Source: Leucoraja ocellata | Taxonomy: Eukaryota | NCBI GenBank assembly: GCA_036785375.1 | Contig: JAWMAR010000025.1 | Span: forward strand, 3,410,001 to 3,474,000 | Direction of reading: 5' to 3' | Length of the DNA: 64,000 nt | In this document: piece after piece, positions 1 to 64,000 of the stretch | Position numbering within the stretch: position 1 is the first letter of the stretch | How the letters are laid out: each line of letters begins with the position of its first letter | The notes under the pieces: model-generated | Databases searched by the model: none | Told to the model about the DNA's origin: nothing | What the model saw: only the letters and a program-made list of their open reading frames with translations | Translations under genes and position numbers: made by a program

Positions 1-386
1 ATTTTCTCCAGTCCATTTCAGAAAAAGAAAGTCACAATTTCTAGACACACTCAGGACCCATGAATGTCAATTATATTATAATGTGGCCTATTCTTCACAT
101 CAATTGTTACCTCTCCCATAATAAGCATTACCCTAGTTGGATCAAGCCGGGCTTTGATCAAGGAGCCCTGGTAAAATTGGCATTAAAAGGAAAGAAAGAA
201 GTTGTGATTGAGGTCAGTCATCCAAGCCAGGATACCACTGAAGAGTTCCTCAGGTCACTGTCCCATGTCTATATTGTTTCAAATAAGGGTTTTGCTCATT
301 GAGGCACCGTCTGGAAATAAAGACATTATGGTGATCTGGGAAGCACAATGTCTAATTTGTACACTGCACAATCCCAACCGCAATAA

Positions 387-460
387 TGCCAACCGTGGCC
401 AAGAACCTGCTTCTGGGATGGGCGGTGATTTTCTGTCACAGTCGCAGTCTACTCGGGTGA
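387..460 (+). pseudogene. Remnant of a CD24/CD52-like paralog; only the GPI-signal end of exon 2 survives
   Basis: Reads PTVAKNLLLGWAVIFCHSRSLLG*, homologous to 22027-22092. At ~376 it is fused directly to sequence equivalent to ~18287, so promoter, exon 1, intron and mucin segment are absent. There is an in-frame TAA at 353. Confidence 0.85.
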
Positions 461-780
461 AGCCTCCAATCGACCGAAGGACTGGGACACTGCGGATTTC
501 CATTAATCTCTGCAATGTTGCTATCAATGAATCATATCCAGATTAATATGCTGTAATTCTAATCTGTGATATATCTCTGAGTAAGAATAAGATGTTATTC
601 AGTTTAAAGAGATTGATAAAACACACATTGATTATTGTTCTACAGGAAGTATTTCTTAAGCTACGCCTCGACTTGACCTTTAGTATTTGGGTTTTAATGG
701 CGATATTAAAATTCTGTGATTAAATAATGCATAATTGAGGAATTGTAATCGGATTTTTTATAGTTTGAGCAACATTTGCG

Positions 781-1070
781 TCCAGTGGAGCAACTGATAG
801 AGCTGCAGCCTCACAACGCTGGATACGCGGGTTCGATCCTGACCACGGATGTGTCTGTGTGAAAATGTTGCATGTTCTCTCTGTCACCACGTGGGTTTCT
901 TCCGGCTGCTCCAGTTTCCCCCGACACGGCAAAGACATGCGGGTTGTAAATTGCCCCTAGTGTGTCGGGAGTGTATGAGAAAGTGTGATAGCATTGGAAT
1001 TCGTTTTACGGTCGGGCGTGGACTCTGTGGGCCGAAGGGCCTGTCCCCATGCTGTATCTATAAACTAAAC
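781..1070 (+). mobile_element. tRNA-derived HE1/V-SINE-like SINE
   Basis: B-box GGTTCGATCC at ~831, central gtgggtttct..ccgg..gctcc.gtttcc core, ctaaac-type tail. Paralogous copies at ~22411-22703 and ~44449-44741. Confidence 0.75.
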
Positions 1071-2044
1071 AGGGCTGAATACCTTTACCAGCAATAACAA
1101 AGTCCATCTCATATGCAGTTCACTGTCTTTGCCACACAATAAAATGTTGAGAGGTTCATGGAATTTGAGTCAACGTTATGGAGGCTGGAAAAATCTAGGC
1201 TTCCGAACTCAATCTTTGAGTTACCGCCATTCCTCTCAGTATTGCTTTAATAAATCCATGTATTTTGGCGAGCACAGGGCAGGAGAACAGGAAGATAACT
1301 ATCTCATTCTTTAATCGCAAAGTATGTGATTTGCAATTGAACTGATAGCTTTTGATTTCTCAACTAATAAATTTGGATGGTGATTCATTTCAATTTATAG
1401 ATGACGATGAAGTTGCGCAATGAGGTATAAGCTGCAATCGTGTTACGAACAGGTACCATTTTTACAGACCCGCCCATAACTTATTTTTTGTAAAATGCAC
1501 AAATATCACTCTATATGGTAACCCCACTGACACAATAGTGTAATGAATGGAATTAAAAGCCCATAACATTAATAAGAAAGAACAATTGTAATATATGGAG
1601 ATTAATCCAGTTCTGCCATTCGTAGGGACAACCCTACAGTTAATCAGTCTTTAGAATTTAGTATTATTATTGGAGTTGGTTCACATGTATCATCCATAAC
1701 CTGGGACAACCTGTTTGCTGAATGTGGGCGTTTTATTTACTCTTGCAATACACTTTCCTGGATTTATCTTCCAATGCTCCCAACTGACGTACACTTCATG
1801 TTACTTTCTTCTTCCCTTTTACAGATTCACCAATTCGGAAAATTAGGAATACAGATTATTTAGTGGACACATAGAACAGCAGATGCTGGACTACAAAATA
1901 AGATACAAAGTGCTGGGGTAAATCAGCGGGTCAGGCACATCTCTTGAGGACATCTGGTACGTGGCATTTAGGGGCCAAGTCTGAAGAAGGGTCTGAAGAA
2001 GGGTCTCGACCCAAAACGTCACACAGGAGCAAAATTAGGAACAA

Positions 2045-4680
2045 AATTAGAAACATAGAAAATAGGTGCAGGAGTAGGCCATTCGGCCCTTCAAGCCTGC
2101 GCCATTCAATATGATCATGGCTGATCATCCAACTCAGTATCCCGTACCTGCCTTCTCTCCATACCCGCTGATCCCTTTAGCCACAAGGGCCACATCCAAC
2201 TCCCTCTTAAATATAGCCAATGAACTGGCCTCAACTACCTTCTGTGGAAGAGAATTACACAAATTCACCACTCTCTGTGTAAAAAATGATTTTCTCATCT
2301 CGGTCCTAAAAGACTCTCCTCTTATCCTTAAACTGTAACCCCTAGTTCTGGACTTCCCCGACATCGGGAATAATCTTCCTGCATCTAGCCTGTCCAACCC
2401 CTTAAGAATTCTGTAAGTTTCAATAAGATCCCCCCTCAATCTTCTAAATTCTAGGGTATTCAAGCCACTTCTATCCAGTCTTTCTTCATATGAAAGTCCT
2501 GCCATCCCAGGAATCAGTCTGGTGAACCTTCTCTGTATGGCAAGAATGTCTTTCCTCAGATTAGAAGACCAAAACTGTACGCAATACTCCAGGTGTGGTC
2601 TCACCAAGACCCTGTACAACTGCAGTTGGACCTCCCTGCTCTTATACTCAAATCCTTTTGCTATGAATGCTAACATACCATTTGCATTTTTTCACTGCCT
2701 GCTGCACCTGCATGCCTACTTTCAATGACTGGTGTACCATGACACCCAGGTCTCGTTGCATTTCCCCTTTTCCTAATCGGCCACCATTCAGATAATAGTC
2801 TGCTTTCCTGTTTTTGCCACCAAAGTGGATAACCTCACATTTATCCACATTATACTGCATCTGCCATGCATTTGCCCACTCACCCAACCTACCCAGGTCA
2901 CCTTGCAGCCTCCTAGCATCCTCCTCACAGCTAACACTGCCCCCCAGCTTCGTGTCATCCGCAAACTTCGAGATGTTGCATTCAATCCCCTCATCCAGAT
3001 CATTAATATATATTGTAAATAGCTGGGACCCCAGCACTGAGCCTTGCGGTACCCCACTAGTCACTGCCTGCCATTCTGAAAAGGACCCATTTACTCCTAC
3101 TCTTTGCTTCCTGTGTGCCAGCCAGTTCTCTATCCCCATCAATACTGAACCCCCAATACCGTGTGCTTTAAGTTTGCAAACCAATCTCCTATGTGGGACC
3201 TTGTCGAAAGCCTTCTGAAAGTCCAGATATAACACATCCACTGGTTCTCCCTTATCCACTCTATTAGTTACATCCTTGAAAAATTCTATAAGATTCGTCA
3301 GACATGATTTACCTTTCATAAATACATGCTGACTTTGTCCAATGATTTCACCACTTTCCAAATGTGCTGCTATCCCATCTTTAATAACTGACTCCAGAAT
3401 TTTCCCCACCACCGATGTTAGACTAACTGGTCTGTAATTCCCTGTTTTCTCTCTCCCTCCCTTTTTAAAAAGTGGGGTTACATTAGCTACCCTCCAGTCC
3501 TCAGGAACTACTCCAGAATCTAAAGAGTTTTGAAAAATTATCACTAATGCATCCACTATTTCTGCGGCTACTTCCTTAAGTACCCTGGGATGCAACTTAT
3601 CTGGTCCTGGGGATTTATCGGCCTTTAATCCATTCAATTTACCTAACACCACTTCCCGGCTAACCTGGATTTCACTCAGTTCCTCCATCTCATTTAACCC
3701 CCAGTCCCTTGCTATTTCCGGCAGATTATTTATGTCTTCCTTAGTGAAGACAGAACCAAAGTAGTTATTCAATTGGTCTGCCATGTCCTTGTTCCCCAAG
3801 ATCAATTCACCTGTTTTTGACTGAAAGGGATCTACATTGTTTTAACTAATCTTTTCCTCTTCACATATCTATAAAAACCTTTGCAGTCAGTTTTTATGTT
3901 CCCTGCCAGTTTTCTTAAATAATCTTTTTTCCCTTTCCTAATTAAGCCTTTTGTCCTCCTTTGCTGGACTCTGAATTTCGCCCAGTCCTCTGGTAGGCTG
4001 CTTTTTCAAGGTAATTTGTACGCTTCATCTTTTGTTTTGATACTATCCCTGATTTCCCTTGTTATCCATGGATGCACTACCTTCCCTGATTTATTCTTTT
4101 GCCAAACTGGGATGAACAATTGTTGTAGTTCATCCATGCAGTTTTTAAATGCCTTCCATTGCATATCCACCGTCAACCCTTTAAGAATCATTTGCCAGTC
4201 TATCTTGGCCAATTCATGTCTCATACCCTCTAAGTCACCTTTCTTTAAGTTTAGGACCCTTGTTTCTGAATTAATAATGTCACTCTCCATCCTAATGAAC
4301 TCAACCATATTATGGTCACTCTTGCCCAAGGGGCCCCGCACAACAAGACTGCTAACTAACCCTTCTTCATTACTCAATACCCAGTCTAGAATAGCCTGGT
4401 CTCTCGTTGGTTCCTCTACATGTTGGTTTAGAAAACTATCCCGCATAAATTCCAAGAAATCCTCTTCCTCAGCACCCCTGCCAATTTGATTCACCGAATC
4501 TATATGTAGATTGAAGTCCCCCATTATAACTGTATTACCTTTGTTGCACGCATTTCTAATTTCCTGTTTGATGCCATCCCCAACTCCACTACTACTGTTA
4601 GGTGGCCTGTACACAACTCCCACTAGAGTTTTCTGCCCTTTAGTGTTTCGCACCTCTACCCATATCGATACCACATCCGC
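2045..4680 (-). mobile_element. CR1-clade LINE, 5'-truncated ORF2 (APE endonuclease + RT), frameshifted
   Basis: ORF 4006-4713 has GDFN and SDHN endonuclease motifs. ORF 2648-3805 has KSPGPD, NYRPVSLTS, YLDFQKAFDKV, GVPQGSVLG and KFADDTK. ORF 2134-2676 is the C-terminus. The 3' tail is a ctatgtttcta repeat. Confidence 0.95.
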
Positions 4681-5276
4681 CATTCTGCCCATTGAGTTTA
4701 CTCCGCCATTCAATCATGGCTGATGTATTTTTCCCTCTCACCCCATTCTGCCTTCTCCCAGTAATCTTTGACGCCCTTACTAATCAAGAACCAATGAATC
4801 TCTGCTTCAGAAATACCAACCTATCCATGTCATCCAGGGATGCTGCCTAGCGTAATGAGTTACTCCAGCACTTACTGTTTTTTGATAGATTATCTGGCAC
4901 TGTCTGTACACAGAACTGACTATTGTCTGAAGAAGAGCCTCGACCTGAAACGTCACCTATTCCTTCGTTCCATAGGTGCTGCCTCACCCGCTGAATTTCT
5001 CCAGCATTTTTGTCTACCTTTGATTTTTCCAGCATCTGCAGTTCTTTCTTAAACATTAGAACTATTGTAAGTCACAGGGTTTTTCATGAAAATGGGAATA
5101 ATCAGAATATGCCGCAAATATTCAATCCCGGAAACAACTGGAGAATGAAACAGGTAATAATCTAGGTTAGTGTTATTTCATCCCTCTAATGAATGATCAT
5201 TGAGTCACACAGTAGCTCCCTCCTGTCTGTTTCACCATTGAGTCCATCTACACTAGTCACAAATCCCCCCAGGCTT

Positions 5277-6150
5277 TGTCGTGATTACCGATACTCGATA
5301 TTAAGTCAGGCGACGCGGAGAATTCTTCAAGAAGTTCAAACCTTTATTTGCAAATAAGGGCTGGGACACTCAAAGAGTTAATTGTTTGACTGCCCGCATC
5401 ACACAAAGAGTTGCTTCTTGTTATGGCATGTTTAACTCTGTACATCCCACCCCCAGTATATTTCCATACCCAATCACTTGCAGACATTCCCTTATCAATA
5501 ACCAATCACTCACAGGCAAATCTCCCCTCCTGCCACAGTTATTTTCCATCTTTTAATCCATCCTTGTTTAAATCACACGACTTCTCCTATCTCGGCGACC
5601 TTATCTCTTGTTCATCCAGTGGTCACCACCAGTCACAATGATTTACACTAATCACAAAACAAGCTGCGAAAGAACACAAAAGTTTACACAAGGTTTCCAA
5701 AAACAAACTGCAAAGAATACAGAGCACAACAGTTAAAATACAAGCCGCAAAAATACAAAATTAAAATACAAAGGATATAAGGGGTTGGACAGGCTAGATG
5801 CAGGAAGATTGTTCCCGATGTTGGGGAAGTCCAGATCAAGGGGTCACAGTTTAAGGATAAGGGGAAAATCTTTTCGGATCGAGATGAGAAAAACATTTTT
5901 CATACAGAGAGTGGTGAATCTCTGGAATTCTCTGCCACAGAAGGTAGTTGGGGCCAGTTCATTAGCTATATTTAAGAGGGAGTTTGATGTGGCCCTTGTG
6001 GCTAAAGGGATCAGGGTACTGAGTTGGATGATCAGCCATGATCATGTTGAATGGCGGTGTAGGCTCGAAGGGCTGAATGGCCTATTCCTGCACCTATTGT
6101 CTATTGTCTAAAAGTTAAAAGTTAAAATGACTGATTCCTGTACGTCCATA
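5277..6150. mobile_element. LTR-like insertion containing a CR1 3' fragment (5783-6110, +); copy at ~27266-28139
   Basis: Starts tgtcgtg and is absent from the paralogous site at ~47443. It carries a minus-strand AATAAA. The embedded CR1 end reads RLDAGRLFP...FFIQRVVNLWNSLP. Confidence 0.5.
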
Positions 6151-7065
6151 GCATCCATCAACCCCTACCTCAGTTCTCAATTTTCCTTCCAATCACTTAT
6201 ACTAAGCATGGGCGGAAATCGCTTTTAAAACATGGGGGGGACACAATGAGGCTTAACGTCTAGGACAGGGGTCGGCAACCTACGGCCGAAATCAACCAGC
6301 CCGCAGCCGGTTTTATTTCAATTAGTTTTCGCGACCTGGGTGCTACAGCCAGTTCCAGGACATGCAGGCAACGTGGGCACTACAGCCAGACCTGGGGCAG
6401 GCGAGCCGACCTGGGAACTTCAGCTAGTCCCGGGCTGCTAGATTCTAGGAGCTGGCGGCCTCCAACTGGAATCGGCCTTGAGGGCTCTGGTCAGTGGGTC
6501 AGTCACACTAACACTGTGACATTTGGTAATGACTCACTCTGTATAAATGATATCTGACTTGCCGAGTGTTTCAAGCATTTTCTGTTTCTTTTATTGCAGG
6601 GTTTCAATCACCTGATGCAATTTTTCAACTTTACAATATTTGGGAAACATGACAAACAATAAATTAATGGTTTCGGATGAGGGAGTATAAAAACAAATAC
6701 TGTTGGCAATATTGCTTGAGGGAATAATCTCAGCTGTGTGAAGGGAAGATATATTTAAAAGATCATCAGATGAGGCTTTACCAGTTGAACTAATCTTCTT
6801 CTTCTTGCATATGACCTGCGCAGCCTAATGTTCTTGGACAATTTGTTCTATTTGATCTATTTGTTTGTGCACGTTGGGTTGTTTGCACTAGTCGAAACAG
6901 GGTGGACCACGTGAAGGTTGCAATCTCCCACCCCAGTTGAACTAATGAAAAAAGTGTAATTACAGTTATGAAATGTTCTATAGATTGCCAAACAATCTGA
7001 CAGAGCAGAGCAAATGTATCAGCAAAATTCTGAATAGGACCAAATCACTAAGGGATTAATAATGT

Positions 7066-7314
7066 TGTAGCGGACGCGGAGTTGTCCGATAAACAACGAG
7101 GCAGACACGAAGTTTGTCCGAAAATACTGTCTTTTATTGCTACACAAATTCCCCTCGCTCACCAAGTCCGTGTGTGCGCGGTTAACCCCTTAAATACTCC
7201 CCAGGGGCACCCGAGACCACGCCGTGTCCCCTACCTCTCAGCACTGGGACATTTGGCCCCCCCAAGAGCTGAAGGTTATGTACAGTGTGTGGCCCACCAC
7301 CCAGTGCCGCCACA
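7066..7314. mobile_element. Solo LTR (TG...CA, ~249 bp, 4-bp target-site duplication, Gypsy-like)
   Basis: tgtagcggacgc...gccgccaca, flanked by atgt/ctgt. The empty site attaataatgtgataataat is visible at ~48178-48197. Confidence 0.8.
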
Positions 7315-7805
7315 CTGTGATAATAATATCAATTTAGACAGTAAGTGTAAAGGCATCGAGGCACAGAATTCATAAACTTCTTATCGAGTTCACATCAGAA
7401 GATTAGAATTTGTTCAGCCAGAGCTGAACACACTACTTGGCATCTGCATAAAATGGTGTCTTGTGCTTCTTGTGAGTAGTGGTGCAGAGATTGGTGGAAA
7501 CAGGGCCGGGACGTGAACGCTCTTTCCTTCACCCCATTCATAAACTGAAATAAGGAGAATGTTTTCAGCGATATGTTGTAAATCCATTGAGAAGGGATGG
7601 AAGTGGATGGAACAGGGAGGGTGGTAGAGAGGGAGAGACAAAGGGGAGGGATGGGGGTAAAGGGATCGGTCAGGGAGAAGAAAGGGGTAGATGGGGTCAG
7701 ACAGGAAGGGGAAAGGAATTGCAATTCAGGGATTAGTTATGGGAATGAAGCTTGGTGTTTGGAAGAAGTAGCAATAAGAGAGCATTGTTTCATCATATGT
7801 TTCAT

Positions 7806-8215
7806 TTCTTCTCCGTGGATTGTCACCTTGTCGTGGTGGAGAAGCTTGTGTGGACCTGAGATCCTGAGAACAATGCCGTCTGGAGCTGTGCTCCTGTTAG
7901 GGTCACCCATGGCGGTAAGGTCGAGGGGGAGGTCTCTGACAAAGAGCAATCCTACGAAGAACCTCAACGGTGGAACAGGTGGCGGACGATGGCTGACCTT
8001 AGTGGAGCTTCACAATGGCTGGGATGGCGGATGAAGGCTGCCGCAGAAAAGGGTCTCTGGTCGTCTTGGTCTCCATGTCAGTGGAACCTGACCCAGAATT
8101 GTCAAGGACCGTGGGGTATCTGTCTGTGCACCAGTCTCCCCACGTTAAATAAAGCCACACACAGGTGTCTCCATATAGGGAATAGCACCCTGGAGACACC
8201 CATGGTCAGCCATTA
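7806..8215 (+). mobile_element. RTE-clade LINE 5'-UTR-derived element; copies at ~29795-30205 and ~48675-49070
   Basis: tcaccttgtcgtggtggagaagcttgtgtg...gggtcacccatggcggtaaggtc resembles RTE/BovB-type 5' ends. No coding remnant is evident. Confidence 0.55.
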
Positions 8216-8963
8216 CCGAAGGGTGTCTAAGGTCTAAGGTGGCTGTCAGCATTATGGATATGCTCAATTTTTTGAAGAGGTCACTAAAGACACACTTCAA
8301 ATACGTACAGGTTTGTAGGGTTGCGGCTTCGGAGAGCAGTAGAGGCCGGTTCTCTGGATACATTCAAGAGAGAACTAGATAGGGCTTTTAAAGATAGCGG
8401 AGTCAGGGGATTTGGGGTGAAGGCAGGAACGGGGTACTGATTGGGGATGATCAGCCATGATCACATTGAATGGTGGTGCTGGCCCGAAGGGCCGAATGGC
8501 CTACTCCAGCACTTATTGTCTACTGTCTATTGTCTCAATTACACGTTGCACCTGCCCGTGTTTGGTCCATATCCCACCAAAGCTGTTTCAGGTGATCATT
8601 GGCCAACCTATCCGCACTGACCAATGATCACCTGTACACTAGTTCTATGTCCTACACACGAGAGGGCAATTTAGAGTCGCCATTTAACTTGCTAGCCTTT
8701 GGAATATGTGAGGAAAACAGAGCACGTGGAGAAATCCCACAAACTGTACATTCATTTGATCCAACAAACCCACAACGTTTTTGAATAATCCTACCTGCAT
8801 ATACTCATTGTCAGACACATTATACCCCACAGCCAACAACGGACCATTATGGGCTCCAATTTTTCTTTATCATCATTACTTTATACATATCTTTGTTTCA
8901 TTTATTCTATATATCTCTTATAACCATCTATATCTTTCGTTTCCCTGTCCCCTGACTCTCAGT

Positions 8964-8991
8964 CTGAAGAAGGGTTTCGATCCGAAACGTC
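8964..8991 (+). ncRNA. Minimal hammerhead ribozyme motif in a Penelope-derived terminal repeat
   Basis: CTGAAGA-A-GGGT(TTCG)ATCC-GAAAC-GTC: conserved CUGANGA and GAAA core, stem II, palindromic minimal stem III and a GUC cleavage triplet. Confidence 0.65.
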
Positions 8992-9399
8992 GCATATTCC
9001 TTTTCTCCAGAGATGCTGCCTGGCCCGCTGAATTACTCCAGCTATTTGTGTCTATTTTCCGTAAACCGCCCAAGCCTGTTTTATAATGTTTTATGTGAAA
9101 GATTGTTCATTCTTTTTTCTATAATGTAGACTTTGGTTTCAGGACAATGCTGCATGTGTGAAGCACAATGTGTCCTCTTCATTTTGGTGAGCAGAGTTAA
9201 ATCTAAATCTATCGAATTATCAGCTCTGTCCAAGGGCGTCAGCTGCGATTGAAGATTCGTCTGAAAACGCTGGGGTTAGTCCACAAAGTGGGTATGCGTT
9301 TCACGCACAGTATATTTTGGTAAAGCTTTACAAGTTCATTACTCCAACCTCCCCTCCCCTCCCCTCCCCATCGCCCAATCACTTCAATTTGGGTTGGTA

Positions 9400-10110
9400 T
9401 CTGCTGAGCTCAGCTCAAGGGTTGCAAAAGGTTTTGTGGTGCTGCCGGTGTTCTGTGTCTTTTATTCATCGGGTTTGCATCAACAGCTGAGGTCCCACGA
9501 TGATGAACAGAATCTGGATCTGCGCCTTCATTTGCTGCATCGTGGCTTTTGTGAGCGTTTTGGGAGCCAAGGTACAGAAACTCTTAACAATTCAAACTTG
9601 CAGTGCATGCACTCATCAGTACGAGATGACACCGATTTGGTTCAGAACCTGAGAAATGATTCAAGATTCCAATTAAAGTGTTGCTATGTTGGAGGCATTT
9701 TCCCCCCTTTAGTTTCTGTTAATTGTCTATAAAAAATACAGAGATGAAATGTGTTATATTTTTCTTTTACAGGTCCGAACAGAATTCCAATTTGCCGATG
9801 AGAGTGCTGTCGAAACTGCCGGAGCTGCAGGATTTACCCCAGCCATTGCCAAGGTCCTGATTCTGTCCCTTATTCCAGTCTTCCTGCAGAGAGTTCTGTC
9901 TTAATTCAGTGCTCGAGGTGGCCACTTCCAGCTGATTCATCCATCTCCTTGGAGACCATCCTGCTCTGCTCGCATTCAATCTCCAACTTTGAAATGAGCC
10001 GCTTCATCTCTGCGCCACCCGTCGACCACCGACTGAGATCTGCTTCCCATTCTTCACTCCCTCTCTCTCGCAGCCTAGCCTCCAACGTATTTCCTGAAAT
10101 TAATTTTGCC
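9400..10110 (-). mobile_element. Possible highly degenerate L1-type ORF1 remnant (copy ~31394-32115)
   Basis: Coiled-coil-like fragment EARLRERG...EMKRLISKLEIE followed by a disrupted LEH..RQN segment, with many stops. Weak resemblance only. Confidence 0.25.
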
Positions 10111-10656
10111 TGTGAAACAGCTGGAATCCACAACTTCACTGTTATCAAGGTCGGAGAAAAAAATAATTGAAAGATAACTAAAGTATTGCAGGTCATGAAA
10201 CTGGATGCCCTGCTGGAAGTTTAACATGTTCTCTTTTCATATTTTACTATTTCTATTGTTTCCGTGAGATATGTTGGCATTTCACTTAAAGCCATGTAAA
10301 ATTAGAGAGCAATAAAAAAAATTATACTGTGCCGATAAAGTGTGTCTAGTTATTAATTGTAATTCCTGCAATAAGCGTGTCTATTTTACAGCACAACCTT
10401 AAGGCTGTGTTAACTACATCCCATCCTGAATTAATCCCAGGAAGTCTCCAATTTAAGTCAATTTTCATTATCATACACAAATCTCCTCTTCCTATTGATA
10501 AACAGCATCTGGTGATCACTCAACATATTTGCTGGATGAATGTTATTCTCTTCTGGGACTTTCATAAAAACGTAAATGCTAGGAGCACAATTAGGCCATT
10601 CGGCCCATAAAGTCTACTCCGCCATTCAATCATGGCTGATCTATCTCTCCCTCCTA

Positions 10657-13600
10657 ATATAATAGTAATATTAAACAAGAATTTACCAGTTTGAAGTTTG
10701 ATCTTTATTTTATGAGGCGTTACGTTGAGGGACTACGTGAAGAGACCCCGTCCAGGCGTACACACGTCAATCTTCAAAGCAGTTGCGCGGAATCACAGAT
10801 GATAGTTACCGAAGCATAATAGTAAGCTACGTGAGATAAACTTAAACGTACATTTGATCTTTATGAGGGTGGGAGCGGAGGGCACGTAGTCCCTCAACGT
10901 AACTCCTCATAAAATAACGATCAAACTTCAAACTGGTAAGGTCTCGTTTAATCTTACCACTTTACTTCGGAGTCACGTGAGTGACTACGTGAAGATTTTA
11001 AAGCTTCTGTGATTTCATGCTGTAGATTCAATCCCGGCGTCTCACTGCATCGATTGACTCTAAATGAGTGAAAACAATCAATAATATCCAGCCATAACAT
11101 TAATGTAATCTGTTACTGTTTTTTTATTATTATTTTTTTTTTATCATAACAAAACATTTTTGTCCCCTTTTTTATCGCAGGGAACATTTAATACTGAATC
11201 CAAAACAGCACCACCAAATACACCAGGGTCTGCAATCTCTTTATGGTAATACTTGTGAGACATCCATTCACTTGCCCATCCTGCGGCCGCGAGGATATGG
11301 TCTATTGGAACGTCCAAATCCTTGGCCGCCGATGTTGCTGCCGCCCTGGTGGAATGAGATTTAAATTTGTCAGTATTAATCCCTGCATCAACCACACCTT
11401 TTCCCAGCCACCTCGAGATAGTCTGTACTGACACTTTCTTATGTCTTTTTTTATGGCTGATAAATAATGCTGATTCTGCACCTCTTAAGTCCTTGGTGGT
11501 CTCAATGTAACATTTTAAATGTGCCACTACACATAGTCTTGGATCCCTAGGATATGCTGCAAAGACCAATTTACACCCCGTGACTCCTGGTCTGCTCTGA
11601 GTAAATCATAGACATAGAATTGCCTCTGTTGTCATTCCCATTATGTCTATACGTAATTTATGTAATGTCTGTACTCTTTGTGCTGAAACTAATGCCATTA
11701 GCATGACTACCTTCATGGTAATTTTGTCTAAAGACAAATTTGAAACGGGACTCCATTCCCGAAGTAACATCACTACATCCCTCACATTCCAGATTTCTGT
11801 ATATCTGGGTCTAGGAGGTTTGGCATTGACAATTCCCTTCATGTACCTACAGACCAAAGGGTGTGATCCTAGAACCTGTTGTTCTGATGCTCTCCATAAA
11901 TATACAGCGAGGGCACTCCTTGCTGTATTAATCGCACTATAACTTAAATTGACATCAAAATGCAGTGTTGACAGAACTTCTAAAACATCTAAGATGTCAG
12001 CCGTGTGGTATGAAATATTCTGCCTTGAGCAAAACACCTCCCATTTCTTATTGTAAGAAATGTACTGCTGGGTACTATCCCTCCAGGCTCCTGCAATTAC
12101 ATCCATAGTGCAATCTGATAGTCCTCTTCCAAGATATGGCCTTTTTAGAATCTGCAAATCAACAAATCAATATGATCATGTAAAAGATGAAAATCACCAG
12201 ATACAGGGTGCACAAGTAGGTTTTCTTGTCTTGGAATACCCATAAGAGGTTCTGTGACCTTTTTTTTTACCTTGGTTGTGTAGGCCAATCTGGGACCACC
12301 AACAATCCTGAAGCAGCGTCCTGCTTGATCTTTTGTAGACACCTACTAGTGAGGTGGAGGAAATGCATATGAAACATTCCACCCCAATTTAGCAAGAATG
12401 CATCCACCGCTGTTGCACCTGAAACATATTGAGGCAATTGGTGGTTCAGTTTAGATGCAAACAAGTCAATTTCTGGAATTCCAAATTTTGCAACAATTTT
12501 ATTAAAATTGTCACGATTTAACATCCATTCTGTATTGTCATTAAATTTTCATGACCTGGTGTCTGCAATTATATTGAATAGGTAGATAGCCGAAAGCCAG
12601 ATGTTTTTGAATAATACACCTGTGCCAGATAACGTTTGCCAATCTGTCACAAGACTCTGACTTGATTCCACCCATGTGATTGACATATCCTACCGCAATA
12701 GTGTTGTCAATCTAAACCTACACATGCAGATTTTGCACATTAGAGCAATAAGCTTTAAGCCCATGAAATGTACTTAACAATTCTAGGTAGTTAATTCCAT
12801 GTGCTTCGAGCAAAGGTACCTCTTCCACATTCCATCTACCTCCACAACTGGTAATGGTATCAGTAGCGCCCCAACCTAGCGCACTTGCATCAGTCTGTAG
12901 AATGATAGGAGGTGATTCAACCAGAATTTTCCTTTGCTTGCTGCAGTTGCTGATAATGCAGTGGAACGAACTGCACAGCTGGGAATGAAGCGATTAGATT
13001 CCCAAGTAAGCTCACCACTTGCCTAATTGATGGTTGATGCTCTGTAATGAGTTTGCTACAACCCTCAATTGACTACAGCGGGATTTTGCGGGATTTAATA
13101 TTATTTGACAGTCTCATCCATAGTCTGTTCTTACAACTGATGGGAAATAATATATAGTTAATACTATTTATTCTGCCAGTGGTTGTCCCTTCAGTCTGGG
13201 ACCTGAGAATTTTTGGGCCAGACCTGGTACTTTGGGCTTTATTATTGGGCTTTGGTCCTCATATGATTCATTATCAGAATCTTCTGGATATTCCTCCTCA
13301 TAGTGGGGTTCACCTGGTATTTTGTCTTCAGGTGTTTCCTGCGCTGGCTCTCTTATAGGCCTACGCTTAGTAAACTCTTTATCGGGTATTCCTCTCACAG
13401 GCTCTTCATAGAAGCCATACTCTGAATGGCCCTTTTTTGGTTGCTGCTAATGCTGGATCTCCTGTAGACCAACGCCTGTATTGTCTTTCCTCAGACATTT
13501 CTGGTGCTGGCTCTCTGCTAGGCCAACACATATATTCTTTTCCTTAAGGCATTTCTGGCGCTGGCTCACTTGTAGACCAACGTTTCCCAGGACCTCTCCT

Positions 13601-14137
13601 GGGTGTTCCATACGCTGGCTCTCCTGTAAGCCTGCCGTAACTGTACTCCTTCTGGAGTGTGCCTTTGTAAATTATTTTTCCTATGTGGAATTTCAATTGT
13701 GCGACCCGATCTTCCTCCGGGTCCGACTCATCCGAGTCTAATGGCCTGTTTGTTTTTCTTTTTGGCCTTACACCTTATAGGTGTTTCAACGGTACTTTAT
13801 CTATAGTCGTTGTTTTCTACAGCTGATTTTTTAATGGGGCACCCGCTACTCTCAGACACTCTGTCCTCTTGAGTTTTTAGCTGCGGTGCTCTTCCCTTTA
13901 CTTTTCCCATTTTTGTCCCTATTTAGACTTGCCCGTTTGCCAGCACACAGTCTCTACGGAAGAAAAATGGCCTGAAGTGAAAGTAAAAATACATACCTTC
14001 AGGTTTTCTTTCACTCACCGCTTGGAGCGGGCTCTGCTCCTTCCAACGTGTTCGCAGTCGCTATGCGTCTGACGATATGACGAGTGTGCGCCTGGACGGG
14101 GTCTCTTCACGTAGTCACTCACGTGACTGAAGTAAAA
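10657..14137 (-). mobile_element. DIRS1-type tyrosine-recombinase retrotransposon, internally deleted and decayed
   Basis: YR fragments at 11144-12157 (SAQR, HSTR, GW..E...KYY). RNase H motif LQTDASALGWGA at ~12860-12900, plus INYLELL and IDLFAS. Inverted termini: 10731-10769 versus ~14078-14116. An internal complementary region at ~10882-10995 matches both ends. Confidence 0.9.
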
Positions 14138-15154
14138 TTCTCCTGCCTTCTCCACAAAACCTCTGGCAGACATCTTTAGATTTTGGAGTTTAATCCCTTG
14201 GGGGTAGAAGAGTCTTGGGGATGGAGGCTATTAAAAACAAATCATCCAAGTTCTATATTGTTTTACTGAAAGTTCAAATCAATCTATTGAGCGGACTGGT
14301 GAGGATCTAATTGAGCTTTACAGCCACTGCCCAATGAAATATTTGGTGTGACAAACAATACTTATGGCACCATCCTCGCAACTCTTCTCTGAACCCTTTC
14401 AAGCTTGACAATATCATTCCTATAACGTGGTGCCCAGAACTGAACACAATATTCTAAATGCAGTCTCACCAACATCTTATACAACTACAATGACCTCCCA
14501 ACTTCTATAATTGACATGGTAAATGTACTACACTGTGGAGAACTCTGCGCGGCTTGAGCTATGGGTGAGGGGTGGGGCAATGATAGGCACAAAGTGGTCC
14601 TGAAACGGGCTGAAGATCAACTCTAGGATTCCTTGTAGAGCCAGTCCTTCTCTCTTCTACGATGATGTCAAGGAGACACCAGCCTCTCTCAATATCCAAT
14701 GACCCACCCCTGGAGAATCATCTCAGTGCACCCCAAGGACTTTACAGCCAGTGATGTAAGCATATCTAACAAGTTTAATTAATTATTGCAGGGAAAGATT
14801 TTTGCATTCAATTACATCCCAACATCAGGACAAATGTTACTACTTTGGGGAAACTGATTGAAAACTAAACATCAATCGCAATGCAGGAGTGAATCCTGGT
14901 GTCACAAACAACGCTATGAGATCCAGTCTCCATATTATCATCTCAGCACAATGTCTCTAATAATACAGTAATCCACCAAGATTCGCCATTGGACAATGCA
15001 GTGTCCTTAACACAGCTTTTATATCCATGCAGGGCTCCCAAAGTGCACCTCCTCCTCTAATTGTGTAATGATCCATCAGACCAATTCTCACTCATTCTTC
15101 TCTTTCCAATTAGATAACATTCCCTCCATACTTCAATAATGTGCCCCTTTAAAG

Positions 15155-15325
15155 TAGGCACAAAATGCTGGAGTAATTCAGCGGGACAGGCTGCATCTCT
15201 GGTGAAAAGGAATAGGTGATGTTTCGGGTCGAGACCTTTCTTCAGACACAACCCGGAACATCACCTATTCCTTTTCTCCAGAGTTGCTGTCTGACCCGCT
15301 CAGTTACTCCAGCTTTTTCTGTTTA
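15155..15325. repeat. Palindromic pair of Penelope-derived terminal repeats (copy ~37167-37337)
   Basis: Left arm gctggagtaattcagcggg...aggaataggtgatgtttcgggt is the approximate reverse complement of right arm acccggaacatcacctattcc...cccgctcagttactccagc. Confidence 0.75.
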
Positions 15326-15944
15326 TGTTCAGAGTAGTGGGCTGAAGGGCCTGTTAGCACGTAACAAAGGCTTTTTACTGTACCTCGGTACAAGTGACAG
15401 TAAACTAAACTAACTAACTGATTTCCATGCTGTCGTTCTAAACTGAAAACTAAACTCTAGATCCTACAACACTGCTGTATTCTCATGGGAAATGTATTTG
15501 GTCTGCAGGGTTATCTCGTCACACTTCCTCAGTACAGCACTGAGATGGTCAATGTAGACTATTTGCTGACTCTCTGGAGTGGAACTTTAGCAGCTCTTTG
15601 CTTTCAGTTGCAATAATGTTTTCCACTGCGTCAATCTGTCTTTAAAGTAAAAATAAAAGCAAACAAAATGTTAACAGGAAGCACAGCTTTGTGAACAGGA
15701 TCTACAGTCTATTGCAAGAGTTCCATTGGCTGAAACACAGCTGCTTCTTGAAATAGGGACAATGGCTGATGCAAGATTCGTAAAGCAACATCTACAGTTC
15801 CCTGTGTCTTTATATTCTCCCGACAATGTATTTGCTATTCACTGTAACAGATGCAGAATCAGGAATTTAACCATGTAGTGTTTTTGAGGGAGTCACACCA
15901 GTGCACTGCTATAGTTCTGATGCGGACACCCGATGATCACTTTT

Positions 15945-16243
15945 AGTTTAGTTTAGTTTAGAGATACGGTGTGGAAACAGGCCCTTCGGCCCACCGAGTC
16001 GATGCCGACCAACGATCCCCGCACTATCGTACACACACACTAGGGACAATTTACAATTTTTACCATTGCCAATTAACCTATAAACCTGCACGTCTTTGGA
16101 TTGTGCGAGGAAACCGGAGCATCCGGAGAAAACACACGCAGGTCTCGGGGAGAATGTACATACTCCATACAGACAGCACCCGTAGTCAGGATCGAACTTG
16201 GGTCTCTGGCGATGTAAGGCACCAACTCTACCGCTGCTCCATC
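15945..16243 (-). mobile_element. HE1/V-SINE-like SINE (copy ~37955-38256)
   Basis: (gttta)n tail on the + strand, reverse B-box ggatcgaac at ~16189 and the conserved SINE core. Confidence 0.8.
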
Positions 16244-18552
16244 CATGGTCCACTTCATGGTCCCGAGCTATTGAAGTGTTAAAGCATCACAAGCAAGCTC
16301 TGGGTTGATCAATGTAACCCAAGTACTGAATTGTAAATTAGTATTTTCAAGTCAAAGGTCGATTTACCTCTTTTTTGGAAACTGCAGAATTTTTTTTTTA
16401 ACTGAAACATTTAAAAAATATTGTAATCATCTGTAATGAAATAAATTTTTTTGATAGATTGACTCAGTGGAAAACATGAGGGGGCGGGGTGGGGGGCAGG
16501 GGGGCAGGGTGAAGAGAAGAAAGCTGGGAAAGGGAGAGGTAGTTGAAAGCCTCTCAGATAAAAGGTCGACACAGGCGACGGGGATGTTTTTGACAGGCAT
16601 ATTGTTGCAACAAAGGCCAGAGATAAGAGCAATAGGTAGGGTTGAAGAGTTGCAGATTGTGACGCCTGGAATGTAGCAGGAGCGGGGGGGAGTGGAGGGG
16701 AGAATTAGATGGAGGTCCAGGTGGAACGAGCTGCCAGATGATATTGTTGAGACAGGTGATATTGCAACATATAAGAAACATTTAGACAGGTACATGGATA
16801 GGTCAGATTTAGAGGGAATGTGGACCAAACGCAGATAGGTGGGACTAGTGTAGATGGGATATGTATGCCCGTGTTGGCAAGTTGTGCCGTAGGGTCTGTT
16901 CCCATTGCTGCAAGACTCTATGACTCCAGGTGGGGCCCTGGGGAGTTGGGGGGGGGGGGGGGGGGGGGGGGGGGGTGGTGGTGGTGAAGGGTGGTGAGGG
17001 GGGGGGGGGGAGAGGGTGCAAGAAAAAAATGTGTTCTCTGTCTACTCACCTTTGGTAATCATCCTATCCCACACCGCCAACTCAAAGTCTAAAGGTTCCT
17101 CATGACCTTCTGTACACATTTTCTCCGTGTGAATGTGGCATCCTTTCTCAGACAGCAGGAACTGTTATTGCTGCTTGAGAACGCTAGGTGGTGATTTAGC
17201 ACCACATCAAGATCAGAATGGTTGTGACCTTGGGGGAAGAAAGGCATTTTATTGACTAACGATCGTAATGGAAAATCAATGTTACAAAGGTTTCCTTTGG
17301 TCAAGGGCGAGTCTACTTTTGCATTCCAGAGTGTTCAATATATTTCGTATTCAAGATGGACTTCTGATCTCACACTTCCTCCATGATGAGGACTCTTTAT
17401 AATCACTCTGCCTGTGGCTCAGGTTACCCCCAACACTCATTCACAAAATATTACCTTTAAGCAGTTACACCAATGCTGTCCCAGCCAGTCTTTCACCATT
17501 TTCGATTAAGCCAATTAATTCAAAATGTTGGTAAGTTTGTCATGATGTGGTGGCACAATGTTGAATTTTGGCCAATAATGTTCCTGTGCTGCACTTAGGG
17601 ATGCATTAGTACATTAAACTATATACACTTAAATCTCTGTCAAATAACAGATGTGTTACACAACTAATAATCTGCAAGTAACAATGGGAAAGAAACAATG
17701 TACTTGTTGAAGGTGCTTGTTCCAATTGGGTGGAGAAGTTCCCGTTGGAAGATAATAACAATTGTTTGAACCTAAAGATTTCTAATCAACGCATTCTATT
17801 TCCCTTCTAATTGTTGCGAATGGGTGGAGTCAACACAACTCTAAAGCCAACTACTACATGGCTATGATTTCATGGTAATTCAAAAGATTTTCTCCAGTCC
17901 ATTTCAGAAAAAGAAAGTCACAATTTCTAGACACACTCAGGACCCATGAATGTAAATTATATTATAATGTGGCCTATTCTTCTCATCAATACTTATCCCT
18001 CCCATAATAATCATTGCCCTAGATGGACCAAGCCGGGCTTTGACCAAGTGTGGCATCAAGGAGCCCTGGTATAATTGGCATTAAAAGGAAAGAAAGGAGG
18101 TTGTGATTGTTGGAGGTCAGTCATCCAAGCCAGGATACCACTGAAGAGTTCCTCAGGTCACTGTCCTATGTCTAATTGTCCTTTATTGTTTCACCAAGGG
18201 CTTTGCTCAATGAGGCACCGTCTGGAAATACAGACATTATGGTGATCTGGGAAGCACAATGTCTAATTTGTGCACTGCACAATCCCAGAAAACATTACTT
18301 AATAGCAACTAAATCTGTTTTGTGGGATTTTATTTCTCACCCAGAGTTGTGAATCTGTGGGCAGTGGAGGCCAATTCACTGGATGTTTTCAAGAGAGAGT
18401 TCTTAGGCCTCTAGGACTAACAGAATCAAGGGATATGGGGAGAAAGCAGGATTTTGATATTGATTTTGGATGATCAGCCATGATCATATTGAATGATGGT
18501 GCTGGCTCAAAGGGCCGAATAACCTACTGCTGCACCTACTGCTGCACCTGAT

Positions 18553-19700
18553 GTAAGGTAGGGAGGGGGGGGGGGGGAGGTGGGGAGAAGAAAGGAGAAA
18601 GGAAGAGGAGGAGCCAGAGGGCTGAGGGAGAGCTGAGAAAGGGAGGGGACAGCAAGGACTACCGGAAATTGGGGAAGTCAATGTTCATGCCGCTAGGCGC
18701 TGCTCCTCCAATTTCTGGTGGTGCTCACTTGGGCCATGGAGGAGGCCGAGGACAGAAATGTCGGATTCGGAATGGGAGGGGGAGTTGAAGTGCTGAGCCA
18801 CAGGGAGATCAGGTTTGTTAATGCGGACTGAGCGGAGGTGTTCGGCGAAACGATCGCCAACCCTACACTTGGTCTCGCCGATGTAGATCAGCTGACATCT
18901 AGAGCAGCGGTTGCAATAGATGAGGTTGGAGGAGGTGCAGGTGAACCTCTGTCACACCTGCAACGACTGCTTGGATCCTTGAATGGCGTCGAGGGGGAAG
19001 GTAAAGCGACAAGTGTAGCATCTCTTGTGGTTGCAAGGGAAAGTGCCCGGGGAGGGGGTGGTGCCGGAGGGGAGGGAAGAATTGTCCAGGGAGTTACGGG
19101 GGGAACGGTCTTTGCGGAAAGCAGATGGGGGGGAGATGGGAAGATGTGGCGGGTGGTGGGGCCACGTTGGAGGTGGCGAAAATGACGGAGGACTATTCAT
19201 TTTATGTGACGGCTAGTGGGGTGAAAGGTGAGGACTGGGGGGACGCTGCCTTTGTTATGATTGGGAGAATGGAGAGAGAGAGCAGTGTTACGGGGTATTG
19301 AAGAGACCCTGGTGAGAGCCTCATCTATAGTAGTGGAAGGGAACCCCCCGTTCCCTGAAAAATTAGGACATTTCCGATGCCCTGCTGTGGAACACCTCAT
19401 CCTGGGAGCACATGCAGCGTAGACGGAGGAATTGGGAGTAGGGGATGGACCCTTACAGGAAGCAGGGTGGGAAGAAGTGTAGTCTGGGTAGCCATGGGAG
19501 TCAGTGGGTTTGTAGTGGATGTCGGTCAGAAGTCTATTACCTGCGATGGAGATAGTGAGGTCAAGAAATGGTAGGGAAGTGTCGGAAATGGTTCATGTGT
19601 AATTGAGTGTCGGATGGAAGTTAGTGGTGAAGCAGATGAAGTCAGTGAGTTGTGTGCGGGTGCAGGAGGTAGCACCAATGTAATCGTCGATGTAGCGGAG
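18553..19700 (-). mobile_element. Penelope-like element fragment (RT C-terminus + GIY-YIG endonuclease)
   Basis: Minus-strand translation gives VLTFHP...CNHKRCYTC...FTCTSSNLIYC..CSRCQLIYIGETK...RFAEH, with stops and frameshifts. Confidence 0.85.
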
Positions 19701-20675
19701 GCACCTTCGATTTTCCAGCATCTGCAGTTCCTTCTTAAACAATAATTCAGTATAGTTTATTGTCTGTGTAGCGAGGTTCAGTGAAAAGCTTTTGTTGTGT
19801 GCTAACGAGCCAGCAGAAAGAAATACATGATTACAATCAAGTCATCCACAGTTTGCAGATACACGATAATGGATCAGAGTTTAAGTAAGAAATGTTGCTG
19901 TAGGAGTAGATTTGAAATGTGGATTGATTGTAATATGAGATTGCAGATCTGCTTCTGTGGCTAGCATGCAAGTAGTCGCCTGGGTTGGGCGCCATCTTGG
20001 AAGCGTCCATATTTACCTTGTACAAGTGGCTGTTTCCTATATCACTGACACCAGTTCAGACTGAAAAATTCAGGCTCCACTATCCCACGTTTTGTTCATT
20101 ACAGGAAAAAGGTCTGCCATCTCTGCATAATGCAGGGTTAGGTAAGTGGAAAGAGATACCAGCAACTGTAGATGCTGCTTTTCAATAAATGACACAAAGT
20201 ACTGGTGTAACTCAGCGGCTCAGGCAGCATCACTGGAGAACATGGATCGGTGACATGTTGTAGATTGATTGTGGGGGAAGGGGGGTGGAAGGTGGAAGAG
20301 AGGAGGGGCAGGACAAAGTCAGGCAGGCACAGGTGAGGGGTGGGGGTGGTTTCCATAAATAGATGGTTGGACAAAGACCAGAGATGAAAAGACAAAAAGA
20401 TGTGAGATGAGGATAGATGAGGTGGGAATTGTGAAGCAAGACTGTTAGCTGTTAACTTTGTGGATTTGGACTAGGAAGGATTCAAGGCAGGCATCCAATC
20501 AAGTATTAACATTCAATCTGATAAAGCAAAGAATTATAATTCGTTTAACCCTGTCAATCATTAACCTGTGAGGTTCGTCATCCTACAAGAGAGCAACATT
20601 GTGATTAATTGCGCACAGCAGTGAAGTGCCAGAGTCAAAGACAGCAGCAGCCTTGTGCAAAAACAAAAGAACCAA

Positions 20676-20729
20676 ATGAAGACGTTTATACTCAGCCTGT
20701 GTTGTCTCGTCCTGGTGCTGCTGACAATG
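20676..20729 (+). CDS. Exon 1 (signal peptide) of CD24/CD52-like GPI-anchored glycopeptide, paralog A
   Basis: ATG with A at -3. Encodes MKTFILSLCCLVLVLLTM (basic n-region plus hydrophobic h-region). Followed immediately by the donor GTATGT at 20730, phase 0. Confidence 0.85.
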
Positions 20730-21254
20730 GTATGTAAAACATCTTCAAAAACTTTGGCTATTGCTTTTCTTTCCCCTCCACTACAGCTTCTTCTTCTAGT
20801 TTTCTCTCTCGTACTCTGGCACCTCAGTCACAGCCATTTATTCCACCCTGATCTTGTGGTGTGTTTGTATTGTATTGGGATTGTTCTCACCCTGGTTGCT
20901 CTCTCTCCTTCCTCTGGTGAGGCACTACTGAAGGTGAAGAAGCGCTTCATGTCAATGCAATTAAGTCTACATGGAGCGGGAACAAAACCCAAGAACTTTA
21001 TTCCTCTTTGGGCCCCATTATTTGGAACATTTCCTTCTTCGTATCTTTTAGGCCATCTTGCTTGATGGTTTAACATGCCCAGTGCTGTTGGTGAACATAT
21101 TTACCCTTTGAATAACATACGTGTTGCAAGATTAGCTCTGTTGCTGGTGGCTGAATTATTGTCCGTTTATCCATTTATATGAATTATTCTCGTTTATCTT
21201 GAGTCTCTTGTTTTCAGTTAGTTACAGTAGACAATCCCCTATCCATGCCAATGT

Positions 21255-21750
21255 TTTACCCTTTAACAACGAGTAAAGAGGCTGCAGAGAGTGATGGGCT
21301 CAGCCTGGTTCATCACAGGCACAGGTACAGCCCTTCTGACCATCGGAGGGATCTACACGAGCTGCTACTTCAAGAATTTGGCATCTATTATCAAGAATCC
21401 CCACCAGCTGGGGAATTCCTTCTTCTCGCTGCTACCATTGGGCAGGAGGTACTGAAGCCTGAAGACCCACACCACCAGGTCCAGGAATAGTTAATTTCCT
21501 TTTACCATCAGGTTCTTGATCTGACCTCACTCAAACCTAATCCAACCTCAGTAACTGTGCATTACGCACTACCTCTAGCACCACCACGGACTAGTTGTGG
21601 TTTGCACTAATGTCTTGTCTTTGTGCAGTCTTTTTATTTTTCTCTATCTTGCAGAATGTGTATAAACTTTATGTTTTTGCATGTTGTCTATGTGTCCCCG
21701 ATGCTGATTTTCATTGCATTTATACACTATACTGGTGTAAACGGCAAATA
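21255..21750 (+). mobile_element. Degenerate Rex1/Babar LINE 3' fragment within the gene intron (copy ~43190-43683)
   Basis: Frame fragments KRLQRV...SIIKNPHQ.G..FFSLLPLGRRY.SLKTHTTR..NS.FP, typical of Rex1/Babar C-termini. Confidence 0.7.
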
Positions 21751-21909
21751 CATTTTGGCTTAAGATCTTATTCTGTGCAGATCAGCCGCTGCATTACACA
21801 GTATGATCCCAAACCCACTGTGGCCTGTTTTTAGAAAGGACAAATGCGACTGCAGTTTTGGATGCTCCAATTTATTTTATAACCTTCTTCTCTCTTGTTT
21901 GTATGACAG

Positions 21910-22092
21910 ACAACGAAATCCAACGCTGCAAAGCCAACTGAACCAACGAATTCCACCACTACAGAGCCAACTGAACCAATGAATTCTACACCCGAACCTA
22001 CAACTCCTAGCAACTCTGGCAGCCTGCCAACCGTGGCCAAGAGCCTGTTTCTGGGATGGGCGATGATTTTCTGTCACAGTCTACTCGGGTGA
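21910..22092 (+). CDS. Exon 2 (mucin-like peptide + GPI-anchor signal) of CD24/CD52-like gene, paralog A (78-aa precursor)
   Basis: Pyrimidine tract plus acceptor cttcttctctcttgtttgtatgacAG. In frame with exon 1: TTKSNAAKPTEPTNSTTTEPTEPMNSTPEPTTPSNSGSLPTVAKSLFLGWAMIFCHSLLG*. Small-residue omega region (S-N-S-G), spacer, hydrophobic tail ending at the stop. Confidence 0.85.
   Translation, partial: TTKSNAAKPTEPTNSTTTEPTEPMNSTPEPTTPSNSGSLPTVAKSLFLGWAMIFCHSLLG
21928..21993 (+). repeat. Coding 33-bp (11-aa) tandem repeat, 2 units
   Basis: gcaaagccaactgaaccaacgaattccaccact / acagagccaactgaaccaatgaattctacaccc = AKPTEPTNSTT / TEPTEPMNSTP. Confidence 0.9.
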
Positions 22093-23684
22093 AGCCTCCA
22101 ATCGACCGAAGGACTGGGACATTGCGGATTTCCATTAATCTCTGCAATGTTGCTATCAATAATTCATATCCAAATTAATATGCTGTATTTCTAATCTGTG
22201 ATATATCTCTGAGTAAGAATAAGATGTTATTCAGTTTAAAGAGATTGTTAAAACATACATTGATTATTGTTCTACAGGAAGTATTTCTTAAGCCACCCGT
22301 CGACTTGACCTTTAGTTTTTGGGTTTTAATGGAGATATTAAAATTCTGTGAAAAAATAATGAATAATTGAGGAATTGTAAATGGATTATTTATAGTTTGA
22401 GCAACATTCGCTTCCAGTGGAGCAACTGATAGAGCTGCAGCCTCACAACGCTGGATATGCCGGTTCGATCCTGACCACCGTTGGTGGCTGTGTAAAAATG
22501 TTGCATGTTCTCTCTGTGACCATGTGGGTTTCTTCCGGTTGCTCCAGTTTCCCCCGACACGGCAAAGACATGCGGGTTGTAAATTGCCCCTAGTGTGCCG
22601 GGAGTGTATGAGAAAGTGTGATAGCATTGGAATTCGTTTTACGGTCGGGCGTGGACTCTGTGAGCCGAAGGGCCTGTTCCCATGCTGTATCTATAAACTA
22701 AACAGGGCTGAATACCTTTACCAGCAATAACAAAGTCCATCTCATATGCAGTTCACTGTCTTTGTCACACAATAAAATGTTGAGAGGTTCATGGAATTTG
22801 AGTCCAAGTTATGGAGGCTGGAAAAATCTAGGCTTCCGAACTCAATCTTTGAGTTACCGCCATTCCTCTCAGTATTGCTTTAATAAATCCATGTATTTTG
22901 GCAAGCACAGGGCAGGAGAACAGGATGATAACTATCTCATTCTTTAATCGCAAAGTATGTGATTTGCAATTGAACTGATAGCTTTTGATTTCTCAACTAA
23001 TAAATTTGGATGGTGATTCATTTCAATTTATAGATGACGATGAAGTTGCGCAATGAGGTATAAGCTGCAATCGTGTTACGAACAGGTACCATTTTTACAG
23101 ATCCGTCCATAACTTATTTTTTGTAAAATGCACAAATATCACTCTATATGGTAACCCCACTGACACAATAGTGTAATGAATGGAATTAAAAGCCCATAAC
23201 ATTAATAAGAAAGAACAATTGTAATATATGGAGATTAATCCAGTTCTGCCATTCGTAGGGACAATTAGCCTACAGCTAATCAGTCTTTAGAATTTAGTAT
23301 TATTATTGGAGTTGGTTCACATGTATCATCCATAACCTGGGACAACCTGTTTGCTGAATGTGGGCGTTTTATTAACTCTTGCAATACACTTTCCTGGATT
23401 TATCTTCCAATGCTCCCAACTGACGTACACTTCATGTTACTTTCTTCTTCCCTTTTACAGATTCATCAATTCGGAAAATTAGGAATACAGATTATTTAGT
23501 AGACACATAGAACAGCAGATGCTGGACTACAAAATAAGATACAAAGTGCTGGGGTAAATCAGCGGGTCAGGCACATCTCTTGAGGACATCTGGTACGTGG
23601 CATTTAGGGGCCAAGTCTGAAGAAGGGTCTGAAGAAGGGTCTCGACCCAAAACGTCACACAGGAGCAAAATTAGGCACAAAATT

Positions 23685-26653
23685 AGAAACATAGAAAATA
23701 GGTGCAGGAGTAGGCCATTCGGCCCTTCAAACCTGCACCGCCATTCGATATGATCATGGCTGATCATCCAACTCAGTATCCCGTACCTGCCTTCTCTCCA
23801 TACCCCGTGATCCCTTTAGCCACAAGGGCCACATCCAACTCCCTCTTAAATATAGCCAATGAACTGGCCTCAACTACCTTCTGTGGCAGAGAATTACACA
23901 AATTCACCACTCTCTGTGTAAAAAATGATTTTCTCATCTCGGTCCTAAAAGACTCCCCTCTTATCCTTAAACTGTAACCCCTAGTTCTGGACTTCCCTGA
24001 CATCGGGAATAATCTTCCTGCATCTAGCCTGTCCAACCCCTTAAGAATTTTGTAAGTTTCAATAAGATCCCCTCTCAATCTTCTAAATTCTAGGGTATTC
24101 AAGCCGCGTCTATCCAGTCTTTCTTCATATGAAAGTCCTGCCATCCCAGGAATCAGTCTGGTGAACCTTCTCTGTACTCCCTCTATGGCAAGAATGTCTT
24201 TCCTCAGATTAGAAGACCAAAATTGTACGCAATACTCCAGGTGTGGTCTCACCAAGACCTTGTACAACTGCAGTAGAACCTCCCTGCTCTTATACTCAAA
24301 TCCTTTTGCTATGAATGCTAACATACCATTTGCATTTTTTCACTGCCTGCTGCACCTGCGTGCCTACTTTCAATGACTGGTGTACCATGTCACCCAGGTC
24401 ACGTTGCATTTCCCCTTTTCCTAGTCGGCCGCCATTCAGATAATAATCTACTTTCCTGTTTTTGCCACCAAAGTGGATAACCTCACATTTATCCACATTA
24501 TACTGCATCTGCCATGCATTTTCCCACTCACCCAACCTATCCAAGTCACCTTGCAGCCTCCTAGCATCCTCCTCATAGCTAACACTGCCCCCCAGCTTCG
24601 TGTCATCCGCAAACTTCGAGATGTTGCATTCAATTCCCTCATCCAGATCATTAATATATATTGTAAATAGCTGGGACCCCAGCACTGAGCCTTGCGGTAC
24701 CCCACTAGTCACTGCCTGCCATTCTGAAAAGGACCCGTTTACTCCTACTCTTTGCTTCCTGTCTGCCAGCCAGTTCTCTATCCCCATCAATACTGAACCC
24801 CCAATACCGTGTGCTTTAAGTTTGCAAACTAATCTCCTATGTGGGACCTTGTCGAAAGCCTTCTGAAAGTCCAGATATAACACATCCACTGGTTCTCCCT
24901 TATCCACTCTATTAGTTACATCCTTGAAAAATTCTATAAGATTCGTCAGACATGATTTACCTTTCATAAATCCATGCTGACTTTGTCCAATGAATTCACC
25001 ACTTTCCAAATGTGCTGCTATCCCATGTTTAATAACTGACTCCAGAATTTCCCCCACCACCGATGTTAGACTAACTGGTCTGTAATTCCCCGTTTTCTCT
25101 CTCCCTCCCTTTTTAAAAAGTGGGGTTACATTAGCTACCCTCCAGTCCTCAGTAACTACTCCGGAATCTAAAGAGTTTTGAAAAATTATCACTAATGCAT
25201 CCACTATTTCTGCGGCTACTTCCTTAAGTACCCTGGGATGCAACTTATCTGGTCCTGGGGATTTATCAGCCTTTAATCCATTCAATTTACCTAACACCAC
25301 TTCCCGGCTAACCTGGATTTCACTCAGTTCCTCCATCTCATTTAACCCCCATCCCTTGCTATTTCCGGCAGATTATTTATGTCTTCCTCAGTGAAGACAG
25401 AACCAAAGTAGTTATTCAATTGGTCTGCCATGTCCTTGTTCCCCAAGATCAATTCACCTGTTTCTGACTGCAAGGGATCTACATTTGTTTTAACTAATCT
25501 TTTCCTCTTCACATATCTATAAAAACCTTTGCATTCAGTTTTTATGTTCCCTGCTAGTTTTCTTAAATAATCTTTTTTCCCTTCCCTTCCCGCTGCACCA
25601 AAAAAACCCAGAATATAATAAAGGACATCTCCCACCCCGGACACTCCCTGTTTGAACTGTTGCCGTCAGGCAGACGGTACAGATCCACAAGGACAAGGAC
25701 AAATAGACTAAAAAACAGTTTTTACCCCACTGCTATAAAAGCACTAAATGTAGCCGCCAAGGAACGCAGGGGCGATACAGACTAAGGGACTGTGGTAACG
25801 GTGAAATCGACAGAAGGATGGAGGGTTGGGTGTGTATGCGTGCTTTGTCTGTGATATTTATTTATTTGCTTATCTTTATTATTTTACCGTGGATGTTTCG
25901 TTAGCTTTAGAAATGTTTGAATGCTGCACTGACTGGCTGACATTTTAAATTTCGTTGTACATGGCCCATGTTACAATGACAATAAAGAAACTATTCTAAT
26001 TAAGCCTTTTGTCCTCCTTTGCTGGACTCTGAATTTCTCCCCGTCCTCTGGCTGCTTTTTCAGGGTAATTTGTACGCTTCATCTTTTGTTTTGATACTAT
26101 CCCTGATTTCCCTTGTTATCCACGGATGCACTACCTTCCCTGATTTATTCTTTTGCCAAACTGGGATGAACAATTGTTGTAGTTCATCCATGCAGTTTTT
26201 AAATGCCTTCCATTGCATATCCACCGTCAACCCTTTAAGAATCATTTGCCAGTCTATCTTGGCCAATTCATGTCTCATACCCTCAAAGTCACCTTTCTTT
26301 AAGTTTAGGACCCTTGTTTCTGAATTAATAATGTCACTCTCCATCCTAATGAAGAACTCAACCATATTATGGTCACTCTTGCCCAAGGGGCCCCGCACAA
26401 CAAGACTGCTAACTAACCCTTCTTCATTACTCAATACCCAGTCTAGAATAGCCTGCTCTCTCGTTGGTTCCTCTATATGTAGATTGAAGTCCCCCATTAT
26501 AACTGTTTTACCTTTGTTGCGCGCATTTCTAATTTCCTGTTTGATGCCATCCCCAACTCCACTACTACTGTTAGGTGGCCTGTACACAACTCCCACTAGA
26601 GTTTTCTGCCCTTTAGTGTTTCGCACCTCTACCCATATCAATACCACATCCGC
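23685..26653 (-). mobile_element. CR1 LINE, duplicate of 2045-4680, interrupted by a Rex1/Babar insertion
   Basis: ORFs 26060-26686 (endonuclease), 24296-25336 (RT) and 23773-24324. Shares the KKCKWY frameshift with the first copy. Confidence 0.95.
25588..25998 (+). mobile_element. Rex1/Babar LINE 3' fragment, present only in this unit
   Basis: Encodes IIKDISHPGHSLFELLPSGRRYRSTRTRTNRLKNSFYPTAIKALN and ends acaataaag...ctattct. Absent at the paralogous site ~3938. Confidence 0.85.
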
Positions 26654-29054
26654 CATTCTGCCCATTGAGTTTACTCCGCCATTCAATCATGGCTGACGTA
26701 TTTATCCTTCTCACCCCATTCTGCCTTCTCCCAGTAATCTTTGACGCCCTTACTAATCAAGAACCAATGAATCTCTGCTTCAGAAATACCAACCTATCCA
26801 TGTTGTCCAGGGATGCTGCCTAGCGTAATGAGTTACTCCAGCACTTACTGTTTTTTGATAGATTATCTGGCACTGTCTGTACGCAGAACCAACATTAGAA
26901 CGATTGTCTGAAGAAGAGCCTCGACCTGAAACGTCACCTATTCCTTCGTTCCATAGGTGCTGCCTCACCCGCTGAATTTCTCCAGCATTTTTGTCTACCT
27001 TTGATTTTTCCAGCATCTGCAGTTCTTTCTTAAACAGTAGAACTATTGTAAGTCACAGGGTTTTTCATGAAAATGGGAATAATCAGAATATGCCGCAAAT
27101 ATTCAATCCCGGAAACAACTGGAGAATGAAACAGGTAATAATTTTGGTCAGTGTTATTTCATCCCTCTAGTGAATGACCATTGAGTCACACAGTAGGTAA
27201 ATAAGTCCCTCCTGTCTGTTTCACCATTGAGTCCATCTACACTAGTCACAAATCCCCCCAGGCTTTGTCGTGGTTACCGATACTCAATATTAAGTCAGGC
27301 GACGCGGAGAATTCTTCAAGAAGTTCAAACCTTTATTTGCAAATAAGGGCTGGGACACTCAAAGAGTTAATCGTTTGACTGCCCGCGTCAGACAAAGAGT
27401 TGCTTCTTGTTATGGCATGTTTAACTCTGTACATCCCACCCCCAGTATATTTCCATACCCAATCACTTGCAGACATTCCCTTATCAATAACCAATCACTC
27501 ACAGGCAAATCTCCCCTCCTGCCACAGTTATTTTCCATCTTTTAATCCATCCTTGTTTAAATCACATGACTTCTCCTATCTCGGCGACCTTATCTCTTGT
27601 TCATCCAGTGGTCACCACCAGTCACAATGATTTACACTAATCACAAAACAAGCTGCGAAAGAACACAAAAGTTTACACAAGGTTTCCAAAAACAAACTGC
27701 AAAGAATACAGAGCACAACAGTTAAAATACAAGCCGCAAAAATACAAAATTAAAATACAAAGGATATAAGGGGTTGGACAGGCTAGATGCAGGAAGATTG
27801 TTCCCGATGTTGGGGAAGTCCAGATCAAGGGGTCACAGTTTAAGGATAAGGGGAAAATCTTTTCGGACCGAGATGAGAAAAACATTTTTCATACAGAGAG
27901 TGGTGAGTCTCTGGAATTCTCTGCCGCAGAAGGTAGTTGGGGCCAGTTCATTAGCTATATTTAAGAGGGAGTTTGATGTGGCCCTTGTGGCTAAAGGGAT
28001 CAGGGTACTGAGTTGGATGATCAGCCATGATCATATTGAATGGCGGTGTAGGCTCGAAGGGCTGAATGGCCTACTCCTGCACCTATTGTCTATTGTCTAA
28101 AAGTTAAAAGTTAAAATGACTGATTTCTGTACGTCCATAGCATCCATCAACCCCTACCTCAATTCTCAATTTTCCTTCCAATCACTTATACTAAGCATGG
28201 GCGGAAATCGCTTTTAAAACATGGGGGGGACACAATGAGGCTTAACGTCTAGGACAGGGGTCGGCAACCTACGGCCGAAATCAACCAGCCTGCAGCCGGT
28301 TTTATTTCAATTAGTTTTCGCGACCTGGGTGCTACAGCCAGTTCCAGGACATGCAGGCAACCTGGGCACTACAGCCAGACCTGGGGCAGGCGAGCCGACC
28401 TGGGAACTTCAGCTAGTCCCGGGCTGCTAGATTCTAGGAGCTGGCGGCTTCCAACTGGAATCGACCTTGAGGGCTCCGGTCAGTGGGTCAGTCACACTAA
28501 CACTGTGACATTTGGTAATGACTCACTCTGTATAAATGATATCTGACTTGCCGAGTGTTTCAAGCATTTTCTGTTTCTTTTATTGCAGGGTTTCAATCAC
28601 CTGATGCAATTTTTCAACTTTACAATATTTGGGAAACATGACAAACAATAAATTAACGGTTTCGGATGAGGGAGTATAAAAACGAATACTGTTGGCAATA
28701 TTGCTTGAGGGAATAATCTCAGCTGTGTGAAGGGAAGATATATTTAAAAGATCATCAGATGAGGCTTTACCAGTTGAACTAATCTTCTTCTTCTTGCATA
28801 TGACCTGCGCAGCCTAATGTTCTTGGACAATTTGTTCTATTTGATCTATTTGTTTGTGCACGTTGGGTTGTTTGCACTAGTCGAAACAGGGTGGACCACG
28901 TGAAGGTTGCAATCTCCCACCCCAGTTGAACTAATGAAAAAAGTGTAATTACAGTTATGAAATGTTCTATAGATTGCCAAACAATCTGACAGAGCAGAGC
29001 AAATGTATCAGCAAAATTCTGAATAGGACCAAATCACTAAGGGATTAATAATGT

Positions 29055-29303
29055 TGTAGCGGACGCGGAGTTGTCCGATAAACAACGAGGCAGACACGAA
29101 GTTTGTCCGAAAATACTGTCTTTTATTGCTACACTAATTCTCCTCGCTCACCAAGTCCGTGCGTGCGCGGTTAACCCCTTAAATACTCCCCAGGGGCACC
29201 CGAGACCACGCCGTGTCCCCTACCTCTCAGCACTGGGACATTTGACCCCCCCAAGAGCTGAAGGTTATGTACAGTGCGTGGCCCACCACCCAGTGCCGCC
29301 ACA
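29055..29303. mobile_element. Solo LTR, duplicate of 7066-7314
   Basis: Same TG...CA termini and atgt/ctgt flanks. Confidence 0.8.
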
Positions 29304-30952
29304 CTGTGATAATAATATCAATTTAGACAGTAAGTGTAAAGGCATGGAGGCACAGAATTCATAAACTTCTTATCGAGTTCACATCAGAAGATTAGAATTT
29401 GTTCAGCCAGAGCTGAACACACTACTTGGCATCTGCATAAAATGGTGTCTTGTGCTTCTTGTGAGTAGTGGTGCAGAGATTGGTGGAAACAGGGCCGGGA
29501 CGTGAACGCTCTTTCCTTCACCCCAATCATAAACTGAAATAATGAGAATGTTTTCAGCGATATGTTGTAAATCCATTGAGAAGGGATGGAAGTGGATGGA
29601 ACAGGGAGGGTGGTAGAGAGGGAGAGACAAAAGGGGGCATGGGGGTAAAGGGGTCGGTTAGGGAGAAGAAAGGGGTAGATGGGGTCAGACAGGAAGGGGA
29701 AAGGAATTGCAATTCAGGGATTAGTTATGGGAATGAAGCTTGGTGTTTGGAAGAAGTAGCAGTAAGAGAGCATTGTTTCATCATATGTTTTATTTCTTCT
29801 CCGTGGATTGTCACCTTGTCGTGGTGGAGAAGCTTGTGTGGACCTCAGATCCTGAGAACAATGCCGTCTGGAGCTGTGCTCCTGTTAGGGTCACCCATGG
29901 CGGTAAGGTCGAGGGGGAGGTCTCTGACAAAGAGCAATCCTACGAAGAACCTCAACGGTGGAACAGGTGGCGGACGATGGCTGACCTTAGTGGAGCGTCA
30001 CAATGGCTGGGAAGGCGGATGAAGGCTGCCGCAGAAAAGGGTCTCTGGTCGTCTTGGTCTCCATGTCAGTGGAACCTGACCCAGAACTGCCAAGGACCGT
30101 GGGGTGTCTGTCTGTGCACCAGTCTCCCCACGTTAAATAAAGCCACACACAGGTGTCTCCATATAGGGAATAGCACCCTGGAGACACCCATGGTCAGCCA
30201 TTACCGAAGGGTGTCTAAGGTCTAAAGGTGGCTGTCAGCATTATGGATATGCTCAATTTTTTGAAGAGGTCACTAAAGACACACTTCAAATACGTACAGG
30301 TTTGTAGGGTTGCGGCTTCGGAGAGCAGTAGAGGCCGGTTCTCTGGATACATTCAAGAGAGAACTAGATAGGGCTTTTAAAGATAGCGGAGTCAGGGGAT
30401 TTGGGGTGAAGGCAGGAACGGGGTACTGATTGGGGATGATCAGCCATGATCACATTGAATGGTGGTGCTGGCCTGAAGGGCCGAATGGCCTACTCCATCA
30501 CCTATTGTCTACTGTCTATTGTCTCAATTACACGTTGCACCTGCCCGTGTTTGGTCCATATCCCACCAAAGCTGTTTCAGGTGATCATTGGCCAACCTAT
30601 CCGCACTGACCAATGATCACCTGTACACTAGTTCTATGTCCTACACACGAGAGGGCAATTTAGAGTCGCCATTTAACTTGCTAGCCTTTGGAATATGTGA
30701 GGAAAACAGAGCACGTGGAGAAATCCCACAAACTGTACATTCATTTGATCCAACAAACCCACAACGTTTTTGAATAATCCTACCTGCATATACTCATTGT
30801 CAGACACATTATACCCCACAGCCAACAACAGACCATTGTGGGCTCCAATTTTTCTTTATCATCATTACTTTATACATATCTTTGTTTCATTTATTCTATA
30901 TATCTCTTATAACCATCTATATCTTTCGTTTCCCTGTCCCCTGACTCTCAGT

Positions 30953-30980
30953 CTGAAGAAGGGTTTCGATCCGAAACGTC
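30953..30980 (+). ncRNA. Minimal hammerhead ribozyme motif (duplicate of 8964-8991)
   Basis: CTGAAGAAGGGTTTCGATCCGAAACGTC. Confidence 0.65.
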
Positions 30981-32661
30981 GCATATTCCTTTTCTCCAGA
31001 GATGCTGCCTGGCCCGCTGAATTACTCCAGCTATTTGTGTCTATTTTCCGTAAACCGCCCAAGCCTGTTTTATAATGTTTTATGTGAAAGATTGTTCATT
31101 CTTTTTTCTATAATGTAGACTTTGGTTTCAGGACAATGCTGCATGTGTGAAGCACAATGTGTCCTCTTCATTTTGGTGAGCAGAGTTAAATCTAAATCTA
31201 TCGAATTATCAGCTCTGTCCAAGGGCGTCAGCTGCGATTGAAGATTCGTCTGAAAACGCTGGGGTTAGTCCACAAAGTGGGTATGCGTTTCACGCACAGT
31301 ATATTTTGGTAAAGCTTTACAAGTTCATTATTCCAACCTCCCCTCCCCTCCCCTCCCCTCCCCATCGCCCAATCACTTCGATTTGGGTTGGTATCTGCTG
31401 AGCTCAGCTCAAGGGTTGCAAAAGGTTTTGTGGTGCTGCCGGTGTTCTGTGTCTTTTATTCATCGGGTTTGCATCAACAGCTGAGGTCCCACGATGATGA
31501 ACAGAATCTGGATCTGCGCCTTCATTTGCTGCATCGTGGCTTTTGTGAGCGTTTTGGGAGCCAAGGTACAGAAACAACAATTCAAACTTGCAGTACATGC
31601 ACTCATCAGTACGAGATGACACCGATTTGGTTCAGAACCTGAGAAATGATTCAAGATCCCAATTAAAGTGTTGCTATGTTGGAGGCATTTCCCCCCCTTT
31701 AGTTTCTGTTAATTGTCTATAAAAAATACAGATATGAAATGTGTTATATCTTTCTTTTACAGGTCCGAACAGAATTCCAATTTGTCGATCAGTTTATAGG
31801 ACTGATGGGACCTGCCCAAACTGCCGGAGCTGCAGGATTTACCCCAGCCATTGCCAAGGTCCTGATTCTGTCCCTTATTCCAGTCTTCCTGCAGAGAGTT
31901 CTGTCTTAATTCAGTGCTCGAGGTGGCCACTTCCAGCTGATTCATCCATCTCCTTGGAGACCATCCTGCTCTGCTCGCATTCAATCTCCAACTTTGAAAT
32001 GAGCCGCTTCATCTCTGCGCCACCCGTCGACCACCGACTGAGATCTGCTTCCCATTCTTCACTCCCTCTCTCTCGCAGCCTAGCCTCCAACCTATTTCCT
32101 GAAATTAATTTTGCCTGTGAAACAGCTGGAATCCACAACTTCACTGTTATCAAGGTCGGAGAAAAAAATAATTGAAAGATAACTAAAGTATTGCAGGTCA
32201 TGAAACTGGATGCCCTGCTGGAAGTTTAACATGTTCTCTTTTCATATTTTACTATTTCTATTGTTTCCGTGAGATATGTTGGCATTTCACTTAAAGCCAT
32301 GTAAAATTAGAGAGCAATAAAAAAAATTATACTGTGCCGATAAAGTGTGTCTAGTTATTAATTGTAATTCCTGCAATAAGCTTGTCTATTTTACAGCACA
32401 ACCTTAAGGCTGTGTTAACTACATCCCATCCTGAATTAATCCCAGGAAGTCTCCAATTTAAGTCAATTTTCATTATCATACACAAATCTCCTCTTCCTAT
32501 TGATAAACAGCATCTGGTGATCACTCAACATATTTGCTGGATGAATGTTATTCTCTTCTGGGACTTTCATAAAAACGTAAATGCTAGGAGCAGAATTAGG
32601 CCATTCGGCCCATAAAGTCTACTCCGCCATTCAATCATGGCTGATCTATCTCTCCCTCCTA

Positions 32662-35600
32662 ATATAATAGTAATATTAAACAAGAATTTACCAGTTTGAA
32701 GTTTGATCTTTATTTTATGAGGCGTTACGTTGAGGGACTACGTGAAGAGACCCCGTCCAGGCGTACACACGTCAATCTTCAAAGCAGTTGCGCGGAATCA
32801 CAGATGATAGTTACCGAAGCATAATAGTAAGCTACGTGAGACAAACTTAAACGTACATTTGATCTTTATGAGGGTGGGAGCGGAGGGCACGTAGTCCCTC
32901 AACGTAACTCCTCATAAAATAACGATCAAACTTCAAACTGGTAAGGTCTCGTTTAATCTTACCACTTTACTTCGGAGTCACGTGAGTGACTACGTGAAGA
33001 TTTTAAAGCTTCTGTGATTTCATGCTGTAGATTCAATCCCGGCGTCTCACTGCATCGATTGACTCTAAATGAGTGAAAACAATCAATAATATCCAACCAT
33101 TAAATTAATGTAATCTGTTACTGTTTTTTTATTATTATTTTTTTTTTATCATAACAAAACATTTTTGTCCCCTTTTTTATTGCAGGGAACATTTAATACT
33201 GAATCCAAAACAGCACCACCAAATACCCCAGGGTCTGCAATCTCTTTATGGTAATACTTGTGAGACATCCATTCACTTGCCCATCCTGCGGCCGTGAGGA
33301 TATGGTCTATTGGAACGTCCAAATCCTTGGCCGCCGATGTTGCTGCCGCCCTGGTGGAATGAGATTTAAATTTGTCAGTATTAATCCCTGCATCAACCAC
33401 ACCTTTTCCCAGTCACCTCGATATAGTCTGTACTGACACTTTCTTATGTGTTTTTTTATGGCTGATAAATAATGCTGATTCTGCACCTCTTAAGTCCTTG
33501 GTGGTCTCAATGTAACATTTTAAATGTGCCACTACACATAGTCTTGGATCCGTAGGATATGCTGCAAAGACCAATTTACACCCCGTGACTCCAGGCTGCT
33601 CTGTTTGAGTAAATCATAGACATAGAATGTAATTGCCTCTGTTGTCATTCCCATTATTTCTATATGTAATTTATGTAATGTCTGTACTCTTTGTGCTGAA
33701 TCTAATGCCATTAACATGACTACCTTCATGGGAATTTTGTCTAAAGACAAATTTGAAACAGGACTCCATTCCCGAAGTAACATCAGCACATCCCTAACAT
33801 TCCAGTATATCTGGGTCTAGGAGGTTTGGCATTGACAATTCCCTTCATGTACCTACAGACCAAAGGGTGTGATCCTAGAACCTGTTGTTCTGATGCTCTC
33901 CATAAATATACAGCGAGGGCACTCCTTGCTGTATTGATCGCACTATAACTTAAATTGACATCAAAATGCAGTGTTGACAGAACTTCTAAAACATCTAAGA
34001 TGTCAGCCGTGTGGTATGAAATATTCTGCCTTGAGCAAAACACCTCCCATTTCTTATTGTAAGAAATGTACTGCTTCTGGGTACTATCCCTCCAGGCTCC
34101 TGCAATTACATCCATAGTGCGATCTGATAGTCCTCTTCCGAGATATGGCCTTTTTAGAATCTGTAAATCAACAAATCAATACGATCATGTAAAGGATGAA
34201 AATCACCAGATACAGGGTGCACAAGTAGGTTTTCTTGTCTTGGAATACCCATAAGAGGTTCTGTGACCTTTTTTTAGCACTAGTGGGTACCTTGGTTGTG
34301 TAGGCCAATCTGGGACCACCAACAATCCTGAAGCAGCATTCTGCTTGATCTTTTGTAGACACCTACTAGTGAGGTGGAGGAAATGCATATGAAACATTCC
34401 ACCCCAATTTAGCGAGAATGCATCCACCGCTGTTGCACCTGGATCTGGCTTGCTTGAAACATATTGAGGCAATTGGTGGTTCAGTTTAGATGCAAACAAG
34501 TCAATTTCTGGCATTCCAAATTTTGCAACAATTTTATTAAAATTGTCACGATTTAACATCCATTCTGTATTGTCATTAAATTTTCATGACCTGGTGTCTG
34601 CAATTATATTGAATAGGTAGATAGCCGAAAGCCAGATGTTTTCGAATAATACACCTGTGCCAGATAACGTTTGCCAATCTGTCACAAGACTCTGACTTGA
34701 TTCCACCCATGTGATTGACATATGCTACCTGCATATGCAGATTTTGCACATTAGAGCAATAAGCTTTAAGCCCATGAAATGTACTTAACAATTCTAGGTA
34801 GTTAATTCCATGTGCTTCGAGCAAAGGTACCTCTTCCACATTCCATCTACCTCCACAACTGGTAATGGTATCAGTAGCGCCCCAACCTAGCGCACTTGCA
34901 TCGGTCTGTAGAATGATAGGAGGTGATTCAACCAGAATTTTCCTTTGCTTGCTGCAGTTGCTGATAATGCAGTGGAACGAACTACACAGCTGGGAATGAA
35001 GCGATTAGATTCCCAAGTAAGCTCACCACTTGCCTAATTGATGGTTGATGCTCTGTAATGAGTTTGCTACAACCCTCAATTGACTACAGCGGGATTTTGC
35101 GGGATTTAATATTATTTGACAGTCTCATCCATAGTCTGTTCTTACAACTGATGGGAAATAATATATAGTTAATACTATTTATTCTGCCAATGGTTGTCCC
35201 TTCAGTCTGGGACCTGAGAATTTTTGGGCCAGACCTGGTACTTTGGGCTTTATTATTGGGCTTTGGTCCTCATCTGATTCATTATCAGAATCTTCTGGAT
35301 ATTCCTCCTCATAGTGGGGTTCACCTGGTATTTTGTCTTCAGGTGTTTCCTGCGCTGGCTCTCTTATAGGCCTACGCTTAGTAAACTCTTTATCGGGTAT
35401 TCCTCTCACAGGCTCTTCATAGAAGCCATACTCTGAATGGCCCTTTTTTGGTTGCTGCTAATGCTGGATCTCCTGTAGACCAACGCCTGTATTGTCTTTC
35501 CTCAGACATTTCTGGTGCTGGCTCTCTGCTAGGCCAACACATATTATTTTCCTTAAGGCATTTCTGGCACTGGCTCACTTGTAGACCAACGTTTCCCAGG

Positions 35601-36148
35601 ACCTCTCCTGGGTGTTCCCTACGCTGGCTCTCCTGTAGGCCTACCGTAACTGTACTCCTTCTGGAGTGTGCCTTTGTAAATCATTTTTCCTATGTGGAAT
35701 TTCAATTGTGCGACCCGATCTTCCTCCGGGTCCGACTCATCCGAGTCTAATGGCCTGTTTGTTTTTCTTTTTGGCCTTACACCTTATAGGTGTTTCAACG
35801 GTACTTTATCTATAGTCGTTGTTTTCTACAGCTGATTTTTTAATGGGGCGCCCGCTACTCTCAGACACTCTGTCCTCTTGAGTTTTTAGCTGCGGTGCTC
35901 TTCCCTTTACTTTTCCCATTTTTGTCCCTATTTAGACTTGCCCGTTTGCCAGCACACAGTCTCTACGGAAGAAAAATGGCCTGAAGTGAAAGTAAAAATA
36001 CATACCTTCAGGTTTTCTTTCACTCACCGCTTGGAGCGGGCTCTGCTCCTTCCAACGTGTTCGCAGTCGCTATGCGTCTGACGATATGACGAGTGTGCGC
36101 CTGGACGGGGTCTCTTCACGTAGTCACTCACGTGACTCTGAAGTAAAA
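32662..36148 (-). mobile_element. DIRS1-type retrotransposon, duplicate of 10657-14137
   Basis: YR fragments at 33149-34115 (HSTR), RNase H and IDLFAS remnants at 34203-34910, and the same inverted termini and internal complementary region. Confidence 0.9.
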
Positions 36149-39100
36149 TTCTCCTGCCTTCTCCACAAAACCTCTGGCAGACATCTTTAGATTTTGGAGT
36201 TTAATCTCTTGGGGGTAGAAGAGTCTTGGGGATGGAGGGGATATTAAAAACAAATCATCCAAGTTCTATATTGTTTTACTGAAAGTTCAAATCAATCTAT
36301 TGAGCGGACTGGTGAGGATCTAATTGAGCTTTACAGCCACTACCCAATGAAATATTTGGTGTGACAAACAATACTTATGGCACCATCCTCGTAACTCTTC
36401 TCTGAACCCTTTCAAGCTTGACAATATCATTCCTATAACGTGGTGCCCAGAACTGAACACAATATTCTAAATGCAGTCTCACCAACATCTTATACAACTA
36501 CAATGACCTCCCAACTTCTATTATTGACATGGTAAATGTACTACACTGTGGAGAACTCTATGCAGCTTGAGCTATGGGTGAGGGGTGGGGCAATGATAGG
36601 CACAAAGTGGTCCTGAAACGGGCTGAAGATCAACTCTAGGATTCCTTGTAGAGCCAGTCCTTCTCTCTTCTACGATGATGTCAAGGAGACACCAGCCTCT
36701 CTCAATATCCAATGACCCATCTCTGGAGAATCATCTCAGTGCACCCCCAAGGACATTACAGCCAGTGATGTAAGCATATCTAACAAGTTTAATTAATTAT
36801 TGCAGGGAAAGATTTTGCACAATTACATCCCAACATCAGGACAGATGTTACTACTTTTGGGGAAACTGATTGAAAACTAAACATCAATCGCAATGCAGGA
36901 GTGAATCCTGGTGTCACAAACAACGCTATGAGATCCAGTCTCCATATTATCATCTCAGCACAATGTCTCTAACAACACAGTAATCCAACAAGATTCACCA
37001 TTGGACAATGCAGTGTCCTTAACACAGCTCTTATATCTATGCAGGGCTCCCAAAGTCCACCTCCTCCTCTAATTGTGTAATGATCCATCAGACCAATTCT
37101 CACTCATTCTTCTCTTTCCAATTAGATAACATTCCCTCCATACTTCAATAATGTGCCCCTTTAAAGTAGGCACAAAATGCTGGAGTAATTCAGCGGGACA
37201 GGCTGCATCTCTGGTGAAAAGGAATAGGTGATGTTTCGGGTCGAGACCTTTCTTCAGACACAACCCGGAACATCACCTATTCCTTTTCTCCAGAGATGCT
37301 GTCTGACCCGCTCAGTTACTCCAGCTTTTTCTGTTTATGTTCAGAGTAGTGGGCTGAAGGGCCTGTTAGTACATAACAAAGGCTTTTCACTGTACCTCGG
37401 TACAAGTGACAGTAAACTAAACTAACTAACTGATTTCCATGCTGTAGTTCTAAACTGAAAACTAAACTATAGATCCTACAACACTGCTGTATTCTCATGG
37501 GAAATGCATTTGGTCTGCAGGGTTATCTCGTCACACTTCCTCAGTACAGCACTGAGATGGTCAATGTAGACCATTTGCTGACTCTCTGGAGTGGAACTTT
37601 AGCAGCTCTTTGCTTTCAGTTGCAATAATGTTTTCCACTGCGTCAATCTGTCTTTAAAGTAAAAATAAAGGCAAACAAAATGTTAACAGGAAGCACAGCT
37701 TTGTGAACAGGATCTACAGTCTATTGCAAGAGTTCCATTGGCTGAAACACAGCTGCTTCTTGAAATAGGGACAACGACAGATGCAAGACTCGTAAAGCAA
37801 CATCTACAGTTCCCTGTGTCTTTATATTCTCCCGACAATGTATTTGCTATTCACTGTAACAGATGCAGATTCAGGAATTTAACCATGTAGTGTTTTTGAG
37901 GGAGTCACACCAGTGCACTGCTAGAGTTCTGATGCGGACACCCGATGATCACTTTTAGTTTAGTTTAGTTTAGAGATACGGTGTGGAAACAGGCCCTTCG
38001 GCCCACCGAGTCGATGCCGACCAACGATCCCCGCACTATTGTACACACACACTAGGGACAATTTACAATTTTTACCATTGCCAATTAACCTATAAACCTG
38101 CACGTCTTTGGATTGTGCGAGGAAACCGGAGCATCCGGAGAAAACACACGCAGGTCACGGGGAGAACGTACATACCCCATACAGACAGCGCCCGTAGCCA
38201 GGATCGAACTTGGTTCTCTGGCGATGTAAGGCACCAACTCTACCGCTGCTCCACCCATGGTCCACTTCATGGTCCCGAGCTATTGAAGTGTTAAAGCATC
38301 ACAAGCAAGCTCTGGGTTGATCAATGTAACCCAAGTACTGAATTGTAAATTAGTATTTTCAAGTCAAAGGTCGATTTACCTCTTTTTTGGAAACTGCAGA
38401 ATTTTTTTTTTTAACTGAAACATTTAAAAAATATTGTAATCATCTGTAATGAAACAACATTTTTTGACAGATTGACTCAGTGGAAAACATGAGGGGGCGG
38501 GGTGGGGGGCAGGGGGGCAGGGTGAAGAGAAGAAAGCTGGGAAAGGGAGAGGTAGTTGAAAGCCTCTCAGATAAAAGGTCGACATAGGTGACGGGGATGT
38601 TTTTGACAGGCATATTGTTGCAACAAAGGCCAGAGATAAGAGCAATAGGTAGGGTTGAAGAGTTGCAGATTGTGACGCCTGGAATGTAGCAGGAGCGGGG
38701 GGGAGTGGAGGGGAGAATTAGATGGAGGTCCAGGCGGAACGAGCTGCCAGATGATATTGTTGAGACAGGTGATATTGCAACATATAAGAAACATTTAGAC
38801 AGGTACATGGATAGGTCAGATTTAGAAGGAATGTGGACCAAACGCAGATAGGTGGGACTAGTGTAGATGGGACATGTATGCCCGTGTGGACAAGTTGTGC
38901 CGTAGGGTCTGTTCCCATTGCTGCAAGACTCTATGACTCCAGGTGGGGCCCTGGGGAGTTGGGGGGGGGGGGGGGGAGGGGTGAAGGGTGGTGAGGGACG
39001 TGGGGAGAGGGTGCAAGAAGAGAGTGTGTTCTCTGTCTACTCACCTTTGGTAATCATCCTATCCCACTCCGCCAACTCAAAGTCCAAAGGTTCCTCATGA

Positions 39101-40497
39101 CCTTCTGTACACATTTTCTCCGTGTGAATGTGGCATCCTTTCTCAGACGGCAGGGACTGTTATTGCTGCTTGAGAACGCTAGGTGGTGATTTAGCACCAC
39201 ATCAAGATCAGAATGGTTGTGACGTTGGGGGAAGAAAGGCATTTTATTGACTAACGATCGTAATGGAAAATCAATGTTACAAAGGTTTCCTTTGGTCAAG
39301 GGCGAGTCAACTTTTGCATTCCAGAGTGTTCAATATATTTCGTATTCAAGATGGACTTCTGATCTCACACTTCCTCCATGATGAGAACTCTTTATAATCA
39401 CTCTGCCTGTGGCTCAGGTTACCCCCAACACTCATTCACAAAATATTACCTTTAAGCAGTTACACCAATGCTGTCCCAGCCAGTCTTTCACCATTTTCGA
39501 TTAAGCCAATTAATTCAAAATGTTGGTAAGTTTGTCATGATGTGGTGGCACAATGTTGAATTTTGGCCAATATTGTTCCTGTGCTGCACTTAGGGATGCA
39601 TTAGTACATTAAACTATATACAATTAAATCTCTGTCAAATAACAGATGTGTTACACAACTAATAATCTGCAAATAACAATGGGAAAGAAACACTTTACTT
39701 GTAGAAGGTGCTTGTTCCAATTGGGTGGAGAAGTTCCCGTTGGAAGATAATAACAATTGTTTAAATCTAAAGATTTCTAATCAACGCATTCTATTTCCCT
39801 TCTAATTGTTGCGAATGTTTCGGTCAACACAACTCTAAAGCCAATTGCTACATGGCTATGATTTCATGGTAATTCAAAAGATTTTCTCCAGTCCATTTCA
39901 GAAAAAGAAAGTCACAATTTCTAGACACACTCAGGACCCATGAATGTAAATTATATTATAATGTGGCCTATTCTTCTCATCAATACTTATCCCTCCCATA
40001 ATAATCATTGCCCTAGATGGACCAAGCCGGGCTTTGACCAAGTGTGGCATCAAGGAGCCCTGGTATAATTGGCATTCAAATGAAAGAAAGGAGGTTGTGA
40101 TTGTTGGAGGTCAGTCATCCAAGCCAGGATACCACTGAAGAGTTCCTCAGGTCACTGTCCTATGTCTAATCGTCCTTTATTGTTTCACCAAGGGCTTTGC
40201 TCAATGAGGCACCGTCTGGAAATACAGACATTATGGTGATCTGGGAAGCACAATGTCTAATTTGTGCACTGCACAATCCCAGAAAACATTACTTAATAGC
40301 AACTAAATCTGTTTTGTGGGATTTTTTTTCACCCAGAGTTGTGAATCTGTGGGCAGTGGAGGCCAATTCACTGGATGTTTTCAAGAGAGAGTTCTTAGGC
40401 CTCTAGGACTACCAGAATCAAGGGATATGGGGAGAAAGCAGGATTTTGATATTGATTTTGGATGATCAGCCATGATCATATTGAATGATGGTGCTGG

Positions 40498-41620
40498 CGG
40501 TGGGGAGAAGAAAGGAGAAAGGAAGAGGAGGAGCCAGAGGGCTGAGGGAGAGCTGAGAAAGGGAGGAGACAGCAAGGGCTACCGGAAATTGGGGAAGTCA
40601 ATGTTCATGCCGCTAGGCGCTGCTCCTCCAATTTCCGGTGGTGCTCACTTGGGCCATGGAGGAGGCCGAGGACAGAAATGTCGGATTCGGAATGGGAGGG
40701 GGAGTTGAAGTGCTGAGCCACAGGGAGATCAGGTTTGTTAATGTGGACTGAGCGGAGGTGTTCGGCGAAACGATCGCCAAGCCTACACTTGGTCTCGCCA
40801 ATGTAGATCAGCTGACATCTAGAGCAGCGGTTGCAATAGATGAGGTTGGAGGAGGTGCAGGTGAACCTCTGTCACACCTGCAACGACTGCTTGGATCCTT
40901 GAATGGCGTCGATGGGGAAGGTAAAGCGACAAGTGTAGCATCTCTTGCGGTTGCAAGGGAAAGTGCCCGGGGAGGGGGTGGTGCCGGAGGGGAGGGAAGA
41001 ATTGTCCAGGGAGTTACGGGGGGAACGGTCTTTGCGGAAAGCAGACGGGGGAGATGGGAAGATGTGGCGGGTGGTGGGGCCACGTTGGAGGTGGCGAAAA
41101 TGACGGAGGACTATTTGTTGTATGTGACGGCTAGTGGGGTGAAAGGTGAGGACTGGGGGGACGCTGCCTTTGTTATGATTGGGAGAATGGAGAGAGAGAG
41201 CAGTGTTACGGGGTATTGAAGAGACCCTGGTGAGAGCCTCATCTATAATAGTGGAAGGGAACCCCCCGTTCCCTGAAGAATTAGGACATTTCCGATGCCC
41301 TGCTGTGGAACACCTCATCCTGGGAGCACATGCAGCGTAAACGGAGGAATTGGGAGTAGGGGATGGACCCTTACAGGAAGCAGGGTGGGAAGAAGTGTAG
41401 TCTGGGTAGCCATGGGAGTCAGTGGGTTTGTAGTGGATGTCGGTCAGAAGTCTATCACCTGCGATGGAGATAGTGAGGTCAAGAAATGGTATGGAAGTGT
41501 CGGAAATGGTTCATGTGTAATTGAGTGTCGGATGGAAGTTAGTGGTGAAGCGGATGAAGTCAGTGAGTTGTGTGCGGGTGCAGGAGGTAGCACCAATGCA
41601 ATCGTCGATGTAGCGGAGGC
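40498..41620 (-). mobile_element. Penelope-like element fragment, duplicate of 18553-19700
   Basis: ORF 40872-41318 (VLTFHP...CNRKRCYTC) followed by a GIY-YIG remnant. Confidence 0.85.
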
Positions 41621-42593
41621 ACCTTCGATTTTCCAGCATCTGCAGTTCCTTCTTAAACAATAATTCAGTATAGTTTATTGTCTGTGTAGCGAGGTTCAGT
41701 GAAAAGCTTTTGTTGTGTGCTAACGAGCCAGCAGAAAGAAATACATCACTACAATCAAGTCATCCACAGTGTGCAACTACACGATAATGGATCAGAGTTT
41801 AAGTAAGAAATGTTGCTGTAGGAGTAGATTTGAAATGTGGATTGATTGTAATATGGGATTGCAGATCTGCTTCTGTGGCTAGCATGCAAGTAGTTGCCTG
41901 GGTTGGGCGCCATCTTGGAAGCGTCCATATTTACCTTGTACAAGTGGCTGTTTCCTATATCACTGACACCAGTTCAGACTGAAAAATTCAGGCTCCACTA
42001 TCCCACGTTTTGTTCATTACAGGAAAAAGGTCTGCCATCTCTGCATAATGCAGGGTTAGGTAAGTGGAAAGAGATACCAGCAACTGTAGATGCTGCTTTT
42101 CAATAAATGACACAAAGTACTGGTGTAACTCAGCGGCTCAGGCAGCATCACTGGAGAACATGGATCGGTGACATGTTGTAGATTGATTGTGGGGGAAGGG
42201 GGGTGGAAGGTGGAAGAGAGGAGGGGCAGGACAAAGTCAGGCAGGCACAGGTGAGGGGTGGGGGTGGTTTCCATAAATAGATGGTTGGACAAAGGCCAGA
42301 GATGAAAAGACAAAAAGATGTGAGATGTGGATAGATGAGGTGTGAATTGTGAAGCAAGACTGTTAGCTGTTAACTTTGTGGATTTGGACTAGGAAGGATT
42401 CAAGGCAGGCATCCAATCAAGTATTAACATTCAATCTGATAAAGCAAAGAATTATAATTCGTTTAGCCCTGTCAATCATTAACCTGTGAGGTTCGTCATC
42501 CTACAAGAGAGCAACATTGTGATTAATTGCGCGCAACAGTGAAGTACCAGAGTCAAAGCCAGCAGCAGCCTTGTGCAAAAACAAAAGAACCAA

Positions 42594-42647
42594 ATGAAGA
42601 CGTTTATACTCAGCCTGTGTTGTCTCGTCCTGGTGCTGCTGACAATG
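42594..42647 (+). CDS. Exon 1 (signal peptide) of CD24/CD52-like gene, paralog B
   Basis: Identical to 20676-20729. Donor GTATGT at 42648. Confidence 0.85.
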
Positions 42648-43842
42648 GTATGTAAAACATCTTCAAAAACTTTGGCTATTGCTTTTCTTTCCCCTCCACT
42701 ACAGCTTCTTCTTCTAGTTTTCTCTCTCGTACTCTGGCACCTCAGTCGCAGCCATTTATTCCACCCTGATCTTGTGGTGTGTTTGTATTGTATTGGGATT
42801 GTTCTCACCCTGAGCGAAACTCACCCTGGTTGCTCTCTCTCCTTCCTCTGGTGAGGCACTACTGAAGGTGAAGAAGCGCTTCATGTCAATGCAATTAAGT
42901 CTACATGGAGCGGGAACAAAACCCAAGAACTTTATTCCTCTTGGGGCCCCATTATTTGGAACATTTCCTTCTTCGTATCTTTTAGGCCATCTTGCTTGAT
43001 GGTTTAACATGCCCAGTGCTGTTGGTGAACATATTTACCCTTTGAATAACATACGCGTTGCAAGATTAGCTCTGTTGCTGGTGGCTGAATTATTGTCCGT
43101 TTATCCATTGATATGAATTATTCTCGTTTATCTTGAGTCTCTTGTTTTCAGTTAGTTACAGTAGACAATCCCCTATCCATGCCAATGTTTTACCCTTTAA
43201 CAACGAGTAAAGAGGCTGCAGAGAGTGATGGGCTCAGCCTGGTTCATCACAGGCACAGGCACAGCCCTTCTGACCATCGGAGGGATCTACACGGGCTGCT
43301 ACTTCAAGAATTTGGCATCTATTATCAAGAATCCCCACCAGCTGGGGAATTCCTTCTTCTCGCTGCTACCATTGGGCAGGAGGTACTGAAGCCTGAAGAC
43401 CCACACCACCAGGTCCAGGAATAGTTAATTTCCTTTTACCATCAGGTTCTTGATCTGACCTCACTCAACCCTAATCCAACCTCAGTAACTGTGCATTACG
43501 CACTACCTCTAGCACCACCACGGACTAGTTGTGGTTTGCACTAATGTCTTGTCTTTGTGCAGTCTTTTTATTTTTCTCTATCTTGCAGAATGTGTATAAC
43601 TTTATGTTTTTGCATGTTGTCTATGTGTCCCCGATGCTGATTTTCATTGCATTTATACACCATACTGGTGTAAACGGCAAATACATTTTGGCTTAAGATC
43701 TTATTCTGTGCAGATCAGCCGCTGCATTACATAGTGTGATCCCAATCCCACTGTGGCCTGTTTTTAGAAAGGACGAATGCGACTGCAGTTTAGGATGCTC
43801 CAATTTATTTTATAACCTGCTTCTCTCTTGTTTGTATGACAG

Positions 43843-44136
43843 GCACCGAAATCCAACGCTGCACAGTCAAATAATGCACTGAAACCCAACTCTACAAATT
43901 CAACTGAAGCAACGAATTCCACCACTACAAAGCCAACTGAAGCACCGAAAACCACCGCTATAAAGCCAACTGAAAAACCGAAACCCACCGTTACAAAGCC
44001 AACTGAAAAACCGAAACCTAGCCAGACATCCAAACCCGAACCTACAACTCCTAGCAACTCTGGCAGCCTGCCAACCGTGGCCAAGAGCCTGTTTCTGGGA
44101 TGGGCGATGATTTTCTGTCACAGTCTACTCGGGTGA
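43843..44136 (+). CDS. Exon 2 of CD24/CD52-like gene, paralog B (115-aa precursor)
   Basis: Acceptor ...ttctctcttgtttgtatgacAG. Reads APKSNAAQSNNALKPNSTNSTEATNSTTTKPTEAPKTTAIKPTEKPKPTVTKPTEKPKPSQTSKPEPTTPSNSGSLPTVAKSLFLGWAMIFCHSLLG*. The frame is preserved despite being 111 nt longer than paralog A. Confidence 0.85.
   Translation, partial: APKSNAAQSNNALKPNSTNSTEATNSTTTKPTEAPKTTAIKPTEKPKPTVTKPTEKPKPSQTSKPEPTTPSNSGSLPTVAKSLFLGWAMIFCHSLLG
43861..44025 (+). repeat. Coding 33-bp (11-aa) tandem repeat, 5 diverged units
   Basis: AQSNNALKPNS / TNSTEATNSTT / TKPTEAPKTTA / IKPTEKPKPTV / TKPTEKPKPSQ. Confidence 0.9.
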
Positions 44137-45053
44137 AGCCTCCAATCGACCGAAGGACTGGGATATTGCGGATTTCCATTAATCTCTGCAATGTTGCTAT
44201 CAATAAATCAAATTAATATGCTGTAATTCTAATCTGTGATATATCTCTGAGTAAGAATAAGATGTTATTCAGTTTAAAGAGATTGTTAAAACATACATTG
44301 ATTATTGTTCTACAGGAAGTATTTCTTAAGCCACCCGTCGACTTGATCTTTAGTTTTTGGGTTTTAATGGAGATATTAAAATTCTGTGAAAAAATAATGA
44401 ATAATTGAGGAATTGTAAATGGATTATTTATAGTTTGAGCAACATTCGCTTCCAGTGGAGCAACTGATAGAGCTGCAGCCTCACAACGCTGGATATGCCG
44501 GTTCGATCCTGACCACCGTTGGTGGCTGTGTAAAAATGTTGCATGTTCTCTCTGTGACCACGTGGGTTTCTTCCGGTTGCTCCAGTTTCCCCCGACACGG
44601 CAAAGACATGCGGGTTGTAAATTGCCCCTAGTGTGTCGGGAGTGTATGAGAAAGTGTGATAGCATTGGAATTCGTTTTATGGTCGGGCGTGGACTCTGTG
44701 GGCCGAAGGGCCTGTTCCCATGCTGTATCTATAAACTAAACAGGGCTGAATACCTTTACCAGCAATAACAAAGTCCTTCTCATATGCAGTTCACTGTCTT
44801 TGTCACACAATAAAATGTTGAGAGGTTCATGGAATTTGAGTCCAAGTTATGGAGGCTGGAAAAATCTAGGCTTCCGAACTCAATCTTTGAGTTACCGGCA
44901 TTCCTCTCAGTATTGCTTTAATAAATCCATGTATTTTGGCGAGCACAGGGCAGGAGAACAGGATGATAACTATCTCATTCTTTAATCGCTATGTATTTGA
45001 TTTGTACTTGAACTAAGAGCTTTTGATTTCTCAACTAATAAATTTGGATGGTG

Positions 45054-45595
45054 TTTGGCGGACGCAAGAACGACAACTAAGTTTTGTAACTTATTTTATT
45101 CACAAAATAGATTCTTAGCTCACAGGTTCTTACAGCGCGTCTGGCCACGACGGTGGTCCGCACACAACTGGCGAGCGAAAGCAAAACCGCGCGAAAACTA
45201 GCAGCCCCTCCCGAGTCACATGACCGCGGCTTCAGAACACCGGGCTTGATACCTGCGTGCGTCAGCAGGCGTCACCACATGGCCCACCCAGAATCCGCGG
45301 TACGGAAACGCACGGGCAACGGACGGTTCGACCGCAACACGTAGTCCGAGATTGCGGGGCGAGCGTAACAGTAGGGGCCAGCAAAACAGAACCGGAAGGG
45401 CGCGACAAACGCGAACAAGGGACGGGCGTAACAGAGGGGACCGGTGAAACATAACTGGGGGTAACAGGTGCAGAGGGCGGCCAAAACGGGCAGTGGACGT
45501 CCTTTACGCCGCGAAGTGACCACCGCCACCGGGCTATCCTCATTGACGTGTGCTGGCTTAAGGCGGCTGACAGAGACAAACTCCTCCTTGCCACC
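45054..45595. mobile_element. CpG-rich solo-LTR-like element
   Basis: Begins tttggcggacgc (compare tgtagcggacgc of the 7066 LTR) and ends ...ttgccac. Has a minus-strand AATAAA near the left end. Absent from the other units. Confidence 0.55.
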
Positions 45596-46099
45596 TTTGA
45601 TCCTTTACTAATCAAGAACCAATGAATCTCTGCTTTAAAATATCAACCTATCCATGTTGTCCAGGGATGCTGCCTGTCGTGATGAGTTACTCCAGCACTT
45701 ACTATCTATATTACTAAAAGTAAGATCTTGACCACTTCCTGTTTTTCTATTTCATGATTTTAGAAAAAAACGCTGCCACTTACGGCTGTGATTTTTGGCC
45801 AGCTTACCCAGAGTCCCCCTATGCTGCGCAGGACAAGAGGATTTTTCCCATCGATGAAACATAAAAGAGTTATTAATGTTTTTAAAATGTTGACATTCTC
45901 TCTGCTGTCCCTGCTGGTGGGAGGGGGGGGGGGACTATAAAACCCAGAAGTGTTGTGTCTCAGTCAGTCGCTGCAAGATGGGGGAAGTGAGAGGGTCACG
46001 TCTATAACACTGAACACATGTCTACTAAACTGTGAGTGTGGTTTTACTGACCTTGACTGACTTTGAGTGCCCTTAATGTGGTTTGAAAATGAAAATGTG

Positions 46100-46298
46100 G
46101 TTGGTTTGAAGTAAAAGCACTGCAAATGGTTGGTGGGAGGTTTGGGTTGAAATAAAAGCATTGCAAATGGTTGGTGGGGCTTGGGTTGAAGAAAATGCAC
46201 TGCAAATGGTTGGGTGGGATTTTGAGTTGAAGTCAAAGTACTGCAAATGGTTGGTTGGGGTTTTGGGTTGAAGTAAAAGCACAGCAAATGATTGGTTG
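46100..46298. repeat. Minisatellite inside the Helitron, ~40-bp unit x ~5
   Basis: ttgggttgaagtaaaagcactgcaaatggttggtggg repeated. Confidence 0.85.
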
Positions 46299-46670
46299 TA
46301 TAAACTTGACAACTTCCTTTTTGCACTGTATATTGATTTTAGATAAAACGCTACCACTTACAGCTGTGATTTTTGGCCATCTTACTCAGTCCCCCCTGCT
46401 CATCAGGTGCAGAAGATTCTTCCCATCAATGAAAAATAAAAGTGTTATTAGTGTTTAATAAATGTTGAGAATCTCTCTCGTGTCAATCACGCCATGAAGG
46501 CCCCACCTTTTCCGGTGAGAGGGGGTAGGGATTATAAAACCAGGAAGTGTGGGTCTCTGCATGATGTGGGAGGGAAAGGTCACGACTCTGTCTGAGCTGT
46601 GAATCAACTGAACACACTGAATGTCTACTGAACTGTGGGTGTGGTGTTTTGTGTGGTTTTATGGTGGTTT

Positions 46671-46901
46671 CACCCTGCTTTAAATGGTATGAAACTGCAT
46701 TTGAATTTGGTGGCCTTGCACCCTGCTTGAAATGGCATGAAACTGCACTTGAATTTGGTGGCTTTGCACCCTGCTTGATGTGGTATGACACTGCACTTGA
46801 ATTTGGTGGTCTTGCACCTTGCTTGATGTGGTATGAAACTGCACTTGAAATGGTAGGAAAATGGATTTGAATTTGGTGGCCTTGCACCCTGCTTGAAATG
46901 G
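46671..46901. repeat. Minisatellite inside the Helitron, 48-bp unit x ~4.5
   Basis: caccctgcttgaaatggtatgaaactgcacttgaatttggtggccttg units start at 46671, 46719, 46767 and 46815. Confidence 0.9.
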
Positions 46902-49900
46902 AATTTCAAGGAATAGCCGTGAGTCAACTGCCAGCCCACCAGCCGCGAGACTGAGCTGCCACCCGAAGAATCAATTTGGCCCACAATGTCCATACTAGCC
47001 CTCTGGAGACCAGTCCCTTCAGCCCACAACACCCATACCAGCGCTCCAGAACCCCCTCACCCCACTCCCCCCACCCCCAATGCCCACCAATATTGGAATC
47101 GGTGGAGAGATGGAATATTGCGTTGGAGGACCAGCATTCCCGTGTGAACATGGGACCCAATGGGTCCCACTTAGTCTAGCCTTTTGATAGATATCTGGCA
47201 CTGAGTGGATGCAGAGCCAACTTTAGAACTATTGTAAGTCACAGGGGTTTTGATGAAAAGGGGAGATATCAGAAGATGCCGCAATATTCAAGTCCAGAAA
47301 CAACTAGAGAATGAAACAGGTAATATTTTAGGTCAATGCTATTTCATCCCTCTGATGAATGATCATAGTCACACAATAGGTAAATAAGTCCTTCCTGTCT
47401 GTTTCACCATTGAGTCCATCTACACTAGTCACAAATCCCCCCTGGCATCAATCAACCCCTATCCCGGTCCTCAATTTTCCTTCCAGTCACTTATAGTAAG
47501 GGCACTTTACAGTAACTAATTAATCAGCAGGAAAGCAAAGCACCCAGAAAAAACCATGAGGCGGGTCCTGGTAAGGGGTCACAGAGAGACTCCATACAGA
47601 CAGCACTGAAAGTCATCAATCACCTCAACTCCCTCAGACAGTGGGTCAGTTACACTAACACTGTAACATTTGATACTGACTCACTCTGCAGAGATGATAT
47701 CTGACTTGCCGAGTGTTTCAAGCATTTTCTGTTTCTTTTATGGCAGGGTTTCAATCACCTGATGCAATTTATCAACTTTACAATGATTGGGAAACATGAC
47801 AAGCAATAAATTAACGATGAGGGGGTATAAAAACTAATACTGTTGGCAATATTGCTTGAAGGAATAATCTCAGCTGTGTGAAGGGAAGATATATTTAAAA
47901 ATCATCAGATGAGGCTTTACGAATTCAACTAATTTTCTTCTTGCGTATGACGTGCACAGCCTAAATTTGTTCTATTTGATCTATTTGTTTGTGCACGTTG
48001 GGTTGTTTGCACTAGTCGAAACACGGTGGACCACGTGAAGGTTGCAATCTCCCACCCAAGTTAAACTAATGAAAAAAGTGTAATTACAGTTATGAAATGT
48101 TCTATAGATTGCCAAACAATCTGACAGAACAGAGCAAATTTATAAACAAAATTCTGAATGGACCAAATTACGACGGCATTAATAATGTGATAATAATATC
48201 AATTTAGACAGTAAGTGTAAAGGCATCGAGGCACAGAATTCATAAACTTCTTATCGAGTTCACATCAGAAGATTAGAATTTGTTCAGCCAGAGCTGAACA
48301 CACTTCTTGGCATCTGCATAAAATGGTGTCTTGTGCTTCTTGTGAGTAGTGGTGCAGAGATTGGTGGAAACAGGGCCGGGACGTGAACGCTCTTTCCTTC
48401 ACCCCATTCATAAACTGAAATAAGGAGAATGTTTTCAGCGAAATGTTGTAAATCCATTGAGAAGGGATGGAAGTAGATGGAACAGGGAGGGTGGTAGAGA
48501 GGGAGAGATGAAAGGGGCATGGGGGTAAAGGGGTAGGTCAGGGAGAAGAAAGGGGTGGATGGGGTCAGACAGGAAGGGGAAAGGAATTGCAATTCAGGGA
48601 TTAGTTTTGGGAATGAAGCTTGGTGTTTGGAAGAAGTAGCAATAAGAGAGCATTGTTTCATCATATGTTTCATTTCTTCTCCGTGGATTGTCACCTTGTC
48701 GTGGTGGAGAAGCTTGTGTGGACCTGAGATCCAGAGAACGATGCCGTCTGGAGCTGTGCTCCTGTTAGGGCCACCCATGGCGGTAAGGTCGAGGGGGAGG
48801 TCCAAAGAGCAATCCAACCAAGACCTTAACGGTGGAACAGGCGGAGGACGATGGCTGACCTTAGTGGAGCGTCACAACGGCTGGGAAGGCGGATGAAGGC
48901 TGCAGCAGTAAAGGGTCTCCGGTCGTCTTGGACCATGCCACTGGACCTGACCCCGATCTGTCAAGGACCGTGGGTGTCTGGCTGTGTACCAGTCTCCCCA
49001 CGTTAAACAAAGTCACACACAGGTGTCTCCATATAGGGAATAGCACCCTAGAGGCACCCATGGCCAACCAAGGTATCCGTGGCTGTCAGCATTATGGAAA
49101 TGTTCCATTTTTTAAAGAGGTGAATAAAGGCACACTCCAAATACGTACAGGTTTGTAGGGTTGCAGCTTCGATAAAATAGTAAGTTGCCCCTACTGTGTA
49201 CGATAGTCCTAGTGTATGGGTTGATCGCTGGTCGGCACAGACTCGGTGTGCCGAAGGGCCAGTTTCCACACTGTATCTCTAAAGTCAAAAGTCGAAAGTC
49301 TGAAACTCCACATCCAACAATATGGTGAGAGTATCATCTCAGAAGGATTTAGGTTTTGATTTAGAATTAGGATTATTAATTTCACATGTATCACATGCAC
49401 AGTGAAACGCTTTGTTTTGCATGCCACCCAATCAAATCAGAACGTACGAGATATAAATCCTATCAAGCCAAAATCAAATATAATAGATAGAGCAAAGGGA
49501 AATATATCGTTCTCAGCCTTGTAATGCACCAGTTCCATAGATAAAATCCAATGTCCGCAATTAGATAGAAGGGAATTGGACAGTACCCTAGCTTATGGAA
49601 GGCTGTTCAGAAATGTGTTAACAGAGGGGAAGATTTCTGAGTCTGGTGGTGCACACTCACAAGTTTCTGTATCTTCTGTATCTTCTCTCAGTTGGAAGCG
49701 GGCAATGGATGGAGTGACCGGGGTGGGACAAGTCATTGATTATGTTGGATCTGGTCTTGTTTCTGAAGAGGTGTGAAGTGTAGATGGAGCCAATGGTGGG
49801 GAGTCTGATTTCCATTGTTCAAGAGTATGACTCACCACTGCCTTTTCAAGGGCCATTGGGAAGGGCAGTAAAAGGTGACTGGCAGACACGCAAACATTTA

Positions 49901-50359
49901 TTGGGGGACTTTTGACATGCAAATTTTAAAATGCAGAAATGAAACTTACTGTGAATGTGCTCGATATCAGTGGCTTTAAATCATATGTAGGACTTTACAA
50001 CAGTTATTCACATCTGATTAGAGATATATTTATTTGGTGAAAGTCTCCAGCTAACTCCACAATTGATTGATATTCCATTCTTTGCAACAATAGTATTATA
50101 TTTCCTCATAATGTATAAATTGCATAAACGTTCATGATAATGAAATAAACAAAATTAAATATGATAAACTATATCAAACAAGTCATTAACTCCTTAACTC
50201 TGTAGTCATTAACTCTGAAGAAGCGTCTTGACCCAAAACATCACCCATTCCTTCTCTCCAGATATGCTGTCTGTCCCGCTGAGTTACTCCAGCTTTTTGT
50301 GTCTCTCTTCGGTTTAAACCAGCATCTGCAGTTCCTTCTTACACATTAATCCCTTATCA

Positions 50360-50906
50360 ACTTGATACAGCAGGTAGTGAAGAAAGCTAATTGGCTTTCA
50401 TAGCAAAGATTTGAGTATAGGAGCAAGGAGGTCCTACTGCAGTTATACAGGGCCCTGGTGAGACCGCACCTGGTAGTGTGTGCAGTTTTGGTCTCCTGAT
50501 TTGAGGAAGGACATTCTTGCTATCGAGGGAGTTCACTCTAGGTTCACCAGGTTAATTCCCGGGAAGGCGGGACTGACATATTGAAAGAATGGATCGACTG
50601 GGCTTACAGTATATTCACTGGAATTTAGAAGGATGAGAGGATATCTTATAGAAACATATAACATTCTTAAGTGATTGGACAGGCTAGATGTAGAAAAAAT
50701 GTTCCCCGTGTTAGGGGAGTCCAGAACCAGGGGTCACAGTTTAACAATAAGGGGTAGACCATTTAGGACTATGAGGAAAAACATTTTCAGCCAGAGAGTT
50801 GTGAATCTGTGGAATTCTCTGCCACAGAAGGCAGTGGAGGCCAATTCACTGGACGTGTTCAAGAGGGAGTTAAATATAACTCTATTGTCTAATGTAATCA
50901 AGGGAG
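50360..50906 (+). mobile_element. Older CR1 3' fragment, split by a younger CR1 (resumes ~53724-53845)
   Basis: RLDVEKMFPVLGESRTRGHSL...QRVVNLWNSLP. The sequence aatcaaggga resumes as gatatggggagaaagcagg after the insertion. Confidence 0.8.
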
Positions 50907-53723
50907 TCCTGGAAGTATGATGTTGTGGCGATCAGTGAAACATGGTTGCAGGAGGGCTGTGATTCGAAACTAAATATTCCAGGATTTCGTTGCTTCAGGT
51001 GTGATAGAATTGGAGGGGCAAGAGGTGGAGGTGTTGCATTGCTTATCAGGGAAGATATTACAGCAGTGTTTTGGCAGGATAGAGTAGAGGGCTCGTCTAG
51101 GGTGGCTATTTGGGTGGAACTGAGAAATGGGAAAGGGGTAGCAACACTTATAGGGGTGCATTATAGACTGCCAAATGGGGAGCGAGAATTGGAAGAGCAA
51201 ATATGTAAGGAGATTGCAGATATTAGTAGTAAGCACAAGGTAGTGATTGTGGGAGATTTAAATTTTCCACACATAGACTGGGAAACACATTCTGTAAATG
51301 GGCTGGATGGGTTGGAGTTTGTAAAGTGTGTGCAGGATAGTTTTTTGCAGCAATACATAGAAGTACCTACTAGAGAAGGGGCGGTGCTGGACCTCCTGTT
51401 AGGAAATGAGACGGGTCAGATGGCAGAGGTATGTGTTGGGGAACAGTTTGGGACTAGTGATCACAATACCATTAGTTTCAACATAATTATGGAGAGGGTC
51501 AGAACTGGACCTAGGGTTGAGATTTTTGATTGGAGAAAGGCTAACTTTGAGGAGATGCGAAAGGATTTAAAAGAAGTAAATTGTGACAGTTTGTTTTATG
51601 GGAAAGATGTGGAAGAGAAATGGAAGACATTTAAAGGTGAAATTTTAAGAGTACAGAATCTTTATGTCCCTGTTCGGTTGAAAGGAAATAGTAAAAATTG
51701 GAAAGAGTCATGGTTTTCAAGGGAAATTGGACACTTGGTTCGGAAAAAGAGAGAGATCTACAATAATTATAGGCATCATGGAGTAAATGAGGTGCTTGAG
51801 GAGTATAAAGAATGTAAAAAGAATCTTAAGAAAGAAATTAGAAAAGCTAAAAGAAGATATGAGATTGCTTTGGCAAGTTAGGTGAAAGTAAATCCAAAGG
51901 GTTTCTACAGCTCTATTAATAGCAAAAGGATAACGAGGGATAAAATTGGTCCATTAGAGAGTCAGAGTGGACAGCTATCTGCAGAGCCAAAAGAGATGGG
52001 GAGATAGTGAACAATTTATTTTCTTCGGTATTCACCAAGGAGAAGGATATTGAATTATGTGAGGTAAGGGAAACAAGTAGAGTAGCTATGGAAACTATGA
52101 GATTCAAAGAAGAGGAAGTACTGACACTTTTGAGAAATATAAAAGTGGATAAGTCTCCAGGTCCGGACAGGATATTCCCTAGGACATTGAGGGAAGTTAG
52201 TGTAGAAATAGCAGGGGCTTTGACAGAAATATTACAAATGTCATTAGAAACGGGAATAGTGCCGGAGGATTGGCGTACTGCGCATGTTGTTCCATTGTTT
52301 AAAAAGGGGTCTAAGAGTAAACCTAGCAATTATAGACCTGTTAGTTTGACATCAGTGGTGGGCAAATTAATGGAAAGGATACTTAGAGATAATATATATA
52401 AGCATCTGGATAAACAGGGTCTGATTAGGAACAGTCAACATGGATTTGTGCCTGGAACGTCTTGTTTGACTAATCTTCTTGAATTTTTTGAAGAGGTTAC
52501 TCGGGAAATTGATGAGGGTAAAGCAGTGGATGTTGTATATATGGACTTCAGTAAGGCCTTTGACAAGGTTCCTCACGGAAGGTTGGTTAAGAAGGTTCAA
52601 TTGTTGGGTATTAATGGTGGAGTAGCAAGATGGATTCAACAGTGGCTGAATGGGAGATGCCAGAGAGTAATGGTGGATGGTTGTTTGTCAGGTTGGAAGT
52701 CAGTGACTAGTGGGGTGCCACAAGGATCTGTGTTGGGTCCACTGTTGTTTGTCATGTACATCAATGATCTGGCTGATGGTGTGGTAAATTGGATTAGTAA
52801 GTATGCCGATGATACTAAGATAGGAGGGGGTTGTGGATAATGAAATCAAAGTCTACAGAGAGATTTATGCCAGTTGGAAGAGTGGGCTGAAAGATGGCAG
52901 ATGGAGTTTAATGCTGATAAGTGTGAGGTGCTACATCTTGGCAGGACAAATCAAAATAGGAAGTACATGGTAAATGGTAGGGAATTGAATAATGCAGGTG
53001 AACAGAGGGATCTGGGAATAACTGTGCACAGTTCCCTGAAAGTGGAATCTCATGTAGATAGGGTGGTAAAGGAAGCTTTTGGTGTGCTGGCCTTTATAAA
53101 TCAGAGCATTGAGTATAGAAGTTGGGATGTAATGTTAAAATTGTACAAGGCATTGGTGAGGCCAATTCTGGAGTATGGTGTATAATTTTGGTCGCCTAAT
53201 TATAGGAAGGACGTCAACAAAATAGAGAGAGTACAGAGGAGATTTACTAGAATGTTGCCTGGGTTTCAGCAACTAAGTTACAGAGAAAGGTTGAGCAAGT
53301 TAGGGCATTATTCTTTGGAGCGCAGAAGGTTAAGGGGGGACTTGATAGAGGTCTTTAAAATGATGAGAGGGATAGACAGAGTTGACGTGGATAAGCTTTT
53401 CCCACTGAGAGTAGGGAAGATTCAAACAAGGGGACATGACTTGAGAATTAAGGGACAGAAGTTTAGGGGTAACATGAGGGGGAACTTCTTTACTCAGAGA
53501 GTGGTGGCTGTGTGGAATGAGCTTCCAGTGAAGGTGGTGGAGGCAGGTTCGTTTTTATCATTTAAAAATAAATTGGATAGTTATATGGACGGGAAAGGAA
53601 TGGAGGGTTATGGTCTGAGCGCAGGTATATGGGACTAGGGGAGAATACGTGTTCGGCATGGACTACAAGGGTCGAGATGGCCTGTTTCCGTGTTGTAATT
53701 GTTATATGGTTATATGGTTATAT
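50907..53723 (+). mobile_element. CR1-clade LINE of a different subfamily, near-complete ORF2 with few disruptions
   Basis: ORF 50925-51881 is the APE domain (AISETW, GDLN, SDHN). ORF 52007-52840 is RT (YMDFSKAFDKV, GVPQGSVLGP, KYADDTK). ORFs 52874-53185 and 53252-53638 follow. The 3' tail is (gttatatg)n. Confidence 0.95.
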
Positions 53724-54954
53724 GATATGGGGAGAAAGCAGGAACGGGATACTGATTCTGGATGATGAGCCATGATCGTATTGAATGGCAGTGCTGGCTC
53801 AAAGGACTGAATGGCCCACTCCTGCACCTATATTCTATGTTTCTATAATGCTTTATCAACAGCCCTGTGCCATTAGCAACAGTTCTATGAACAGTTTTAC
53901 TTGGTAAAAACTCAGTTTCATCTGTACTCATCTGTGATGGTCATACAAAAGCTGGATGGAAGCTTTTTTTTTTTTTTTTAATAATTTTTTTATTGGAGAT
54001 AGGTACATAATCTATTACATCATTACTGTCTTACATGGATGGAAGCTGCCAACGTTTATGAAGCAAAGGAGATGTGCCACCAAGCAACGTCCAAAGAGAT
54101 GGAGTAGACTGTGGCAAATCTGGAAAAAGTGAGAAAGCAAGTGTGTTTTAATTTGCAGCGGGTGAGGGAGGTGGGGAAAGCAGAGGAAAGCCTGTGATAG
54201 GTTGCTGTCCAAGTGTGTCCACGTGACACAAGTGCATTCAGTGCCTATGAAAGAAGATAAATGCTAGTTTATTCGTTGTGGAGGTAAATAGAGGATGATG
54301 AACGAGGAAGGTCCGTGGGAATAGAAACAACAATGGAGCGGTGAGTTGCAGGGCAGAGCAGTTCGTGAAAATATGAATGAAAAGAGAATGTTGGAAATAC
54401 CAGATCAAGTAGCTTCTGTGGAGAGCGGAAAAAGTTAAAAATCCACTCCTTTCCTCAATTTGTCATTGGCAATGTCGGTAGATAGTGTACGTGATGGTTG
54501 CAATGTCAACATGTTAACTTACTGGGGCCGTCTCTGAAAGAGTATTTTAGTTCTCAAATTACAGTTCAGATCTGCAGGAGGAACAACATCTCTCATTTCC
54601 ACTCATTTCCCGGTGTGCTGGTTGCTCTGTGTTACTCCACATGAATAAATGTTTTATAGATACCAATTAAATCACATAATCTCAACTTCATATCTTAAAA
54701 CTGATACAACCCGTATAATAACTTAGCTACTGCAAACAATGCAATAACTGTAAAATGCCAGAGATATTGCATCATGGAAAATTAGATCAACATTTCCCAG
54801 GCCGTTCAAAGGGAGATGTGTGGATTTTAGCAACGGGCAAGGTTAGGCAAGGCTGTGATACTCCCTTCAGTTAAACAAAAAGGGCATGTGTTTGAACATG
54901 GACATACATACTTAAATATAAACACTGATAGAGAAATGCATGGTTTATATTAAG

Positions 54955-55245
54955 GGCAGTTGGGATCACACAGCAGTAGAGCTGCTGCCTTACATTAAAT
55001 GCAGTGCTGGAGATCCTGGTTTGATCCCGAATACATGTGTTGGCTGTACGGAGTTTATATGTTCTCCCCGTGACCTGCGTGGGTTTTCTCTGTGATCATC
55101 GGTTTCCTCCCACACTCCAAAGACGTAAAGGTTTGTAGGTTAATTGGCTTGGTAAATGTAAAAATTGTCCCTGGTGTAGTGTTAATGTGTGGGGATCGCT
55201 GGTTGGTCCGGACACGGTGGGCCACAGGGCTTGTCCTGATTTGTA
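54955..55245 (+). mobile_element. HE1/V-SINE-like SINE
   Basis: B-box-like ggtttgatcc and core gtgggttttctc...ggtttcctcccacactccaaagacgt. Confidence 0.75.
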
Positions 55246-55679
55246 CACAAGCCCATGCTTTAGCAATTGTATACATACAAATGCACATATCCGAAGTAAC
55301 GTGGTAACAGGGCAGGTACCAAACCCAAATCATGAAGGAAAAGAGGGACAAAGAAGAATTAGGTTGTTGGAAAAAAAGGCAAAAGGAAATGAGGAAAATG
55401 CAAAGTTGGAACATTTCAAATTTTCAATGTCAACGAAGAATTGACTAAATGCATGAATGAGATTAACAAGCACAATAGTTCATTTTCTGTACTGGGAAGA
55501 CTCGTTGGCATTGCATCTATAATTACAAAGTTATTAAAAGATACTTATGCTCTTAATTACCAGCTCCAACTTTCTGACACAAGTTTGGCAGAAAATGTAA
55601 GCTCTTAAAAATAAAGCCAAAGGGTGAAATGTGAAGTAACCAGTGGAGCAGTGTACTGTATCCTAATGTGAGCCTTGGA

Positions 55680-56122
55680 TAGATAGATAGAATAGATAGA
55701 ATTACTTTATTAATCCCCTTATTCAGGGGGAATTCAGATGTCCTTGCAGCACACTAATAAAAATACAACATAGCATTCAAGAAGTTTAACATTAAAACAT
55801 TAAAACATAAAAACATCCAGTCCAGCACAAAGTCCAGTCCCCATCCTCTTGTCCACCCAGAGTCGGGCCCATTGAGACCTCCACAGTCGCCGTTACGGGG
55901 CCCAATGTTCCCGGCCGTTCTCGCCGGATGATTGTACTCCGGCGTCGGGAGAACCCTCAACGGCTTGGGGTGCCAGGAACGGCCGCCTTCTTACCGGAGA
56001 CCGCGGCTTCCAAGCCAACAGACCGCGCTGGACGAAGCTTCACACACTGGCGATCTCGGCGAGAGATCTCAGACTCCGGGATGTAAAGTTCAGCGCCGCA
56101 GCTGGCCACTCCACAGATACTG
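55680..56122 (-). mobile_element. Retroposon 3' fragment with simple-repeat tail
   Basis: (atag)n-like tail plus tttatt (minus-strand AATAAA) followed by a CpG-rich body. Family not identified. Confidence 0.5.
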
Positions 56123-56280
56123 CAGGAGTATCAGTAAGGTTTACTTACAATAAGCTTTACAGGATACAGCTGTTTGAAGCAAGGGTGTTTATTCTAGTCA
56201 AATTCAACAAACTCCCTGCAAAGGTCTTCATTGAATCCTATGACAAATATGCAGCTATACAAATACATCATGAAGCCAGA

Positions 56281-56478
56281 TAGACACAAAATACCGGAGT
56301 AACTCAGCAGGACAGGCAGCATCTCTGGAGAGAAGCAATGGGTGAAGTTTTGGGTCCAGACCCTTCTTCAGACGTCACCTATTCCTTCACTCCAGAGATG
56401 CTGCCTGTCCCGCTGAGTTACTCCGGCATTTTGTGTCTATCTACGATTTAACCCAGCATCTGCAGTTCTTTCCTACAC
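56281..56478. repeat. Palindromic Penelope-derived terminal repeat pair
   Basis: tagacacaaaataccggagtaactcagcagg...tctctggag versus ctccagagatgctgcctgtcccgctgagttactccggcattttgtgtcta. A similar pair lies at ~57448-57640. Confidence 0.75.
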
Positions 56479-56489
56479 ATCATCATGCT

Positions 56490-57335
56490 TTTCCCTGAAG
56501 CTGTTGGACAGAGCTGTCCGCAAACCAAACTAAGATGCAAGCTGACAGTATGCTTTCTATGGTGCATCAGTAGAAGTTTGTAACCGTCACTGGAGAGTTT
56601 GTAAGAATCATGGGAGACATGCCGAATATCCGCAGTGTCCTCAGGAAGTTGAGATGTTTGTCTCCCTTCTTGGCTGTTGCATCAACGTGGCTGGTGGATG
56701 ACAGATCATTGGAAATATTGACGCCCAGCAAGTTGATGTTGATGCCGATTGGGGCATGTACTCACTCCACCACGCTTCCTGAGGTCAATAACTGGGCCCT
56801 TCATCTTGCTGATATTGAGGGGGAGGTTATTGTCCTGACACCCATGTCGCTAACTTCTGAATCTCCTTTCTGTACTCCATCTCGTCATTGTTTATAATTC
56901 AGTCCACTACAATGGTGTCATTCGCAAACTTGTAGATGGAATTGGAGCTGAATTTAGCTGTACAGTCTTGAGTGCGGCAGGGAGTATGGCAGGGGACTGA
57001 GAACACATCCTGGCAGGGCTCCACTGTTGAGAATTATTGTGTAGGAGGTGTTGTCACTTATGCTCACTGATCGTGGTCTGTGTCAGAAAGTCAAGGATCC
57101 AATGGCAGAAGGGGGGAGCTGACTCCTTGATCCAGGAGTTTGGAGATGAGTTTGTATGGGATTATGGTGCGGAAGGCAGGAGTTGATAAATGGGAGTTTA
57201 ACAGATGAGTCCCTGGTGTCTGGGTGTTCCAGAGATGAGTTTAGGGCCAGGGAGATGGCGTCTGCTGTGGATCTGTTGCAACAGTAAGTAAACTGCAGTG
57301 GATCAAGGCTGGCTGGGAGGCTGGAATTAATGTTA
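56490..57335 (-). mobile_element. Degenerate Rex1/Babar-type RT fragment
   Basis: Minus strand reads IYKFA(N)DT at ~56915-56940 and a GALPGCVLSP-like segment at ~56995-57025. Confidence 0.6.
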
Positions 57336-59260
57336 TGATGTATCTGTCTTGACTAATCTACTGAAGTTCCCAGAGACATGACTACTTCAATAGATTACCA
57401 TAGGGGCATCAATAGATGATTTTCAGAAGGCTTTTGTCATAGACATTAAAAGCTGGTGTCTCAGCTGGTCAGGCAGCATCTCTGGAGAAATGGAATGGAT
57501 GACATTTTGGATCGAGACCTTACTTGTCTCGACCCGAAACATCACCTACTCGTGTTCTCCAGAGATTTTGCCTGACCCGCTGAATGACTCAAGGTTTTTG
57601 TGTCTATCTTTGGTTTCAACCAGCATCTGCAGTTCCTTCCAAAACAGGCTTTTGTCATAGTTCCTCGCAGGAAGTTGGTTAACAAGGTGAGAGCATATGG
57701 AATCAGCAGTTTTATATTGACATGGACAGTGAATTAATTATTGGACAGAAGAAGTGTGGGAATAATCAGATCTTTCTCAAGATTGTAGGCCGTGACTAGT
57801 GGGATCAGGTATCAGCAGGGATCAGTGCTTGGACCCCAAACTATTTGTGATCCAAATTAATGACTAGGGTGCAGGGGCCAAATGTCATATTTCCAAGTTT
57901 ATCTATGATACTGCAGTGGATCAAGCATTGTGAGTACAGTGAAGGATATAAAGAGGGCTGTAATAAGCATCCAGGGTAGCTGAGAACATGACAAATTGAA
58001 TATAATGTGGAAAAATGTGAGATCATCGACTTTGATAAGTAAAGTAAAATATTTGTTAACCCCTGATAAATTGTGGAGTGCTGATGTACAAAGGTGTGAA
58101 GACCAAACTGGTAGCAATTAGGAGGGTAGACAAAAAGAACTGCAGATGTGGGCCAGGTAGCATCTCTGGAAAACATGGATAGGCAACATTTTGGGATGGC
58201 ACTCTTCCTCAGACTACCATTGCTGTGTTAGCCTTTATAAAAAATGGGATTTGATTATACGAGTAAGAAAGTATCAATGAGGACACACATGGTCTGATTG
58301 CAGAAATGGTGGAGACAGTGGAAAGAGTAATATCATCTGTTCAAGTTCAAGTTCAAGTTCAAGTGAGTGTATTGTCATGTGGCCCTGATAGGACAATGAA
58401 ATTCTTGCTTTGCTTCAGCACACAGAACATAGTAGGCATTTACTACAAAACAGATCAGTGTGTCCATATACCATAATATAAATATATACACACATGAATA
58501 AATAAACAGATAAAGTGCAAATAACAGATGATTGGTTATTAATAATCAGAGTTTTGTCCGAGCCAGGTTTAATAGCTTGATGGCTGTGGGGAAGTAGCTA
58601 TTCCTGAACCTGGTTGTTGCAGTCTTCAGGCTCCTGTACCTTCTACCTGAAGGAGCAGGGAGATGAGTGTGTGGCCAGGATGGTGTGGGTCTTTGATGAT
58701 ACTGCCAGCCTTTTTGTGGCAGCGACTGCGATAAATCCCCTCAATTGAAGGAAGGTCAGAGCCGATGATGGACTGGGCAGTGTTTACTACTTTTTGTAGT
58801 CTTTTCTTCTCCAGGGCGCTCAAATTGCCGAACCAAGCCACGATGCAACCGGTCAGCATGCTCTCTACTGTGCACCTATAGAAGTGGAGTTTGAAACTAG
58901 AGTTTGGAATTTGAAATGTACATGATTCGTAGCAGACTGGACAGGCTCGATGTAGGGAGGATGCTTCCCCTGATTGATGAGTCTCACAAAGTCAGTATGG
59001 TTTGCAATACGATTTAGGGCACTTAGGACTGGGTTAAGGAAATATTTCTTCCCTCAAAGGATGGTGAGGCTTTGTAATTCTCAACTCTGGAAGGTGACGG
59101 AGGATTAGTTGTTCTGCTCATAGATTTCTAAATATGATGGGATCAAAGGATACAATAATAGTGCGGGAAAATGGAGCAGAGGTACCAGCACAGCCATTAT
59201 CTTCATGGATGGCACAGCCTTAGTGAAGGTCCAGATGCCTACCCCTGCTATTTGTTTCGT
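57336..59260 (+). mobile_element. Old degenerate CR1 interrupted by several nested insertions
   Basis: Fragments CLTNLLKF, DFQKAF, QGSVLGPQL and YNVEKCE, plus a 3' end at ~58935-59260. Confidence 0.65.
58340..58885 (-). mobile_element. Rex1/Babar LINE 3' fragment with (TTGAAC)n tail
   Basis: ORF 58626-58859 reads GCIVAWFGNLS...KRLQKVV...IIKDPHHPGH. (ttcaag)n repeat at 58340-58363. Confidence 0.85.
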
Positions 59261-59989
59261 TCCTCTGATCATTTGGGGCGGAACAGTGACGCAGTGGTAG
59301 ATTGGATTACTTCACAAAGGTCCCATTGCTTTGACTCACAGTTTCTAGCTTGTTTGATGGCTAACCACAGTTGCTCAGTATTGCTTTTCTTTTCCTTGAA
59401 AACCCTGCCTTTGTAGACTTTGCTCTCCCCTCTAATTTACACTATCAAATGCAATCATTTACGGAGATTATAATGCATAAACAGCTCTGACGAGCTAAAA
59501 CAAGTAACTGAATGTTGTATCATATTTAAGTAGATGCTATCCAATAAATATTTAACCAGGAAGTCTCGATAGCATGAAAATACATCCTTGTTCAAGGTTT
59601 CTGTAGATGTGGGCACATTTTTTTCTCCGCTGCCTCATTGGAAGCAGTATGAAACAGATATATCAGAATGAAATTTGATGCAGTTGCACCATACAAAGCT
59701 CTCAGAGAAATCCAGTAAACCGTGGTCCACTGTCGAACACTAATTCTGCCATCCTGAGCAGAGGTCCATCTTAACTTCTTAATTTTGATCAAAGTTGTCA
59801 TGAATATGTGGCAATGATTGAAGTGGCCATTTTTCCCGGGCTAGTAACAGTCTTAAGTGTTTGCTTTACAGGGACACAAATTTTACACCACTTTGTGAAT
59901 GTTTGACCAATGCACAAAAAGCCTAGCAATGGCCTTCTTATCGAAGATAGCTTTGTGCTGTGCATGTAGTTGAATTACCGATTTGGTTT

Positions 59990-60268
59990 GGGCGACATGG
60001 TGGTGCAGTGGTAGAGCTGCCAAAGGCCCGGGTTCAATATTGACCATGGGCGATGTCTGTACGGCATTTGTACCTTCTCCCCGTGATCTGCGTGGGTTTT
60101 CTCTCGATGCTCCGGTTTGTTCTTGCACTCCAAACACATATGGATTTGTAGGCTAATTGGCTTTGTATAATTGTAAATTGCCCCAATTTGTGTGTCCGGG
60201 GTCCGCTGGTCTTGGCGAACTCGGTGGGCCTGTTTCTGCGCTGTATCTCTAAACTAACTAAACTAAAC
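59990..60268 (+). mobile_element. HE1/V-SINE-like SINE (another at ~60897-61197)
   Basis: tggtgcagtggtagagctgc A-box-like head, SINE core and (ctaaa)n tail. Confidence 0.75.
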
Positions 60269-62104
60269 TGTTAAAGTAGACTAAAACGTTTTAATTTGTT
60301 TTAAATTTTATGTTTAAACTTTAAATGTTTAAACTTTAAATTTAATTTTAATTTCAAGTGTTTGTGTACCTTGTTGTGTGTTGAACCAGGGGCCACAGTT
60401 TAAGAATAAGGGGTATGCCATGTCGAAAGGAGATGAAGAACAAGTTTTTCACCCAGAGAGTTGTGAATCTGTGAAATTCTCTGCATCAGAAGGCAGTGGA
60501 GGCCAATTCTCTGGATGCATTCAAGAGAGAGATAGACAGAGCTCTTAAAGATAGCGGAGTCGAGGGATATGGTGAGAAGGCAGGACCAGGGTACTGAATG
60601 TGGATGATCAGCCATGATCACAATGAATGATGGTCTTGGCTCGAAGGGCCAAATGGCCTACTCCTGCACTTATTGTCTATTGACCCTGCTAATCAGGACT
60701 CTGACTTTATAGCGCTGTTATCGTCGAAGGCAACATCAATGCTGCATTAACTACATTCTATGTAAACTGTAGCAGTTATAACATTGTTCAGATAACCTTT
60801 ATTTGTCTTCCTATGAGAAATTCATTTCAAGCTGAGGCTGCATGTCTTCAGACATTTCTCTGTCCTGCATAGCACATGGACTTTCGAAAAGAACAAGGGG
60901 TGGCACAGTGACGCAGCAGTAGAGTTGCTGCCTTACAGCTCCAGATTCATGGGTTTGTTCCTGACTAGGGATTGCGACTGTCTGGAGTTTGTATGTTCTC
61001 CCTGTGACCATGTGGACTTTCTTTGGGTGGTCCGGTTTGCTCCCACACCCCAAAAGACAAAGAGGTTTGTAGGTTAACAGGCCTCTGTAAAGTGTAAATT
61101 GTCTCTAGTGTGTAGGATAATGTTAAGGTACAGGGTGATCGCTGGTCGGCATGGACTCAGTGGGCTGAAGGCCCTGTTTCTATGCCATGTCTCTAACCAG
61201 CTATGTGAGTAATGGCTGCTGCTTTATTCATGGTCATAATGTGTGCAACTTGTAGCCACATGATTGCAGCGTTGTTTTTGAAGCTTTGACTCAGGAAACT
61301 TTACTGTAGGCTACATTTACAACCATACCTGGCACAGCCCTCAATTCCCTGGCATTCCAGACTTTCCTATACAATCAAACTTGTATAAACGTTCCATTGA
61401 AACACCCACCACAAGTCACTTTAAAGATCATAAGATCATAACCATAAGTGATAGGAGTAGAATTGGGCCATTCGGCCCATCAAGTCTACGCCATTCAATC
61501 ATGGCTGATCTATCTCTCGTACCCACCTTTTTCCTGCCTTCTCCCCATAACCTCCGACACCCGTACTCATCAAGAATCTATCTATCTCTGCCTAGATCTA
61601 TCACTCGCATCTGTCTTAAAGATACTTGAATATACCCCCCAAGCAGGTCACATAATCAGTGACGCAGTGGCACAGGTTAATAATAAAGCTCAGAAAGCAA
61701 AAACAAACAATGCAATTCAATTATAGAGTGGTTGAGTTACAGGGCACTAAGGCTCCTGTTAAACCTGAGAAGGGTCTTGATTACATTACAGAGACACAAG
61801 AAACTGCAGGCGTTGTAATATAGAGCAAGAAACAAACGGTTGGAATAACTTAGCAGACCTGAAATGTGGACAATTCCTTTCTCTGCACAGATGCTGCCCA
61901 ACGCACTGTGTTTATCAGCTGTTTATTTTGGGTCTCGATTACATACCGCTTGGATTTCTTGGAATTACGGCTTAGTCACCACACAGGGAAACCACTGCGT
62001 TCTCAGCTCTGCACTGGCTCAATGTGAGAAGAACTGAAGATGGACACAAAAAGCTGGAGTAACTCAGTGGCTCAGACAACATCTCTGGAGAAAAGGAATA
62101 GGTG

Positions 62105-64000
62105 ACATAGAAACATGGAAAATAGGTGCAGGAGGAGGCCATTCGGCCCTTCGAGCCTGCACCGCCATTCATTGTGATCATGGCTGATCATCCACAATCA
62201 GTAACCCGTGTCTACCTTCTTCCCATATCCCTTGATTTTGCTATCCCCAGTGCTCTATCTAACTCTCTTTTAAATGCATCCAGTGAATTGGCCTCTACTG
62301 TCTTCTATGGGAAATTAATTCCACAAATTCAAAACTCTCTGGGATAAAGTTTTTTTCATCTCAGTTTTAAATGGCTTCCCCTTTATTCTTAGACGGTGCC
62401 CCCTGGTTCTGGACTCCCCCAACATTGGGAACATTTTTCCTGCATCTAGCTTGTCAAGTCCTTTTATAATTTTATACAATTCTATAAGATCCCCTCTCAT
62501 CTTTCTAAGTTCCAGTGAATACAAGCCCAGTCTTTCCAATCTTTCCTTATATGACAGTCCGGCCATCCTTGGGATTAACCTCGTGAACCTACGCTGTACT
62601 GCCTCAATGGCAATGATGTCCTTCCTCAAATTAGGAGACCAAAACCGCACACAATACTCCAGATGTGGTCTCACCAGGGCCCTGTATAACTGCAGAAGGA
62701 CCTCTTTACTCCTACACTCAAATCCTCTCGTTATGAAGGCCAACATACCATTAGCTTTCTTCACTGCCTGCTGTACCTGCATGTTTACTTTCAGTGACTG
62801 GTGTACAAGGATACCCAGGTCTCGTTGCACTTCCCTTTTTCCTAATTTGACACCATTGAGATAATAATCTGCCTCCTTGTTCTCCTGCCTCACATTTATC
62901 TACATTATACTGCATCAGCCATGCATCTGCCCACTCACTCAACCTGTCCAAGTCACCCTGCAACCTCCTAACATCCTCTTCGCAGTTCACACTGCCACCC
63001 ATCTTTGTGTCATCTGCAAAATTGCTAGTGTTATTTTAATTTCCTCATCTAAATCATTAATATATATTGTAAATAGTTGCGGCCACAGCACCGAGCCTTG
63101 TGGCACTCCACTCGCCACTGCCTGCCATTCTGACAGGGACCCGTTTATTCATATTCTTTGTTTCCTGACTGCCAACTAATTCTCTATCCATGTCAATACC
63201 CTACTCCCAATATCATGTGCTTTAATTTTGCCCACTAATCTCCTGTGTGGGACCTTATCAAAGGATGTCTGAAAGTCCAGGTACACTACATCCATTGGCT
63301 CTTCATCCATTTTACTTGTCACATCCTCAGAAAATTCCAAAAGATTAGTCAAGCAGGATTTCCCCTTCATAAATCCATGCTGACTTGGACCAATCCTTTT
63401 ACTGATATCCAAACGCGCTGTTATTACTTCTTTAATAATTGACTCCTGCATCTTCCCCACCACCGATGTCAGGCTAACTGGTCTATAATTCCCTGTTTTA
63501 TCTCTCGCTCCTTTTTTGAAAAGTGGAATAACATTAGCTACCCTCCAATCCACAGGAACTGATCCTGAATCTATAGAACATTGGAAAATGATCAAAAATC
63601 CGTCCACGATTTCTAGAGCCACCTCCTTGAGTACCATGGGATGCAAACCATCAGACCCTGAGGATTTATCAGCCTTCAGTCCCATCAGTTTGCCAAATAC
63701 TATTTCTCACCTAATGCAAATTTCTTTCAGTTTCTCTGTCTCCCTAGATCCTCTGTCCTATACAACATCTGGGAAATTATTTGTGTCTACCTTAGTGAAG
63801 ACAGAACCAAAGTACCTGTTCAACTCTTCTGCCATTTCCTTGTTCCCCTTAATAATGTCACCTGTTTCTGCCTCAAGGGACCCACGTTTCTCTTTACTAA
63901 TCTTTTTCTCTTAACTTACCTAAAGAAGCTTTTACCATCTTTCTTTATATTCGTGGCCAGTTTACCCTCGTTCTTCATCTTTTCGCCCCGTATTGCATTT
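62105..64000 (-). mobile_element. CR1 LINE (RT region), runs off the window end
   Basis: ORFs 63176-63685 (NYRPVSLTS, YLDFQTSFDKV), 62751-63002 and 62315-62893, with stops and frameshifts. Confidence 0.9.

Follow-up and report, generated by a model that had tools for sequence, protein, structure and literature searches.

A small glycopeptide gene beside UBXN11 in a skate genome, a probable positional ortholog of CD52

Introduction

CD52 is the target of alemtuzumab and an immune suppressor. Human CD52 is made as a 61-aa precursor with a 25-residue GPI signal (supplement of PMC6395743), and its mature peptide is given as 12 residues (PMC6065011), so that 24 residues are left for the leader. 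A role in sperm is described in PMC9630641. The human gene sits between AIM1L, also named CRYBG2, and UBXN11 (10.1101/2021.04.07.438882), and mouse Cd52 was once called a de novo gene, a verdict from which synteny rescued it (PMC6239577, PMC11662153). The history of CD52 is described as mammalian, or as common to mammals, in PMC11662153, and that of CD24, whose precursor has 76–82 residues, is traced in PMC9680537, citing Ayre 2016, to before the reptile–bird split. Titles and abstract openings in literature listings report no fish or chondrichthyan CD52; annotations and the supplements of genome papers could hold one.

The chromosomal setting of these genes has been described for cartilaginous fish in PMC7662092, according to which the znf683/aim1l region is a duplicate of the prdm1/aim1 region that predates chondrichthyans. 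In the elephant shark, as reported there, ubxn11, sh3bgrl3 and cep85 have moved upstream of znf683, which is flanked by prep and crybg2.

Here we describe a small gene on skate contig C25, in a stretch of 64,000 nucleotides that we call the window; unprefixed feature coordinates refer to it, and positions elsewhere are given by contig. The gene is real and hidden, with good positional evidence from one genome, one cDNA contig of a sister copy and no sequence homology. It is probably the positional ortholog of CD52.

Gene model and copies

The original prediction placed a two-exon gene in the window, with a phase-0 GT–AG intron at 20730–21909 and a 78-aa product, and we reproduced this model exactly from the sequence. 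In this copy, here called B, the ATG lies at 20676 and the TGA stop ends at 22092. Coding exon 1 (20676..20729, + strand) holds 18 codons for the n- and h-regions of the signal peptide. The 1180-nt phase-0 intron (20730..21909, +) begins with GT after 20729, ends with AG before 21910 and contains a high-copy repeat at approximately 21276–21650, where DNA depth is very high. Coding exon 2 (21910..22092, +) encodes the end of the leader, a Thr/Pro/Ser peptide with two sequons, the predicted omega site, a hydrophobic tail and the stop. An in-frame stop precedes the ATG, the frame opening at 20625. The 5′ untranslated part of exon 1 (20588..20675, +) takes its start from a cDNA contig of C/D type, and 20588 may be a fragment end rather than the true transcript start. 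The likely 3′ untranslated region (22093..22342, +) has its end placed by the first of several poly(A)-like signals, ATTAAA at 22337, which is followed by AATAAA at 22771, 22882 and 22999.

The gene is repeated in the window, a feature that had been missed: there is a second intact copy, C, and a tail-only remnant, A. Copy C consists of coding exon 1 (42594..42647, +), an intron of 1195 nt (42648..43842, +) and coding exon 2 (43843..44136, +), and encodes a 115-aa product with three sequons and 11-residue Lys/Pro/Thr/Glu repeats. A further copy, D (G000:C25:3315541-3317149), encodes a 137-aa product and likely lies on the other haplotype. The coding sequence of exon 1 and the hydrophobic tail are each the same in copies B, C and D. 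Copy A (387..460, +) retains hydrophobic-tail codons only, with a 6-nt insertion that keeps the frame, and is without promoter, exon 1, intron and stalk, the deletion being equal to approximately 18288–22024; it is an older duplicate that has decayed.

Copies B and C each stand at the end of one of two tandem units of approximately 22 kb (4499–21986 and 26472–43919), which are 97.5% identical. Each unit also carries, once, broken frames resembling a tyrosine recombinase (11144–12166 and 33783–35004, − strand), which we presume to derive from a DIRS-type retroelement, and frames of CR1-type LINEs occur in the window at 2134–4713, 23773–26696, 50898–53638 and 62315–63706. On a larger scale, C25:3270692-3382237 repeats 3382805-3515662 at approximately 98% identity across a 200-N gap, and other genes, too, are present twice in the assembly. 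The first block is a probable uncollapsed haplotype, set in tandem with its partner across the gap. For these reasons we read copies C and D as probable alleles, two 11-residue repeats apart, and copy B as probably an extra, short-stalked copy that a recent tandem duplication of 22 kb has added to one haplotype; that C and D are true duplicates, instead of alleles, is the alternative. Several such haplotype doubles are found in the assembly, where copy counts are inflated.

The locus family is a real gene. The sole coding difference between C and D is a 66-nt block, the two 11-residue repeats, and B and C differ by a 33-nt indel, a net 78 nt (57 + 1 + 20 as aligned) and 9 substitutions. The net coding indels between copies, 33, 78 and 66 nt, are all multiples of 3 and fall in the Thr/Pro-rich repeat, whereas the intron indels measure 16 and 1 nt. 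Coding indels that keep the frame, set against intron indels that do not, provide independent support for the reality of the gene.

Transcription and the status of copy B

Of six listed sequencing runs, none of them on record as RNA, four were compared with the gene (X1, X2, X3 and X6). A single contig of 304 nt from X6, a run whose RNA status is a guess, covers 20588–20730 at a depth of 9.9 and then continues straight into exon 2, skipping the intron. Its 22-nt 5′ overhang is absent from the window and the genome and contains an adapter that occurs in 5 papers and is reported for 454 cDNA libraries (PMC4176332). An extra upstream exon, for which this loose end was a candidate, was rejected because the sequence is non-genomic and holds the published adapter. 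The contig shows that the gene family is transcribed and loses this intron by splicing, and nothing in it points to an exon farther upstream. Spliced transcripts had been proposed as a check on the gene model: skipping of the intron is borne out by the X6 contig with C/D letters, and the 20729/21910 joint with B letters was not seen in the runs compared. In the remaining runs, X2 and X3 behave as DNA, with the intron covered, and X1 matched two repeat pieces only.

Copy B may itself be a silent or decaying duplicate, with only the C/D gene expressed, a reading that we regard as a genuine possibility and do not favour; it concerns the coordinates of copy B alone and is compatible with a CD52 ortholog in the family as a whole. 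The sole spliced contig has the letters of C/D, not B, past the joint, and of the 4 diagnostic sites in its 5′ part, 3 disagree with B, 1 with C and 1 with D. This cDNA, however, derives from a different sample (S5), in which B may be absent. Similarly, B is seemingly present on one haplotype only and lies next to copy A, which has already decayed, yet B retains its promoter region, both splice sites, the frame and the tail. Nor is B an invention of the assembly: DNA contigs from X2 and X3 (21769–22019) carry the B-specific letters of exon 2 with no difference, with the proviso that the two runs may not be independent of the assembly. The B-specific contigs have depths of 5.0 (X2) and 14.1 (X3), and those of C/D type 14.5 and 35.3; such depths do not measure copy number.

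Leader, stalk and chance controls

Leader and omega sites were called by hand rules, combining hydropathy with a small-residue scan, and have the standing of rules of thumb. The N terminus of copy B is hydrophobic (best 11-residue mean 3.28), and the small-residue rule predicts cleavage of the leader after residue 24. Residues 25–54 comprise 13 Ser/Thr, 7 Pro and zero Cys, with N-S-T sequons at residues 32 and 43. By these hand rules we see the CD24/CD52-type plan ascribed to the locus at the outset, with a leader, a Cys-free glycopeptide with two N-S-T sequons, a hydrophobic tail and no cytoplasmic segment. The description of the mature part as a tiny peptide of approximately 30 aa holds for copy B (residues 25–54) and fails for the expressed form, whose stalk has 67–89 residues; across the three copies the mature stalk measures 30, 67 and 89 residues.

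Loosely defined, such a plan turns up readily by chance. A loose architecture filter, run over 744 kb of C25 and four 894-kb controls, returned 7 paired matches in C25, of which 3 are the gene copies, and 5, 5, 0 and 2 in the controls; because it passes control DNA as often as real DNA, the plan by itself is poor evidence. With a strict filter, whose settings were chosen once the gene was known, the three copies were the sole finds across 1.0 Mb of real DNA, and 25 Markov controls, 25.1 Mb in total, gave 0 paired matches. The codon and splice tables used in the filters are approximate.

Position in the CD52 neighbourhood

Approximately 744 kb of C25 (3.17–3.914 Mb) were read for neighbouring genes. 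The order on the contig is a CEP85-like gene (+), UBXN11 (−), the small gene (+), PSAT1-like exons, a PREP-family gene (−), a gene with PR/SET and C2H2 domains (+) and crystallin exons (+); the choice between CEP85 and CEP85L, and the names SH3BGRL3, ZNF683 and CRYBG2, were made by family and position. The upstream CEP85-type gene matches Pfam CC4_CEP85 at an E value of 5e-11. UBXN11 is encoded on the minus strand (ATG at 3267925) and stands head-to-head with the small gene, 47.6 kb away on the haplotype of copy D, and a heuristic exon scan recognised no other gene between the two. At least 45 of the 52 proteins matched in the UBXN11 exon search carry that name, the best named matches coming from skate (97%) and sawfish (89%). 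These matches agree with the cartilaginous-fish source that had been supposed, and the skate match, being the best, places the animal among skates. An SH3BGR exon lies directly past the 3′ end of UBXN11 on the alternate contig C3381; none was found between the CEP85-like gene and UBXN11 on C25, where there is a scaffold gap. Several extra, weaker SH3BGR-domain exons are also present beside one strong copy at G000:C19:11579309-11646053 and on C32, suggesting local expansion.

Downstream of the small gene, intron-containing exons resembling phosphoserine aminotransferase (G000:C25:3485602-3489787, −; Pfam E 0.009), which we take to be PSAT1, have several usually conserved residues that look altered. 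A paralog of prolyl oligopeptidase (PREP family) follows at G000:C25:3622070-3631163 (−), and a PRDM1/ZNF683-type gene with its PR/SET domain kept lies in the ZNF683 block at G000:C25:3770883-3795710 (+). Four crystallin half-motif exons of CRYBG type (3989609–4011976, + strand) are located approximately 535 kb downstream of the small gene. Elsewhere in the genome, a large cluster of gamma-crystallin-type genes is present twice, at G000:C66:7.51-8.18 Mb and on C1269.

The small gene occupies the human CD52 slot, with the strand orientation of the human region used in this comparison being our assumption. The order on C25 is that of the elephant shark, the small gene having stayed with UBXN11. 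A comparison of flanking genes with the CD24 and CD52 regions, suggested when the gene was first flagged, comes out positive for the CD52 region, with UBXN11, SH3BGR and the CEP85-like gene close by and CRYBG-type exons farther off. UBXN11 is adjacent, within the CEP85–SH3BGRL3–UBXN11 block, but CRYBG2 (AIM1L) is not the other immediate neighbour, the PSAT1-like, PREP-family and PRDM-type genes intervening; a rearrangement breakpoint separates the small gene from CRYBG2, and only one flank is immediate.

Sequence searches returned no relatives. The Pfam CD52 model (PF15116) had no match on exon 2 at E values up to 10, two of the three queries being the longer copies, nor at the locus in the genome. 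Among protein collections, 0 of 25 candidates (lengths 53–170) proved to be relatives of copy C exon 2 and 0 of 6 (lengths 106–2000) relatives of the tail, in searches that used exon 2 queries only and depend on shared words. The single full HMMER match, a tandem repeat of 3655 aa hit 42 times over the Thr/Pro part, was rejected as low-complexity noise. The CD52-slot gene was found in one genome only, with no relative in other species among the protein collections searched. As no match came from close skate species in these exon 2, shared-word searches, the result suggests that the gene is unannotated there.

The absence of HMM and protein homology to CD52 or CD24 would also be expected if the locus held a small GPI-anchored mucin of unrelated origin, which had arisen at, or landed by, UBXN11 in the skate lineage and resembled CD52 by convergence. 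We consider such an origin unlikely. Failure of sequence searches is expected for CD52 because homology searches fail even between mouse and human (PMC11662153, PMC6239577), and the slot beside UBXN11 is filled, with no other gene recognised between in the heuristic scan. A convergent mucin would be in keeping with the repeat-based stalk, which is unlike that of human CD52, with an unstable locus that has seen three rounds of duplication or deletion, and with the commonness by chance of the loose form of the plan; against it, the lengths of the leader and tail equal those of the human precursor. The small gene is, in our judgement, probably a positional ortholog of CD52.

Membrane anchor and proposed function

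The rule-of-thumb scan gave three omega candidates in copy B, S52, N53 and S54, which leave 26, 25 or 24 residues behind them. The tail is without charge in its last 15 residues and has a best 11-residue hydropathy of 1.98, and its hydropathy over 19 residues is moderate (mean 1.43). By hand rules, the protein follows the general plan of a GPI signal: a leader, an omega cluster of small residues, a spacer, an uncharged hydrophobic end and no cytoplasmic tail.

A real gene without GPI, whose tail stays on as a short membrane anchor or whose product is secreted as a mucus glycopeptide, would be compatible with the moderate hydropathy, with the His and Cys in the tail and with an anchor call that rests on hand rules. 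It is nonetheless improbable in view of the small-residue cluster 24–26 residues from the end, the polar spacer, the uncharged end and the missing cytoplasmic segment, and the tail is unchanged in B, C and D and in frame even in remnant A.

We favour a GPI-anchored product, which quite probably works like CD52 and CD24. Removal of the intron, seen for the C/D form and presumed for B, would yield a chain whose leader of approximately 24 residues, recognised by hydropathy and the small-residue rule, would direct it into the ER and then be cut off. GPI transamidase would take off the last 24–26 residues and attach the anchor at Ser52, Asn53 or Ser54 of B. The presumably unfolded stalk of 30–89 residues has visible sites for 2–3 N-glycans and many O-glycans, which would be occupied in the mature protein. 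The result would be a glycan scaffold that lacks a cytoplasmic part. On leukocytes and/or in the male tract it would serve as a sialylated coat and as a ligand for lectins, and it may also be shed; this role, drawn by analogy with human CD52, is tentative, with the balance a little short of even. Because CD33-related Siglecs vary among vertebrates (PMC11176514), Siglec-10 cannot be assumed as the partner.

The CD24 side

The resemblance of the tail had been taken as a lean towards CD24, and this lean found no support. The CD24-side genes, namely an RTN4IP1-like gene (ADH_N), a QRSL1-like amidase, MTRES1 and a BEN-domain array, lie on a different contig, C72, and the Pfam CD24 model (PF14984) had no match on exon 2 at E values up to 10, nor at this locus. 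Human CD24 presumably lies between QRSL1 and MTRES1/BEND3. In an ESM Atlas feature search, copy B brought up a CD24 cluster in third place at 0.80, a score that one in three shuffled proteins also attains; the longer copy C did not bring up CD24, and all Atlas scores were <0.9 and count as leads only. That the small gene is the CD24 ortholog, as this third rank and a 78-aa precursor near the CD24 range of 76–82 might hint, is highly improbable given the CD24-side neighbours on C72, with a candidate first exon of their own there, and the negative results with copy C in the Atlas and with Pfam CD24.

The candidate exon on C72 (G000:C72:7317969-7317907, −; locus L111) has 21 hydrophobic codons and a strong phase-0 donor. 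It is head-to-head with MTRES1, on the strand opposite to that gene and approximately 23 kb upstream of it, has a TATA-like box approximately 240 nt before its own ATG, and is unique save for a second haplotype copy at C72:8550760 (+), shorter by one base. A scan of 260 kb brought up no second exon, and both copies run into assembly gaps (7315425 and 8551826). The filter let through four exon-like sites of this kind in the 110 kb of C72 concerned, and the candidate is a lead only. The same contig holds a BEND3-like expansion of approximately seven tandem genes with frames of 686–769 aa and 3–4 BEN domains each (G000:C72:7375054-7529350), an array that recurs in inverted orientation at 8410396–8500400.

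Tentatively, and with some doubt, CD52 and CD24 may be sisters from whole-genome duplication that both survive unannotated in cartilaginous fish, the C72 exon then being the start of skate CD24.

Implications

If the small gene is the positional ortholog, CD52 would be as old as adaptive immunity, of jawed-vertebrate age and not a mammalian invention, and a duplication origin in common with CD24 would gain support. If CD52 and CD24 are indeed sister genes, their family would date to the jawed-vertebrate ancestor, and ancestral CD52 would have had a longer mucin stalk, with variation in allele length and in gene copy number. In that case a search by position should bring hidden orthologs to light in bony fish, amphibians and reptiles. 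For any vertebrate genome, the recipe for finding CD52 is to look beside UBXN11. The locus raises the questions of which lectin recognises the glycan in animals with CD33-type Siglecs unlike our own, and of what lies behind the variation in stalk length and copy number inside a single animal.

Comparison with known systems

Small GPI-anchored or membrane mucins with PTS repeat polymorphism form a general class, with which the skate gene shares a Thr/Pro-rich repeat stalk and allelic length variation. Unlike members of that class, it has no SEA, EGF or folded domain and no transmembrane-plus-cytoplasmic part, and its products are <140 aa; the Pfam Mucin match to exon 2 reached an E value of 2 only.

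Mature CD24 has approximately 30 residues, like copy B. The plan of the two proteins is the same, the organisation of the CD24 gene is said to resemble that of CD52 (PMC6065011), and CD24 lies in the paralogous block, prdm1/aim1 as against znf683/aim1l (PMC7662092). The skate gene differs in that the CD24 neighbours are on C72, where a separate candidate first exon fills the slot, and in that the CD24 profile does not match it.

From CD52 the skate gene differs in the length of its mature part, which is 12 residues in human and 30, 67 or 89 in skate (2.5 to 7 times as long), in its 2–3 sequons against 1, and in a stalk with 11-residue tandem repeats, length polymorphism and copy-number variation. 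Sequence homology is undetectable, and CRYBG2 is no longer adjacent in skate. The two also have points in common: the human leader has 24 residues and the C-terminal signal 25, compared with 24 and 24–26 predicted in skate from rule-based sites, and in each the mature part is Cys-free and Ser/Thr-rich with an N-glycan site. By eye, human and skate share Pro-Ser-x-Ser at the anchor site and a Met-Lys-x-Phe start; over the first 24 residues, 5 identities are seen, also by eye, which is not significant, as any two leaders could match so. The skate gene has two coding exons with a phase-0 intron after codon 18, exon 1 encoding most of the leader; the human gene, with two coding exons, may have its intron at the corresponding place, after codon 18. 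Although the CD52 profile and the mature length fail, and the gene falls short of a proven CD52, we file it as a CD52 variant and positional ortholog, seated beside UBXN11 in the CEP85–SH3BGRL3–UBXN11 / ZNF683 / CRYBG2 group, as CD52 is.

Follow-up and report, generated by a model that had tools for sequence, protein, structure and literature searches.

CD52 has a first coding exon of 54 nt, lies head to head with UBXN11 and encodes a 25-residue pro-peptide, all as in the gene described here; CD24 lies in a block with CRYBG1, QRSL1 and BEND3; and in MUC1, PSGL-1 and GPIb-alpha, which are large transmembrane proteins, in-frame alleles of a coding variable number tandem repeat (VNTR) set the length of an O-glycosylated stalk. 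Human CD52 is a GPI-anchored glycopeptide of 12 residues, with sialylated N- and O-glycans that bind HMGB1 and Siglec-10 (PMC11982460), and it occurs on lymphocytes and is acquired by sperm (PMC3382607; PMC9630641). The human gene has two exons, the second of which encodes signal residues 21-24 and the mature peptide (PMC9684181), and in cattle the gene order is described as ZNF683, CRYBG2, CD52, UBXN11, SH3BGRL3, CEP85 (PMC12587522). CD52 has been described as common to mammals (PMC11662153); it escapes similarity searches even between mouse and human, and the mouse gene, Cd52, was at one time classed as de novo in origin (PMC6239577, PMC11662153). CD24 is a small, heavily glycosylated GPI-anchored peptide and a ligand of Siglec-10 (PMC9630641). 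We found no report of CD52 in cartilaginous fish, nor of a homolog in any other fish or non-mammal, in the open-access literature, and the main text of a single-cell paper on the bamboo shark (PMC11372145) contains no mention of it.

Here, we analyzed a 64-kb window (the whole stretch of DNA under study) of the skate Leucoraja ocellata containing two copies, A and B, of a gene that very probably encodes a real GPI-type glycopeptide. Our best overall explanation, to which we give a probability of roughly 0.6, is that this gene is the skate ortholog of CD52, i.e., a GPI-anchored glycopeptide of the CD52/CD24 type, which is variable in repeat number and probably in copy number, and whose repeat units have probably been under selection.

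Structure of the gene and its predicted product

The window consists mostly of a 22-kb tandem duplication, with the remainder made up of debris of LINEs and other retroelements. Self-BLAST matched positions 387-3939 with 22025-25587, 4499-18506 with 26472-40498, 18576-21989 with 40496-43922, and 21911-23018 with 43943-45056, and identity across the duplicated unit is about 97.5% (range 96-97.5%). The features of the locus are as follows:

387-45056, + strand: tandem duplication with a period of about 22 kb, in the order stump, spacer, A, spacer, B (self-BLAST)
387-460, + strand: truncated stump, the last ~70 nt of exon 2 plus 3′ flank, 88% identical with a 6-nt insertion, without exon 1 and without the repeat
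20676-20729, + strand: copy A, exon 1 coding sequence, 54 nt, same sequence as B
20730-21909, + strand: copy A, intron, 1180 nt, GT..AG, phase 0
21910-21990, + strand: copy A, repeat array, two full units plus 5 codons, two N-S-T sequons, acidic
21991-22092, + strand: copy A, tail and GPI signal, same sequence as B
42506-42593, + strand: copy B, 5′ untranslated part of exon 1, transcribed (exon-joining contig, run X2 record 9; the true start may differ)
42594-42647, + strand: copy B, exon 1 coding sequence, 54 nt, signal peptide residues 1-18 (by hydropathy; joined to exon 2 in X2)
42648-43842, + strand: copy B, intron, 1195 nt, GT..AG, phase 0, absent from the X2 record 9 contig
43843-44034, + strand: copy B, coding 33-bp repeat array, five full units plus 9 codons
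44035-44136, + strand: copy B, invariant tail with polar linker, predicted 25-residue GPI signal and stop (pattern as in PMC10491789)
44202-44207, + strand: AATAAA, 66 nt past the stop of copy B, missing at the corresponding place in A

The stretch first singled out, positions 43843-44136, is exactly exon 2 of copy B. The initial annotation compared A and B, and its description of them is borne out: their exon 1 coding sequences show no difference in 54 nt, the 3′ ends of their coding sequences are identical (over 103 nt in fact, not 102), and their introns are nearly so, with 14 substitutions in 1179 aligned nt and two indels. Its counts of two units in A and five in B are right for full 33-nt units, to which the partial units of 5 and 9 codons are to be added. 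The N-S-T sequons likewise number two in A and three in B, and, if the signal is cut after residue 24 or 25 and the GPI pro-peptide has 25 residues, the charged residues come to 1 K and 4 E in A and 10 K and 5 E in B. The difference in length between the copies does keep the reading frame, but at 111 nt it is not a whole number of units.

Hydropathy shows that the A and B precursors have a hydrophobic start, a polar middle of Ser, Thr, Pro, Asn, Lys and Glu, and a hydrophobic end. Under the −3/−1 rule for signal peptide cleavage, the cut would fall after S-N-A, at about residue 24, and the first 6-7 codons of the copy B array probably encode the end of the signal peptide, the cleavage site being placed by this rule; three N-S-T sequons and then K/P/T-rich units follow. 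The precursors show the pattern of a GPI-anchored protein (assigned by rule rather than by a trained predictor), with an N-terminal signal, a small omega site, a polar spacer, a hydrophobic tail and no cytoplasmic part. An N-S-G motif is located 25 residues from the C-terminal end, and this motif and the tail fit the described order of omega, omega+1, omega+2, spacer, and hydrophobic tail (PMC10491789), with the N at 44056-44058 the likely omega residue of copy B. If a GPI anchor takes the place of the final 25 residues, as predicted, the mature peptide would have about 29 residues in A, 66 in B and 88 in a copy C that lies outside the window.

The peptide is expected to be disordered. We propose an unstructured surface peptide with two or three N-glycans near its tip and an O-glycosylated stalk, which, by analogy with CD52, would be a scaffold displaying sialylated glycans on leukocytes or sperm, where it could act as a charge coat and as a ligand of inhibitory lectins. 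Although the units of B and C are rich in lysine, the surface need not be basic, as sialylated O-glycans could more than offset their charge. The stalk would change in length, with the frame kept, when the 33-bp unit undergoes slippage or unequal crossing-over. The likeness to MUC1, PSGL-1 and GPIb-alpha lies in this predicted effect of in-frame repeat number on an O-glycosylated stalk, but in the skate gene almost all of the mature peptide consists of the repeat, and the predicted anchor is of the GPI type.

Downstream of the coding sequence, at about 22158-22170, copy A has a 6-nt longer, stump-like sequence without the AATAAA of B. Since this proximal signal is lacking, the 3′ UTR of A may be longer than that of B.

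Gene neighborhood and relation to CD52

The skate gene resembles CD52 in lying beside UBXN11, with SH3BGRL3 beyond, in having two exons, with an intron that interrupts the signal peptide and with exon 2 encoding the mature peptide, and in having a GPI signal and a Ser/Thr-rich mature peptide that is predicted here to be N-glycosylated; 22 unplaced 5′ letters of a transcript contig leave an extra non-coding exon possible. It differs from CD52 in that its sequence has no detectable similarity to it, in a mature peptide predicted at about 29-88 residues, i.e., 2-7 times the length of the human one, in two or three sequons compared to one N-glycan in human (PMC11982460, PMC3382607), in a peptide built from 33-bp units, in a gene that is duplicated and probably copy-number variable, and in the position of CRYBG2, which is adjacent in mammals and about 540 kb off in the skate.

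On the contig that holds the window (C25), UBXN11 exons are located at 3.227-3.262 Mb on the minus strand, with the 5′ end facing the skate gene and the nearest exon found about 53 kb from it. A UBXN11 exon there is 97% identical to skate UBXN11, and 89% or less to that of other rays and sharks. Between UBXN11 and the skate gene, an exon scan recognized only retroelement frames and the stump. SH3BGRL3 is tail to tail with UBXN11 on a duplicate contig (C3381) that spans a gap at 3.216 Mb, and none of 10 SH3BGR matches falls on C25, the gene being located on this duplicate. DHDDS-type exons lie at 2.31 Mb of C25, and a multi-domain crystallin gene with a ricin-like exon, which by its likeness and by gene order we take to be CRYBG2, lies at 3.99-4.01 Mb, so that CRYBG2 is not the other direct neighbor. 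In the elephant shark, ubxn11, sh3bgrl3 and cep85 are described as shifted to the upstream (prep) side of znf683 (PMC7662092). A prolyl-oligopeptidase (PREP-like) exon (L051; C25:3622070-3622292, minus strand) is on the same contig as UBXN11 in the skate, which agrees with that arrangement. A chondrichthyan breakpoint separates the skate gene from CRYBG2, and only one flank is conserved as a result.

A strict scan of 630 kb for frames like exon 2 gave six matches, four of them from A, B and C, and the other two being a single minus-strand frame that is present twice and lacks a partner exon; exon pairs of CD52-like layout occurred only with exon 2 of A, B or C. There was no second CD52-like candidate in 140 kb on the CRYBG2 side. 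The Pfam CD52 profile (PF15116) did not match the exon 2 peptides, and its eight weak matches genome-wide include none on C25; the best Pfam match to the two exon 2 peptides was only DUF4501 (E = 0.064), and the CD24 profile (PF14984) matched neither these peptides nor the locus in a genome-wide search. Of 25 candidates in one indexed homolog search, none reached E ≤ 0.01, and a second search gave no candidate, with exon 2 rather than the spliced precursor as the query, which lowers sensitivity. A HMMER library search returned one match, to a 3655-residue repetitive protein, which we took to be a match of composition.

These results can be read against orthology. Skates or batoids could have gained a mucin-like GPI glycopeptide gene near UBXN11 independently of CD52, either formed there or brought in, or the gene could be a CD24 that has moved. 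No similarity to CD52 was found, and there is no homolog in the shark and ray proteomes of a database that does contain their UBXN11; insertions gather in this region, with a PSAT1-like copy 30-35 kb downstream. For a moved CD24, copy A has CD24 as its third Atlas match at 0.80 (all matches are 0.85 or below, and this is the only named eukaryotic one, a lead only), and in 170 kb, with two gaps, around the QRSL1-type exons on contig C72, no CD24-like gene was seen, none of 18 loose exon 2 candidates being convincing. Mature CD24 is also close in length to the predicted product of A. The QRSL1/BEND3 block is on C72 and not at the skate gene. What speaks against an independent or moved gene is the agreement with CD52 in position, in the two-exon layout and in an intron located within the signal peptide. 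That no profile matches is weak evidence, since CD52 diverges so fast that similarity is lost between mouse and human (PMC6239577, PMC11662153) and since PF15116 is built from mammals. We consider an independent or moved gene unlikely and orthology to CD52 likely, on the basis of position and layout. As a profile match, a short mature peptide and a CRYBG2 flank are absent, membership is unproven, and we use the name CD52-like.

Two other gene groups were observed during these searches. A PSAT1-like gene (L027; C25:3352182-3354684, minus strand) has a second copy at C25:3485603-3488107, about 12 kb past the end of the window, with four open exons at both places; in both, the lysine of the A-Q-K-N motif, the PLP-binding residue, is a methionine, and the copy is possibly a catalytically dead paralog. 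On C72, at 7.37-7.53 Mb and 8.41-8.50 Mb, about ten long open frames (686-769 codons), each with several BEN domains, lie near QRSL1-type exons, and we read these as an expanded BEND3-like family, consisting partly of assembly duplicates.

Copies, haplotypes and transcripts

A search of the whole 3.44-Gb assembly identified three copies that are intact and two that are 3′ stumps; all five protein matches fall on C25, and no processed copy turned up elsewhere. The proposed modular surface glycopeptide family has the layout of a GPI glycopeptide, but it is not a broad family, being confined to one locus. The third intact copy, C (C25:3315541-3317149), is 137 kb upstream and equals B with two near-identical extra units, for a total of seven.

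A 112-kb block holding a stump and C stops 23 nt before an N gap (block end C25:3382237; gap 3382260-3382460), and recurs just after the gap (from 3382805) with the stump, A and B. Over 76,239 aligned nt, the two blocks differ at 851 (1.1%). We are fairly confident that C is the other allele of B, with the two blocks probably being two haplotypes, one with C alone and the other with A and B. Copy A is then probably on one haplotype only, probably with only one or two intact genes per haplotype, and one unequal crossover could have added the extra 22-kb unit with A on some haplotypes. A true segmental duplication, in which C is a third paralog and every chromosome carries C, A and B, would suit the location of both blocks in one scaffold and their difference of 1.1%, which is high for allelic difference in many elasmobranchs. 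Against it, the block boundary sits at the N gap, an unplaced duplicate contig of the neighboring UBXN11 region differs by a similar 1.4%, and many genes occur twice in the assembly at equal scores, all of which makes such a duplication quite improbable. Contig depth in run X5, which is a weak measure and not a copy number, points the same way: depth was 14 for the A-type contig, 35 for the B/C-type contig and 48-50 for shared parts, compared to a median of about 43 in 12 rows with a single contig at other loci. These values are better explained by about three copies in a diploid genome than by six.

The assembly seems to retain both haplotypes at many loci, including in tandem across gaps (C25:3270692-3382237 and 3382805-3515662; C3381; C1269/C66; C19/C32), and paralog counts taken from it are inflated for this reason. 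The B/C contig of X5 ends at 43991, where the repeated stretch of the seven-unit form would break an assembly at k=31. In run X6, from another sample, two contigs cover 43842-43981: one equals B, and the other (record 29), a single contig with a depth of 5.5, has 13 differences in 140 nt and no gap, and is unlike A, B and C. Among the assembled copies, only B and C match this interval exactly, and the next nearest has at least 28 mismatches. A further sequence variant probably exists, as judged from this one contig.

The B-type gene is transcribed and spliced, with runs X1 and X2, two of the four compared out of six listed and both from a single study, presumed to be RNA. In X2, a 304-nt contig (record 9, depth 9.9) covers 42506-42646 and, in directly adjoining positions of the record, 43842-43982, so that the intron is left out at its GT..AG ends; one letter is different, and the exon 2 part equals B. 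In X1 a contig is identical to B over 43929-44114. A lack of expression of B had been named as grounds for rejecting the original proposal, and this spliced contig, from a presumed RNA run, speaks for expression. The 22 letters at the 5′ end of the X2 contig, before 42506, match nothing in the genome, and may be adapter, an artifact or an unassembled upstream exon. Most of the intron is without cover in X6, which is not diagnostic of the type of run.

No spliced A-type contig was present among the contigs listed. Copy A might be a silent or decaying by-product of duplication, with only the B/C locus of importance, and its missing proximal AATAAA and the reduction of an older copy to a stump would agree with this. 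Yet A keeps its frame, both splice sites, its promoter region (98.4% over 2 kb) and a full GPI signal, all four changes in its two full units are replacements, and an A-type contig is present in X5; we regard decay of A as less likely than not.

Divergence and possible selection in the repeat

That A and B diverge almost only in the ectodomain holds with a qualification: the repeat is more diverged, but the excess extends beyond the coding sequence into the intron. In their flanks and intron, A and B differ at 64 of 4065 nt (1.6%), and with so little divergence around them it is unremarkable that exon 1 and the tail are identical, as no difference in these 156 nt is within chance (P = 0.086) and is what a young duplication would leave. 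Recent duplication or conversion explains the identical signal and GPI parts. In the repeat region, 66 nt contain four differences (P = 0.02); when the partial unit of A is included, 81 nt contain 7-8, the number varying with the pairing of units (P < 0.001). Six of the 14 intron differences fall in the last 111 nt (permutation p = 0.009). Since the peak covers both the repeat and this end of the intron, it suggests an older island of divergence around the repeat, with flanks homogenized by conversion.

The repeat units were said to differ mostly by amino acid-changing substitutions, and this we confirm. The eight distinct full units require a minimum of 21 replacement steps and no silent ones, where 27-37% silent would be expected (binomial p 0.0001-0.0015); without the first unit of B, the counts are 17 and 0 (p 0.0004-0.005). 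Counting the partial units, of which there are two, gives 22 replacement and three silent steps (binomial p 0.007-0.075), the last 5 codons of the partial unit of B being excluded as unalignable. Simulations of neutral arrays gave 6-8 silent steps, with a probability of 0.0009 or lower for none, and, with partial units, of up to 0.024 for three or fewer silent of about 25. A/C transversions make up seven of the 21 unit changes, and may reflect a copying process outside the model. Frameshifting repeat alleles, which would have spoken against a selected peptide, were not seen: all three assembled arrays are in frame.

The same gene could carry a repeat that is neutral apart from staying polar and in frame, with length and charge as by-products of minisatellite turnover, and with the A-B island left by gene conversion that homogenized the flanks. 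The non-significant identity of exon 1 and tail, the reach of the divergence peak 111 nt into the intron, the borderline silent deficit once partial units are counted (p up to 0.075) and the difference of C from B by only two near-identical extra units all suit such a repeat. It would not readily give 0 silent of 21 changes in full units, where neutral simulations and those restricted to mucin-type residues gave 6-8, and if composition were constrained, the share of silent changes would go up rather than down. We see neutral turnover as a real, though lesser, possibility. The replacement excess among units is real but small, resting on 21-25 non-independent changes in a region chosen because it looked odd, and the claim of diversifying selection stands to the extent of this excess over neutral expectation. 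For positive selection on the units, we put the chances as even; replacement changes, if favored, would most simply reflect escape from binding by pathogens or antibodies, or tuning of glycan spacing.

The kind of protein described here is already known, as are coding VNTRs, which are common in mucin stalks. What is new is that CD52 is likely to be of deep origin and that its form varies in repeats and copies. At its broadest, the reading would be that CD52 dates from the jawed-vertebrate ancestor and that in skates it is hypervariable, with haplotypes that diversifying selection has made different in how many genes and repeats they carry and in the sequence of the repeats, so that lymphocyte or sperm coats differ between individuals, a proposal that we hold only tentatively. 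The skate case shows a gene placed by position and layout where similarity searches fail. Whereas mammalian CD52 is a lymphocyte and sperm coat gene, the skate gene differs in its variable copy number and repeat length, and its natural alleles, with differing stalk length, sequon number and charge, could be used to test whether the peptide or only the glycans it carries matter. If the gene is truly the skate ortholog, it would date a glycan-display checkpoint back to the beginnings of adaptive immunity, and would be a candidate surface marker for leukocytes or sperm of elasmobranchs, in which markers are scarce.
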